Part shown: piece by piece, positions 1 to 64,000 of the stretch
Position numbering within the stretch: position 1 is the stretch's first letter
Layout: each line of letters starts with the position of its first letter
NCBI GenBank assembly: GCA_946965045.2
Contig: OX337237.1
Coordinates: forward strand, 3,100,001 to 3,164,000
Reading direction: 5' to 3'
Length of the DNA stretch: 64,000 nucleotides
From: Epithemia pelagica
Lineage: Eukaryota > Protista > Bacillariophyta
Position numbers and translations under genes: made by a program
Notes under the pieces: model-generated
Told to the model about the DNA's origin: nothing
Databases searched by the model: none
Seen by the model: only the letters and a program-made list of their open reading frames with translations

Positions 1-169
1 TTCTTTGTTGGGAAACTGCGGTTGGGGGGATTGCTTCCACGATGTGGTGTTCTCGTCAAACTAATACAACCACAACAAAGAGGGTTTGTTGTTGGGGCAT
101 TGACAGATGCTTCACATTTTGTGGTTCGAATGAACAGGGAGAGCTAGAAACGAGGAGACGAACACCACC

Positions 170-3100
170 ATGCAAGCCACTACTCTGTTGGGTTCGAAAG
201 CCGCACCATTCTGGCCGCAAGACCAACTCGAACAAGAACAAGAAGAAGAAGAAGACGAAGAAGGAGAGGACTCTGAGGACAATGACAGTGAGGAAGACGA
301 CCAGTTGCAACAACAATTGGATCAACTTGTGGTCGAACCCTCGACCAATCATCCGTTTCGGCATCCCTTTCCGCCCCATGACGACGACGACTATGACAAC
401 CCGGACGACGACAATGACGATATTCTCTTTTGGGATCAAGGCGGACCGATTGTCTGGGAAGCACCACGGGATCATTATGATCCAGGAATCATGGGCAATC
501 CTCATGCTCCTGCTCCTCCGGCACCACAGGCGGACCCGTCTTGGTGGGTGATTCAACGCGCCTGGGCCGCCAGTTTGGAAACGGGACGATTGCGGCTGGA
601 TCAAGTAGCCTTGCGTCGCACCAGTCTCGACTATTTGATCCATCAAATGGCGACGGTCCCCCCAACGGCCCGACCCCATCATTTGAGTCTCTGTCATGTC
701 ACCTTGATCGACGACAATGACACGGATGACAATGACACGGAGTTGTGGTTGGCCCACTTGGTGCAAGACTTTCCCGACGCGTGGACCTCGATTCACTTGC
801 AAGATTCCAGTTCCAATCCTCGTTGGAGTCACCACCAGAACATTCTGGAATCTCTCTTCAACGCCATGACGAGCTTGACCCAGTTGCAAACCTTGCACTT
901 GCAAGGATTGGATTTGAGAAAACGTCCCGAACGACAACGACGACCCATAGGTTCCGCGTCGCAGTGTTTGTGGGACTTTACCGAACAGTGTCGTCGTCGT
1001 CAACAACAACAACAATTAGAGCCGTACACACCACAAACGCATTCCTGCGGCGACGGTCACCATCAATCGCACCGCCATTCCTATCACACCGTCACGAGTC
1101 CCGCCAGTCGGGCCAGTCGAGCCTTAAACCGCCTATTGGTACAACAACGACACGCCCTCGTTCGGTTGGAAGTGGACTCGTGTCCCCTGCACGATGCCGA
1201 TGTGGCCCGTGTGGCCCAGGGAGTATCGCATCTCCAGAAATTGCAACACGTGGCCGTCCACAATTGTGGCCTGGATCTCGATCGACTCGAATGTCTCGTG
1301 CAACACTTGCCCCGACAATCATTGTCGTCCTGGCACTCTCCTCACGACAATGAAGGGAATGACCCGGACTGTTCCATTCGTGATTCAGAGTCGGACCACG
1401 ACGACGACGATGAAACATCCGTCTCATCCTCGTCCCCTTCCTCCTCCTCCTCATCTTCTTCTTGTTGTGGTTCTTCTTGTGCTTCTGCTGGTCCTGCTAC
1501 GAGTGGTACTTTGAAACGGGTCACAATCTATGACAATCAACTCACGGGTCGTGTCTTGGGAACCTTGGCACGCTTGTTGCAGCAACAACCACAATTGGAA
1601 CAACTCCAGGTGGCCTTTTGGGGATCCGACCATAATCTTGGCAATCCTTTAGTATCGGAGGGCAACCGAACCGCCGGTACGACAGCCACTCATCGGGGAG
1701 TGCCCTCCTCCAATAATACGTATGCCAATCACCACCAGCATCATCATCCAGAGCAGTTGGACAATGAGGAATGGATCCACGCCTTGCAACAACATTCCTG
1801 TTTGCAACAAGTCCACGTCTTTTGTCGCAATACCGGTGCCGCCCAAGTCGTTCAATGGTTGCAAGCCTTTGATTTAAATTGTGGTGCCTGGCACGAGTTT
1901 CACTTTGGGGTCTTTTCCTGTACCAAACCACCACGGATTCGTAGTGGTACTAGTAGTTTCCCAAACAACCATGATGGTCGTCGTCGTCCCATGACGTTGG
2001 AACTCAAATATGGCGTCGTGTCGGGACCGCACGTGGAGGAATTGGATGGCTTGTTTCGAGGCATTGCCCAATTGCAAACACTTGAGCAATTGACCTTGAA
2101 TCAATGTCACTTGTATTCCCCGCGATTGGGAACGGCCCTCCAATGCCTCTTGGGTCCACGAGCATCCCAACAGGTCGACGACGACAATGACATGGACGAT
2201 ACTCTTCCTATGGAACGACACCATGGCTTGATTCAGGTACGCTTGCAGTCGTGTCGATTCTTGGCCGAACCCTTTGTGGACCTGGTCGAGGGATTGACGG
2301 GAGTCTCTTCTCGTCCTCCGTCCATTCTTGGTAATAGGACACCCCCACCACGAGTGGAAACTCTGTGTTTGACCGCGTGTCGACTCGACGATGACATGCT
2401 GGCGTTGCTCGTGTCCAGTTTCCTCCCGGTCCGTACGAATCCTACGAAGAATGGTTCTATTACTACCAACAACCAGGACGGAGACACGGTTGGAACCGAC
2501 CCGCCGTCATTCGAGACTGTGGGCTGTCGTGGGTTGAAGCACTTGGATTTGTCCTGGAACCATTTGACGACGGATTCCTTGCCTCCCCTCACGTTGTTGA
2601 TTCGACACTGTCCCGCATTGGAATGGTTGAATCTCTCGCACAATGAAATTTTGTTTTCCAATGACGAAGATTCTACGAATACGAGTACTGAAGAAGAAGA
2701 CGATGACGATGACGACCAAGAAGAAGAAGACGACGCAACGAATGCCTCGAATGTGAGTGCTGCGGCGGCCGTCGTGGTGGAACAAAGTCCTCGACCACAC
2801 CACCACCACGACGAGATACCAACCGCAACTCGTCCATCTCAATGGGAATCGCCCGTCCGTGTCGTATCCGAGTTTTTGGAGGCCGTGACGCAACACGACG
2901 GTCTCAGGGTCTTGGATATCATTGCCAGTGGTTTACCAATTTCGACGGGCATTGACTTGTTGAAGACGTGGGAGAGACGACGACCAGTTTCGTCCGCATG
3001 TACCACCAACACATGTCGTCCAGACACCCACAACTCCAAACGAGAAAATGTGGCACAAGGACTCTATCTTGGGTTTGCCTCCATGGAGCAACAACACCGA

Positions 3101-4801
3101 CGACATGTCCGAGCACGACGAAATGGTGACACTCCGAGTGAGCATGGCGCAATGGAATTGTTTTGTGGTGTCCGAGCAGGATACCCCCGAATTCTGTTTC
3201 CTTTGTTAGAATCCATGCAAGGGATGAAACACGTGAAACGGGTCGAATTTTGTGGTGCCGACTTGAGGGGTACCAAGTCGGGACAAGCCTTGTATGAATG
3301 GATCCAGGCAACAACCGCACAGCGTACGGGTCCATCCGAACTGGTCATTCATGGGACCGAAGCGCCGCCCCTGGATCGGGCCATGCTCCAGCCCTTGTCC
3401 CTGGGGTTGCGGGAGTATGGGGCATGTTTGCACACGCTTCGATTGGGTGGCTGCAACCTTCGCGATGACACCTTTGACCTGTTGGCGACCCACTTGTCGG
3501 ACGCCTCGTGCACGTGTCGCTTGCAAACCTTGTTTTTGCGATGCAATCTACTCAGCATTCAATCCTTGCCCATCTTGGCCCATCTCTTGATTCGACAGGA
3601 GGACTTATCCAACTTGGATTTGGCCAGTAATGAAATGCTCTTTTCCTGCAACACCCATGTCTTGAACCATGACGACAAGAGCGAGCTGCTGTCCTTGGTT
3701 CGTCCCTTTGCCAGGGCCGTGGCCAGTCATGCTGGCCTCCGACGACTCTGTCTCAATCACTGTGGCATTCAACAACCCTTGGTCCTGCAACAACTCTGTC
3801 GCGCCTTGGAGGGACGTATTAACGGAGACCACATTCCATCACGAGCAGCTTGGTGCGGTAGCCAGTTACGAGAATTGGATCTAGGGGAAAATCCAATCAC
3901 TCTTGAATCCGATTCCTTTGACGACGCTTCGGATGACGATACTAATGCATTGAGCCCTGTTCGTATACAAAAGAGCAATCACCCTGGAAACTTTATCTTT
4001 AACATGCCGAGCCGCAGCAGCACAAACCCATCCTTTGCAGCAGCAAGCACAACCACCCGAAGCAACCGGGGTTGTGGATGGTGGTTAAGTTTGGCCCAAT
4101 GGACGACGGTACAGCGATTGATTCTCCCTCGTCGCTTGCGTTCGGATCCAAACTGGCATAGCGTCTTTCTGCCAGCCCTGTTTGCCAATACCAGTCTGTG
4201 TCGTGTCGAATATAGTTGCGGGCCACGCACCATGGTGGTCACACGACACGAACAAGACGAGCACGACCCATTCCACGACGACGAGGGAAACGGGTCGTCG
4301 TCTTTTTATCAACGACAACGACAAGAGACATTGGAACGGCGACGACAACGACACGCCGACCATCTTACGGCCGACGAAGAAGAAGACGAGGAACGCAATG
4401 CCAATGCGATCGATGCCACCATTGCGTCGATTGTGAATCGCAATGCCTTGTTGGAATTGGGCTGGCATCAAAGCATTCTTCGAACTCAACAACATGCTGC
4501 TGCGTCCTCCAGTTCCTCCTCAAGAATACTGTTGGCGGAGGAGACTCTTGACAACAACAACAAGAATGCAACCAACCAGCCATTCCAAGGACAAGACTGC
4601 AATCGCTTTCACCACCACCAACCACAACGACACGGTCCTCCGACGCCTTCTACCAACAACCAGGAGGCTGCAGCTTCTAGTACCGCGGTCCCTTGGTGTC
4701 ACGTCTTGGAACGCTTGGCCTCTCATGACCAAGGCGATGCCACTCCCTTGTTTGCCGTGCTCCGGTTGCAACAAGCCACGGAATGGGCCGTCTCCTACTA
4801 G
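170..4801 (+). CDS. Leucine-rich repeat protein, RNI-like, with acidic low-complexity inserts (1543 aa)
   Basis: Long ATG-initiated ORF with repeated LxxLxLxxNxL units: LKHLDLSWNHL, LEWLNLSHNEI, LHTLRLGGCNL, LQTLFLRCNLL, LSNLDLASNEM, LRRLCLNHCGI, LRELDLGENPI. Confidence 0.78.
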   Translation: MQATTLLGSKAAPFWPQDQLEQEQEEEEDEEGEDSEDNDSEEDDQLQQQLDQLVVEPSTNHPFRHPFPPHDDDDYDNPDDDNDDILFWDQGGPIVWEAPRDHYDPGIMGNPHAPAPPAPQADPSWWVIQRAWAASLETGRLRLDQVALRRTSLDYLIHQMATVPPTARPHHLSLCHVTLIDDNDTDDNDTELWLAHLVQDFPDAWTSIHLQDSSSNPRWSHHQNILESLFNAMTSLTQLQTLHLQGLDLRKRPERQRRPIGSASQCLWDFTEQCRRRQQQQQLEPYTPQTHSCGDGHHQSHRHSYHTVTSPASRASRALNRLLVQQRHALVRLEVDSCPLHDADVARVAQGVSHLQKLQHVAVHNCGLDLDRLECLVQHLPRQSLSSWHSPHDNEGNDPDCSIRDSESDHDDDDETSVSSSSPSSSSSSSSCCGSSCASAGPATSGTLKRVTIYDNQLTGRVLGTLARLLQQQPQLEQLQVAFWGSDHNLGNPLVSEGNRTAGTTATHRGVPSSNNTYANHHQHHHPEQLDNEEWIHALQQHSCLQQVHVFCRNTGAAQVVQWLQAFDLNCGAWHEFHFGVFSCTKPPRIRSGTSSFPNNHDGRRRPMTLELKYGVVSGPHVEELDGLFRGIAQLQTLEQLTLNQCHLYSPRLGTALQCLLGPRASQQVDDDNDMDDTLPMERHHGLIQVRLQSCRFLAEPFVDLVEGLTGVSSRPPSILGNRTPPPRVETLCLTACRLDDDMLALLVSSFLPVRTNPTKNGSITTNNQDGDTVGTDPPSFETVGCRGLKHLDLSWNHLTTDSLPPLTLLIRHCPALEWLNLSHNEILFSNDEDSTNTSTEEEDDDDDDQEEEDDATNASNVSAAAAVVVEQSPRPHHHHDEIPTATRPSQWESPVRVVSEFLEAVTQHDGLRVLDIIASGLPISTGIDLLKTWERRRPVSSACTTNTCRPDTHNSKRENVAQGLYLGFASMEQQHRRHVRARRNGDTPSEHGAMELFCGVRAGYPRILFPLLESMQGMKHVKRVEFCGADLRGTKSGQALYEWIQATTAQRTGPSELVIHGTEAPPLDRAMLQPLSLGLREYGACLHTLRLGGCNLRDDTFDLLATHLSDASCTCRLQTLFLRCNLLSIQSLPILAHLLIRQEDLSNLDLASNEMLFSCNTHVLNHDDKSELLSLVRPFARAVASHAGLRRLCLNHCGIQQPLVLQQLCRALEGRINGDHIPSRAAWCGSQLRELDLGENPITLESDSFDDASDDDTNALSPVRIQKSNHPGNFIFNMPSRSSTNPSFAAASTTTRSNRGCGWWLSLAQWTTVQRLILPRRLRSDPNWHSVFLPALFANTSLCRVEYSCGPRTMVVTRHEQDEHDPFHDDEGNGSSSFYQRQRQETLERRRQRHADHLTADEEEDEERNANAIDATIASIVNRNALLELGWHQSILRTQQHAAASSSSSSRILLAEETLDNNNKNATNQPFQGQDCNRFHHHQPQRHGPPTPSTNNQEAAASSTAVPWCHVLERLASHDQGDATPLFAVLRLQQATEWAVSY

Positions 4802-4828
4802 AGTATATACTACGAATCGTACTAACAA

Positions 4829-4829
<1 letters not shown>

Positions 4830-4913
<84 letters not shown>
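4830..4913. repeat. (AGT)28 microsatellite
   Basis: Perfect 84-bp trinucleotide run starting 29 bp after the LRR stop codon. Confidence 0.97.
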
Positions 4914-4914
<1 letters not shown>

Positions 4915-5475
4915 CTCCCTCCTGAAAGAAAATAGTGCACGATTATAGAAAAAAAACGATATCTCAACGAGCAAACGTCCTTTTTTCCTAAAATTTTTTT
5001 CCCTAGAAAGCTCTACTCATTAGCTCTATATTGGTGTATTACTTATATGTTCGATTCTTGCAAGGGGATGAGATATGACCGTTCAAAAGGCGCCATTTCG
5101 AGCTTTGCTTTTCAGTGCCCACCGGTTGAGACTTCTATGGCGCCTATGAACACGTCCTCTTCAGGGCGGCCCCCCAGGGCATCAAAGAGTAGGAATATGC
5201 GTGCAACTGACAAGATTCGTGCCATTTCCATGCTGAATTCCATGGTCAACGACGGCACCTTTGGCCATGGTTCTGCTCACTCGTCGCACACAAAAGTTGT
5301 ACTTTTCCTATAATAGTGTAGACTCGCGCATATGTTCATCTACGAAATCAGGGTGGAGTTCGACTCCGAATGAGCCAGCCGTCCTCCTGTAGGTTTGTAC
5401 CAGAGCCTACGAGAGTTTTTAACGCGACTAAAATAACCAAAAAAAAATCGTGCACTATTTTCTTTCAGGAGGGAG
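4915..5475. mobile_element. Stowaway-like MITE / non-autonomous Tc1-mariner derivative (561 bp)
   Basis: Perfect 30-bp terminal inverted repeats CTCCCTCCTGAAAGAAAATAGTGCACGATT (4915-4944) and its reverse complement (5446-5475), flanked by TA on both sides (4913-4914, 5476-5477). A CTCCCTCC terminus with a TA TSD is the Stowaway signature. Confidence 0.9.
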
Positions 5476-6453
5476 TAGTAGTAGGGGGTGTGTGGTTCTA
5501 GAACAAAAAGTGGCATTGTATATTGGATTACACGTGTGTCACCGAACGAATGCGGAGTGTGACACTGCGGAGATAATCATTCTATGGCACGCTCCTGGAA
5601 ACCAGCATGGACTGCATGTTCCGGTTCACACCACACATACATTCTATTTCACCCATTCTATTCCACCCATTCTAGGTAGTTCTTGGTGTTTGGTGTGCCT
5701 TTCGGTTGTTGTACGCTTCTTTGACGGGGTACTCATCTTGGTCGTCTGGATGAGAGGTGTCGTCATGATTGGAACTACTCCAACACTCCGTCTCCTCATC
5801 ACAAAAAGAAGAGGAATGGGAGGATTCCTCGTCGTCCTCCGTGTTGTCATGGTGTGGTGGACCGCGAACCGCCCGTGACGACGACTTTGGATGAGTGGCG
5901 CCGAGTGATGACCCACCGTGGGGGACGGGTGGTGAGGATGGTTGAGAACCTACGGAACCACCCAGGAATCCCCATCCCACCAACCACCCTGCCCACCCAA
6001 ATGGTGGTGGTCGTTTCAGTTCCCACCGACACGCACGGACGGTTCTCGTTTTCTCTCTCGCCACCACCATATCCCACTAGTATTAGTAGCAGCGTCGACA
6101 ACACCCACAAGAACCACCAGAGAACAACCACAGAGGCACAGTTGTGTCCACCACCACCAAGGTATTCTAAAATGATAATAACAAAACTTGGTTGGATTCC
6201 GCAGGGTCGTCGTTCGTCGAGTCGTAGTCCGTACTTGTTTTAGTAGTGTTTTTGGTGTTGCGCGCCATGGGGGTTAGTAGTTAGTATTGTTTTTGGTATC
6301 CTCCAAACGCAACCAAACGTCCCCACCACGTCCCCACTGACACACACACATATTTAGACACACACGCAAGGGGCCCAGAGCGCACCCACCCACCAAACCA
6401 ACCAACAACGCCCCCATGATTCGTTCTCTCGGGGGACGTTGGTTGATGGTTTC

Positions 6454-6861
6454 TCAGTTTTGCGTGGTGGCAACCAATTCCAAATCTTTGGAATCAATGG
6501 TATCATTGTGATGCGCGGTATGATACAACAATTTGTTGGTATCATTCATCATCAGTATGGAGGAGGAGGATGACTCTTGTTTTTGTGGTGGTGGTGGTTT
6601 GGGCAACGGTGTTGCAGTGTCGTCGGTGGAATGGTCCTTGTTTTGGTTGCCGGTAGGGTCCTTCTTATTGTGGGTGTCGTTCTTCGTATCGTCGTCGTCG
6701 GTTCGAGTCGAATCCATTAAGGGATGAGGTTCGCGTGGTCGATACTGGACTTGCTCCTGCTCTTTGGTACCACGACGATGTTGCTGATCCTTGACAATCA
6801 TGACATGAACACTGTCTTCGGCTTGGGCCAACTGCGGACGAGACGATGGACAACACCCCAT
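6454..6861 (-). CDS. Hypothetical small hydrophilic protein with N-terminal MGCCxS (possible myristoylation/palmitoylation)
   Basis: 135-aa ATG ORF starting MGCCPSS. No recognisable domain; coding status is uncertain. Confidence 0.25.
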   Translation of the reverse strand: MGCCPSSRPQLAQAEDSVHVMIVKDQQHRRGTKEQEQVQYRPREPHPLMDSTRTDDDDTKNDTHNKKDPTGNQNKDHSTDDTATPLPKPPPPQKQESSSSSILMMNDTNKLLYHTAHHNDTIDSKDLELVATTQN

Positions 6862-8389
6862 ACTACTAATATTTTTGTAACTAATGTTGTGGTTGGAGGA
6901 TCGCTGATGCTTGGGTCAGACGCCACGAGAGAGAGAAGAACCTTTTGTGTTGCGTTCTGGCGAGATGATGACATAGATATGTTGTGGGTGGATTGTGGAT
7001 CGCGATGACGGGTTGTAGCGGCAACAAACCCACCTCCGATCCATCTTCGATTCCACTTGACCGAGCACCTCTACCTAGTACTAGCGGGCGCTGTACAAAT
7101 AATGCACAGATTTTGAACATTTCCTTCTATTAATAGTCTACACTAATTTTGACGAATCCAATGTGATATGTCATAAATGGGAGTCATGGGGTATACAACC
7201 TACAACAACTATGGTCGAACAAGCCGTGGCCTGGAATCGGGCCCTGCTCGAGGTCAAATTCAAGGACTTGCCAATAGACCGATACCCTCTCTCTCTAGCT
7301 ACCTAGGTAGTAGTAGGAGAGAGAAGGAGGTCGAAACGGACTGTTGGGGTTGGGAGCTCCAATGCACATACAATAGGAACTGTAAAGTCGATCCCCTGAC
7401 TACTACGTAGAATGTTGGACTGCTGGGTCTCTTGGGATTTGGAATTTGTAGCTCTATTTTTACTACTAGACAGTTCCAATACTCCTCCATGTTCCATCGA
7501 CACACACATCTTGTCCGCATGTAGAAGTGAAACGAGGACAGACCATCGGTCAGTTGCTCATTCTTGGGACAGACAGAGAGTATCAATAATATTCTCCTTA
7601 TGGAACTGAAGAGAGATGGACGTTGTCACCCATCCCATTCATTCATGTTTGAACTTGGCGATTCTTACGACCAATGACTACACCTACACAACCGTCGAGC
7701 AAGGAGTAGATGTAGTTCTCCATGTGGGTAACGAAGGTAGTTATTGGACCGAGAGCGAGCATGTATCTTCGTCCCACGCCTGCGGGTCCGATTCCACGTG
7801 TACTGTCTGTCTGTGTTCCGTTATCCCCTTCCCCTCTTTGGTGCGAGAGAAATCGATCCGTTGCCGTTTGCGAAAATTTGTCGAAAGTCACACCCCAGTC
7901 GATACATGTGGTATCGGTTGCTGGGCCATCCGCGGATCCATGCCTGTGGGACCGCTTCGAAACCCCCCGAATGCCATCTACCGATCTGAAGATCCGAATT
8001 GGGATTCTTGCAGCGCGGGCCCCCGTCCATGGGGGCCAGTACTGGTTTGCCCATACTACCAGTCGTCTGAAAAAAGCTACACACGCCGGCCCAGTAGTCC
8101 CTTCCATCCCTCTTCCCACGAACCGGCCGCATTTTTTCAGGAATTTGACCATCATCGGTGGAATCCAACAACACATACACACAAGTCCAATTGACGACCA
8201 AAGCCCTCTCATTTCTCAAAGGGACCAGAAGCACAACGACAACAACAGGGAACAGAGCACGTGGCGCGCTGGTTGTTGGGTTGTTCAAGAAGAGAAACGG
8301 AGGAGAGAGATCAATCATTGGTGGTTGTTCTGTGTTGTTTGGTTAAGGTTGAGGTGTTCATTGTTCTTCTTTTGCGTGTGTGATTGTCC

Positions 8390-11221
8390 ATGTCGGAGCA
8401 TCATCCCATTGCTCCCAACTCTCCGCCCGAGTCTCGACGACTGCATTTGCCACCGCCGCCACCCAGTAGCAGCGGCAGTGCGCCCTATTATCCGCCGCAT
8501 CCAGGACAGTACCACCACAACAACCACGACTATCCCAGCAGCAGCAACAACATGCCGCCTCATTCGCAGCAACCGCCGCCGTATGGACACCACCACTATC
8601 GGTCATCGTCGTCGAATCGATCGGGACATGCCGCAGCAGCCTCGTACCCACCCTACCACAACTATCGGAGCAGCAACAACAATCCCAATACCACCCATGG
8701 ACCACCAGCACCCTTTCCGCCTCCCCCCTCAACGACCAGCAGCAGTGGCCCTCACGGTACTCCCCCCACCACAACGGCACCGCCGCGATCGTCTTCTTCG
8801 TCGTTGGTATCGTCCAAGGTGACTCCCGAGGTGCGAACGCAATCGACTCGCACCTCGTCGGACTGGTTTGCGCCGCCCCTTTCGGCCGCCTCCAAACGCA
8901 AGACGCTGAGCACCTTGGCCCCCGCTTCGGCCCCCTATTCCAACAAACGACCCCGAGGTACGTTCTCCCCAAATTCTTGCGGTTGCCAGTCGTGTAGACG
9001 ATTCCGCCTTCCACACGACTTGATGAGAGAGTCAACGGTTGGATGGCGCTGCGACCGAGAGCACGTCGAGCTCTCCAGTTTTGTTAGGGTCCTCTCGATT
9101 GGAGAATGGTCCAACTACGAGCAACGGAACCTTGCCAGTCCTTGAGAGAGGGCCAACCCATGGTCAAGCCAATGTCTCTTTCAGCTTGTTTCTTGTGAAA
9201 GGGCCAACCCATGGTGGAGCAAATGTCTCTTTCGGATCTCATCTTGTTAAATCAAGCGGCGCGGAGGAATGCTTTTTTCGTTCTTGGTCTCACACTTAAC
9301 TGTTTGCTATTTGGTTCTGATCTTTGGTCGTTTTCATTTTTTATTTGCTTTGCTTTGGTATGGCGGCTCCCTCAATTCATTCATTGATTGATTCATTCGT
9401 TCTACCATGATTGCGGCGGGTGATTCTCCTCCGTCTTGGTCCTTTCGTTCGCAACATCGGGATCGCAAAATTGTCAAATGCTTCATGCTAACTCCTACCG
9501 TGCACTATGTCAATCCGGCCTTTCCTCATGTCCTTCACCCCAACTCGTGCGACTCGCCGCCTCCTCCCAATCGCGTGTCCCTCGATCCCTCCTTGGTGCG
9601 CGAATCCATGATTCCGTCCCCGACCGTGCTGTTTCCCTCGTCATACGAACACGATAATAATGATGATGCTCCCGACACGCCTCCCATGACGATGACAACA
9701 GCAGGTTCCTCGAGCCACACTCCCTCGTCCTCTCCCACGGATTTTGGCAGTTTTCGTGGTGGAACGGCGGCCCGGGCCAGTCCGACCGCCTCCATCAATA
9801 CCAGTACGCCGTCCTCCTTGGGACAATCGCGGTTTGATTCGTCCTTGGGCCAATTGACGAAAAAGTTTGTCCACTTGTTGCGGCAGTCTCCCGCCAACCG
9901 GTTGGATTTAAACAAGGCGGCCCAAGTCTTGGGCGTGCAAAAACGCCGCATTTACGACATTACTAATGTGTTGGAAGGCATTGGCTTGATTCAAAAAGAA
10001 GGCAAGAACCACGTATCGTGGAACAGCGACCCCGAAGTGGACTTGTCGCGGGCGCCGGATCCCCACGCGGACAATCCGCAACAACAAGCGGCCGTGCAAC
10101 GACAAACGGAAGAACAGGTGCAAGCCTTGCGGCAACAAGTCTCGGCCGCCCGCGCCGAAGACGAACAGTTGCAAGCCTTTTTGAAATTCTTGACCTGGCA
10201 TTCGCGGCAGTTTACGCCGGGTGGCAGCAGTCGGCCTCCGCCGCCGCCGCCGTCGGCCAGTGAGTCCCTGCCCCGGTTTCCCGGTGTCGCCGATCCCTCC
10301 AAGTTGCTCTATGTCCGATATTCGGACATTACCGAGTTGGAACAGTATCAAGACGATACCATTATTGGGATCAAAGCGCCCGTGGGGACCAACTTGGAAG
10401 TCCCCGATCCCGATCAAGGAATGCGCGCGGGGATGCGCCGCTATCAAATCTTTTTGAATTCCTCCGTGGGAAGTGGGGGACCCATTCATGTCTACCTGGT
10501 CCGGCCCCAAGTCATGCCGTCGGGCAAGGAAGAATCCAAGACGGCGGAACCGGAAACACAACCAGAGCCGGTCCAACCGGAAAAGGCCCCCGAGTCGACG
10601 GACTACCACCGCCGCGATCGACACGAACGAGAAGCCTCGTCGTGCGCGGGGACCAACCATCATCCGCCTCACGAACTGGTCCCTCCCGAATCGTCGCCGA
10701 TTCGTGAATCGCGACGGTCCGACTTTTGGCCGACGCCCAGTCGTTCGTCGGCACCGACCCGGTTTCATTTGGAATCGCCCTTTCTCGGAACACCCGCTCG
10801 ATCCTTGGGCGGAACGCCGGGACGGTCCTTTGACGAAACCACCAAGCGTCCGCTGTTGGGGACACCCCAACATTCCTCCAATCACGCCGCCGCGTATCCT
10901 TCGCACCCACCCGAAGGTTCGTCCGGGGACTTGTTTTCGACGCCCTTTCGCCACATGGCGCCTCCCACACCCCTTGCTTCGAGTGGCTCGTTTGATCCCG
11001 ATGGCATGCTGTTACTGGGCGGCGGAGGAGGACCACCGCCCGACTTTTACAATTTGCCCCTCACCAGTTCCCCACCCTCGATGCGATCGCCGTCAACGCG
11101 CGGCTTGTTTTCGCCCCCGCGATCCTTTTTTCCCGAATCGTCCCAAGGTGGCGGATTTTTGGGAGAGTATTGGGCGTCGCCGCCCAAAAACAATAAGACG
11201 TTGCCACCACGGAGATCGTAA
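8390..11221 (+). CDS. E2F: E2F-family transcription factor; predicted exon 1 8390-8957, exon 2 9702-11221
   Basis: The E2F/DP winged-helix domain [13 protein letters not shown]...[40 protein letters not shown] is followed by the coiled-coil/marked-box region ([15 protein letters not shown]...RYQIFLNS...GPIHVYLV). Family identity is secure. The first exon is inferred from an in-frame GAG|GTACGT donor and CAG acceptor; a start at ATG 9407 or 9608 is the alternative. Confidence 0.85.
8958..9701 (+). other. Predicted 744-nt phase-1 intron of E2F
   Basis: Donor GTACGT at 8958, branch-like GCTAAC at 9487-9492, tandem acceptor CAGCAG at 9699-9704. Either acceptor keeps the frame. Confidence 0.5.
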
Positions 11222-12007
11222 CCACCACAAGCTATTCTATCGTTGTGTGTGTGTGGATGTGGACGTGAATGTGGATCTGTGTGTACCGGTGAACGTGACT
11301 GTGAGTGGACGGAGGAGTTGGGGAACGGGAATGAATGGACCAAATACTACAATATAGGTAGAACAATGAAACGGGGAGAGACGAAACGATTGGAACAAAC
11401 TGTGGTAGTGGAATGGTATTTTCTTTGGTCCGTTTGTAGTCCATGGCATCCGTATGTCGGGTTGTTTGGATTCTGTAGTGTATCTGGACGGAGCGGTGTG
11501 TTGTGTGGACCAAACGCCTGTACGTGTGTGCCTGGCAATGGTCATTCGTTGTGCTACTCACTCTGGAACGAAACGAATCGGAACGACAGCAACAAGATGT
11601 CGATTCCAGTTCTTCTTGTACCCATGTGTATCTGTTGTGGCGACGCTTGGATCCTCCAACACCACCAACAACACGAGTCTGCGTCCATTTCGAATGTACT
11701 AGTACTATTATAGTAGTGGACCAGCATGATCCTCTTTCTCTCTGCGAACCGTTTGGGAAAACTCTACACACAGAGGATGCATGCTTTGTTGCTGCACGAC
11801 TTTTCGGGTGTCATGATCCCTGTTACAGAACACTATACCAGCAGTAATACTAATACCTCTATCCATCAATGCGTTGGTTTCCTCTATACTTCTCGTATAG
11901 ATTCGTTTCGAGAGTGCTGTGGGGGGTTCTATGCTATACATTAGAGAAAGAGGGAGAGGGAGAGCGAAAGGACAGACTCTTGTGGGTTGTGACAAGAACA
12001 TGCGGTC

Positions 12008-13456
12008 CTATCCGATAATATATTCGACGCGTGTGACTTCGACGCGTCGGAGCAATTTGCCGGGATAGACCTTGTCCAATCGGGTATCGCCCAAGACTTG
12101 GGCCGTGCTTTTGAACAAGGATCGTTGGGCGGCAAACACGGATTGAGCGGCCGACTCCAAGACCGCGTCCGATGTGGACGACGAGGACGATGTTCGGGGC
12201 ACGGCCGTATCGCGATAGGTCGGTAAGGACACGACGCGTTGCAAAAAATCCACGCCATCCTCCTTCTTCTTTGTCTGGTCGTTGTTCGTGCCGTTTGTCA
12301 AGACGACACGTCCAAAGACGACATGCGTGGCATCGAGTTGGGTGGTATCGGTACGGGTGGTAATGCCAAAAAGGGGCAAGGCTTCCAACCGGGCATGGGT
12401 CAACAATCCCTTGCCGACATGGGACAACTTGACGTTATTGGTAGTCGTGGGTTCCAACCACAGCGAGGCAGGAAACAAGCGACTGCCATATTGCAAGGCC
12501 GTCGTGCCACTTCCGATTTGGGTCAATTGCAATCCGGGAATTTTGCCCCCCACAATCAACCCCGTGGCATCGTCGTACGAGGGAAACAAACTTCGACCGT
12601 AGGTGGGCAGTGCGGTGGCATCTTCTTCGTCTGGTTCAGCCAACAACAGGTTGTTGTTGTTGTTGTTGTTGTTCTTGTTGTTGGAATCAGAAGAAGGACG
12701 AGAGAATGGTACATACGAAAGGAAGCGTCGACAGGTTTCCGGTGCCACTTGTCCAAAGAGTTCCACCGTAAATTGTCCGGTAAAGACTTGATTCTCGGGT
12801 GTATCGGGCAAATCGTCGCGGACGTAAAAGGTGCCATCTTGTCGCGCAATTCGAACGTCAAACCGGATGCGATCGGTTACGACCGGTTGCAGTTGGTCGA
12901 CCGTTTCCAGTGTGGTTGCGGATGGAGTAGCAGCCGTAACAGCTTGTGGAACGGTCCAAACAGGAGCACTTGCGGATGCCAATACAAGTGGAACCAGTAG
13001 CAGCCGCCGAGCGTTTTGATGGAGAAAGTGTCGTCGACGCAACGACAAGCAAGAATGGTCGTCGTTGTTGGGGTTGTGGTTGTCGTTGTCGTCATTCATT
13101 CTGGTCGTCCATGGAGTCGTCTGTTTTCCCCAAAAACTGCTGCGACCACCACTACCACCCTCACAATGGGCCTCCCACAACAACACACTTGACGTGGACG
13201 ACCTTCTTGTTCTTTGTGTACTCATTGTTCTTCTGGTTGGTACTGTTGTTGTTGGTCGAGTGCAATGACTGGACACACGACTCGCAACATTCAACGACAA
13301 GGACGACGACAAGGACAAGGTCCATGCGTGAGCCATGTTCATGGATCCAACGACCACAATTCCGACCACGACTGTCGCCAGGATCCGGAACCACGACGAC
13401 GACGACAATCGGCAACGTCTGGTACAACGAGAGGATGACGACGAAACAACGGGCAT
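12008..13456 (-). CDS. Cyclophilin-type PPIase-like protein, plastid thylakoid lumen (resembles plant CYP28-type)
   Basis: Cyclophilin-like segments VTDRIRFDVRI...FTVELFGQVAPETCRRF, LFGITT...LDATHVVFGRVV and a C-terminal LGDTRLDKVYPGKLLRRVEV. The N-terminus has a signal peptide ending AHA-W, an S/T/R-rich transit peptide, then a twin-arginine RRRHFL with hydrophobic stretch and AxA. Confidence 0.72.
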   Translation of the reverse strand: MPVVSSSSSRCTRRCRLSSSSWFRILATVVVGIVVVGSMNMAHAWTLSLSSSLSLNVASRVSSHCTRPTTTVPTRRTMSTQRTRRSSTSSVLLWEAHCEGGSGGRSSFWGKQTTPWTTRMNDDNDNHNPNNDDHSCLSLRRRHFLHQNARRLLLVPLVLASASAPVWTVPQAVTAATPSATTLETVDQLQPVVTDRIRFDVRIARQDGTFYVRDDLPDTPENQVFTGQFTVELFGQVAPETCRRFLSYVPFSRPSSDSNNKNNNNNNNNLLLAEPDEEDATALPTYGRSLFPSYDDATGLIVGGKIPGLQLTQIGSGTTALQYGSRLFPASLWLEPTTTNNVKLSHVGKGLLTHARLEALPLFGITTRTDTTQLDATHVVFGRVVLTNGTNNDQTKKKEDGVDFLQRVVSLPTYRDTAVPRTSSSSSTSDAVLESAAQSVFAAQRSLFKSTAQVLGDTRLDKVYPGKLLRRVEVTRVEYIIG

Positions 13457-14275
13457 GATGATGATGAGCACTGTCCAAGATGTGGTCTTGTTCTGTCGTA
13501 GATCGAGGGGGATGACTGGTTTCGTTTCGTTTTTCTGTGAATAGATGGATTTTGATGGATCGGCCCGAACGATCTTTTGTTGGATGATGGAAGGTTAGAT
13601 ACTCCCTAGCAGAGGATCGTCTTGTGTTCTCGTGAATGCCGTCAGGTTCATGTTCCCCTAATAAACTCTTACGTACGACCGAAAACTCTTTCCAGCTTGG
13701 AGGTAGAAGGTTCGTTAACAGCGTGGACGACGGAAGGACGACCCGAAAGAGTCGCGGATCTCATTCTTGACTCGCACTCAGACGCGACCTCCAACGCATT
13801 ATAGTCCCGTGTAATAGTCGCGTATAAAGTCTGTACGGCGCACACAAGACGTTTGACTGCTTACCGCCTTACTCAACTTTTGTGGCACGAAGTTGGCACG
13901 CAGCACACTGTCTCTTTCTCTCTCTCTTGGTACGAACAAGCTTGTTGTTTCTGGATCGACGGTACGTTGTCGTCCCATTGCGAGATTGGATACAGAGGAA
14001 GGAGGAATCTGTACCGAGGACCATGGATATCTTGCGCGGTGATATCTTGCGCGGTCTTTGTGCTAGTTTCGTGCCAGAACACTAGGCGGAAAGGAAGCAC
14101 TCGGAGGATTCTCGGATGGTTTTTGGAGCCTTGTTTCCAATTTCTGACGCTTCTCTTGTCTGTTTGTGTTTTTTTTTTGTTGTTTTGCATATGTTCTTGT
14201 TGTGGTTGTGGTTTGAACTCCATTGATTCGTTTCCCCGACAGTCTCTTCGTTTTGTAATAAAAAGCAATTTCACC

Positions 14276-14854
14276 ATGGGTATTGATTTGAAAGCGGGCG
14301 GCCGCCGTGTGGGTCACACGTCGTCGATGAAAAAGGTCAAGACGGCCAATCCGTACAACAAGTTGTTGATTAAATTGTACAAGTTTTTGGCCCGTCGTAC
14401 CGAATCCAAATTTTGTGCGACCGTCCTGAAACGATTGCACATGAGCAAGGTGAATCGACCTCCCATTGGGTTGCACCGCTTGGCCAAGTACATGTCCAAA
14501 AAAGAGGGCAAGACGGCCGTCATTGTCGGCAAGGTGACGGACGATGTTCGCATGTTGGACTGCCCAAAGTTGAGTGTGTGTGCCTTGGGCTTTACCGAAA
14601 CGGCCCGACGACGAATTGAAGGCGCGGGCGGGGAATGTTTGACCCTCGATCAATTGGCCTTGCGAGCGCCCAAGGGATCCGATACCGTCTTGTTGCGCGG
14701 TCCCAAATCGCGAGAAGCTCTCAGTCATTTTGGACATTCCGTCACGGTCAACAATCCGCATACCCATACCAGTGTTAAACCCTATGTCCGATCCAAGGGA
14801 CGCAAATTTGAAAAGGCCCGTGGAAGACGTCGCTCGAGAGGCTTCAAGGTCTAA
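14276..14854 (+). CDS. RPL18: 60S ribosomal protein L18 (eL18), 192 aa
   Basis: [10 protein letters not shown]...[22 protein letters not shown]...[15 protein letters not shown]...[25 protein letters not shown]. The start is the ATG at 14276; the upstream extension in the ORF track is not eL18-like. Confidence 0.97.
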
Positions 14855-15119
14855 GAATCACACCTCTCTACTACTAATCATGAGCATTATACTTTTTGCA
14901 GTAGAGTGTTGTTAGTTGCTGTTGTTTGTTGGCAGAGTGGACCGATGGAGGAACGTGGAGCGAGAATGCAGATCGTACTTTGTTCATGGTGCTGTTGGGG
15001 GGGTTGGCAGATGGTAGTACAGTCTATTCTATGTGGACACATAAAGAAAATAATGTTGCCTACGACTCATCCGTAGCCTTGAAATACACACGATATGCAC
15101 CGGGAAGATTAACAATCTT

Positions 15120-15191
15120 GCCCGAGTGGCGCAGTGGTAGCGCATTGGATTCCGATTCCAAAGGCCGCGAGTTCGAATCTTGCCTTGGGTG
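15120..15191 (+). tRNA. tRNA-Arg, anticodon CCG (72 nt, no intron)
   Basis: Cloverleaf: acceptor GCCCGAG/CTTGGGT, D stem GCGC/GCGC with loop AGTGGTA, anticodon stem TTGGA/TCCAA with loop TT-CCG-AT, T stem GCGAG/CTTGC with loop TTCGAAT, discriminator G. TTTT at 15203-15206 is a likely Pol III terminator. Confidence 0.92.
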
Positions 15192-15536
15192 AAACAAAGA
15201 CGTTTTGCTTATATACGAATATATATTGATAGAGAACGTTTGTGTGAGGTTCTTCTCAAGTTGTCGGCTAGGAGAGGTTTTTCTTCTTTTGGAGAAGATG
15301 TGAGGTTCAAAAGGTCGACGGTCCTTGGGTGGAAAGAGCCAAAGGGTTCTGCAAATTTTGAAACTCGTCATCTAAATACAAACTCGTATACTCTACAACT
15401 ATAGTACCTACGGACATGGTTTCTTCTTCTTCCTTCTTCTTCCAGTGTACAGAGATCATTGATCTATGACACGATCGAGTGGTTCCACAGTTGGTCGGTT
15501 GTGGTTGTGGTTGTTGTGGTTCGCGTAGTCGTAGTA

Positions 15537-18500
15537 TTAGCTTCGACTGGAAAAATAGCGCTTGACCGATTCGGCCAAACTGCGCAAACTATCGGCATGG
15601 GCTTGTCGTTCCAAGGTCAAATTGTCCATGGCATCGGCTCGTTGCAGTTCCGATCGTTGCAAGGCCAAGGCCAAGGAAACAATGTGATTGCGCAATTCGT
15701 CGACACCATCCTTCTCGTAAGAAGGATTATTGTGGGACGGTGTTGCGGGTTCCAGGTCCTCTTGCATCCCCTTGGTGTCATCGCCATTGCGGTCTTGTAG
15801 AGGGGCCAGGGGTGTACGCGGCGGCGGAGAAGTCATGGTGCTGTTCGCATCTACCGCAGTACTAGGGACCTTGTCCAGTTCTTGGACCTTGACTTCCAAT
15901 GCCGTTTGTGTATTCTGGAGTGTCTTGGTCAGATCTGCCACTTGTTGTTCCAAGGCATGAATTTGAGCTTGTTGCTCCTTGGAGGACGGTCCCTCCTGTT
16001 GTAACAGGTTTTGCAACCGGTTCATTTCGTCTTGTTGGGCCAAACAGTCTTGTTCCAACTCGTGACAGCGTGCTTGCAATTCTCTACTAGTGTCTTGTTG
16101 TGGTGGTGGTTGCAATTCCTGTTCCACATGCTCCAGTTGGGAGAGTTTGGATTCCATTTCCTCCATTTGTGTTTGCATCGCTTGCGACTTGAGCTGCATG
16201 TCCATCAACCGGTCAATCTCGGCCTGTTTGGACAGGCATTCACGTTCCAGAACCTGGCAGCGTTCTTCCAAAGACTCGACGGCCGATCGTGAGTCTCGTT
16301 CGGTTTGAAGATGGGACTGCACAGTGTCCACTTGAGTGAGCTTGGATTGCATGGCTTGTAGTTGCGATTGCAAGAGTTCCGATTGGCGTTCCATGGCCAT
16401 GAAACGACGAATCTCTTCTTGTTTTGCCAACCGCTCTTGTTCCAGACTGTGGCAGTGGGCCTCCAACGACTCGAGTTTGACCTGGGATTCCTTGTCTCGG
16501 GAGAGCAGTCGTTGATTCTCGGATTCCAACGTCTGGACCTCCACTACCAACTCATCCACTCGGGACAGTTTGGATTGCATCTCGTCAAGTTGGGACTCCA
16601 TGCCTTGCGAGTTGCGTTCCATCAGCATCAAACAATCGATTTCGGCTTGCTTGGAAAGGCATTCTCGTTCGAGATGATCGCAACGAGATTTTAGGGACTC
16701 AGTCGTCTCTGCGCTTTCCTTTTCTCTCGACATGATGAATTGTGATTCGAGATCATCGACTCTTGACAGCAACGTCTGAATTGCCACCGCCGCCCTCTCC
16801 ACAGGATCAGGAGAATTGTCGTTCGGAAAGCCTTGTACTCGACTAGCCACCAGAGAAGTGTGGGATTCGAGCTTTTGAAGATCTCGTTCCACACGAGCAA
16901 AGTTCTCTGCGGATGCATCCATATCCTCTTTCAACAAGCCCAGTTGGACCAACAACTTGTCGTTTTCTTCCGTCAACATGTCGCGATCGTTCCGGGCCTG
17001 GTCTAATTCCTGACGCGTTTCATTTAGTTCAGCCTGGATTTTATCACCGGAGAGGTGTACTTGATTTCGCAATGTTTCATTGTCACTTCGCAACGTGGCG
17101 ATCACACTCTTACTTTCTTGCAAAAGCCTCTCGTAGTTGGCGTCCGAATCCTTGAGCGCCTGAGAGAGGGATGCCTCCATATTTTGTTTTTCCTGCATCA
17201 CACGTTCGAAAGCCTCATTGGAGGACGTGCTCTGGGATTCGAATACCTGTAGTTGACTCTGTGCAGTACTGAGCTCGCGTTCCAGACTCTCCATATGGAC
17301 CAGCTTTTCCGCCATGTCGGTCCGAGTTTGCTCGAGTTGAATTCGAAGGTCGCCAATTTCCTGTCGGAGGGAAGCGCTCTCTTGTGCCGCAGCTTCTCCT
17401 GCCACTCTGGCATCATTTTGAACGCTACTAAACTTTGTGGCATTCTCCGCCAATTGTTGGCTCAGTTCTGCGTTCTGTTTCTCGAGACTTGCAAGCGATG
17501 CAGTAAGAGACACGACCCGTTGTTCTTTGGCTAGAAGATCGGCTCCAAGTTTTCTCATGGTAGATTCCATGTGATGTTGCTTCGACTCGGAATCTCGATT
17601 TTCATCCACATGGCGCTGGAGTGACGCCAAAGATTCCTCCGTTTCGACAAGTTGCTGTTGAAGAGAATCTCGTTCTTGTTGCACAGCCACCAGCTCTCGG
17701 TTGGCCTTTTCGGCTGCCTGAGTGAGAGATATTTGTTTCACAGACAAATCGACATTGGTTGCCTTGATCTGAACGTCCTTTTCACGTATAGTGCTCTCCA
17801 AAGTTCGAATCTTTTGTAGCCGTTCCTGAAACATAATGTCTCGCTGTTCCAATTCTCGCTGTGCGGCTTGCTCCTGTTCGGACAGTTTTGCTAGGAGGCC
17901 ATCCTTTTCAAAGCGCAATCGATTCAGTTCAACCCCCATCTCACGCTTCGAGGCCTCCATACTCTCAATCTCACCGCGAACGGAGTCGCCTGCCATCACA
18001 AGCTCCGTTTCCTTCGAGGCAAGTTTACTTTCCAACTCAGTCTTTTCCTTTATCAACTCGGTCGCTTTCTTTGAACTCTCTGAATGTCGTTGGATAGCCG
18101 ATTGGAGCTTCTCCTTCATAATGATCAGTTGGGTTTGAAGTTGCTGACATTCCATCTGAGAAGCTCGGAGGCTCTGTTGGGCCTTTGACTCAGCGGCATC
18201 TTGTGATCGTGCCTCTTCCGCTGACTTCAGCCTATCACCTAAGGATGCCAGTTCCTTTCGTACATCATCACACTCTGTAGATTTGAGAGCCAAGTCATTT
18301 TGAAGGTTGGAAATAGCTTCCGCATCTTTCTGTTGCCGATCATGGTTCGCCGCCTCACTCTCCTGCAACTTCTTTTGAGTGGAGGAGAGTTCCCCTTCCA
18401 ATCGTGAACGAGATTTCTCTTCTTGAACAAGTTTAGATTGTACAAGGGCTACGGCGACGGTTTTTTCTTTGGCTAGATTTGCGGCATGTGAGGACAACTC

Positions 18501-21500
18501 TTGTGTGAGTTCCTGTACTCGGATTTGTGTTTTCTTCCGCAAATCTTGCTCCGTGGCCAGCTGTTGCTTGAAGCTAGCTATTTCCTTCTCCAGCTGAATC
18601 CGTTGTGACTGGTATTTTTCTTCTTTCTGCTGACGGGCAAGAGCATCTTCTGAAGCCTTGGCTGCCACGGCATCCTGTTGAGATGACAGATCACTTTTGA
18701 GCTGGTTGAGTTGGGTCGTTAATTCGCTGGAAGCGGCAGTTCTGGACGCCAAATCCGTACGCAGCTTGGCAATAATTTCAGCAGATTCTGATGCTTCGTC
18801 CCCCTGATGTTTGCGGGCCAGGACCAATTCATCTTTCAAATCGGCAACTTCTTGCGACAAGGTGGTCTTCTCAGTTTGAAGGGCGTTCGACATCTGTTTG
18901 AGATTTGATGTTTCATCAGCTGCCATGGTAGCTGCTTTCTCTGCCTTTCGAAGTTTCTCGTTGAGCTGTTCTGTCTCACTCCGAAGGACATCGCAAGTCG
19001 ATACCTGACTGTCAAGTTGGGATTGCAGATCCGTGATTTGTCGTGTCTGGTCTGCAGTCATCACCTCTGCTGAATTCAGCTTGTTCTTCAAAGCGCTTGA
19101 GTCGGCAAGTTGACGTTTACATTCCTCCAACTGATTTCTGAGGTCTTGACAAGTCGCCTCACTTGATTCCTTTTCAAGACGGAGCTTCGAGAGCTCCGCA
19201 CTGGTTGCTTCGTCAGCATGTTCCTTTGATTTTGTCGTTTCATTTCGCAACTCCAACAATTCTTGTTTGAGGGCTGCAACCTCACTTTGACTCTGGACAA
19301 GTTGTACCGCAGTTTGGGAGGAATCGCGTTCTTTGTCTTTGGCGGCCATGGTTTCTGCCTGTTGGAGAGAGTCGACCGTTGCCTCAAGTTCTCTTGTTTG
19401 TGCACGTAAAGAATCGACGACATCACTCTTTTCTTGCAGCTGCCCTTGCAATGTGGCAATTTGAGATGCATGGTTGGCTTGAACCACAGATCGCTCATGC
19501 TGAAGCTCTGCCACCATTCGTGACGCATTGACCAATTCGTCGGACTTGGCCGTTTGTTCTTCTTCGTACAGTTTGCGCAAGGAACTCGCTTCCTGTTCCA
19601 ACAATCGTCTCTTGACCATTTCGTTTTGCAACAACTCACCAAAGTCAACCTCCACCGATGATCCATCCGCTGCGATGATTGTCCCGTACATTGTGCCTTC
19701 TTGTTTGTCAACATTGAGTAACTTTTCCACCAAAGGACAATCGCCATCCGTCGATGACTTGTCATTCGATCGTACCTCCTGCTGTTGCTGCTTTGACGCA
19801 ATGGAATTGAGCGCGGCGAAATCCAACCATGGAGTCGGCACGAGGTTTGATGAGGGCATTGGTGGCGCTTTTGTGGTAATAGTGGGCCGATGATGCGGAG
19901 TAGACGGAGGAGTATCGGCTTCGGCAAAGGAGGCTCCAGGTCGTCGATCGGTCAAGGCCGCATCGTAATAGTGACTCTCATCATCTTCATCGTTCGATCT
20001 CGTAGACATGGGAGCATCATAAAACGACGTCGAATCGTTGCTGCTGCTCGCTGCCATACTGGCCATGGCCACTGCCGATGAGGATGTACTGTTGGTCGGA
20101 TCTCGAACCGTGGAATCGAATCGTACGGATACATTGGCTCGATCGCTGGACGCCGTGTCCCCTGCCGAACTACGACGAAACAAGCCCTTGCTTTGGGCAG
20201 CTTGAGAGATTCGATCCGTACGATCAGATGCCGCACTGGCATCCAAATCAAAATCATCGGCCCATCCATCCGTTTCTCCCGCACTATCATCGCCTTCCGA
20301 GACGGCACCCAGAGCATCGACGGTTGATCCTCCTCGTGAGGCTGCCATGGAGATGGAGGAAGTACGCAAAAAGGGAAGATGATCCACCACAGGTCCAAAC
20401 TTGCTATCGGTTTCTTCTTCTTCATCGTCTTCTTCGGTAAATTGGGATTTTCCGACTGTCGCTAGCGAATCGGCATTGCGGAATCCACGAATATTGGGAA
20501 CGTAATCCACCACCACCTTTTCTTCGTCTGCTTCGGTACCAGCGTCTTCGGTAGTTTCTCCTGCCGCCAAACGTTCTCCCTCGGCGGCGGCATCTTCCTT
20601 TTCCAATCGCCCAATTTCCGAAGCTGTGACCAGAGTTGCTACGGTAGACGTAATGGACATGACGGATCCTCGTGGAAGAGACGAGGTAGCGCCCGGTGTG
20701 GGTGTATGGTCCACGACGGGCCCAAAATCATCTTCCTTGGGATCTTCCGCCTGCAACAAGGACTGTGCTCCACCTACGGCATATTCCGATGAGGCTTCGG
20801 TGGACTGTTCTCCTCCTCGATCATCATCGTCCCCGTCATCGCCGTCTCCTCCACCGGCACCACCATCTGCCCCCGCGGCAACGAGTGCGGGAGGGTTGTT
20901 GGGTGGCAAAAAGTCTACCAATTGTTGTTCATTCGGTGGCGGTTCGTCATTGCCCGATTGTGGATTGGGTGCGGCTTCTTCCAAAATGGGATCTTCATGG
21001 TCCCATCCATCCTGTCCTCCATGAACTTCCGTTTCATCCGGATCCAAATCATCCGTGGCCACAGATGGAGGTGCAAAAACAACGGTCGATCCAGCACCGG
21101 ACGGAACAATGGACAAGGGCCGTGCCGGAGGCGTTTGGTCCACCACCAACCCAAAGTCTCCACATTCTTCCATATCACCCACCACGGAGAGAGCTTCGGA
21201 TTCTTCTGCTGCCACCAAGGTAGAGGCATCGCCTAGCCGTGATTCGGGACGCAAGGGAACGCGATCGACAACATTGGCACTATCGTCATTGCTCGTAGTG
21301 TTCCCACCTAGCGCCGGGTGGAGATGGTCCGTCAAGGAGGACCGCAAGGCCGATGGCATTTCATCATCGACCAAGGTATCGCCATCATCTTCGTCCCCTT
21401 CTTCTCCTCCTAGGGTACCCAACAAGGTTTCATCTTCCACCGTGTCGGCATCATTGACTTGAGCAATGATGGAATCGGACCGAGTGGGTCGTGCATCGTC

Positions 21501-24500
21501 GTGCGCTGGTGTGGTGGGCGTATGGTCCACCATGGGTCCATAACCAAAATCTCCGTCTCCATCACTATCATTTTCGTCAATCGAGGCCATGACAGCTACC
21601 GAAGGATCAAATCGAGCATTCAAGGGAGGAGATCCCATTTCCGAGGGTGTATGATCCACCATGGTTTCTTCCTTGAAACTCACGACATTGTCCGTTTTGG
21701 GAATGGTCGAATCATCGTCGTCATCGTCATGATTGGTGGTGGTGGGGACCCCCACCAATTCGGCACTTTGATCCCCATCCAGAATCATGGTTCCATCATC
21801 AATTGTGGCTCCTCCATCATCAATGGTTCCATCCAAGGTGGTGACACCGGCAATGGTGGAATCCCCAAACAGGGTGGCATCGTCGATGGCGGAGGTTCCG
21901 GCTTGTGCTGCCACGGAACTGTTGTAGATACTGGGAGCCTTGCTGCTCGTGCTCGTGCCGGGAGGATGGCTACTGCTGTTGTTGTTGGTATTATTGGTAG
22001 TGTTGGGGGGTGTATGATCCACAACAGGTAGATAGGCCAATTCATTTTCATCTTCATAGACATCTTCGTCGTCATCCTCGTCTTGTTCTCCGGTATCTCG
22101 AGTCATGTCTTCTTCCGAGGCTTGCACGAGCAAGGACAAGTGACTGGCGGCCAATAGTTTGCGTCGTCGTCGACTACCACTAGTTCGGGCGGCAGCGGCG
22201 GTCGCCGAGGAGGTCGTCGAGGCCAGTTCGGACGGTGTATGGTCCACCACGACGGGCCGTGCGGTAATGGACGCCATGGGTGGACGGAGATCGATGGGAC
22301 GTCGGGAACTGGGTTCCGTCAAATCATCGTCCAAATCATCGTCATCCTCATCATTACCTTCATCGTCATCCCATCCATCGGGAATGTTGTCATTGGGTGG
22401 GGTTTCCTGGTTGCCACTTTCTTCATCTTCTTGTTCCGCCACAACCGTATCAATGACGGTTTCATCCATGGCATCGTCTTGTTGAAAATCTTCCTTCAAA
22501 TCCATGGCATTGACCGCCAAGGAAACGGCGGTGGCAGTGGCATTGGCATCCTCTTCCTCTCCGGGAGACGAAGTCTTGTCTGGACCATCCCCTACGGTGG
22601 GCAAATGATCCACGACGGGTCCATAGTCCACTCCGGTATCCGACAATAAGTGATCCGTCAAGGCATTTAGGAGTCCAGCATCTTCGGTCTCATTGTCGGC
22701 CATGGTGGTCAAATCTTCCAAACCCGCCATGGTATCCCCTTCACTGGGCAAGACGGCAATGGACGGATCCATCATCAATCCCATGTCGTCGTCATCGTCG
22801 TTGGAATTGGTATCGTCCGGACGATATTGACGCGTTTCCGCGGGGGTATGATCGACCACGGGGGTGGGAGGAGGAGGCAGAACGACCAAGGACGGCGTGG
22901 ATCCCTTGGGAATGTCCTGGTCGTTGGCATCCTCGTCATCGTCATCGTCATCCACAACAGTTTCATCCATGGCTTCATCGGCAACCAAATCCCGTACCAA
23001 ATCGGCCGCCTGGACAATCATGGACATGGTCGTACTGGGCATGCGACCCGACGAAGATGGTTGCGAGGAGGATGGCGTGCTTGTGGTGTGAGGATGATGT
23101 GATTGTGCTGCCATTGTGTTGGTACGAAACTGGGGTGTATGATCCACGACCAAGCCAAAGTCTTGTTCATTTTCATCGTCATAAACGTTGTCGTCGTCCG
23201 TATCGTTTGTGTTGTTGTTGTTGTTGTTGTTGCCAGCATGGAGAATGTGAGGTGGTGGTTCTTCGCCATCCTGAACCAGTTCCGGATCCTGAGGCGGAAC
23301 TTGCGGAATCATGGACGGATCGTCGTCGTCGTCCAACGTGGTGGTACCAGAAGTGCCGCCACGCTGCAACAAAGAAGGCGTATGATCCACCATTCGTTGC
23401 GTAGTGGTGGTATGTGGTGCCTGATCGTTTGCTTGTTGTTGTTGTTGTTGTTCTTCCATGGCTTGCATTTCTTCTTGAATGGCCAAGACGGCTTGATTGT
23501 GCCATTCCAAATCCGTTTCCAAATCATCCGATGAGGGATGGGGCGAGGATTGTTGCAAGGATCGTGTGGAGGAATACGTGGCATACAGAGTCGGATACTG
23601 CGACGAAGAATGTTGGGTATTAGTGGGCGTACCAGCCGCAGTGTGAGTATTCGGATTGTCGTGTTCGTCTTGGGCCGAGAAAAAGGCACTCGAGGCTTGG
23701 GTATGCGGGGTCGCGTCCATTGGTTGTTGTTCATATTCATATTCATGTTGTTGTTCCTGTTGCTGTTCGAAATCGACGACATCCAAATCCGCCAAGGGCT
23801 GCTCCACGTCATGACGTGATGTAAAATGCGCTTGTTGTGGTGGTTGTTGTTGTTGCGGCATAGATTCCATATTACTGGTATTGTTGGTATTGTTGGGCGA
23901 TTCCAATTCTTGAATTTCCGTCAACAAGGTATTGAGGGGTTGCGCAATTTGTTGCACCAAGGAATGCAAGGCTGGATTGCCCCCATCATCGTCCTCCTCA
24001 TCGTCGTCGTCGTCGTCATGGTTGTCGTGTGGATTGGTAGTGACCAACGGTTCGTGTGGAGGCTCGACCACCAAGTCAAGGTCCGCCTCACTGTCCTCCT
24101 TGTCGTTCCAGCCCTGTGCTTCTTCCTCCTCCAGGTTCGGAGTGTCCGGATGTTGTTGTGGTTGTGGTTGTTCCTGTGGGTTGTGGTCCGGTGGTTCCTC
24201 CAGTTGTTGTTCCTCCTTGTCGCTGTCGTTGTCGTCCAACAGCAACTCATCCTCATGGTCCCATCCATTTGCGTCATTGTTGTCATTGTCGTCGTCCAAA
24301 GGCACGTCATCTTCCTGATCCCATCCATTGTTTCCTTCGTCATTTTCCAACTCCTCCAAATCCTCCTCCTCCTGGTCCCATCCATTTCCGTCGTCATGAT
24401 TGTTGTCATCATTGGGATGGTGTGTGGGCGAATGGGTGACATGTTCCAAAAAGCGAGTCAAGCGTCCCATAAACATGCCACTCAAGGGAGCCCCGTCTTG

Positions 24501-24752
24501 TTGTGGTGGTTCGTGTTCGGTTGGTTGTGGTTCGGCTTGGAGGGGAGGCGTTTGCCATCCATCGTGTGGTGATTGTGGTGATTGTTGCGGTGGTTCCTCA
24601 GGTGGCAATTCCTCCTCCTCGTCTGCTTCGTCTTGCTCCATATCATCGTCATCGTCCTCATCCCATCCATCCGCCATGCGATCCTCGTCGTCATTGTCAT
24701 TGTCCTCGGGTGGTGGGGGTGGTGCCACACGACCCATTAAACTCGACCACAT
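15537..24752 (-). CDS. Giant protein (3071 aa): acidic disordered N-terminal half with repeated VVDHTP motifs, long coiled-coil C-terminal half (golgin/tether-like architecture)
   Basis: Uninterrupted 9.2-kb ATG ORF. Heptad-rich E/K/Q/L/S sequence runs from about residue 1690 to the C-terminus. No catalytic domain recognised. Confidence 0.8.
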   Translation of the reverse strand: MWSSLMGRVAPPPPPEDNDNDDEDRMADGWDEDDDDDMEQDEADEEEELPPEEPPQQSPQSPHDGWQTPPLQAEPQPTEHEPPQQDGAPLSGMFMGRLTRFLEHVTHSPTHHPNDDNNHDDGNGWDQEEEDLEELENDEGNNGWDQEDDVPLDDDNDNNDANGWDHEDELLLDDNDSDKEEQQLEEPPDHNPQEQPQPQQHPDTPNLEEEEAQGWNDKEDSEADLDLVVEPPHEPLVTTNPHDNHDDDDDDEEDDDGGNPALHSLVQQIAQPLNTLLTEIQELESPNNTNNTSNMESMPQQQQPPQQAHFTSRHDVEQPLADLDVVDFEQQQEQQHEYEYEQQPMDATPHTQASSAFFSAQDEHDNPNTHTAAGTPTNTQHSSSQYPTLYATYSSTRSLQQSSPHPSSDDLETDLEWHNQAVLAIQEEMQAMEEQQQQQQANDQAPHTTTTQRMVDHTPSLLQRGGTSGTTTLDDDDDPSMIPQVPPQDPELVQDGEEPPPHILHAGNNNNNNNTNDTDDDNVYDDENEQDFGLVVDHTPQFRTNTMAAQSHHPHTTSTPSSSQPSSSGRMPSTTMSMIVQAADLVRDLVADEAMDETVVDDDDDDEDANDQDIPKGSTPSLVVLPPPPTPVVDHTPAETRQYRPDDTNSNDDDDDMGLMMDPSIAVLPSEGDTMAGLEDLTTMADNETEDAGLLNALTDHLLSDTGVDYGPVVDHLPTVGDGPDKTSSPGEEEDANATATAVSLAVNAMDLKEDFQQDDAMDETVIDTVVAEQEDEESGNQETPPNDNIPDGWDDDEGNDEDDDDLDDDLTEPSSRRPIDLRPPMASITARPVVVDHTPSELASTTSSATAAAARTSGSRRRRKLLAASHLSLLVQASEEDMTRDTGEQDEDDDEDVYEDENELAYLPVVDHTPPNTTNNTNNNSSSHPPGTSTSSKAPSIYNSSVAAQAGTSAIDDATLFGDSTIAGVTTLDGTIDDGGATIDDGTMILDGDQSAELVGVPTTTNHDDDDDDSTIPKTDNVVSFKEETMVDHTPSEMGSPPLNARFDPSVAVMASIDENDSDGDGDFGYGPMVDHTPTTPAHDDARPTRSDSIIAQVNDADTVEDETLLGTLGGEEGDEDDGDTLVDDEMPSALRSSLTDHLHPALGGNTTSNDDSANVVDRVPLRPESRLGDASTLVAAEESEALSVVGDMEECGDFGLVVDQTPPARPLSIVPSGAGSTVVFAPPSVATDDLDPDETEVHGGQDGWDHEDPILEEAAPNPQSGNDEPPPNEQQLVDFLPPNNPPALVAAGADGGAGGGDGDDGDDDDRGGEQSTEASSEYAVGGAQSLLQAEDPKEDDFGPVVDHTPTPGATSSLPRGSVMSITSTVATLVTASEIGRLEKEDAAAEGERLAAGETTEDAGTEADEEKVVVDYVPNIRGFRNADSLATVGKSQFTEEDDEEEETDSKFGPVVDHLPFLRTSSISMAASRGGSTVDALGAVSEGDDSAGETDGWADDFDLDASAASDRTDRISQAAQSKGLFRRSSAGDTASSDRANVSVRFDSTVRDPTNSTSSSAVAMASMAASSSNDSTSFYDAPMSTRSNDEDDESHYYDAALTDRRPGASFAEADTPPSTPHHRPTITTKAPPMPSSNLVPTPWLDFAALNSIASKQQQQEVRSNDKSSTDGDCPLVEKLLNVDKQEGTMYGTIIAADGSSVEVDFGELLQNEMVKRRLLEQEASSLRKLYEEEQTAKSDELVNASRMVAELQHERSVVQANHASQIATLQGQLQEKSDVVDSLRAQTRELEATVDSLQQAETMAAKDKERDSSQTAVQLVQSQSEVAALKQELLELRNETTKSKEHADEATSAELSKLRLEKESSEATCQDLRNQLEECKRQLADSSALKNKLNSAEVMTADQTRQITDLQSQLDSQVSTCDVLRSETEQLNEKLRKAEKAATMAADETSNLKQMSNALQTEKTTLSQEVADLKDELVLARKHQGDEASESAEIIAKLRTDLASRTAASSELTTQLNQLKSDLSSQQDAVAAKASEDALARQQKEEKYQSQRIQLEKEIASFKQQLATEQDLRKKTQIRVQELTQELSSHAANLAKEKTVAVALVQSKLVQEEKSRSRLEGELSSTQKKLQESEAANHDRQQKDAEAISNLQNDLALKSTECDDVRKELASLGDRLKSAEEARSQDAAESKAQQSLRASQMECQQLQTQLIIMKEKLQSAIQRHSESSKKATELIKEKTELESKLASKETELVMAGDSVRGEIESMEASKREMGVELNRLRFEKDGLLAKLSEQEQAAQRELEQRDIMFQERLQKIRTLESTIREKDVQIKATNVDLSVKQISLTQAAEKANRELVAVQQERDSLQQQLVETEESLASLQRHVDENRDSESKQHHMESTMRKLGADLLAKEQRVVSLTASLASLEKQNAELSQQLAENATKFSSVQNDARVAGEAAAQESASLRQEIGDLRIQLEQTRTDMAEKLVHMESLERELSTAQSQLQVFESQSTSSNEAFERVMQEKQNMEASLSQALKDSDANYERLLQESKSVIATLRSDNETLRNQVHLSGDKIQAELNETRQELDQARNDRDMLTEENDKLLVQLGLLKEDMDASAENFARVERDLQKLESHTSLVASRVQGFPNDNSPDPVERAAVAIQTLLSRVDDLESQFIMSREKESAETTESLKSRCDHLERECLSKQAEIDCLMLMERNSQGMESQLDEMQSKLSRVDELVVEVQTLESENQRLLSRDKESQVKLESLEAHCHSLEQERLAKQEEIRRFMAMERQSELLQSQLQAMQSKLTQVDTVQSHLQTERDSRSAVESLEERCQVLERECLSKQAEIDRLMDMQLKSQAMQTQMEEMESKLSQLEHVEQELQPPPQQDTSRELQARCHELEQDCLAQQDEMNRLQNLLQQEGPSSKEQQAQIHALEQQVADLTKTLQNTQTALEVKVQELDKVPSTAVDANSTMTSPPPRTPLAPLQDRNGDDTKGMQEDLEPATPSHNNPSYEKDGVDELRNHIVSLALALQRSELQRADAMDNLTLERQAHADSLRSLAESVKRYFSSRS

Positions 24753-24771
24753 ACTGCTGGTCTATACTATG

Positions 24772-24824
24772 GAGAGAGAGAGAGAGAGAGAGGACGAGAT
24801 TCGAGAGAGAGAGAGAGAGAGAGA
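24772..24824. repeat. Interrupted (GA)n tract just upstream of the giant-protein start
   Basis: GAGAGA runs seen directly. Similar GA/CT tracts lie near other gene ends (33441-33455, 33591-33613, 38134-38160). Confidence 0.85.
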
Positions 24825-25311
24825 ATGCTGGTCGTACTACCAAAGAGGACGAGAGGAACGGAAGCGAATCGAATCGTAAACTGTCCAACCGACTGACGAG
24901 CGTGTGATGGTGTGAGACTCCCAAAGCAGACGTGGGGTGTCTTCTTTGCCAACGGAGAGAGAGAAAGAGAGGCCACCCTGTCGTCGTGTGTCTTGCAGCA
25001 CGATCGTGTGTATCCAAGAGAGACAAACAAAGCACCCAAACAAAAGGTGCGCCGCCGCCATGGACATGTGAGAGTGCGTGACCGTTGCGCAGCCCGACAC
25101 GTACGGACACGTCGGTAAAGTGTATCCAGACAGCCATTTTATTCTGTCTGTTTCTGTCAGTATAAGAGCGACGGATGATCCCGACAACGACGAACATGTC
25201 GGTGAAGCTTCTACAGACAACCTGTGTTATGTCGGTTTTAGTCCGTTGAAGAACGACCCGGATGTTGAGATCGGAACACGACAAAACGACATTTCCCACA
25301 CTGAATGGAAG

Positions 25312-25629
25312 TGTTGAAAAAGGAGACGAAGAAGGACCAACAAAGGGAACGGTCTTGCCGTCAACCCTCAATGATGAACGAAATCCCAATGACAATCCCA
25401 AGCAGAAAGAAAACAGTAACGTACTGAGTGGCCCAGATAAGAAAGTGTCATGCCCAGATAAGAAGGTGTCATGGACGAAACCGTCCTACGCGGAGATCGT
25501 CAAACGATCTCATTCTATTGAGTTAAAACGTAACGAGAGTAATAGCAAGTGATTTCTAAAGGAAACACAGCGCACCTCCGTAGAAGAGCACCGGATCGTT
25601 GAAGACGAACCTCAGCCCTCCTTCCAACA
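25312..25629 (+). repeat. Copia 5' LTR
   Basis: TG...CA termini; matches 31730-32047. Confidence 0.97.
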
Positions 25630-25643
25630 TTAACTCAATAGAA
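25630..25643 (+). promoter_or_regulatory. Primer-binding-site position, complementary to LTR 25513-25526 (candidate self-priming site)
   Basis: TTAACTCAATAGAA directly after the LTR is the exact reverse complement of TTCTATTGAGTTAA inside the LTR. There is no TGG tRNA-type PBS. Confidence 0.75.
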
Positions 25644-25666
25644 AAGACTATCCTGAAACATCCTGC

Positions 25667-26239
25667 ATGGAACGAGACAAAGTATTCCGAGTCCTATACG
25701 CCAAGCAAGTCATCGAATCCCTACACCGTCAGCGTGCCCGGATCCACCAAGATCGGTCTCGGATTCTCACCCAATACCACAACGAATTGGAAGCGAACAG
25801 AGAAGCGCAAGTGCGAAACGAAGAACGTCTTGGCGCCGCGTATCAAACGCTTGAAAACGCCATTGACGACGAGGACGACGGATTGACTAGTGAGTCGAGT
25901 AGACGAAGCACTCCTCACCGAGCCACAAGCGCAACAGTCTCTACCGACGACTATTTCAAGGGTCCCGACGCAGGCGACAACCAAGTTGCTCGTGCTCGTG
26001 CGGAATACCAGTACCCTTCCGCAGTAACCTCCTCCACTGCCGTGGCAGCCCCCGCGAGCACACAAGGTGAATCTGAAGCGAAGAGCGAACCAAGAGAAGA
26101 ACAGGGAGACAGCAGCGTCGAAGTCGTTGCCAGTCCCAATAAGGACAAAAGTAACCGAGCCCGGAAGGCAGAACCAGACGCTAAGCCCCCAGCCAAAGTA
26201 ACAGAGAAGCGCTCGAAGAAGAAGCGACGCACCAGGTAA
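25667..26239 (+). CDS. Copia accessory ORF1 (190 aa): N-terminal coiled coil, basic NLS-like C-terminus (KRSKKKRRTR)
   Basis: ATG ORF inside the element, 37 nt after the 5' LTR. Function unknown. Confidence 0.6.
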   Translation: MERDKVFRVLYAKQVIESLHRQRARIHQDRSRILTQYHNELEANREAQVRNEERLGAAYQTLENAIDDEDDGLTSESSRRSTPHRATSATVSTDDYFKGPDAGDNQVARARAEYQYPSAVTSSTAVAAPASTQGESEAKSEPREEQGDSSVEVVASPNKDKSNRARKAEPDAKPPAKVTEKRSKKKRRTR

Positions 26240-26299
26240 TCGATTACATAGGCACTCCCTGAACCCCCACGCGTCATTGCATTGTTTCCCTGACGCTTT

Positions 26300-26845
26300 A
26301 TGGCTGCACAAGACGACGACATTGAAGACATCCTTTTCCGTCTCCAAGAGCTAGCCGCTGAGCAAGTAGTGCTCCTTGATCGTCTGTCTTCCCTTCGAGA
26401 GGTGGAGAGACTCGCATCACCGACCGCGCCAAACGCGACGAACCAAGAACCTCAACACCAAGAAGAGACAGCAGAGGATTCTCGTGCTGACCGCACACAA
26501 GGAAGACTTAGTCCACACCACCCACGGGCAGATCAGAGTCTTTGGGGTCGGAATATCAGTGTGCGGCGTTTTAACCCAGGCGACGCTGTTGAGATACTCA
26601 ACCCGGTACCACCAGAGGTCGAAGGAGGAGTGTCCACCCGAAGGGATCACACGGGTGTGACTTACAAGACAGCGGGAAACTGGGTCTACATTTACACCGA
26701 CACCGGTAGACACATACAACGAGACAGGAAGAACGTTGCATTATTGACGAGGGCCCGTGATGAGTACATCACCTCAATCGCAGGCGCCCCCCTCAGAAGG
26801 AGCGACCTCGAACGGTGGCAGTACCACGAGCGGGCAATCGTCTAG
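26300..26845 (+). CDS. Copia accessory ORF2 (181 aa): leucine-rich helix plus KOW/SH3-like beta-barrel
   Basis: ATG ORF. The C-terminal FNPGDAVEILN...GVTYKTAGNWVYIYTDTGRHIQRDRKNV has a KOW/SH3-like pattern (inference). It overlaps the gag start by 86 nt. Confidence 0.6.
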   Translation: MAAQDDDIEDILFRLQELAAEQVVLLDRLSSLREVERLASPTAPNATNQEPQHQEETAEDSRADRTQGRLSPHHPRADQSLWGRNISVRRFNPGDAVEILNPVPPEVEGGVSTRRDHTGVTYKTAGNWVYIYTDTGRHIQRDRKNVALLTRARDEYITSIAGAPLRRSDLERWQYHERAIV

Positions 26846-29800
26846 TGGTGGTAACGGTAACCGGCGGGGTGGACGCAACGGCCGCGGTGGTCGAGGACGC
26901 CGCAATAACAACGGTGGAAGTGGTGGCACAAGAGGTCAGGGCAAGGCAAAGTTTAAAGGCGACACGTCTGCAATGAATGGACACGTTTTCCAAGTATTCG
27001 CTGAATGCGACGACAAGCGACAGTTCGCGAAGACGATTGAGGCCCTCGGCGCGTATATAGCGAAGGAGTTGAAGTACCCTGACGACCTGGTCACCCTCAC
27101 TCGCGATCTCGAGAACCCAACGATTGAGGAACCCACGGAACCCCCTGAAGATGAGACGAGTCGAGTCCGCATTGCCATGTTCGAAAAGGAATGTCAACTC
27201 TGTGTAACTCGTCAACACGAGCTCAATGGCAACCTTCGTGCCATTTTTGCAGTAATCTGGGGCCAGTGTTCGGAAGCAATGAAGGCCAAGTTACAGGGTC
27301 TGGACGAGTTCAAGGAGCGTGAGCGACGCAATGACTGTGCCTGGCTCCTCAAGGAGATCAAAGGCATTCGTCACCGTTTCGAAGAGAAACGCTACTACCC
27401 TTTGTCGCTGCGTGATGCGCTGGCAAATTTCTATAGCTACCGACAGGGTCCAGGAGAGTCCCTTTCCGATTACTTACAACATTTTCGCTATAACGTTGAT
27501 GTTCTTGAGCATTACGGCGGCCAGGTTGGCGCCGATCCCGGCCTCCTCACCATGGTGGAAGAAGAGGACGATGAGTTAACCGGTGAACTCGAATTTGCAC
27601 GTGCGGCCAAGGATAGACTCCTTGCAATCCAGTTTTTACACAATGCCGACGGAAAGCGTTTCGGTGGGCTCCTCGTTGATCTCGAGAACCAACATAGTCG
27701 TAACACGGATCAATATCCCAGGGATTTGGCCAGTGCATACTCCCTCCTGGTCAGTTATCGGCCACCCAAGGTACCCACTCCTTCCCAGCCTGCCTCGGAG
27801 AACGCCTCCTCCTCATCCGGAGCGTCTTCGGGAGCACCTGCCACCAGCGATGGCCTCCAGTTCGTCCAGAATGGGCTTCCTGTTCCTGGCACCGACGGTA
27901 TTTTGCACGAAAACGTGAAGTGTTATCGTTGCAAGGGCTTCGGCCATTATGCCAATGGCTGTCCAGTTTCCCCCGACGAGCTCCAGTTGCTCCAGTCCAC
28001 GACCTCGTCCGGTTTCAGTTTTGCACAAGCTGCCGTCTCCCTTCCGAAGTCTTGGGTGCTCTTGGACAGCCAGTCTACCGTTTCTGTTTTTTGTAATCGG
28101 TCTCTCCTCATGAACATTCGCCCCAGCGCTAACGCCATGACAGTCCACACCAACGGTGGCTCACAAACCTCCCATCTCGTCGGCGATGTCCCCAATTTCG
28201 GCACCGTCTGGTTCAATCCGGATTCTATTGCCAACATCTTGTCGCTCGCCGCCGTTCGTCGCGTGTGTCGTGTCACCATGGACTCCGCTGGTGACGCGTC
28301 TTTCCTCGTCCATCGTACCGACAAGCCGCCCCTGGTGTTCCACGAGGTCAACAGTGGCCTTTACGTTCACGATACCGCCGCTCCATCGGCCGTGCCCCTC
28401 ACCTTTGTGTCCACCGTCTCGGCCAACGCCGCTTCTTTCTCCCCCCGCGAGGTCGAAGGAGCGCAACAAGCCCGACGCCTATATCGTCTACTTGGTCGAC
28501 CTTCGCAGCGCGATTTCGAAAGCGCCCTCAAGAACAACCTCATCCGCAACTCCCCCGTCACCTCCGACGACGCCAAGCGCGCCCTTATCATCTACGGGCC
28601 GGACGTTGCAGCCCTCAAAGGCAAAACAACGAAGCGCAAATCCACTCACGTTCCCAGCATAACCCCGACTCCGGTTTCCCCCTCCATCAAAGACGCCCAC
28701 GGACAACTCACTTTGTGTGCCGACGTACTCTTCGTACAAGGCCTTCCTTTCCTTCATACCATTGCTCGCCACATTAAATTTCGCACAATTACTGCCATGA
28801 ACACCAGTGGGAACCCCAGCGCATCACACATCATGAACGACCTACAGGGAATCCTGCAGATGTACCGGACACGTGGTTTCGTCGTCAGCGACCTACACGC
28901 CGACCTACAATTCGAACCGCTCAGGAATCGTCTCCTTCCTATCCATCTCAACGTGGCTGCGCAAGACGATCACGTGGGCGACGTAGAACGATCCGTGCGA
29001 ACAATCAAGGAGCGTGTGCGCTCCACAGTTCACGGACTCCCGTATAGGTGGTACCCAGTCATTATGGTCAAGGAACTCGTGATACATGCGATCAAGTCGC
29101 TTAACCAGCTTCCCAGTGCATTCGGCGGTATCAGTCCCACGGAAAGTCCACGCAAGATTGTGACCGGTCTGCCTGACCCGGACTATTCGAAAATGAAGAT
29201 CGAGTTTGGACAGTACGCCCAGGTGTTTGAAGACAACACACCGAGTAACACGAACGCCGCCCGAACGACCGGTGCCATCGCGTTGAACCCGACTGGAAAC
29301 GAACAAGGAAGCTACCATTTCATGTCCCTCACCACTGGGAGAAAATTGGCACGAAACCAGTGGACACCACTGCCCATCACGTCCGACGTTATCGAGCGCG
29401 TGCACCAGATGGCCCAAGCCCAACGACAGAAGGAAATAACAGGTGGAAACCTACTTTTTGAATGGGGCCCAAATGACGAGGTCCCCGATGACGACGCCGA
29501 CGTCGAGGATACCGACGACGGCGACATTGGGACACAACAAGAAGACGCGCCGGCAGACGAGGCAGTGGTACATGAGCCCCCAGCACCACCAAACGACGTG
29601 CAACAACAAGATGAAGACGTACATGACGATCACCAACCACCGGAACAAAACGATCAAGACGCATTAGTGGCAGAGGTGGCGGAAGTGAGCGAGAGTGAAG
29701 AGGGAGCCAGCGACAACGCTGACGAAACCATGGAGATAGTACTCGAAGAAGAAGCCGACAATGACAGCGAACCCCTGTTCCCGCAAGAAAATGCAGACAC

Positions 29801-31970
29801 GCAAGAAGAAGGAGCGCAAGAGCCAGGAGCGCAGGAAGACTCTGCCACGCAAGAAAACAACGCGGGTGTCTACAACCTGCGTGCGGACCGCGAGAGGTCC
29901 TATGAGCACAGGTACGACCATCAATACCTGCATTTTGCGCTAGCACAAGTTGCAGCCCGCTTCTTGCCCGAAGCAACAATGAAGGAAATCAACAAAAACA
30001 ACGCGTGGGATTTGGCGACGAGCAAGTACATTCAGCCAAACCGCCCCAGCATCGCGAATGCCACACAAAAAATACAGCGCGAGGTCATGCTGACCCAAAT
30101 GAGTGCCGCTGCGGGCATCAAAAGGTACGGACAACCAGCCATCGACGCGCTCCTCAAGGAATTTCTGCAGTTGGACGAACAAGCAGTCTTCGATCCCAAA
30201 CATGCACATGAGCTGACAAGAGAACAGAAGCGCGAGGCGCTTCGTTCTGTAAACCTCATCAAAGAGAAAAGATGTGGAAAGATCAAGGGGCGCAGCTGTG
30301 CCGACGGACGCCCACAACGCGACAAATATGACAAAGGCTCAATCGCGTCTCCGGCATTGTCTAGCGACGGACTAATGTTCACACTCATGATAGACGCCAT
30401 CGAGCGTCGGGACGTCGCAACAGCCGACATCGCGGGAGCCTATTTGAAGGCACTCATGCCTGACTTTGTTCTGATGAAGCTAGAGGGACCTGTGGTCGAT
30501 GTTTTTTGCAAGATGAACGAGGGGTATAAGCAGTACGTTACTTTTGAGAACGGAAAGAAGGTGATCTACGTGAGACTAAACAAGGCGTTATACGGCTGTG
30601 TTCGGTCAGCACTGCTGTGGTATGAGATGCTCCTTGGCGCACTGAAAGAAATGGGTTTTGAAGTTAACCCCTACGAACAGTGCGTAGCCAACGCCATGAT
30701 CAACGGAACACAAGCAACCATTGCGTGGTACGTGGATGATTTGAAGATATCACACGTACAAAGCGAGGTCGTGACGGACATCATCAAGGAATTGGAACGT
30801 CGGTTTGAAAAAATGACGGTAACACGTGGAAACGAACACACGTACCTAGGCATGAACATCGCATTCAAGGGTGACGGAACAGTCGAATTAAAAATGGAAC
30901 AGTACATCGATGAGGCAATCGCGGCTTTCGACGAACCAATCACCAACACGGCACCAACTCCAGCCAAGAAGGATCTTTTTGAGGTCAATCATACGGCTAT
31001 GAAACTGCCAAAAGAGAAGGCCGATATGTTTCACAGCATCACGGCGAAACTCCTGTATATGTCAACACGCGCACGATCAGATATCCAGACAGCCATTGCT
31101 TTCCTCACCACACGTGTGAGCACATGCACCGAGCAGGACCGCATGAAGCTCAAGCGCGTCCTTGAATACTTACATGGAACAAGAGACCTCACCTACATCC
31201 TCGCCGCCGACGACGTCCGGAACTTAGTGACCTGGGTCGACGCATCGTACGCGATCCACTCCGATATGAAAAGCCACACGGGTGGTGTCATGTCACTCGG
31301 ACGAGGAGCACTGGTGACGAAGTCTCGAAAACAAAAGCTTAATACTAAAAGCTCCACCGAGGCAGAAGTTGTTGGTGCGAGTGACTACCTACCCAACACC
31401 ATATGGGCTAAACGCTTCTTAGCCGAACAAGGTTATGACGTCAAAAGCACTTTCGCGCAAGATAATCAGAGCGCAATCCGACTTGAGAAAAATGGACTGC
31501 GGTCCGCCGGGAAGCAATCCCGGCACATTGACATACGCTTCTTCTTCATCAAGGATCGTGTCGAACAAGAGAATATTGAAATCCTTTACTGTCCAACGGA
31601 ACAAATGTTGGCCGACTTTTATACCAAACCATTACAAGGAGCCCTGTTTCGAAAGTTTCGTGACGTACTTCTGGGCCATAAGCACATCAACACACTAAAG
31701 GACAAGACCGCTCCTATGTTGGAGGAGCGTGTTGAAAAAGGAGACGAAGAAGGACCAACAAAGGGAACGGTCTTGCCGTCAACCCTCAATGATGAACGAA
31801 ATCCCAATGACAATCCCAAGCAGAAAGAAAACAGTAACGTACTGAGTGGCCCAGATAAGAAAGTGTCATGCCCAGATAAGAAGGTGTCATGGACGAAACC
31901 GTCCTACGCGGAGATCGTCAAACGATCTCATTCTATTGAGTTAAAACGTAACGAGAGTAATAGCAAGTGA
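26760..31970 (+). CDS. Copia Gag-Pol polyprotein (single ORF)
   Basis: Zinc knuckle CYRCKGFGHYANGC; protease WVLLDSQSTVS; integrase (LCADVLF..., HVGDVERSVRTIKERVR); RT (ADIAGAYL, YVDDLKIS); RNase H (WVDASYA, STEAE, QDNQSAI). First ATG at 26760. Confidence 0.96.
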   Translation: MSTSPQSQAPPSEGATSNGGSTTSGQSSSGGNGNRRGGRNGRGGRGRRNNNGGSGGTRGQGKAKFKGDTSAMNGHVFQVFAECDDKRQFAKTIEALGAYIAKELKYPDDLVTLTRDLENPTIEEPTEPPEDETSRVRIAMFEKECQLCVTRQHELNGNLRAIFAVIWGQCSEAMKAKLQGLDEFKERERRNDCAWLLKEIKGIRHRFEEKRYYPLSLRDALANFYSYRQGPGESLSDYLQHFRYNVDVLEHYGGQVGADPGLLTMVEEEDDELTGELEFARAAKDRLLAIQFLHNADGKRFGGLLVDLENQHSRNTDQYPRDLASAYSLLVSYRPPKVPTPSQPASENASSSSGASSGAPATSDGLQFVQNGLPVPGTDGILHENVKCYRCKGFGHYANGCPVSPDELQLLQSTTSSGFSFAQAAVSLPKSWVLLDSQSTVSVFCNRSLLMNIRPSANAMTVHTNGGSQTSHLVGDVPNFGTVWFNPDSIANILSLAAVRRVCRVTMDSAGDASFLVHRTDKPPLVFHEVNSGLYVHDTAAPSAVPLTFVSTVSANAASFSPREVEGAQQARRLYRLLGRPSQRDFESALKNNLIRNSPVTSDDAKRALIIYGPDVAALKGKTTKRKSTHVPSITPTPVSPSIKDAHGQLTLCADVLFVQGLPFLHTIARHIKFRTITAMNTSGNPSASHIMNDLQGILQMYRTRGFVVSDLHADLQFEPLRNRLLPIHLNVAAQDDHVGDVERSVRTIKERVRSTVHGLPYRWYPVIMVKELVIHAIKSLNQLPSAFGGISPTESPRKIVTGLPDPDYSKMKIEFGQYAQVFEDNTPSNTNAARTTGAIALNPTGNEQGSYHFMSLTTGRKLARNQWTPLPITSDVIERVHQMAQAQRQKEITGGNLLFEWGPNDEVPDDDADVEDTDDGDIGTQQEDAPADEAVVHEPPAPPNDVQQQDEDVHDDHQPPEQNDQDALVAEVAEVSESEEGASDNADETMEIVLEEEADNDSEPLFPQENADTQEEGAQEPGAQEDSATQENNAGVYNLRADRERSYEHRYDHQYLHFALAQVAARFLPEATMKEINKNNAWDLATSKYIQPNRPSIANATQKIQREVMLTQMSAAAGIKRYGQPAIDALLKEFLQLDEQAVFDPKHAHELTREQKREALRSVNLIKEKRCGKIKGRSCADGRPQRDKYDKGSIASPALSSDGLMFTLMIDAIERRDVATADIAGAYLKALMPDFVLMKLEGPVVDVFCKMNEGYKQYVTFENGKKVIYVRLNKALYGCVRSALLWYEMLLGALKEMGFEVNPYEQCVANAMINGTQATIAWYVDDLKISHVQSEVVTDIIKELERRFEKMTVTRGNEHTYLGMNIAFKGDGTVELKMEQYIDEAIAAFDEPITNTAPTPAKKDLFEVNHTAMKLPKEKADMFHSITAKLLYMSTRARSDIQTAIAFLTTRVSTCTEQDRMKLKRVLEYLHGTRDLTYILAADDVRNLVTWVDASYAIHSDMKSHTGGVMSLGRGALVTKSRKQKLNTKSSTEAEVVGASDYLPNTIWAKRFLAEQGYDVKSTFAQDNQSAIRLEKNGLRSAGKQSRHIDIRFFFIKDRVEQENIEILYCPTEQMLADFYTKPLQGALFRKFRDVLLGHKHINTLKDKTAPMLEERVEKGDEEGPTKGTVLPSTLNDERNPNDNPKQKENSNVLSGPDKKVSCPDKKVSWTKPSYAEIVKRSHSIELKRNESNSK
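31721..31729 (+). promoter_or_regulatory. Short polypurine tract before the 3' LTR
   Basis: GGAGGAGCG abuts the 3' LTR start. Confidence 0.6.
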
Positions 31971-32047
31971 TTTCTAAAGGAAACACAGCGCACCTCCGTA
32001 GAAGAGCACCGGATCGTTGAAGACGAACCTCAGCCCTCCTTCCAACA
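31730..32047 (+). repeat. Copia 3' LTR
   Basis: Copy of 25312-25629; the pol ORF reads 241 nt into it. Confidence 0.97.
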
Positions 32048-32058
32048 GGAAGAAGACC

Positions 32059-33324
32059 ATGAATGCACCGCCGCCTCCACAACCAGACAATGACGACGAC
32101 ACGGACGTGTTTCGTTCGGTGGACCGCCGTGTGGCCAAACCCGTCTTGGGCAGTGATGGAGCCGCTCGATGGCAAGCCTTTCAACAAACGACCACCACAA
32201 CCTCCAAAAATCATCGGCCATCGACGGCGCCCTTGGCACCCCTCAAGGCCGTCGATCGTGTCATGATTCAACAGGCGCAGGCCACCATCACTACGACGAC
32301 ACCCAACAACCACAACCACAAGCAAAACAATTGGCACGCCGAACGAGAGGTGGAAAATGCCACGCGAAAAGCCCAAGGATTGCTCCCCTTGGACCAACAG
32401 GTTCAAGTCTATACGCAATTTCGAAAGAAACCGCAACAGCAAGACGACGAACCACAACCACCACCACAACAACAACAATCCGATGTGACCACCCACAAAA
32501 CGGCCCAACAGGGCGACAAGCACATGGACGACACCAAGAATGGTCCCTATTTCATGGCCAGCCCCACCTTTCAAGGTGCCAAACGTCACTATGTCTTTAC
32601 CACGCGAGAAGGATTTGGAACGGGCTATTTTCGCGATGCCTTGTCGTCGTCGTCGTTGAACCATAAAAAACGATTGGGACCGGACGACACGACAACCAAC
32701 AAGAACTCCCCAAAGTCCAAAAAGTCCAAAACGAGCAAATCCACCAAGAAATCCTCGTCCTCTTCTGCTGCCATGCTGTTGGATTCCTCTTCCTCGCAAC
32801 ATCCCTTGGATCAAGTCGCCCTGGCCTTGCAACAGAAACACCAACAAACGCAACACCAACAAGACCATACGACCAAGGACAAGTATTACCAACAATTGTT
32901 GCAAACGGTATCGAACCATCAACAGCCATCGAACAACCACAATGACAACCGCAAGAACGACGACAAGGACCATCTCCCGGATGGATGGTCGTCCGCTCAA
33001 GATGCCAGTACGGGAAAGGTCTATTATTATTGTACCACCACGGGAACCTGCACGTGGGACAAGCCAACCACAACGATGACGACATCCAAAACAAGCACAA
33101 TGACGACGACAGTGGGATCTTCCAAAGAGAAAAACGAAAATACAAACGACAAGGACAAGGTCCCATCGGCTGCCGACGACACGAACAACAAGGACGACAA
33201 CAACAACAATCCTCCATCCTCGTTGCCACCGGGCTGGCACCGGGCGCAGGATGCCACGAGCCAAAAATGGTATTATTATCATGCCGCGACTCAAACGGTC
33301 CAATGGCAGTGTCCCACTGGTTGA
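32059..33324 (+). CDS. Two-WW-domain protein (421 aa)
   Basis: WW domains LPDGWSSAQDASTGKVYYYCTTTGTCTWDKP and LPPGWHRAQDATSQKWYYYHAATQTVQWQCP. The first ATG downstream of the LTR is at 32059. Confidence 0.82.
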   Translation: MNAPPPPQPDNDDDTDVFRSVDRRVAKPVLGSDGAARWQAFQQTTTTTSKNHRPSTAPLAPLKAVDRVMIQQAQATITTTTPNNHNHKQNNWHAEREVENATRKAQGLLPLDQQVQVYTQFRKKPQQQDDEPQPPPQQQQSDVTTHKTAQQGDKHMDDTKNGPYFMASPTFQGAKRHYVFTTREGFGTGYFRDALSSSSLNHKKRLGPDDTTTNKNSPKSKKSKTSKSTKKSSSSSAAMLLDSSSSQHPLDQVALALQQKHQQTQHQQDHTTKDKYYQQLLQTVSNHQQPSNNHNDNRKNDDKDHLPDGWSSAQDASTGKVYYYCTTTGTCTWDKPTTTMTTSKTSTMTTTVGSSKEKNENTNDKDKVPSAADDTNNKDDNNNNPPSSLPPGWHRAQDATSQKWYYYHAATQTVQWQCPTG

Positions 33325-33740
33325 ATGAATCCAAACCAAGCATCCAAACCAACCACGACGTGACACGACTCGATCCCTTGGACCTTTTTTCCCGACGGGG
33401 AGACTCCAACGAATGTCACCACCACCATAAGCCGTCGTGACTCTCTCTCTCTCTCCTTGTGTGGTGTGTTGCACCGCCCCCACAACAGAAAGAGAATGTG
33501 TGCGTGTTCCAGTTCCAGTTGGAGACTACCCGATAGTTATTGTGGGAAAGAGCGTCACTGTGGAACGTTGGTGTGAACCACAGGATGGTTCCTCTCTCTC
33601 TCTCTCTCTCTCTATGCTCTACGACGGTGTGCGTACGTCGGTTCCCTCTATTCGAGATCGAGAGAGAAAGGAGTCCGTATTATGCAAAGATTTTTATCAA
33701 GACCGATTCGGTCGCTCTACTATACTATAGTGTGTCATTT

Positions 33741-36700
33741 TTAGGTTGTGGTTGTCATTCTCTGACCGTCCGGGGCGGCGATGCGAATTTCATAGGTTTT
33801 GACATCCAATGGACCCAGAGTGACAATGGCATTGTCTCCTCGATAATAACGAGAGGAGGACACGCCGTCACGATTTTCCTGGACTGTGGGTTCGGACCGG
33901 ACATGAACCGTCTTGGGTGCGGACTTGCGTGTGTCGTCGTTTTTGGATGGTGGAGAAACGGCACCATCCCTCGTTGTTGGTTTGGTATTCTTCTGGTCGT
34001 TGCTTGGTTCGGGTTGGGGCGACGTCCAATTGTACTTTTTGTGGGCGACAAAGTCGGTCCAATTTTGATTGCCCGACAAGGTCTTTTCCACAATGGACAA
34101 GAGGGTATATTGCGGTTCCAGCAACAAGGCCAGATTCACCGACACGGGTTGGGACAAGACACTGTCTTCTCCCGGTCCATATTGATGCGCCAATCGGACC
34201 AACAAGGTCGTTGTATTAGTGGAGGGATCTGTTTGGAAATGACGGACCATCCAGGTACTCAAAAAGACATTGGGAGGCAGTTCGGTACCACCCAAGACGG
34301 AAAAACTCGTTGTTCGGCGCGGGGTCTGTTGGTCCGTGGCATCTGTTTCTTCTTCGTCATCCAACTCGGGACTGCTCGTGTCTTCAGTCGCCGTTGCCAC
34401 AAAGACGAGAGGTTGGGCAAAGGCTTGATCGATTATGGACCGAGGTCCTCGTGCTCCATTGCTTTCCGTGGGATCATAATCTTGATGACAACCCACTACA
34501 ATGCGATGAATGCCCGATACAATGGCACCCTCGCCAATCCGAGTGGCATTGCCATAGGGTGGATAATGTGTCATTTGACCACCACAGGTTTCATTCAAGG
34601 GTTCGTCGACACCTCGATGATCGTCCACCAAGGTGCGACGATTCACCATGACTTCCAAACTTCCATCGACAATGGATCCGGCGCCCCGGGCCCGGTCCGT
34701 GACGAGGGCCAGAGACGAGGAACCATTGCCGGCTGTCGTTTCGTCTTGATCTTGAATGTAAATGGCGGTCGTAATGGGATAATAATTGCCCGCCACGGGT
34801 TCAAACACCTCCATGTCCCACGTGGGACGTTGATTGCGTCGACGTTGCAAAAAGGCTCGACCATTGGAATCGGTGTAAAAGACACCCTGATTTTGAATCT
34901 CCGGGGCCACCAATCGAGTCACGACTTCTCGGCCCCGAAATCGTGGGGGGTTGTTGTGGGACGGATCCGTCATGGGAATGGGTCCCACGGTATATTCCAC
35001 TTCGATCCAGGGTTGATCTTGCACAATCCGAACCACTTGTCGAATCCACGCGGTAGTATCGTCGCCCGGTTCTCCATAGGCCGTGTGGACCTCCAATCCA
35101 TAGGGGGTGGGACGAAAGTCGACCCATTGTTGTTCCTGGTTTGTTGCATTTGGAGATGAATTGGAATCAGTGGTATACGAGAGAGGCAGCGGCACGACAG
35201 GTGTCAACGAGGCATTGGGTGTGGAGGGTCGAAAGAGATAGGCTCCGGAATTTCCCCGCGCATCGTCCGATTGATCCAAGTCATGATCGTAGGGAAGATA
35301 GTAGCCCCAGACAAGTTCCAGTTCCATGGATGTTTCACCATTATCCGTCGATACACGTTCCAGTTGTCCCGTTTGGGCATTGAACCAAACGACAAGACCT
35401 CGTACCGTCCAGGCTTGTACGTGAGTGGCATTGTGAATACTGTACTCAAAGAATTGGACGGGTGGCTCTTGTGGATCAGAGAGACCTGGACCCTCGTTGT
35501 CGTGAACCGAATGCATCTCCTCTTGCGGTTCCTCCTCCTCTGGATTGTGTTTGTCATGGGTCGTGGTGGTGGTGGTGGTGTTATCGTCGGGCACCTTGGC
35601 AATTCGATAGGTGACGGCTCCCATGGGAATCAAGTCGGTGGCATAAAATTCCAATTGGTACACAACTGGTTCGAGTGCTTGAGTTGTCGTCGTTGTGATA
35701 CGACAGTCGTCGGTACGGGCGACCGTGTAACGAGGTTGAGACGAAACGACCTGAGGAGTGGCAGCATGACTGCTCAGATCATCAACGAGGCGTTCCACCG
35801 TAAAGGTTCCGGGGACCGAGACGGGCAAGCGGACCAGCCATCCCCGTGGTTGCGCCAAGGCATTGTACAAGACCACATACAAGGCATTGGTCGTATTCGT
35901 ATTGGACGTCGTATTCGTCGTATTGGTTGTGGTCGTTTCCCAGGGTGCATTGGTGGCCGTTTCGCACAGGGATTCATTGAGTCGACCGCAATACTGCCAG
36001 GACGATGTCATGGTCGTGGAATCTCCATAGTCCAATTGTTCGGCCACCCATTGTTCTACAAAGACCGTCGCTTGATCCAATCCCTCTTGCAAGCGTTTGC
36101 TATAATCATTGGCCACGTGTTGTTTCTCGGTACCGGTAATGCCATCGTGATGTTGGGCAATGCCAAAGGCATCTTCCAACACAAACAAGGGCGGCATATT
36201 ATCGTGTCGTTCTTGTGTTTGTCGTGGGGAAGGGGCCTCTGGTGGAGACTTGCTGGTCCTTGTCGTCAAGTGCAAAAATTCCAATTGTCGTGCGGCTTGC
36301 AAAACTCCCGAAGCGACTCGTTCAAAGCGTTTCTTGGCCGTGCGACTGGTAAAAAAGCCCGTCCAAAAACAATGGGGACAATCACTGTAGGGAAAAAAAT
36401 CGTCCGTCTTGAGTTGCCATGCCGACGATGACGAAGCAGAAGTAGCAGTAGAAGAAGAAGAAGACTGTGTTCTTGTCGATGTTGTTGTCGAATGACTCGT
36501 GTCATTCGTTTCATTCGGAACGTCATCTCTAATAGAATACAATGGTCGATGCTGATATTTGCGGTCGGTATAATATTCCGGTGAGGAATAAAAGAGATTG
36601 ACGCGGCGAATCTGGGCTTGTGTGACATTTTGAAAAATGGCACTGACATTCCACTGCTGATTGACTTGTCCAAACATGACTTGGGCAATCAAGTAATCGA

Positions 36701-38048
36701 GATTGGCAAAAAACACCTCGGCACGACTGTAGGTAAAGTCACTCCCCATGGTAATCATCAAATCCATATTGTTGTTGATACCGAAATTGGCCCTGGTTTG
36801 TTGGGCTTGGACCGCCAACGATTCCATAAAGGTTTGCAATTTGGCGTGCAAGGCCGTTGGATTCAAGGTCAAGAGACGATTGGCAGGATCGCAACAGGGT
36901 TCGTCAAAACAAAAGCCACCGGCCGGGGGATTGTAATTGCCATAATAACTTCCCGTCAATCCCCAAAAGACGGTCGGATCAATCAACGGAGTAGTGGTAA
37001 AAGTAGTGTCATCCTCATTCTTCGTCTTGTCGTCCTGTTGGTTCACGAATGAAGGATTGTCGTTCGGTCGTCCACTCCCTTGCCACAAGCCTTCGCATTG
37101 TTGCGTATCGTGCCGCACCTTCAAATCTTGATAGTCAATCCGTCCAAAATACAAGGCTTGAAAGCCCAGTTGATGCGTCAGCAAGTACGCTTGCGTGGCG
37201 GAATGCCCAAAGGGATCAATTTGCCAGCCAATCGTGGGAATCACCCCCAATTCCCGATACAGCAAGTCGTGGCCCAAAGTGGTACTGTCCATCATGCCCA
37301 TGAAATGCGCGCAGGCTTCGTCGTGCATGGACCAACCGCCATTGACAAAGGTCCATTGATTGTAGGAACGACTATTAGGAGATTCTTGGGGGTTGTCGTC
37401 GTTTCCTTTTTGTTGAAAGGGTCGTTGCACCAGATAGCGGAGCGCATCGCGTTCCTGCGGTGTCGCCGTTTCGGTCCACCACGTGTACCAAAATTTGGAT
37501 TCGACATAGGTAAAAGTCCGGTAGGACTGCTGGAGCAAGGCGTGGACGGTCGTCGTCAAAATGTCATCCACATGGCCGCGCCCATCCAAACTAGTGTTCC
37601 AACCGTAATAATATTGTTCCACCGTTTTGCGCCAACCGACATCGTCGTGCGTATGCGGCACGACATGGACATTGAGGACGCCGTCGCCGTCGCTGGCGGC
37701 AAAACTCTGCAAGAACTGGGACGACGAGGACGACGAGGACGCCGAGAATGATGATGCCAACGAGGACTTGGATTCCCCTCGCTCGTCGGTTTCTTCTTCT
37801 TCTTCCTTGTTGGTTTCTTTGTGTTTGTTTGCGATCCACCCGTCTCCCGTCACGGCCGCATGGTTCGTTGTTGGGTGGTACCACAACTTGCACCACGACC
37901 CATTGGATTGCACGGAAATTCCCCCCAGCCACCACCACACGAGTCCGAGGAATACAACACCACCACCCACCAATACGGTCCTCCTCGTTTTGTTCTGGTT
38001 CTTGTTGTCAATGTTCCAACCCAAAGGGTGAACCGGATAGGGCGGCAT
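33741..38048 (-). CDS. Glycoside hydrolase family 38 alpha-mannosidase (lysosomal/vacuolar type) with N-terminal membrane anchor
   Basis: Zn-binding HVVPHTHDDVGW, nucleophile motif GWQIDPFGHS, YFGRIDYQD, QHHDGITGT, YTDSNGR, NYYPIT, DRARG and EVMVNRR. N-terminal TM VLVGGGVVFLGLVWWWLGGI. Confidence 0.95.
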   Translation of the reverse strand: MPPYPVHPLGWNIDNKNQNKTRRTVLVGGGVVFLGLVWWWLGGISVQSNGSWCKLWYHPTTNHAAVTGDGWIANKHKETNKEEEEETDERGESKSSLASSFSASSSSSSSQFLQSFAASDGDGVLNVHVVPHTHDDVGWRKTVEQYYYGWNTSLDGRGHVDDILTTTVHALLQQSYRTFTYVESKFWYTWWTETATPQERDALRYLVQRPFQQKGNDDNPQESPNSRSYNQWTFVNGGWSMHDEACAHFMGMMDSTTLGHDLLYRELGVIPTIGWQIDPFGHSATQAYLLTHQLGFQALYFGRIDYQDLKVRHDTQQCEGLWQGSGRPNDNPSFVNQQDDKTKNEDDTTFTTTPLIDPTVFWGLTGSYYGNYNPPAGGFCFDEPCCDPANRLLTLNPTALHAKLQTFMESLAVQAQQTRANFGINNNMDLMITMGSDFTYSRAEVFFANLDYLIAQVMFGQVNQQWNVSAIFQNVTQAQIRRVNLFYSSPEYYTDRKYQHRPLYSIRDDVPNETNDTSHSTTTSTRTQSSSSSTATSASSSSAWQLKTDDFFPYSDCPHCFWTGFFTSRTAKKRFERVASGVLQAARQLEFLHLTTRTSKSPPEAPSPRQTQERHDNMPPLFVLEDAFGIAQHHDGITGTEKQHVANDYSKRLQEGLDQATVFVEQWVAEQLDYGDSTTMTSSWQYCGRLNESLCETATNAPWETTTTNTTNTTSNTNTTNALYVVLYNALAQPRGWLVRLPVSVPGTFTVERLVDDLSSHAATPQVVSSQPRYTVARTDDCRITTTTTQALEPVVYQLEFYATDLIPMGAVTYRIAKVPDDNTTTTTTTHDKHNPEEEEPQEEMHSVHDNEGPGLSDPQEPPVQFFEYSIHNATHVQAWTVRGLVVWFNAQTGQLERVSTDNGETSMELELVWGYYLPYDHDLDQSDDARGNSGAYLFRPSTPNASLTPVVPLPLSYTTDSNSSPNATNQEQQWVDFRPTPYGLEVHTAYGEPGDDTTAWIRQVVRIVQDQPWIEVEYTVGPIPMTDPSHNNPPRFRGREVVTRLVAPEIQNQGVFYTDSNGRAFLQRRRNQRPTWDMEVFEPVAGNYYPITTAIYIQDQDETTAGNGSSSLALVTDRARGAGSIVDGSLEVMVNRRTLVDDHRGVDEPLNETCGGQMTHYPPYGNATRIGEGAIVSGIHRIVVGCHQDYDPTESNGARGPRSIIDQAFAQPLVFVATATEDTSSPELDDEEETDATDQQTPRRTTSFSVLGGTELPPNVFLSTWMVRHFQTDPSTNTTTLLVRLAHQYGPGEDSVLSQPVSVNLALLLEPQYTLLSIVEKTLSGNQNWTDFVAHKKYNWTSPQPEPSNDQKNTKPTTRDGAVSPPSKNDDTRKSAPKTVHVRSEPTVQENRDGVSSSRYYRGDNAIVTLGPLDVKTYEIRIAAPDGQRMTTTT

Positions 38049-38643
38049 CTCGTACTCCCGAGAATCAACAACAACAACAACGCACCGTCGCTGTGATATA
38101 CGATACTACGGACTGCTTCTCGTTGTTCGATCAAAGAGAGAGAGAGACAGACAGACAGACAGCGAGAGCGAATCGATCGACTTGACACCCAAAAGATACA
38201 CGAGTTTTGTGTATCCCAACGAAAAGATTTTGGAGTATCTTTGATGTCGCTTTTCTTGGACTTTGGATGAGGGGGCAACCCCACAGAAGCATCTCATTTT
38301 CTGGGGGGCGGGGGTTATAAGGTTGTCCCATGCGCACCCCTTGTCGAAAATCGGGGGCGGTCCAAAACAATCCGTTCCGATCCCCAAAACAATTCGCCCT
38401 ACAATCATAGAGAGTAGTAGAGAGCTCCGTAGAGAGTAGAGGATAGCTACTCCTACTAGGAGTAGCAAGCGTTATAGAGTAGAAGTACTATTAATAAAGT
38501 AGGGACCGCCCGGCGCGAAGGGTAGAATGACGAGAAGGGCAATGGTCTAAGAGGGCGCATGCCCGACATGACAATTGCCCGTCGAGTAATTCTCCCGACA
38601 ATCCGGGCGCGCCCGACGCGAAAGGACGGCCGCTCCGGGGGGT

Positions 38644-38866
38644 CCGCATCGTACCGCCCCCGGTCAAGAAGGGACCGACGGACGAACGAGGAACGGACAT
38701 TGCACCCAAAGAAGATCCCATAAGATTTGCAAGGCTACGTCGTCGTTTGTTGGGGCAGTCAAAATGACTATACCCAACAAACATACTTTGACGATTCATA
38801 AATCGTCGGAAAGAAGGGTTGAACGGATCACCAAGGATCTGATCACCCATTGGACCCGTGATTCTC
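38644..38866 (+). repeat. Terminal direct repeat A1 of YR element 1
   Basis: Matches 47024-47246 except GGAAAGAAGGG vs GGAAAGGAGGG. Confidence 0.93.
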
Positions 38867-38924
38867 TTCTTTCGCTTCGCTTTTTCGCCTTGTCGACCGT
38901 GCCATCCACCTCATTCGTTCCACC

Positions 38925-41297
38925 ATGACGTTTGCGTGGGGAGGAACTCCGGATTATTCGCCTTCTGTGGGGTCGTCAGGTGAGTCTGTTTCTGGTGGGA
39001 GTGTGACCGGGGGGGGGGGGAGCCTGCGTTCGGGTTCTCTCTACGGTGTCGTTCGTATTGAACAGTCACAGTTCGATACCGTGTGTCGTGGATTCGTTGG
39101 CGCAGGGCAGCGCATGTGTGTTCGTTCGGATTGTCAAGTGGCTTCGCATTCCCAAAAGAAGAAGTCGTGGAGTTTGCTTGTGGGGGATGATACCACCGCC
39201 ATCTTCATTCGTGGTTCAAGTGGGACAACTTCTGCTGAAGCGCCGGGTACAGTCTTTTGTACACCTGTGCTACCGGGACATTGTATGCAAGGCGTGGACC
39301 GGAACGAAATGGAACTTAGTCCTCGTACATTGGAGAGTTGGCAAGCCTCGTTTACAGCCCTTCGGAAGGCTTCCTCCGAGTCGGGTGAAGGCGTGGATCC
39401 CACAACTGCGGCTCAGTTCATGGAGACCACCAAGTCCGTAGTAGATTTCACCATGACTCCGCGCCCGAAGAAACGATCAGTGGAAGTGGAAACGGTTATG
39501 GACGATGACGATGAAGACGGTTTGGTTACACCCAAGCTCAAACGCCGCAAAATTCCCTGGAAGGACGTCCCCACTGATATCAGTACCTCAACGCCTACCC
39601 CAGCGGTAAGGATCCTTCAAGGAGGAGCGTAGAGCAACCTGGTTGAGAATGTCACCACACTTTGTGACGATCTTGCTCGCGAAGTGGCGGATTGGCGCGT
39701 GTCTGAAGAGCAACAAGAAGAGCAGGTTGACAAACTGGATCTCAAGCTATCGGTCCTTCATGAATTGCTGGGAAAGCGGCCGTCTCACTTCGGGACGTGA
39801 TCGGCTTTTCAAGTTCTGGATAGTTGCGTATCGAACATGGCGTCGGTCGAACAGTTGGTCATTGAACGTTTGAATCAACAGAAGACTCCAAGCTTAACTC
39901 GAGACGATTCGGTCCTTGAGAGCAAGCTTGCAGCATTGGACACTCGAGTTGGATTGTTGACTGGCCAATTCAAGGTGCTCGTCAAGAAGGAACTCGAAGC
40001 TTTCTTGGCAGACACTTCAACTGATTTTCGTTTGCAGTTTGTTGATCCGACCTTGTCGTTACTCTCGCGGTCGTCGCGCTCTCCCACGGATCCCGGGGGA
40101 AAATGGGCTGATGCCCTACAACAATTGCAACAGCGGTTGACGAGTCTCGAACAAGCGCATGCAACGAATGTATCAGGTTCGGGAGGGTCAGGAGGCATGA
40201 GTGCGGGCGGTGGTTCTTTCAATTGGTCAACTGGAGGGCTTGCTTCAGGAATAGGATCACAGACAGGATTGGGAGTCCGTTTTGGTTCGTCACCCTCTCA
40301 GACGAATGGTGGAAAGGATGTTGGAAGAGAAGTGGGTGTTGATTTGGCGAAGCTGCAGGAAGATATGAAAAACTTGCAGACGATGTTGAAGGATTTGAAA
40401 GAGCAAGTGGATACCAATTCAATCCCGATCGGATCGATTATCTTTACTTCTCGTGCCTTTTGCGTCACATGGATGGAGTTGCACCATGCCGCATCGGACC
40501 CTCACGTTTTTGTGGATGCCATCTCGTTGCTTTCTTTGGCGACATCGGATGCTAGCCCAGACGAAGAAAGGGCAGCCAACCAACGAGCAACCACGGCCAA
40601 GGTTAGGGATAAAACACCCTATCACACGGCCTTTATAGCGTCGTTCAACCTCGAAGTACCACCGTTGTTGGGGAAAGGGTCTGATCAAGCAACAACGACG
40701 AATTCCCGTGCTCTCGGGGCTGTTCCACGTTTTGCGGACTTTCACCCTCCGTCAGGGCGTGAAGGCATCCACCAGCGTATTTTGGATTATGTAAAAGACG
40801 GTGTGCATACAATAGAGCAAGCAGTGGGTGAGCTTTTTGCATTTGGGACGGAACCGTCGAGTGTTGCCAAGGAACTGCTCTTGTGGAGTAAAACCTTTTG
40901 GGATGAACTTACTCATTGGATGGTCAGGTACCACGCTCAGGTTCAGGCGGAAAGTGAAGCAAGCGAACAGGAAGTGTGGATCTTGATATCCCACTGCGTT
41001 TGAGCTGTGTTCAAGAGCCTCAGGGAAGCTCGTGCATCTGGACGAGCTTCGAACACTCCAGGTGGGATGCTTTGGGGTACTCTCAAGGCACACCGAGTAA
41101 TGCAAGAGTACCGTGCTGCAGATTTTAGCGGCCATCCGAAGATTGTGCTCATTCTCCATGAGCATTTGATTAGATTCACAACACCGCGTTCCAAATTCGA
41201 CACACTTCAGATGAGTTTGAATGATAGGCTGGACAAAATGCAACGGGCGGTATATCAAGCAGTTTCGTCCGCGAACAAATCGACAAAGAAGACGTGA
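38925..41297 (+). pseudogene. YR element 1 ORF1 (gag-like), disrupted
   Basis: N-terminal C-x10-C-x4-C-x4-H motif; colinear with 51229-53567. TAG at 39630, a frameshift near 39660 and TGA at 41001. Confidence 0.85.
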
Positions 41298-41396
41298 GAG
41301 CTTCAAGAAAATGACCGCAACAGTCGTAAAACTACGAAACGAAAGACAACATCAAGCGAAGAATTGGAGACTCAAGATACCAATATGAAAAATTAG

Positions 41397-44300
41397 CGAG
41401 CCAAGACATTAAGGATTACTTTAGGATACATGCAGCCACAGAGACAAATGACGGAGTTGCCGAACGCATGGAGTCCAAGATATCCGTAGGAAAAGGAAAA
41501 TGGCGAGTTGGGTTGGTGAGCACAAGCACCCCCTTTTGGTTTTGGGCGGTAGCTTCGCTAGGAGAAGTTGTCTGGATAGATGTTTTGGATAAGGAATTGT
41601 TAAGTGAGGAAACGGGAGCGATGGATTGGAGAAGTCAAGCATTGGACCTGCAGCCAAGGCAAACAAAGAATCGCGGAATTAAGCGACGCAGAGTTTCTTA
41701 CTGGACGGCAGCAGATTGGTCCACAAGGGAGACTGTGGATATCATATTCTTTGAGAGGGGCATAGTCCCAGGCCCGGATCATGATGTATGGAGACAGTCG
41801 GAATTGAAGCTGGTATTTTGGATAGGAGGAAAGAAGAAGGGTGGCCCTCCATTGACTGAAGCGAGTCAATGGAAACAAGGCATCATGAAATTGGATCACA
41901 CGGACCTCGGTGGGGTTACAAACCTCGAATCCTGGATTCATGTTTCAGAGCGAGTGGACTCAGATGAGAGGCGGTTCGTGGATTGTTGGGCAGACCATTT
42001 GGAACAGGGTCTGCAGCACACGACGTTCCGAGGAATCGTGGATCCGACAATACAGGGGAAGGAGTGTCCTCTGAGACTGTTTCATGATGATAGCTCTGAG
42101 AGGAATGTATGGAAGAGAGGAGTGTCGATATTGGAAAGGAAGATGGTGTGGAAGAAGGACGTTGCAAGGACACACATTCTTCCAAGTGTGTTCACAACAA
42201 GATCGGGCTTTGTGGAGCGCAAGATTTCTTCAAGGGAGCTCGCAGTGGCCTTGGATTTTCCGGCTGCGTTGCATAAAAAGGGGTCAGAGCAAGAACTCGA
42301 TCGTTGGACTGTGGACATCGGCGTTCCTTTCAAGAGCCGAGTCCAAGTTGCGTGATCCATTCTGGGATGGATGAATGATAGAAGGAAAGCGAATGATCAG
42401 AAAGAAAGATCAGACGAAATGAGTGAGGAATCGTTGTCGGATATGGGACAGGGGCCGAGATCACAAACGCGAATGACGGAGAACTGCGAATTGTTCACAT
42501 CTCTCGATAGCGAAGGTGGAGGCTCTTTAAACATGGAAGAACGAAGGGAGGACAGGAATTTGAAGGCGACAAAAGCGGATGATGCCGAAATCCCGACTTA
42601 CTTGTGGGACGACAGAATCTGCTCGCACTTTGGTATGACAAGCGTGAGCGATCGAGGACGAGGCATCAAGGCTCTGTCGGTAATACGGCGCGTGGCGTTG
42701 AAGTATTGGAAACGGTTGGTGTGTAGTGACTTTTGGGGATGGTGGAAAAGTCAACGTTTTAGAGACGACAATGATGAGAAAGAAAGGACGATACGAGCAG
42801 GGTTAAGTGCACTCACGCATGCTTCCCAAGCCTCATGGTGGGACTGGGATCATGGATCCTCTCCATTCTTTTGGAGAATGCCCAAGCTTGACTGGCTCGT
42901 GGAGATGCGCGATGGAGTGGAACCGATGTGGATCGGGGATCCGCCCGCATACCGACGAAGACAGCAAGCGAATCCGGATCCAGAGGCTCGCGCTCTAGAA
43001 AAGAAGAAACTGAAGAAAGTTAGACATCGAGGGTACATTGTGAAAACGGCGGACATCAAGTCGCTTACCAGTTTCTTTTCGGTGCCGAAAGGCGACACGG
43101 ATATACGGATGGTCTATGATGGAACCAAGAGCGGTTTAAACGACACGCTTTACGCTCCGTGGTTTGGTCTCGGCAACGTCACGTCCATGTTGAGAACTGT
43201 TGAAGCAAAGACATGGTCGGCTGACAACGACTTTGGGGAGATGTTTTTAAACTTCTGGATCCACCCGGATCTCAGAAAGTATACTGGCATCGACATCACC
43301 GAACTCTTTCCCGAGGAGGAATTGAAAGAGAAGTATGGAACGACTCGGCTTTGGGAGGCGTGGTGCCGATGTGCCATGGGTTTGACTACGTCGCCTTATC
43401 AAACCACACAGTGTGCCCAAAGAGTCAAACGGATCATTTTTGGAGACAAATCGGATCCGAACAATATCTTTGGTTGGACTGACGTGCGTATCAATTTGCC
43501 AGGGGATGATCATTATGATCCATCGCTTCCGTGGATAAGTAAAGTGAGAGCCAATGGAGATATCGCGGCCGACGTCCATCCATATGTTGACAACTTACGC
43601 GAAACGGCTCCAACGGAAGAAGAAGCGTGGTAAGCTGCAAGTAAGATGGCCAAGGGAGCATCTTACTTCGGACTTCAGGATGCAGCAAGGAAGCGACGCT
43701 CCCCAAGTAAATCACCAGGGGCATGGGCCGGTGCAGTCATCGAGGCAGCCAACGATGGAAAGGTGTACAAAACAGTGGCGCAGGAAAGATGGGACAAGAC
43801 TCGGAATTTTGTCCACACTCTCAAAGATTGGGCAGACGACGGTGGATTGGTGGATCGTAAGGAATTGGAGCGTATCAGAGGTTTTCTCGTATACGTTTCA
43901 CTCACTTTTGATATTATGGTTCCTTATTTGAAAGGGATCCATCTGACCCTTGAATCATGGAGAGACGACAGGGACGAAGAAGGTTGGAAATTAAATGAAA
44001 AGGATCGTAGAGCTGTGATTCGGAAACGGGAAAGGGAGCTCCATGCGCCACCCAAGGTAAAACAGGCTCCACGATTCAAGGACGACGTGAAGGCATTGGT
44101 TAGACTGACGGAGCAAGAACATCCTCCAAAGATCTTGGCACGACCGACGTCTGGAGCAAAAGTAGCAATGATCTTTGCCGACGCGTCTGGTGAAGGGTTT
44201 GGGTCTTCACTGTGGATTTATGGAGGATCTACAGTAGACACTGAGCACGGTCTATGGACTTGAGAGTATGGCTCCCGCTCGTCAAATTTCAGGGAGTTGT

Positions 44301-45109
44301 ACAATCTTGTTCTGAGACTAGAGAGACTGGTTCAAGACGGAAAACTGCCCGAAGGAACCGAGGTGTTTATGTTCACGGACAACTCGACGGCAGAGTCTGC
44401 GTTCTACAAGGGAACGTCATCCTCGAGATTGCTGTTTGAATTAGTGCTGCGAACAAAACAGTTGGAAATGAATGGTCACATTTTTGTTAGAGTGATCTGG
44501 GTCGCCGGTACAAGAATGATAGAGCAAGGGACCAACGGTCTTTCTCGTGGCGATCTTATGACTGGAGTCATGACCGGTTTAAACATGCTCCTTTACGTAC
44601 CATTGAACAAGACGGTGATCCAACGTCAGGAGAATGTTGTACCCTGGCTGGAGTCAGTTGGGCACACTGCATACAAGTGGAGAGTTTTACAAACTCACGA
44701 GTGGTTTGATGAGGCGTTCGAGGACGGGGAATTTATTTGGACACCACAGTCTGCTATTGCAGATGTGGCAGTTGACTTGTTATGCAACGCTCGCCACATC
44801 CATACTAGAACCGCACACATGTTTGTTTGCCCTGCGTTAATGACTAACAGGTGGCGAAAGAAGTTGGGGAAGGTGGCGGATTTTGTTTTTACCATCCCTG
44901 TAGGCACCGAATTGTGGCCAAAGTCTCATCACGAACCGTTGATTGTTGGTTTTGTATTTCCTTTTCTTTGCAGCCCTCCATGGCAAGTTAAACGAGCGAC
45001 AAGCTTATTGGACGAGGTGGAAGGGAAATTGCAAAGCATGTGGGCATCCGGTACAACCTCTGTCCGGGATCTGCTGCGCAAACTTTGGCGTTTCAAGGGG
45101 AACGAGTAA
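41397..45109 (+). pseudogene. YR element 1 ORF2: MTase-like N-terminal region, reverse transcriptase, RNase H, C-terminal MT-like domain; disrupted
   Basis: FFSVPKGDTDIRMVYDG, DFGEMFLNF, MGLTTSPY, YVDN (YVDD in copy 2), IFADASG, FTDNST, IWTPQS. Stops at 42353, 43631 and 44261. The 5' boundary is placed at a predicted splice acceptor; the first ATG is 41468. Confidence 0.88.
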
Positions 45110-46517
45110 GACATGTACCGGAATATGGCACGCGAGATGCTATCGGCAATTTGAAGCGGATAAATTTCCAGTCTTGCAGGCCTCGGATTTGGATGATGCC
45201 TTGCTGGATTTAGAGGGACACGGCGAATTGGATGACGATGAGCACCGTTTTAAGGAGGCACGTCCTGGGGATGACCTCATGGTGGCCTTCCAATGTGATG
45301 ATTGTTGTTTTTACAACTTGCAAGGACGATACCTCTCACCACGGGAAGAAGACAAGCTCCTACAGCTCTGCATTCACAGAGCTATTTTGGATTCGTTCTG
45401 GGCACGAGAAAGATCAACAGTCGAAAAGAACTGGAGGGAAGTCAAAGGCTTATTGGAAACAAGTGCCACAATGGGGTTGGACTCACCTTTGCCGAACCGA
45501 GGTCCTTTCGTTGTTGGAGATGACAATGGCCTAAATGTTGCCTGCATGATGCTGATGAAGACGCTGAGAGCAGGCAAGAACTCGACCCACATTCAATTTG
45601 AGACAGCGCGAAAAGTGAGATCCGCCGTATCTAACTTCTTCCATACAATACCGGGAGGGACTGGTTTGGCGACTGTGGGACAAGGCGAAAGGGGAGGTCT
45701 GTTTTTTAGCGCGAGCTCCACAAATTCCCATTGGTTCCGGCGATTCATGACCGGGTGCCATCGCAGAATGGGGGACGTCTGGATCCCAGACCAAGCTGTC
45801 ACCGTTGATGAAGTCAAGGCTGCGCTTTCCATATTAGAAGATGAGTGGATCGGCGGAGCGACAGGACAACGAAAGGTGGAAATCGCTTTAACAGGCGCAA
45901 TGGTTGTTGTTGGATACGTCGCCGCATTGAGAGGAGAAGAGCTGCCGCAGATTGATGTTGGATTAATGCGCAAGTATTGGGAAGAAGGGCTGAATTATTC
46001 AAGGAAGAAGCACGTTCCCCTTGCCTTAGCGGGTCGATTCAAACAGACCACAGGGACCTTCCGAGTTTATATGCACCCGTTGGCAGAAAAAACGTCGTCT
46101 GGAATAGACGTCCGACAGTGGTTAGAGAGAGCGATTTGGTGCTTGCACCAACAAGGAGTGACCAGCGGGCCCATGTTTCGGATCACTAAAAAGCGAGGAC
46201 AAATCGCTCGTGCATCGGTCGGAGACCTGGATTCGCTTTTCCACCCATTATGGAAACGAGTACAACATCGCTTCCCAGGTCTGATTGGCGAGTCAGTGAA
46301 AGTGGATGAAGATTACAGCGTGAGGAGATCTTTTCGTCGGGGAGCAACCACAGAAGCTCAAAATCGACAAATTCCCAGAGAGGTAATAGAAATGAACAAC
46401 CGCTGGCGAAAGCACATTAAGGGCAAGGGAGTACTGCCCAACATGTCCATGTTGGAACGTTATTCGGACGCTAAAGCTTCAGTGGAAGCTCTTGTCAGGT
46501 TCTCAGAACTGCTGTAA
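44943..46517 (+). CDS. Tyrosine recombinase of YR element 1 (open frame, 5' end uncertain)
   Basis: Catalytic-type motifs ALRGEE, GRFK, RSFRRGATT, NNRW and ERYSD, plus a Cys-rich N-terminus. Overlaps the end of ORF2 in another frame. Confidence 0.88.
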   Translation: MLVLYFLFFAALHGKLNERQAYWTRWKGNCKACGHPVQPLSGICCANFGVSRGTSKTCTGIWHARCYRQFEADKFPVLQASDLDDALLDLEGHGELDDDEHRFKEARPGDDLMVAFQCDDCCFYNLQGRYLSPREEDKLLQLCIHRAILDSFWARERSTVEKNWREVKGLLETSATMGLDSPLPNRGPFVVGDDNGLNVACMMLMKTLRAGKNSTHIQFETARKVRSAVSNFFHTIPGGTGLATVGQGERGGLFFSASSTNSHWFRRFMTGCHRRMGDVWIPDQAVTVDEVKAALSILEDEWIGGATGQRKVEIALTGAMVVVGYVAALRGEELPQIDVGLMRKYWEEGLNYSRKKHVPLALAGRFKQTTGTFRVYMHPLAEKTSSGIDVRQWLERAIWCLHQQGVTSGPMFRITKKRGQIARASVGDLDSLFHPLWKRVQHRFPGLIGESVKVDEDYSVRRSFRRGATTEAQNRQIPREVIEMNNRWRKHIKGKGVLPNMSMLERYSDAKASVEALVRFSELL

Positions 46518-46586
46518 AAGGGAACAGGCGATGCAAGGAAGGGATGTCAGAATGGAGAAACCGAATTCAAGTTGGAAACGAAGATG

Positions 46587-46942
46587 GAACGACCACACGG
46601 GGAGATGACTCGACTATACCTCTTATGGGGTATGTCCAGGTCGCTTTGATGACTGTCAGCTTGTCTGTTGATGGGAGGGAGATCCCTCTCCTGGTTGGCA
46701 TGTTGGGGTGTGGCAACCTTGACATGCTGACCGTCCTTTTCTTGCGAAGATACTTTCGAAGATTGGGGCTCACCCTATGGTGAGTAAATGGAGAGTGGGT
46801 GTTCTAGCCTAGAGGCACACTCGCACGCAGCATACACGGGGTAGCAGAATCTGGAGTTCTGCGACCGTGGCGCGATTCCGGATCCCTCCCGATACTGGGA
46901 TATGGGTGGGGGGGCCTAGTCCCCCCCAGTGTTGGTTAAGTA
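46587..46942 (+). ncRNA. Conserved structured non-coding region 3' of the recombinase (copy 1)
   Basis: Colinear with 58904-59251; several stems show compensatory changes between the two copies. Function unknown. Confidence 0.55.
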
Positions 46943-47023
46943 ACATCTTTATACTATATTATTGCAAACGAGAGGTCATGGGATTTGATTGGTGCACAGG
47001 TCGTGACGACTGAGGATGAAGTA

Positions 47024-47246
47024 CCGCATCGTACCGCCCCCGGTCAAGAAGGGACCGACGGACGAACGAGGAACGGACATTGCACCCAAAGAAGATCCCA
47101 TAAGATTTGCAAGGCTACGTCGTCGTTTGTTGGGGCAGTCAAAATGACTATACCCAACAAACATACTTTGACGATTCATAAATCGTCGGAAAGGAGGGTT
47201 GAACGGATCACCAAGGATCTGATCACCCATTGGACCCGTGATTCTC
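47024..47246 (+). repeat. Terminal direct repeat A2 of YR element 1
   Basis: Copy of 38644-38866. Confidence 0.93.
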
Positions 47247-47373
47247 GTCTCATTTTTTGTTCGTAGAAGACCCTTTCTTCCTGTGGCTGTCCTATTATAT
47301 TTTTTCATACACTCCTTTCGATTCCCCTTTTCGATTGACTCCACACCTCATTATTTGTGAAAAGAGGAGAAGA

Positions 47374-49611
47374 ATGGCATCGTCTTCTTTTTTCCCTTCT
47401 TCGTTTTCCATCCAGCCTTTGTTGGGCGCCAAAAGGAAGGACACGACCAAAAACCAGCCAGAGGATCCTCTTAAACAACAACAACAACAACAACAACATG
47501 GCCGTTCTTGTCCTCATGCGGGGCGCTGGCTGATTCTTGCCGTGTTGGTGTGTCATGGTTGGGCCATGTCCTTTTGGGTCACCATGAACACAACGACAAT
47601 AACCACTAGTTCTCGGGACGACCCACAGCAGCGACAGCAACACAAACAACAACAACAAGAAGAAGAAGAAGAACGTTCCTTCCTCCCCAACACCACCCTT
47701 GTCCGCAAGAATTCGAGCAGCATCACCAACACCAACAGGACGGTTGTTGCTAGCACTGGAGAAGACTACCCGAATCGACTCGGACCACGAGGACACAACC
47801 AACCAACGAATTCGACATTTCTTACAACAACAACGACGGGGCATTCATCATACCCAAAACATCGTCGACCGAAACAACAACAACAACAACAACAACAACG
47901 ACGACAACAAGAACCACCACCACAACAACAACAACAAGCACCAAGTTCCATCGAACACAAGACCATCACCACTACTACTACTACTAGAGCCCCCCAAACG
48001 AATTCCAGCAACCCCTCTACCACTACCAATACTACTCCTACGGGGGAGAAAGACCCAGAAGGACAAGAACCAGAACAACCACAAGACGGTTCCTCCAAGC
48101 AAAACAACAACATCACTGCTACCACCGCAAAGACCCCAACAACATCGAGTTCTTTAAATATCACCCTTTGGTGTTTGCTGGATAACGGTTCGACCGAGAC
48201 CTTTTTTCATTTTCCCCATGCCCTTCAATCACTCAGTTTGTGTTGGAGTTTTTTTATGGACAAACAAGCCGAATTACAACAAGCACGAACGGAAATCTCC
48301 GAGATCCACAGCAACAGCAGCATGACGACTCCTAGTCCTACAACACCAGTCACAACAACCTGGATTCCGTGTCACATCAACATGCACGAAAAGCTGAAGC
48401 CCTTGAAGTCAGTCGACAAGGATTGGCGTGCGGCCTTGGTGTTCCAGGTCATGGGATGCACCGTTTCCTACCATTCTTACAATATTTCTCAACTGACTCA
48501 CAATGGTGGGAGTCTACCAGTGATGAATGGAACACTCCACCTGCCAGACAAGCACAATCACACACCACAGGACAACAAAATGAATAGTATACAAAGAGAC
48601 TTACCTCGTTCCAATGCGACTCATCAACATTACTTGTATCGACCCAAGCGAGAGGATGTGTATGGCCTTCGATTCTTTTGGCATCCTCGACATGCCCGAC
48701 AACTATACCAGCGCCTTCAAGATACTTTGGCAACAACCAAAAAGGACCGCAACCCTAAAGAGGAGGCTCGAACTACGACAACAAACACCACCAGCACCAC
48801 CACGACGATTTCGGCACCACGGACTCCTCCGCTCTCGATTGGATTGGTCAATCGACGAAAGAGTCGACGGATTGGAAACATGGATCAGATTGCAGAGGCC
48901 CTTGGGCAACTCTATCCGCACGCTCAAATTCAACAGACCGACATGGATGATATGGCCACACCCTTGGATCAATTTGCCTGGTGGTCCCAGCACTCGCTCG
49001 TGATTCTGCCCCATGGAGCTTCCAGTACCAATCTTGTATTTTTGCCGGCAGGAGCAGCCGTCATTGAAGTGTTTCCACCCCATTATTATTGGTGGGGATT
49101 TTTGAAGTTGGCTCATTCCATGCAAGTACGATATTATGGCTACTTTCCCATCTTGATCGAATCGAATACAACTTTGAATAGTACATACACGACAACGCCA
49201 CCTGATGCTGCCAATAGGACTTTTACAGATCAACAACTCCAACGACGACGACAACAACAACAACACGAACGGGCTGGGAACATGGTGTTGGACGACTTTC
49301 GTCTCTCGTGTCCCGTGTTTAAAGATCGGCAGAAATATCGCGCCATTCCCGTCATGAAGCCCTCCATTCCGCATCTCATGGTTCTCGTGCAACGAGCCCT
49401 TGACGAAGGACAGCTCGTTCCACAAAACCAGCAACAGGTGGGAAGGAACAACAACAACCAGTCGTTGTACTACACTCCCCAAATTTCGCACATTGAACCC
49501 GCATGTCATTCGGTCCGAAATAATGTCGAGCGTGCCCGAAGCACCATGGTACATTCGTTGAATTTGGACGATCCACCCGAATCTCTCATACAACGGTCTG
49601 GAGGATCCTGA
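47374..49611 (+). CDS. Type II membrane glycosyltransferase, GT61 (DUF563)-like, 745 aa
   Basis: N-terminal TM WLILAVLVCHGWAMSFWV and a T/Q/N-rich stem. The catalytic region has FFHFPHALQ, IGLVNRRKSRRIGN and LDQFAWWSQHSLVILPHGASSTNLVFLPAGAAVIEVFPP, the PHGA-x-N motif typical of GT61. Confidence 0.8.
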   Translation: MASSSFFPSSFSIQPLLGAKRKDTTKNQPEDPLKQQQQQQQHGRSCPHAGRWLILAVLVCHGWAMSFWVTMNTTTITTSSRDDPQQRQQHKQQQQEEEEERSFLPNTTLVRKNSSSITNTNRTVVASTGEDYPNRLGPRGHNQPTNSTFLTTTTTGHSSYPKHRRPKQQQQQQQQRRQQEPPPQQQQQAPSSIEHKTITTTTTTRAPQTNSSNPSTTTNTTPTGEKDPEGQEPEQPQDGSSKQNNNITATTAKTPTTSSSLNITLWCLLDNGSTETFFHFPHALQSLSLCWSFFMDKQAELQQARTEISEIHSNSSMTTPSPTTPVTTTWIPCHINMHEKLKPLKSVDKDWRAALVFQVMGCTVSYHSYNISQLTHNGGSLPVMNGTLHLPDKHNHTPQDNKMNSIQRDLPRSNATHQHYLYRPKREDVYGLRFFWHPRHARQLYQRLQDTLATTKKDRNPKEEARTTTTNTTSTTTTISAPRTPPLSIGLVNRRKSRRIGNMDQIAEALGQLYPHAQIQQTDMDDMATPLDQFAWWSQHSLVILPHGASSTNLVFLPAGAAVIEVFPPHYYWWGFLKLAHSMQVRYYGYFPILIESNTTLNSTYTTTPPDAANRTFTDQQLQRRRQQQQHERAGNMVLDDFRLSCPVFKDRQKYRAIPVMKPSIPHLMVLVQRALDEGQLVPQNQQQVGRNNNNQSLYYTPQISHIEPACHSVRNNVERARSTMVHSLNLDDPPESLIQRSGGS

Positions 49612-50960
49612 TAACCAACCACAAACAATCACATCTTGTCTCTCTCATATTTTTGCCTCCAGGCTACCAGAGAGATTGCTTTCGAAAACTGAAGAGGACT
49701 TCTCTTCCTACTACTACATCAAGCCCAGTTGTTGTCACGTTTCATTCACAACACCGTACTACTGCATTTATTTAAAAGAGCTCTTCTCAAACAAAATCCT
49801 GTGCACGGACCATTACCTATAGGTAGGAAGTCCTATTTGGATTTTTGTAAAAGAAATGGCGTGTATCGTGTCCAAGCAACCACCAGAGCAGCAAGGCAGA
49901 ATTCCACCACAACCACCATGGCACAACGATGCACATTCTGATAGAGAGGCCCTGTGGTTGGTGTGTGGCTGGATAGACTCTTGCTTGTCGTCATTTTCAA
50001 CCGCCTTGTGGCTTTTCGTCTCTGACCTCGTGCCCTTGGTCTTTTCAGTGTCGTAGTATATTGCTGCGACTGGCAATCCTCATCATCATCATCTTGTGGG
50101 GAATGCTTTGGGCCAAGTATATAAAATCGTCCTTGGCTGTGTCGTCTGACTAGGGGGAACGAGGCCCGAACCAGACCACACTGTCGAGAGGGCGACCCAA
50201 TCCTTGTGCGGATCGGATTCTTCTTCTTCTTGAGTCGTCCTTGGGGTTTTGTGGCAGGAGTGCCGTTCCTGTCTCATGGCACAGCAGTGTGCTGCAGGTG
50301 CACCATGGATCCGCGGTTGCTTTTTGAAACACATAAGAGTGCCGGTCGTATCGTGTTGGGTAGAACATTCGTAGTAGTAGTGCCCAATGGTGTTCCATTT
50401 TCGTGGGCCGCCCCGACTCTTCCACCAGTGTTGGTGGCCGCCCCCCACAAGACGGTCTATGGTTTGGTCACACACGGCCACCGACCAGAATCATATTGTC
50501 ACTCGACACACCACAAGTCTTGTGTGTGTGGGTGGGTGGTTGGCCACACCACACTGTTCTGCTGCTAGGATTGCGGGTCGATCTACCATTGGATCGGACC
50601 CATCACAGTCAGTCTTAGTATAGGCCCCCAAGGAGAGGAAGAGGAGCTATACCGTTTGGCGTGTCGATATCGTGGACAAACGTGTCCTGGTGGTGCTGTA
50701 GAGTGTTGTTCTTTTGTTGCGCTTTTCTAGTATACAATCATAGCGGGTCCCGAAGCTGTGAAAGGATAATGATGGGACACACACTATACTGGAGGCTCAC
50801 GGAGAGGAGCTATGGTATGCCATTCTAGTTGGTTCGGTTGGAACAGAACCACCATTATATTTGGAGATGCTCTGTTGCAACGAGAACGACTCTTTGGACA
50901 AAAAAGAGTTCCAGTCCCGTGGGGGATAATGGGGGAGCAGCAATTGTGGGCGGCGAAACT

Positions 50961-51177
50961 CGCATCGTGTCGCCCCCGGTCAAGAAGGGACCGACAGACG
51001 AACAAGGAAAGGTCATTGCACCCAAGAGTCTCCCAATGCAAGACAACGTCTGTTGGGCCGGTCATTCTATGACCGGTCCCAACAGAGCTTTGACGATTCA
51101 TAAATCGTCGGAAAGAAGAAGTGAACGGGTCATCAAGGATCTGATCACCCATTGGTTCCGTACATCTTTTTCTTTCG
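50961..51177 (+). repeat. Terminal direct repeat A1 of YR element 2
   Basis: Matches 59331-59547 and shares core blocks with the element 1 repeat. Confidence 0.92.
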
Positions 51178-51228
51178 GTTCGGTTTGCTTGTCTTGTCGG
51201 CCGTGCCAACCACCTCAAGTGTTCTGCC

Positions 51229-53567
51229 ATGACGTTTGAGTGGGGAGGAACTCCGGATTCTTCACCTTCTGTGGGGTCGTCAGGTGAGTCGAGTGTTAGT
51301 GGCAGTGTGACCGGGGGGGGGGGAGCCTTCGTTCGGGTTCTCTCTTCGGTGTCGTTCGGTTTGATCAGTCTTCTTTCGAGACTGTATGTCGAGGGTTCGT
51401 GGGCGCTGGGCAGCGCGTGTGTGTTCGGCCAGAATGTTCCATCGCGTCGCATTCGCAACGCAAGCAAGACTGGGCTTCTCTGTTTGGAGATGAGACCACT
51501 GGGGTTTTTATCCGTGGTACAAGTGGGTCTGCATCTTCTGATGCATTGGGCACCGTCTTCTGTACACCTGTCCTAGCCGGCTCCTGTTTGCGCGGAATTG
51601 ATTGGACTGAGATGGAGTTAAGCCCCCGAAGCTTAGAAAGTTGGCAAGCAACGTTTTCTACTCTACAGAAGGCTGCTTCCGAGTCTGAGGACGGAGTGGA
51701 TCCAACCATGGCGGCGCTGGTGATGGAGTCAACCAAGACGGCGGTGGATTTCACTATGACGCCGGGAAGGAAGCGGCAAGCCGTCGTGGTCGAAACAGTG
51801 TCGGAGGAGGATGAAGACCTAACCACTGTCAGGACCCCCAAGATGAAACGACGGGAGATGCCGTGGAATGAGGTGCCCCTTGACATTGGCAACTCACAGC
51901 CCACTCCCACGGTGAAGGTCTTGCAGAGTGGTGCATGGAGTAGTTTGGTGGAGAATGTAAATTTGTTGCGAGAAAATCATGACCGAGAAGTTTCGGATTG
52001 GCGTGAGGCAGAAGTAACGCTGGAGGAACAACTGGAGAAGATGCAAGTCAAGGTGTCAGTGTTGCACGAACTGTTGGGCAAGCGCCCAGAGCAGTTTGGG
52101 ACACGGTCCGCTTTTCAGTTGTTGGAGGTTATCATGACCACTGTATACGCATTGGAACAGATGGTGTTGGAACGGACGACGGATCGCAAACCACCCACGA
52201 ATGTCGAGGACAGAATGAACAAGCTGGATAGTCAAGTCCAAGAACTATCAAGCCGTCTCAAGAGTTCGGTTCGTGCAGAATTAAATGGTTTTCTGGGCGA
52301 TGATTCGACCGAATTTTGCAGGCAGTTTGTGAATCCCACGCTCACTTTGTTATCGAAGTCGTCGGCCTCGAATGCCAATCCAGGAGGCAAGTGGGAGCAG
52401 TTGCTTGAGAAGTTGCAGGACAGAATGAAGTCGTTGGAAAAGAAGGTTCTGCGAACCACAAGTGTAGATTCGACCAGCAGGTCTGGGGGTAGCATGTTTT
52501 CCTGGTCGTCAGTCGGACCGGATGTGGACAGTCAAGCAGCGAGTCGGTCTGGTTCGTCGACAGGAGTTGGAGTCAGATTCGAAGATTCCGTGGCCGATGG
52601 GGCTCGGAATGATATTTCAATGCTGAAAGAAGAGTTGCGTCAGATGCGTGCCAAACTGCACGACTTGCAGCAACAGGCGGATTCAGATTCAATCACCATT
52701 GGGTCGCTTGTTTTTCCGTCAAGGGCCCATTGTGTGACTTGGTTAGCCTTGCACAATGCAACGGCCGATCCACATGTCTTTGTGGACGCAATATCTCTAT
52801 TGTCACTTGCAACCTCCGATGCCAGTCCTGACGAGGAGAAAGCGGCCAATCAGCGAGCGACGACAGCCAAGGTTCGCGATAAGACGCCATATCACACAGC
52901 GTTTATCGCGTCGTTTAACTTGGAGGTCCCGCCATTGCTTGGCAAAGGCTCCGATCAGTCGACGACTACAAATTCGAGAGCTTTGGGCGGTGTACCCAAG
53001 TTTGAAGATTTTCATCCTCCGTCGGGCCGCGAAGGTATCCACCAACGCATATTGGATCATGTAAAGGATGGCTCTTTGACAATTCAACAGGCGGTGGGAG
53101 AGTTGTTTGCGTTTGGTACCGAACCATCCAGTGTGGCCAAGGAGTTGCTGCTGTTAAGCAAAACCTTTTGGGATGAACTGTGTCATTGGATGGTTCGGTA
53201 TCATGCACAGGTGCAGGCCGAAAGCGAGGCGAGCGAGCAAGAGGTGTGGATATTGATATCCCATTGCGTCCGTGCCGTTTTTAAGAGTTTGCGTGAAGCA
53301 AGAGCACCGGGAAGAGCATGCAATACCCCTGGTGGAATGTTATGGGGGACTCTTAAGGCTCACGAAGTGATGAAGGAATATCGTTTGGCGGATTTCAGCG
53401 GTCATCCTAAGATCGCTCTTATTTTACATGAACACCTAATTCGGTTTGCGACGCCTCGCTCAAAGTTTGATTGGTTACAGGCGACTATCAACGAGAGGCT
53501 AGATAAGATGCAAAGGTCGATCAATCAGGCAGTGTCGTCGGCGAATAAAGCGGGAAAGAAGGCGTGA
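51229..53567 (+). pseudogene. YR element 2 ORF1 (gag-like), one frameshift in a G run
   Basis: ATG at 51229. G11 at 51313-51323 (G12 in copy 1) shifts the frame; the rest is open to TGA 53565-53567. Confidence 0.85.
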
Positions 53568-53627
53568 TTGGGCAAGGAGGAGCGACGGAGCTCCACTTTG
53601 GATCGAAAGCGAAAGCTGATAGATGCA

Positions 53628-56600
53628 ATGGAGATAGAGAGTTCGGAGAAGGAGGTGGCGAAAGATGATTGTTTAGTGACCCGTGAATTTAAGGATTACT
53701 TAGCATGACGTGCATCCCATGACGTTCAGGATGGTGTCGCCGAGAAAATTGTGTCGTGGCTGAATGTAGGTAAGGGACAGAGTCAAATTGGTTTGGTGAG
53801 TGTGGGTACCCCCTTTTGGTATTGGGCGGTATCTCCATTGGGCGATGTGGTGTGGATTGATGTAAAGGAGAAACAGAGGTTGATGGGAGAAACAGGAGCG
53901 AAGGATTGGATGAAGAAATCGCTGGAACCTCGACAATTTCAGACGAGAAATCGAGGGGCCAAGAAACAGCGATTCGTGAAAGAGGAGGTGAATTGGAATG
54001 ATCGAGCTCCGGTGGACATCATATTTTTCGACAAAGGAATTTCACCAGGTCCAGAGCATCCGGTGTGGAAACATGATTCCGTGCGGTTGGTTTTTTGGGT
54101 TGGTGGTCGAAAGAACGGTGGTCCTCCAGAGAGACTGATTGACGATTGGAAGAGAGGCGTGATGAAATTGGCCCACAATGAGTTGGGAGGAGTCACCACC
54201 CTGGAATCTTGGATTCATGTGGCGGAGCGACGGGAAATGCGAAGAGATTCAACTTGCAAGACGTTGTCGTTCGTTGATTGTTGGGGCGACTACCTTGAGG
54301 CTGGTTTGCAACATACCACGTTTCGAGGTATTGTGGATCCCACGGTCTCGGGGAGAGAAAGTTCGTTCAAGGAGGTTGAAGAATCCAAGAAGCTGGGTGG
54401 TGGTTCAATTTTGGAACGCAAGATGGATTGGAAGAAGGATGTTGGAAAGGAGCATGTGCTCCCGAGTGTTTTTGGAGTGAGTTGTTACGTGAACCGACGG
54501 ATCTCGGCCAAGGAGTTGGCCGTGGTTCTTGATTTTCCAGCAGAGTTGCACAAGAATGGTACGGAGTCCGAGCTGCAACGATGGACGCGGGAAATCGAGG
54601 TTCCGTTCAAGAGTCGGGTTCAAGTTGTACGGTCGCTGAGTGGATGGATGGAAGATAGGGTGGAAGAAGGAAAGAAGGAACAAAGCAGAAAGCGAAAGTT
54701 GGAGGACGTTGCGGAGACATCGGTTGAGCTCGCGGAATGGGACACATCACGCATGACAGAGGAAGAGACTTTGTTCACTCCTCTTGATAGTGAAGGTGGC
54801 GGCTCGCTTAATACAGAAGAGCGTCGTGAGGATCGAAATCTCAAAGCAACTAAATCGGATGATGCAGCGATTCCGACTTACCTGTGGGATGATAGAGTGT
54901 GTGAACGCTTCGGGTTTACGAGCGTTGCGGATCGAACTCGTGCAATCAAGGCCTTGAACTCGATTCGGAAAGGGGCTTTACAATATTGGAAACGGTTGGT
55001 AGCGAGTGATTACTGGAGATGGTGGAGAATTCAGAGGTTCGATGAGACAACTGATGAGAGAGAAAGGACGAAGAAATCAGGGTTAGCAGCATTGGCACAT
55101 GCGGCACAGGCTTCATGGTGGGATTGGGATCATGGATCCTCACCTTTTTTCTGGCGAATGCCATGTTTGGAATGGATGGTGCAAATGCGCGATGGTGTGC
55201 CTCCAATGTGGATTGGAGAAGCACCCGCGTACCGAAGGAAACAACAAGCAAATACAGATGAGAAAATGAGAGCGTGCGAAAAGAAGAAAATTGCGAAGGT
55301 TCGGCATCGAGGATATATTGCTCCAACGGCAAACATCAAGAGCCTTACCAGTTTCTTCTCCGTTCCAAAGGGAGAAGACGATATTCGCATGGTGTACGAC
55401 GGCACCAAGAGTGGATTGAATAAATCCCTCTTTGCGCCGTGGTTTGGACTCGGTAACGTCAATTCAATGTTGCGTACAGTTGAGCCGAAGACTTGGTCTG
55501 CCGACAATGACTTTGGCGAGATGTTTCTTAATTTCTGGGTGCACCCAGATCTCCGGCAGTACACCGGAATTGATATCACGGAGTTGTTTCCTGAAGAGTT
55601 GGCAAGAAAACATGGAAAGACACGAATTTGGGAGGCGTGGACCCGTTGTGCTATGGGTTTGACAACATCGCCGTACCAATCAACCATGTTTGCGCAAAGA
55701 GTAAAGAGAATTGTTTTTGGAGACAAGTCAGACCCAAAGAATATTTTTGGTTGGGTCGATGTGCGAGTAAACTTACCAGGAGATGAGCAATACGATCCAT
55801 CCCTGCCCTGGTTGAGCAAGATTCGAGCAAATGGGGATATAGCAGCCGACGTGCATCCCTATGTCGACGATCTTCGGGAAACAGCGCCAACAGAAGAGGA
55901 AGCTTGGCAAGCAGCCAGTCAAATGGCAAAAGGCTCTGCACATTTTGGTTTGCAGGACGCCGCCAGAAAGCGACGGGAACCAAGTAAAACCCCTGGTGCC
56001 TGGGCTGGAGCGGTGGTGGAAGCCTCCGACAAAGGAGAAGTTTACAAAACAGTCTCTCAAGAGCGTTGGAACAAAACGCGAAACCACATCAAGAGGCTAA
56101 AGGAGTGGGCCGATGATGGTGGATTGGTGGATCGAAAGGAACTGGAGAGGATAAGGGGGTTCTTGGTGTATGTGTCCTTGACGTTTGACGTCATGGTGCC
56201 ATACTTGAAGGGAATTCACCTGACGATGGAATCCTGGAGGGATGATAGAGATGATGAGGGATGGCGATTGCCTGTGAAGGACAGAAGGAAGAGAGAGGAG
56301 CGCCGAGAGGGATCATTGCTTCCACCCAAAATGGTGGAACAAGCACCTCGGTTCAAGGACGACGTTGAAGCTTTGGCCCGATTGACACGGAGCGAGAAAC
56401 CACCGAGGATTCTGGCGCGCCCCACCAGTGGAGCTAGTGTTGCAATGATTTTCGCGGACGCTTCTGGAGAAGTCTTTGGATCGTCCTTGTGGTTATATGG
56501 GACGAATCGAGTAGAGACGGAACATGGACTGTGGACACGTGAATATGGTTCACGGTCGTCAAACTACCGTGAATTGTACAATCTGGTTTTGCGCTTGGAG

Positions 56601-57381
56601 GCCCTTGTCCGTGACGGGACGGTACCGAGAGGAACCAAGGTTTACATGTTCACCAATAATTCGACGGCAGAGTCTGCCTTCTACCGAGGGACTTCGTCAT
56701 CAAAGCTTTTGTTTGAGTTGGTATTGAGGACCAAGAAGTTGGAGATGGAGGGACATGTTTTCGTTCGCGTCGTCTGGGTAGCAGGGACGCGCATGATTGA
56801 GCAGGGCACTGACGGTCTGTCGCGAAGGGATCTGATGGCCGGTGTTATGGCTGAGCAAATATGCTTCTGTATGTGCCATTGAATAAATCAGTGGTGGATC
56901 GACAGGACGATGTGATACAATGGTTGAAGGAATGTGCTCGAAGACACACTTGGAAGTTACTGAAAATCCACAAATGGTTCGATGAAGCGTTTGAAGCAGG
57001 GAATTTCATTTGGGATCCACCACCGGCAATAGCTGATATCGCAGTCGACTTGATGTGCGAAGCAAGGCACATCCGAACACACACAGCCCACATCTTTGTC
57101 TGCCCAGCGCTTATGACAAATCGCTGGCGGAAGAAGCTGGGGAAAATTGCTGACTTCGTTTTTACTGTGCCCGTTGGGTCGTCATTGTGGTCCAAATCTC
57201 AACATGAACCTTTGATTGTTGCATTCGTTTGCCCTTTTTTGTGTAGTTTACCTTGGCGGGTCAAAAGAGCCGACGTCTTACTGGACAGAGTGGAAGGGCA
57301 ATTGCATGGCTTGTGGTCATCCGGTGCAGCCGCTGTCAGGGATCTGCTGCGCGAATTATCGGAATTCACGGGGACGTCTAG
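53628..57381 (+). pseudogene. YR element 2 ORF2: MTase-like region, RT, RNase H, MT-like domain
   Basis: YVDDLRE, IFADASG, SSNYRELYNLV, FTNNST, GTDGLSR, IWDPPPAIA. Premature TGA at 53706 and 1-nt deletions near 56853 and 57374. Confidence 0.88.
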
Positions 57382-58791
57382 GGTTTGTCAGGGAATATGG
57401 CACGCGGCCTGTTACAAACAGTCCGAACATGACAAGTTTCCTGTGTACGAGGCGGCTGATCTCGATGATGCTTTATTGGATGGAGAACTGCACGGAGAGA
57501 TGGAAGATGATGACAAAAGGTTTCAAGAAGCAAGAACGGGGGATGATTTGATGAATTGCTTCCAGTGCGACGACTGTGCGTTTTACAACATGCAGGAAGG
57601 TACCCTATCATGGAACACGACGCGGACTCATTGTTGATGCTTTGCATCCGCCGTGCAAATTTAGATGCATTTTGGTCAAGAGAGAGGACAACTGTGGAAA
57701 GAAATTGGCGTGAGATGAAGAGTTTGATTGCAACAAGCAAAACTATGGGTTTGCACAAACCGTTGCCCCAAAGAGGACCGTTTCGAATCGCAGACGACGT
57801 GGGCATGAATGTTGCGTGTGTAATGCTGATGAAGACCTTAAGAGATGGACGCAACTCGAAGCACATTCAATTCAAGTCTGCAAGAAAAGTGAGGTCAGCT
57901 GTTTCCAACTTCATGCACTCACTCCCTGGGGGCACTGGTCTGTCGACAGTTGCGCAAGGCGAAAGGGGAGGTCAATTTTTTAGTGCAAGTCCAACCAATT
58001 CATATTGGTTTCGACGTTTCATGTCTGGATGTCACAAGAGGATGGGTGACGTATGGTTGCCTGATCAAGCTGTCACTGTTGATGAAATCAAGGCTGGTCT
58101 AGCAATATTAGAGGAGGAGTGGTCAGGCGGTGCGGTGGGTCATCGCAAGACCGAGTTGGCACTTACCGGGGCCTTGGTGGTAGTTGGTTATGCTGCGGCA
58201 TTACGAGGCGAAGAGATTCCACAGATAGATGTGGGACTCATGCGCAAGTACTGGGAAGAGAGGTTGAACTACGAGAGAAAGAGGCACGTGCCTCTGGCTC
58301 TAGCTGGACGCTTTAAACAAACGTCTGGAACGTTTCGAATATTCATTCAACCCCTGGCCGATGTAACCTCATCAGGCATTGCGATAAGGACGTGGATTGA
58401 AAGAGCTATTCGTTGCCTGGACTCTGAGGGAGTAAAATCAGGCCCCATGTTTCGAACCGTAAAACGGCAAGGGAAAATCGCTCGAGCAACGGTTGGCGAT
58501 CTGGACAGTCTATTCCATCCCTTATGGAAACGAATCCAACATCGCCATCCCCAGCTGATTGTCGAATCAACAAAGATCGAAGATGTTTACAGTGCTCGGC
58601 GATCTTTTCGGCGAGGAGCAACAACGGAGGCTCAAAATCGTAACATCCCGGACGACATCATTCAAACCAACAATCGATGGAAGAAACATTTGAAGGGAAG
58701 GGGAATTTTGCCCTCAATGAGTATGATTGAACGATACTCTGATGCAAAGGCGTCAGTGGAATCGTTGGTGCGCTTCTCAGAGTTGATGTGA
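57216..58791 (+). pseudogene. YR element 2 tyrosine recombinase, two 1-nt frameshifts
   Basis: ALRGEE, GRFK, RSFRRGATT, NNRW and ERYSD. Frameshifts near 57374 and 57596 relative to copy 1. Confidence 0.88.
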
Positions 58792-58903
58792 GGTCGACTG
58801 GAGTCTGATGTCGGATATGGAAAGCAAAAGGGAATTAAGTGAGAAGGAAAGGAGGAAAAGTTACACAAAGGAGAAAGAAGAAAACTGAACTTACGAGAGT
58901 GAA

Positions 58904-59251
58904 GAACGACCGCACGGGGAGATGACTTGACTATACCCTTCGGGGAAATAGTCCAGGTCGCTTGTTGATTGTCTGCTTGCCTGGTGAAGATTGGGGATCC
59001 TCTCTCTACGTTTGAAGGTTTGGGCGTGGCAACCTGGACCGACAAGCATCCATGTCTTGCGAAGATATTTCGGAGGCATGGCCTTACTTTGTGAGGAAAT
59101 GAAGGGGGTTCGTTGATTGGATCCACACTCGCACGCAACAAACATGGTATTGCAGAGTCTGGAGATCTGCGACCGTGGAGCGATTCCGGATCCCTCCTGA
59201 ATTTGGAAATATTGGGTGGGGGGCCTATATCCCCACAGTGTTGGTTAAGTA
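58904..59251 (+). ncRNA. Conserved structured non-coding region 3' of the recombinase (copy 2)
   Basis: Homologue of 46587-46942; includes a C(TTCG)G-capped hairpin at 58921-58961. Confidence 0.55.
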
Positions 59252-59330
59252 TTATTTTAGTAGTTTAAGTTATGAAGAATGGATTGGGAACGATTGGGCT
59301 GCAATACCGAGACGCGTGAGGAAGAAGTAC

Positions 59331-59547
59331 CGCATCGTACCGCCCCCGGTCAAGAAGGGACCGACAGACGAACAAGGAAAGGTCATTGCACCCAAGAGTC
59401 TCCCAATGCAAGACAACGTCGGTTGGGCCGGTCATTCTATGACCGGTCCCAACAGAACTTTGACGATTCATAAATCGTCGGAAAGAAGAAGTGAACGGGT
59501 CATCAAGGATCTGATCACCCATTGGTTCCGTACATCTTTTTCTTTCG
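59331..59547 (+). repeat. Terminal direct repeat A2 of YR element 2
   Basis: Copy of 50961-51177. Confidence 0.92.
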
Positions 59548-59638
59548 CTTGTTTCATGTTCCATACTCTCCTCTTTCGATTGTCGATTCCCCTTTTCGAT
59601 TGACTCCACACCTCATTATTTGTTAAAAGAGGAGAAGA

Positions 59639-61441
59639 ATGGCATCGTCTTCTTTTTTCCCTTCTTCGTTTTCCATCCAGCCTTTGTTGGGCGCCAAAAG
59701 GAAGGACACGACCAAAAACCAACCAGAGGATCCTCTTAAACAACAACAACAACAACAACATGGCCGTTCTTGTCCTCATGCGGGGCGCTGGCTGATTCTT
59801 GCCGTGTTGGTGTGTCATGGTTGGGCCATGTCCTTTTGGGTCACCATAAACACAACGACAATAACCACTACTTCTCGGGACGACCCACAGCAGCGACAGC
59901 AACACAAACAACAACAACAAGAACGCTCCATCCTCCCCAACGCGAGCCTAATCGGACGACAAGGACCACCACAACAAGGAGAACCGCGAATGGATGTCCA
60001 ACCAAAAAGAGGAGAACCAAAACAGGAACAACAACCGCCACAGCCTTTGGTCCAATCGAACAACGTAACGAAGAAAGAAGAACGAGTAACCATTCAGCAG
60101 TCGACAAACAGCAGTTCCTCCAGAGCAACGACGACTCTTTTCTCAACGGGCGAGTCGACTCTTCATCCCTGGTTGAATCGAACATTGACCATGGTCGTTC
60201 GGATGAACAGCGGACTGAATAATCAGCTACTGTTCATGGCGCAGGCTCGTCAGATCCAACAAACTCTCCAAGCTGCCTTGCCCGGTCTTTCCATTCGCTT
60301 GGTTGGACTCAAGACCAACTTGGTCCATGTTATTCAACAGTGCTTTCCTGGCTTGCGGACAATGGACTTTTCCAATTTTCTGCAGGACCGAAAACATTTT
60401 TGGCCTATTCGAGATGCTCAACGCAAGTGGCTATCCGGACGAAAGAACGGCGTACAATTGCACAATGTCAATCACCCGTCTCAAATTCAGTTGCTTCGAG
60501 ACTTGTTGAAAGAGCAGTACAAGGTTCAACAAGAGCTCCAACGTGGAATTCAAAACAACAACGCCACCCACGTTGCCCGCGTTCCCTTCTTGCCATCCTC
60601 GTTTCCCGACAATCCCTACTCAATACCTTACCTCGAGGTGTCAGATTTCATACCCTTATCCAGTATATTGCAAGATGCCGATTTGTACTACGACCTTCGT
60701 CACTGGTTGCGCATCGATCCATCCTGTTGTGCTCAGCTACCCTATGCCGATGAAACCGTTTTTCATTTTCGTAACTTTCTTACGGAATTTGAAGGTCGAA
60801 AGCCGCAGGGAGAGAGACAGGAGAGACTGAGATTAAATTTTCGGGAACTCACGCCCGACGATACCGCGCACTATTTGTTTGGTCCGCCGCCAACCTTGTC
60901 CCAACCAATGTCTAACAAGGACAACAACAGCAAACACAAAAATAACAAGAACCACAGTGCAAGTACTCGGATGGCTATTATCAGTCGTTATGCGAGAACG
61001 GCGACCCCCTATGTTCAAGCCTTGAAAGACCAGGGATGGGAGGTACGACTGATTCAGAATCATTCGGGAATTCAAGATTTCTGTTTCGCAATGTCTACAA
61101 AAGCCACATTTGTGGGTGTAGCACATTCCACCTTTGCCCAAATGGCCGGTTTATTGGGTAATGCCTCAACGGTACGATGGTATTATTTGAATTACACCAT
61201 GGGGGACCAGGGTCAATCATCAACTTCTTTTCATTACACCAATAAGGACCACAACCACTCGACATTGTCCACTTTGGGCTTGTTGGAACAAAAACGTACC
61301 TTCTTTCCCCTGTACCCCTCAGTGCAGGATTCTCCCCGACGAGAGTTTCGACAGGAACTCTTTCGTCCTTCCGGATTCATGACAGTTGAATCTTTGAAAC
61401 AAAAATCCAATGCTTTGTTAGCATCCAATCCGGAAAAATAA
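59639..61441 (+). CDS. Type II membrane glycosyltransferase, fucosyltransferase-like (GT11-like fold), 600 aa
   Basis: Same N-terminal TM module as 47374-49611. The catalytic part has SGLNNQL, VFHFRNF, IQDFCF and HSTFAQMAGLL, which resemble the alpha-1,2-fucosyltransferase superfamily motifs; the family assignment is inference. Confidence 0.62.
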   Translation: MASSSFFPSSFSIQPLLGAKRKDTTKNQPEDPLKQQQQQQHGRSCPHAGRWLILAVLVCHGWAMSFWVTINTTTITTTSRDDPQQRQQHKQQQQERSILPNASLIGRQGPPQQGEPRMDVQPKRGEPKQEQQPPQPLVQSNNVTKKEERVTIQQSTNSSSSRATTTLFSTGESTLHPWLNRTLTMVVRMNSGLNNQLLFMAQARQIQQTLQAALPGLSIRLVGLKTNLVHVIQQCFPGLRTMDFSNFLQDRKHFWPIRDAQRKWLSGRKNGVQLHNVNHPSQIQLLRDLLKEQYKVQQELQRGIQNNNATHVARVPFLPSSFPDNPYSIPYLEVSDFIPLSSILQDADLYYDLRHWLRIDPSCCAQLPYADETVFHFRNFLTEFEGRKPQGERQERLRLNFRELTPDDTAHYLFGPPPTLSQPMSNKDNNSKHKNNKNHSASTRMAIISRYARTATPYVQALKDQGWEVRLIQNHSGIQDFCFAMSTKATFVGVAHSTFAQMAGLLGNASTVRWYYLNYTMGDQGQSSTSFHYTNKDHNHSTLSTLGLLEQKRTFFPLYPSVQDSPRREFRQELFRPSGFMTVESLKQKSNALLASNPEK

Positions 61442-61470
61442 AATACTCGGGGCTGCAAAAGCTGTCGCAT

Positions 61471-62130
61471 TTGTACCTAGACCACACGGTCCTAAATCTA
61501 ACGAAACCATTCTATGCATTTGTCATTGGATCAATGAGTATCGTTCTTCTGTCTCAGGACGACTACCATGTCGTTGTAAAAGGCCAGCGATCGTTCCAAG
61601 GGGATATTGGTGCTTCGTTCGATTCAATATTTACAACCAGAAGGGTGTATGGGCCATCCCCTCAGATGCAGCATTTTCAAGATTTACATTGTTCCCTGCC
61701 CGATTGGGATTTGCAAATGACTGCTCATGCCTTGTACCGACCCCAACGATCGGCCTTGTACCGACCCCAACGATCGACTGCCTTGGGGACTCCGGTGGGA
61801 GTCAAGGCGTCCAGGGTACATCTACTTCCTTGGATGTACCACCCTATGTTCGATTGGTGTATTTGTCACCCTTTTTGTCGGGACAACAACAACCAGTCGT
61901 TGTACTACCGTCTCCAAATTCCCCACATTGAACCCGCGTGTCACTTGGTCCCAAATGTCGAGCGTGCCCGAAGCACCTTGGTACATTCGTTGAATTTGGA
62001 CGATCCACCCGAATCTCTGGTACCACGGTTTGGAGGAGGATACATCACATCGGACCTACCAACCAAACAGCCACAAACAATCATCTTCTCTCTCGTTTTC
62101 TCTCAAAAGCTAAGAGAGAGATTTCTTTAG
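61471..62130 (+). pseudogene. Degenerate remnant of a paralogue of the GT61-like gene (internal fragments and 3' end)
   Basis: 61883-62290 is clearly homologous to 49448-49870 (NNNQSLYY...IEPACH...VERARST.VHSLNLDDPPESL). 61681-61749 resembles 48598-48651. Contains a perfect 24-bp tandem duplication at 61729-61776. Confidence 0.55.
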
Positions 62131-63806
62131 AAAACCGAAGAGGGCTCCACCTCCCCGCCCAGTTGTTATTTCGTTTCTTTCACAACACAGTACTACTGCA
62201 TATATTTCTTGAAAGAGTTCTTCTCAAGCAAAACCCTCTACACAGACCATAATTTGGATTCGTGTCAAAGAAATTGTGTGTATCTACACATTCCGCTAGT
62301 AGTAGCGATTATGACGACGACAACAACAAGATGTAGAATCTTCCACAACGAAACACACTACTGTTTCGACAGAGGAAGGATCCTCCTCTCCTGTTTTAGT
62401 CCGGGCGACTGAGTCGAATGGAGAGTTTGTCGTGTTGCTTTGATATGGTTTGGGGGAAAATGTAACGGCAAGCTCGTCTGGTGACGACCAAACATGACAC
62501 CGACAGGACAGTTCACTCATTGCCGATATTGAAAACAAACCCCGAGACCACAGCAGCACCGTCATTGGGTACACTGGATCCACCAAACATTCCAACGTTT
62601 GCTGCGTGTTTGGATGCAAGTCGGCGACGCTTGGGTAACCCCCCAAACCCAGTTTCTGGCAATCGTTCAATGCCCTCTCCCGTCACACACGATACCACAG
62701 TATGTATAATGAGAGCCGCACCCCCGCCGCGACACACGACGGACCAGACCGTGTGCCGTTTCGATGACAAGCGGGCGTTTAACAACATTGGGCGATCGCA
62801 ACAGTTGAGTGATTTCTTGTTCACACCAGGCTTGTCGCAATGCAGGATTCGGGCCATCCATTTGGGTCCAGACGACCATGATGATGATGATTGGAATACG
62901 AAAGCTACCTCGAACACAAATTCAAGTAATACCTCGTCTTGTGGGTTGGCGGTTGTCCACTGCTGACCAAGACTCTACTAGCGCAGAATCGGCCATGCCT
63001 GAATGAAATTGGATGAATCCTGACACACACTCCAAGGACAAGAGTCTTGTCGGATGGTCGGAAAAGGGTGCTGTGGATCCAAGCAATGTACAGCCAACTT
63101 CTCAGTTCGCCGTCGTTGGATTGTACGTTGCCGAATCTGAGCCAAGAATCGAACCACGCGATTCGACACAGGTCGTTTTGTGTCCTTGGTACTATTCGTG
63201 GCCACAATCATCAGTTCCATAATCATTCATCCAGGGGGGCGCACACTGGAGGAAGAATGACGGTTTCTGGTTGGGAAACAACCACCATTGCCAGACGCAG
63301 CTTGATGCAGATGGGCCTGGTGCTGGATGTTCCAGCAGAAAGGACTTGAAGTGGCAATCGGAATGTATACATGATATGGTGTCGTACAAGACGAGCTGTC
63401 TGGTTCATGTCGTTGTGAGTTTGGTGCAGAACCGAGAATCACCAATCCAGCCCACGCATCAACCAAACTATTCCTCTTTCCTTCGTGACGGACGGATTGT
63501 TGTTGCTGCTGCTGCTGCAAGTGTGGAGTGTCAGGATGGGCCGTTGTTCGTTTTAGTAGGACCGATAGAGACGGCAGTAGTATTCAGCTCCTAGCAGTTT
63601 GGCTGTTGTGGACTCTGGATGCGTCATAGGAGTATCGCCATAGTGAGAGAGATTGTTTCTTGTTGTCGTTCGTGTTAGCGTGAAAGAGAGAGAGAGAGAG
63701 TCAAACACAACACTACCAACAACAACAAGATTCATGATTCATTCACCAACTTACCCACAAGAATCAAACTGTTTGTAGCTCCGGATTTGGAGGCAGGACT
63801 TTGAGA

Positions 63807-64000
63807 TCATGACAATGTCGTTGAGGTAGGCACTGTAGGGGGAGTGCTGGATCCTCCATTGGCTTGATTTTTCAAGAGTGCTTCAGCCAATAAACCATTC
63901 GTACCCATGTGGCCCGTCAAGGCCGACATGTCCAAGGATCCACGGGGAATTGTGCTTTCCATTTCATTTTCCGACAAACGTTCCAGCTGCATGGAGGTCG
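63807..64000 (-). CDS. Possible 3' end of a gene extending beyond the window
   Basis: Open frame from the window edge to a stop at 63807, with ordinary protein-like composition; no family recognised. Confidence 0.3.
   Translation of the reverse strand, partial: TSMQLERLSENEMESTIPRGSLDMSALTGHMGTNGLLAEALLKNQANGGSSTPPTVPTSTTLS

Follow-up and report, generated by a model that had tools for sequence, protein, structure and literature searches.

Comparative signals for a probable spliced recombinase mRNA and probable UGA readthrough in a family of tyrosine-recombinase retrotransposons

Known systems and the elements of the window

Retrotransposons of the DIRS order combine a tyrosine recombinase (YR) ORF with a pol that encodes a reverse transcriptase (RT) as well as an RNase H (RH) and with a Gag-like ORF1, as described in the accessible text of three papers on the order (PMC3266345, PMC4157794, PMC8547959). 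In the available portions of these and related papers, DIRS1-like elements are characterized by inverted terminal repeats with an ICR, PAT-like elements by split direct repeats (A1-B1-A2-B2) and a methyltransferase (MT) domain after the RNase H, and Ngaro elements by the lack of an MT domain and, usually, of ORF overlap (PMC3266345, PMC4157794, PMC8547959, PMC3783388, PMC6681497, PMC12477816). The literature searched, exclusive of subscription papers, book chapters and Repbase reports, reports neither splicing nor readthrough as an expression route of DIRS-order elements, and its accessible text does not address the translation of overlapping second and third ORFs in these elements; the splicing in PMC7192593 concerns, in the text available, a reporter intron only.

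Both routes have been described in other retroelements. According to the accessible part of one source, MLV produces Gag from unspliced RNA, Gag-Pol by in-frame readthrough with a downstream pseudoknot and its 3' gene from singly spliced RNA, and foamy viruses express pol from a spliced RNA (PMC9143442). Among Ty1/copia elements, EVD has a spliced subgenomic gag RNA, again according to the text available (PMC8616336).

The window, that is, the whole 64-kb stretch of DNA analysed here, contains two related tyrosine-recombinase retrotransposons (element 1, 38644-47250; element 2, 50961-59550; Table 1) that are 67% identical to each other. Each is flanked by direct repeats of about 220 nt, and the order of the ORFs is the same: a Gag-sized ORF1, ORF2, and a third ORF, the recombinase, that overlaps ORF2. 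Both copies are decayed, with in-frame stops and 1-nt frameshifts, some of which are missing from other sequencing runs. The premature stops of element 1 are located at 39630, 39798, 41001, 42353, 43631 and 44261; most of them are TGA, TAG or TAA where element 2 or other runs have CGA-, TGG- or CAA-type codons, position 41001 is C in 3/3 runs, and the pattern of decay is consistent with CpG methylation. The only named relatives of the two elements are proteins of the diatom Epithemia clementina, which makes the host diatom-like. A wider sample of 80 metagenome loci, 28-55% identical, was fetched with a recombinase profile; clustering of 40 recombinases yields 18 groups at 60% identity and 5 at 50%, and no relatives were found in the viral and prokaryote collections searched.

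By its structure, the family is a member of the DIRS order. A DIRS1-like affiliation was rejected, the terminal repeats of the window elements being direct, not inverted. With PAT-like and Ngaro elements the family has in common ORF1, RT-RH and YR in one orientation, direct repeats and a Cre-like YR fold. The split repeats typical of PAT-like elements are present as A1..B1..A2 B2 in two relatives (L060 and L077), whereas the window copies show A1/A2, with no B repeat found. Ngaro elements lack the MT domain; in the family, an MT-like fold, with a match that is not decisive (Z below 8), occurs at the ORF2 end of one relative, and ORF2 and YR overlap in most members. With the split repeats, the MT-like fold and the overlap, the family appears to fit the PAT-like group better than Ngaro, as judged by published descriptions.

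In its structure model, the recombinase resembles Cre, Xer and lambda integrase, with Cre as the best match (E 4.6e-4); sequence searches of Pfam and PDB gave no match for this protein. An RT in ORF2 is indicated by a YVDD motif and a weak RVT_1 Pfam match (E 0.045, element 2). At the ORF2 end of one relative (L002), an RNase H fold was detected (E 1.3e-5, Z 13.6), and residues 254-367 of the same model align with E. coli Dam (Z 7.5, thus below Z 8; rmsd 2.9; 97 residues aligned) and with T4 Dam (Z 6.4), other MTases being matched as well; the MT-like domain had no Pfam match. For ORF1, Pfam yielded no Gag family, so that this ORF is Gag-like by position and size alone. The N-terminal 400 aa of ORF2 (41400-42400), for which a Pfam search was likewise without a match, form a domain preceding the RT with the motif R-x-I-S-x-x-E-L-A-x-x-L-D-F-P, which presumably resembles motif X of C5 DNA methyltransferases.

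Several other features of the window deserve mention. Near-identical (99%) host-like sequence lies directly downstream of both elements (47318-47661 and 59585-59923) and opens two tandem paralogous ORFs, of which that at 47242-49611 has a glycosyltransferase 61 match; such flanks beside elements that are only 67% alike possibly reflect a preference for certain target sites, or else a single site that received two insertions. At 4907-5483, terminal inverted repeats of 38 nt (95%) enclose 500 nt in a MITE-like arrangement that adjoins a TAG microsatellite. A 1,740-codon ORF (26748-31970) is enclosed by two identical direct repeats, each at least 300 nt long and separated by 6.4 kb (25311-25610 and 31729-32028), and together these probably represent a young LTR retrotransposon.

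Table 1. Features of the two elements, in window coordinates
Feature	Position	Strand	Remark
Element 1, 5' direct terminal repeat (A1)	38644..38870	+	99% identity to 47024-47250
Element 1, coding leader (initial 18 codons + 1 nt of the Gag-like ORF1); predicted common first exon	38925..38979	+	
Element 1, predicted 5' splice site GTGAGT, phase 1	38980..38985	+	best among the element's 443 GT sites
Element 1, G-run just inside the predicted intron	39003..39020	+	first 10 nt complementary to the terminal-repeat start
Element 1, ORF1 with coiled coil; Gag-like by position	38925..41297	+	3 in-frame stops in this copy
Element 1, ORF1 TGA, predicted readthrough codon	41295..41297	+	TGA in 26/26 elements; frame continuity from extra A, 3/3 runs
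Element 1, TTAG, earlier proposed as ORF2 acceptor; rejected as conserved acceptor	41393..41396	+	
Element 1, ORF2: RT, RNase H, C-terminal methyltransferase-like fold	41298..45109	+	1-nt deletion near 41387; 3 in-frame stops
Element 1, predicted 3' splice site of the recombinase, with pyrimidine tract and CAG, within the ORF2 end	44944..44973	+	
Element 1, open tyrosine recombinase frame with Cys-rich N-terminus	44974..46517	+	no ATG before residue 112; model matches Cre
Element 1, 3' direct terminal repeat (A2)	47024..47250	+	
Element 2, 5' direct terminal repeat	50961..51180	+	98% identity to 59331-59550
Element 2, coding leader, followed by the donor GT (51284)	51229..51283	+	best among 498 GT sites
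Element 2, ORF1 TGA and stem-loop 3' of it; ORF2 continues in the same frame	53565..53600	+	fold z -2.5; 0/200 shuffles as stable
Element 2, predicted 3' splice site of the recombinase, with tract and TAG	57217..57246	+	
Element 2, recombinase frame, frameshifted in this copy	57247..58791	+	shift at 57369 absent in 3/3 runs
Element 2, 3' direct terminal repeat	59331..59550	+	

The predicted leader donor and recombinase acceptor

In both elements, the leader that begins with the Gag ATG (38925 and 51229) ends in CAG/GTGAGT, with the GT at 38980 and 51284 in phase 1. The first-pass annotation had proposed that this leader is spliced to the head of ORF2, at TTAGs ending at 41396 and 53676, and to the recombinase, at YAGs ending at 44973 and 57246. 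All these sites exist and the four joins are in frame, although the odds of 1 in 81 that were given for such an outcome count homologous sites as independent. The 52/55 identity of the two leaders is also as described, but it is not unique to the exon: positions 39001-39055, within the proposed intron, are 52/55 identical as well, and the terminal repeats reach 50-53/55, compared to 67% overall.

Across the family, 24 of the 25 elements that were scored have a phase-1 site as their best donor within 300 nt of the Gag ATG; these relatives are not independent, 14 of the 25 donors belonging to one clade, mostly from two metagenomes. By scores from an approximate weight table, and leaving out two loci with decayed ORF1 starts (L017 and L019), this donor ranks first among all 89-498 GT sites in 23/25 elements and second in one. 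Both elements that were found later carry a phase-1 GTAAGT, for a total of 26/27 with a strong phase-1 donor within 200 nt of the ATG. The leaders are 18-66 codons long, and those of the two main clades have no visible sequence in common. The codon before the donor ends in A in 24/24 cases, across 8 amino acids, and the Gly codon of the donor is GGT in 24/24, compared to 26% elsewhere in ORF1. By these comparisons, the conservation of the donor acts at the nucleotide level. Along Gag-Pol, it is the sole conserved donor in both clades; two scans for a second conserved donor within ORF2, about 2.6 kb before the acceptor, found none (at most 30% and 36%). The exception is L064, with GAG/ATGAGT (AT for GT) at the same place. 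In this locus (1810-9406), the usual acceptor AG is lost as well and ORF2 contains a stop, and it is perhaps a non-splicing, non-autonomous variant.

The second 52/55-identical stretch, just inside the proposed intron, holds a run of G. A run of at least 5 G is found near the Gag start in 25/25 elements; it lies 8-29 nt into the intron in 10/10 elements of the near clade, and upstream of the donor in the far clade. In the folds of both window elements, the run behind the donor (39003-39020 in element 1) pairs with the start of the terminal repeat (38657-38666).

The predicted recombinase acceptor, in the predicted phase, tops the 3,252 column-by-phase windows of the ORF2 alignment (39/44; mean 0.02, next independent site 0.47), the five exceptions being AAG. 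An AG-starting codon is present at this place in 44/44 sequences, either Arg (31, all AGR, background 42%) or Ser (13, AGY, background 20%), and it slides, being located 2, 3 or 4 codons ahead of a conserved Trp. When ORF2 was resampled synonymously, AG was expected 19.5 +/- 3.2 times, compared to the 44 observed, and YAG 12.4 +/- 2.9 times, compared to 39, and 0/2,000 draws reached either value. These acceptor, codon and resampling counts leave out near-duplicates (L007/L008, L021, L025, L054, L079) and a deletion variant (L023). The caveat attached to the original proposal, namely that the AG is part of an ORF2 Ser codon, is thus answered by the Ser/Arg switch, the sliding and the resampling. 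The tract in front of the acceptor, with 87% (element 1) and 80% (element 2) pyrimidines in the 15 nt before the YAG, also exceeds its synonymous null in the family (0.84 compared to 0.74; 0/2,000 draws), although its pyrimidines are mostly explained by the coding of a hydrophobic beta strand, which accounts for the null of 0.74. Branch-point-like motifs number 27, compared to a null of 23 +/- 1.8, and their enrichment is not significant.

Among more divergent loci, such an acceptor was identified in 16/20, a count that excludes 7 loci without the YR N-terminus and 6 with too little upstream DNA; a good YAG is missing in L023, L044, L047 and L076. In L071 and L068, ORF2 ends before the acceptor, and CTAAC or CTAAT, the tract and CAG then sit in non-coding DNA. 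In L071, moreover, the ORF2 and recombinase frames do not overlap and no ATG lies ahead of the Cys motif; therefore, neither a frameshift nor an ATG can reach this motif. The internal deletion variant L023 (3463-4925) has no RT/RH and has lost the acceptor AG, and its Gag TGA directly precedes G-ATG in the recombinase frame.

As to the earlier statement that the YR frame lacks a conserved ATG of its own, the stretch from the upstream stop to the first CxxC is free of in-frame ATGs in 26/43 recombinases, whereas in 17/43 one is present somewhere upstream. In element 1, the first in-frame ATG comes 112 codons in, after the Cys-rich part. Gene calls for these recombinases in the databases begin at scattered internal codons. 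Among the 15 joints listed for three DNA contig sets (129 more exist), none is at the predicted splice junctions. Leader-profile searches for leader-recombinase fusion proteins gave 13 and 7 matches to proteins derived from DNA contigs, and no fusion was seen among them (of the first 13, 5 were judged by their entire sequence and 8 by their Gag-like length; of the second 7, the 3 new ones were inspected).

The junction of ORF1 and ORF2

The stop codon of ORF1 is TGA in 26/26 elements, compared to 18/44 for ORF2 and 13/38 for YR. Behind it, 20/25 elements have at least 100 codons without a stop in the ORF1 frame, compared to 0/25 in the other frames; further stops in the linker were found in 5/25 (both window elements, L010, L032 and L036), one of which is explained by the deletion in element 1. 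ORF2 had been annotated in element 1 as a separate, ATG-less frame, but this is due to a 1-nt deletion. All three DNA runs have an extra A behind 41387, in an A-run, and ORF2 therefore continues the ORF1 frame behind the TGA at 41295-41297. Element 2, where the frame is continuous too, has an ATG codon that lies after the stop and before the TTAG. The location of ORF2 in the Gag frame behind an invariant TGA points to readthrough.

The base after the UGA is variable (T 11, G 8, C 7). In 12 elements of the far clade, nested stems and an H-type pseudoknot-like pairing follow the UGA (90.8% paired); 15/26 pairs are changed on both sides, and 0/500 shuffles matched this, a lenient control because the structure was derived from the sequences on which it was tested. 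In the near clade, the stem of element 2 lies 6 nt behind the stop (z -2.5), whereas no stem of significance was detected behind the UGA in element 1 or in 4 near relatives (z +0.2 to -1.4). The 80-nt windows right behind the UGA have, on average, unremarkable MFE z-scores (mean -0.57). L032 (1650-1733) contains a short duplication behind the Gag stop, with two more in-frame TGA-C codons.

The same data bear on two other routes to ORF2. The original proposal of an intron of about 2.4 kb, by which the leader would also be joined to the head of ORF2 and RT-RH would come from an mRNA of its own, as in foamy viruses, appears unlikely to us. In its favor, the TTAG is in phase in both window copies, and in 13/25 elements a phase-1 YAG with a tract of at least 60% lies no more than 250 nt from the ORF1 stop; in 6 far-clade members these sites cluster at +64 to +70. 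Another phase is, however, nearly as frequent among such sites (11/25), and their positions scatter. The TTAGs of the window were rejected as conserved acceptors; they are purine-rich, pyrimidines making up 33% and 40% of the 15 nt ahead of the YAG, and are not conserved. The AG of the recurring far-clade CAG at +64 belongs to a stem, where A-U is replaced by G-C in 6/12. No conserved phase-1 acceptor at the ORF2 head is among the top acceptors of either clade, and this route leaves the invariant in-frame TGA unexplained. Splicing of the recombinase might also be combined with reinitiation at a nearby ATG or GTG after the Gag stop, a reading that we consider very improbable. Many far-clade elements do have an ATG or GTG at a distance of 5-7 codons after the TGA, the second stop of L036 is TGA-ATG, and the TGA-G-ATG of L023 is of the same kind; but the variation between ATG and GTG is matched by compensatory changes in the helix, several elements have no start for 50-400 codons, and reinitiation requires neither the same frame nor a TGA.

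For the recombinase, the alternative is that no splicing occurs and that the protein arises either through +1 ribosomal frameshifting out of ORF2 or through an internal promoter, translation then beginning at a non-AUG or a downstream codon; the apparent splice signals would be by-products of constraint on the protein and on RNA structure. The overlap of ORF2 and YR in most members would suit a frameshift, the amino acids account for part of the acceptor tract, and the leader region also carries a conserved G-run that is able to pair with the repeat. This explanation is nevertheless quite unlikely given that both sites are conserved at the synonymous level, with matching phase and at sliding positions, that L071 has neither frame overlap nor an ATG, and that conservation includes the Cys-rich part ahead of the first Met, for which the model reaches a pLDDT of ~90.

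A model for expression of the family and its meaning

The donor, the recombinase acceptor, their shared phase and the in-frame TGA are direct observations, and all of them are conserved across the family, whereas the ORF2 acceptor of the first-pass annotation is not. From such comparative signals, we infer actual splicing and actual readthrough: the leader is very probably spliced to the recombinase, and Gag-Pol is, with good probability, produced by UGA readthrough. The two parts of the earlier proposal that concern unspliced RNA as the source of Gag and the excision of about 6 kb for the recombinase thus gain strong support from family-wide conservation.

Taken together, these results make it fairly likely that the family produces Gag, Gag-Pol by UGA readthrough and the recombinase by one splice. 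Under this model, a single transcript would give rise to three products. The unspliced RNA would be translated into Gag and, upon occasional readthrough of the UGA, into Gag-Pol. Removal of the ~6-kb intron, whose acceptor lies hidden among the final codons of ORF2, would place the short Gag leader, as the source of the ATG, in front of the recombinase.

This predicted plan resembles the three-product plan of MLV, with certain differences. The readthrough stop codon of MLV is UAG, that of the family UGA; the product of the spliced RNA would be the integrating enzyme rather than Env; and the donor sits within gag and lends its ATG, in elements that do not have the structure of an LTR retrovirus. 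A donor inside gag that lends its ATG is used for env in avian sarcoma-leukosis virus. With foamy viruses and EVD, the family would share the separation of retroelement proteins by alternative splicing, but its Pol is apparently not spliced, in contrast to that of foamy viruses, and its spliced RNA would encode the recombinase, not Gag as in EVD.

A broader reading, which we put forward tentatively and which may well prove wrong, is that a DIRS-order lineage has converged on the full plan of a simple retrovirus, with pseudoknot-assisted UGA readthrough and a long-intron subgenomic mRNA that provides the integrating enzyme with the start of Gag, and that loss of the intronic G-run bars this mRNA from being copied. 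The G-run of the near clade lies inside the intron (10/10) and can pair with the 5' repeat, so that splicing would keep the recombinase mRNA from being copied, in the manner of retroviral packaging signals.

The present analysis provides exact, testable coordinates for both the splice and the readthrough. If the model is correct, these elements would be another retroelement lineage in which retrovirus-like splicing is combined with recoding, and they would carry a natural UGA-readthrough signal in diatom-like algae. The model would also account for the fact that gene callers cut these recombinases at scattered internal starts.
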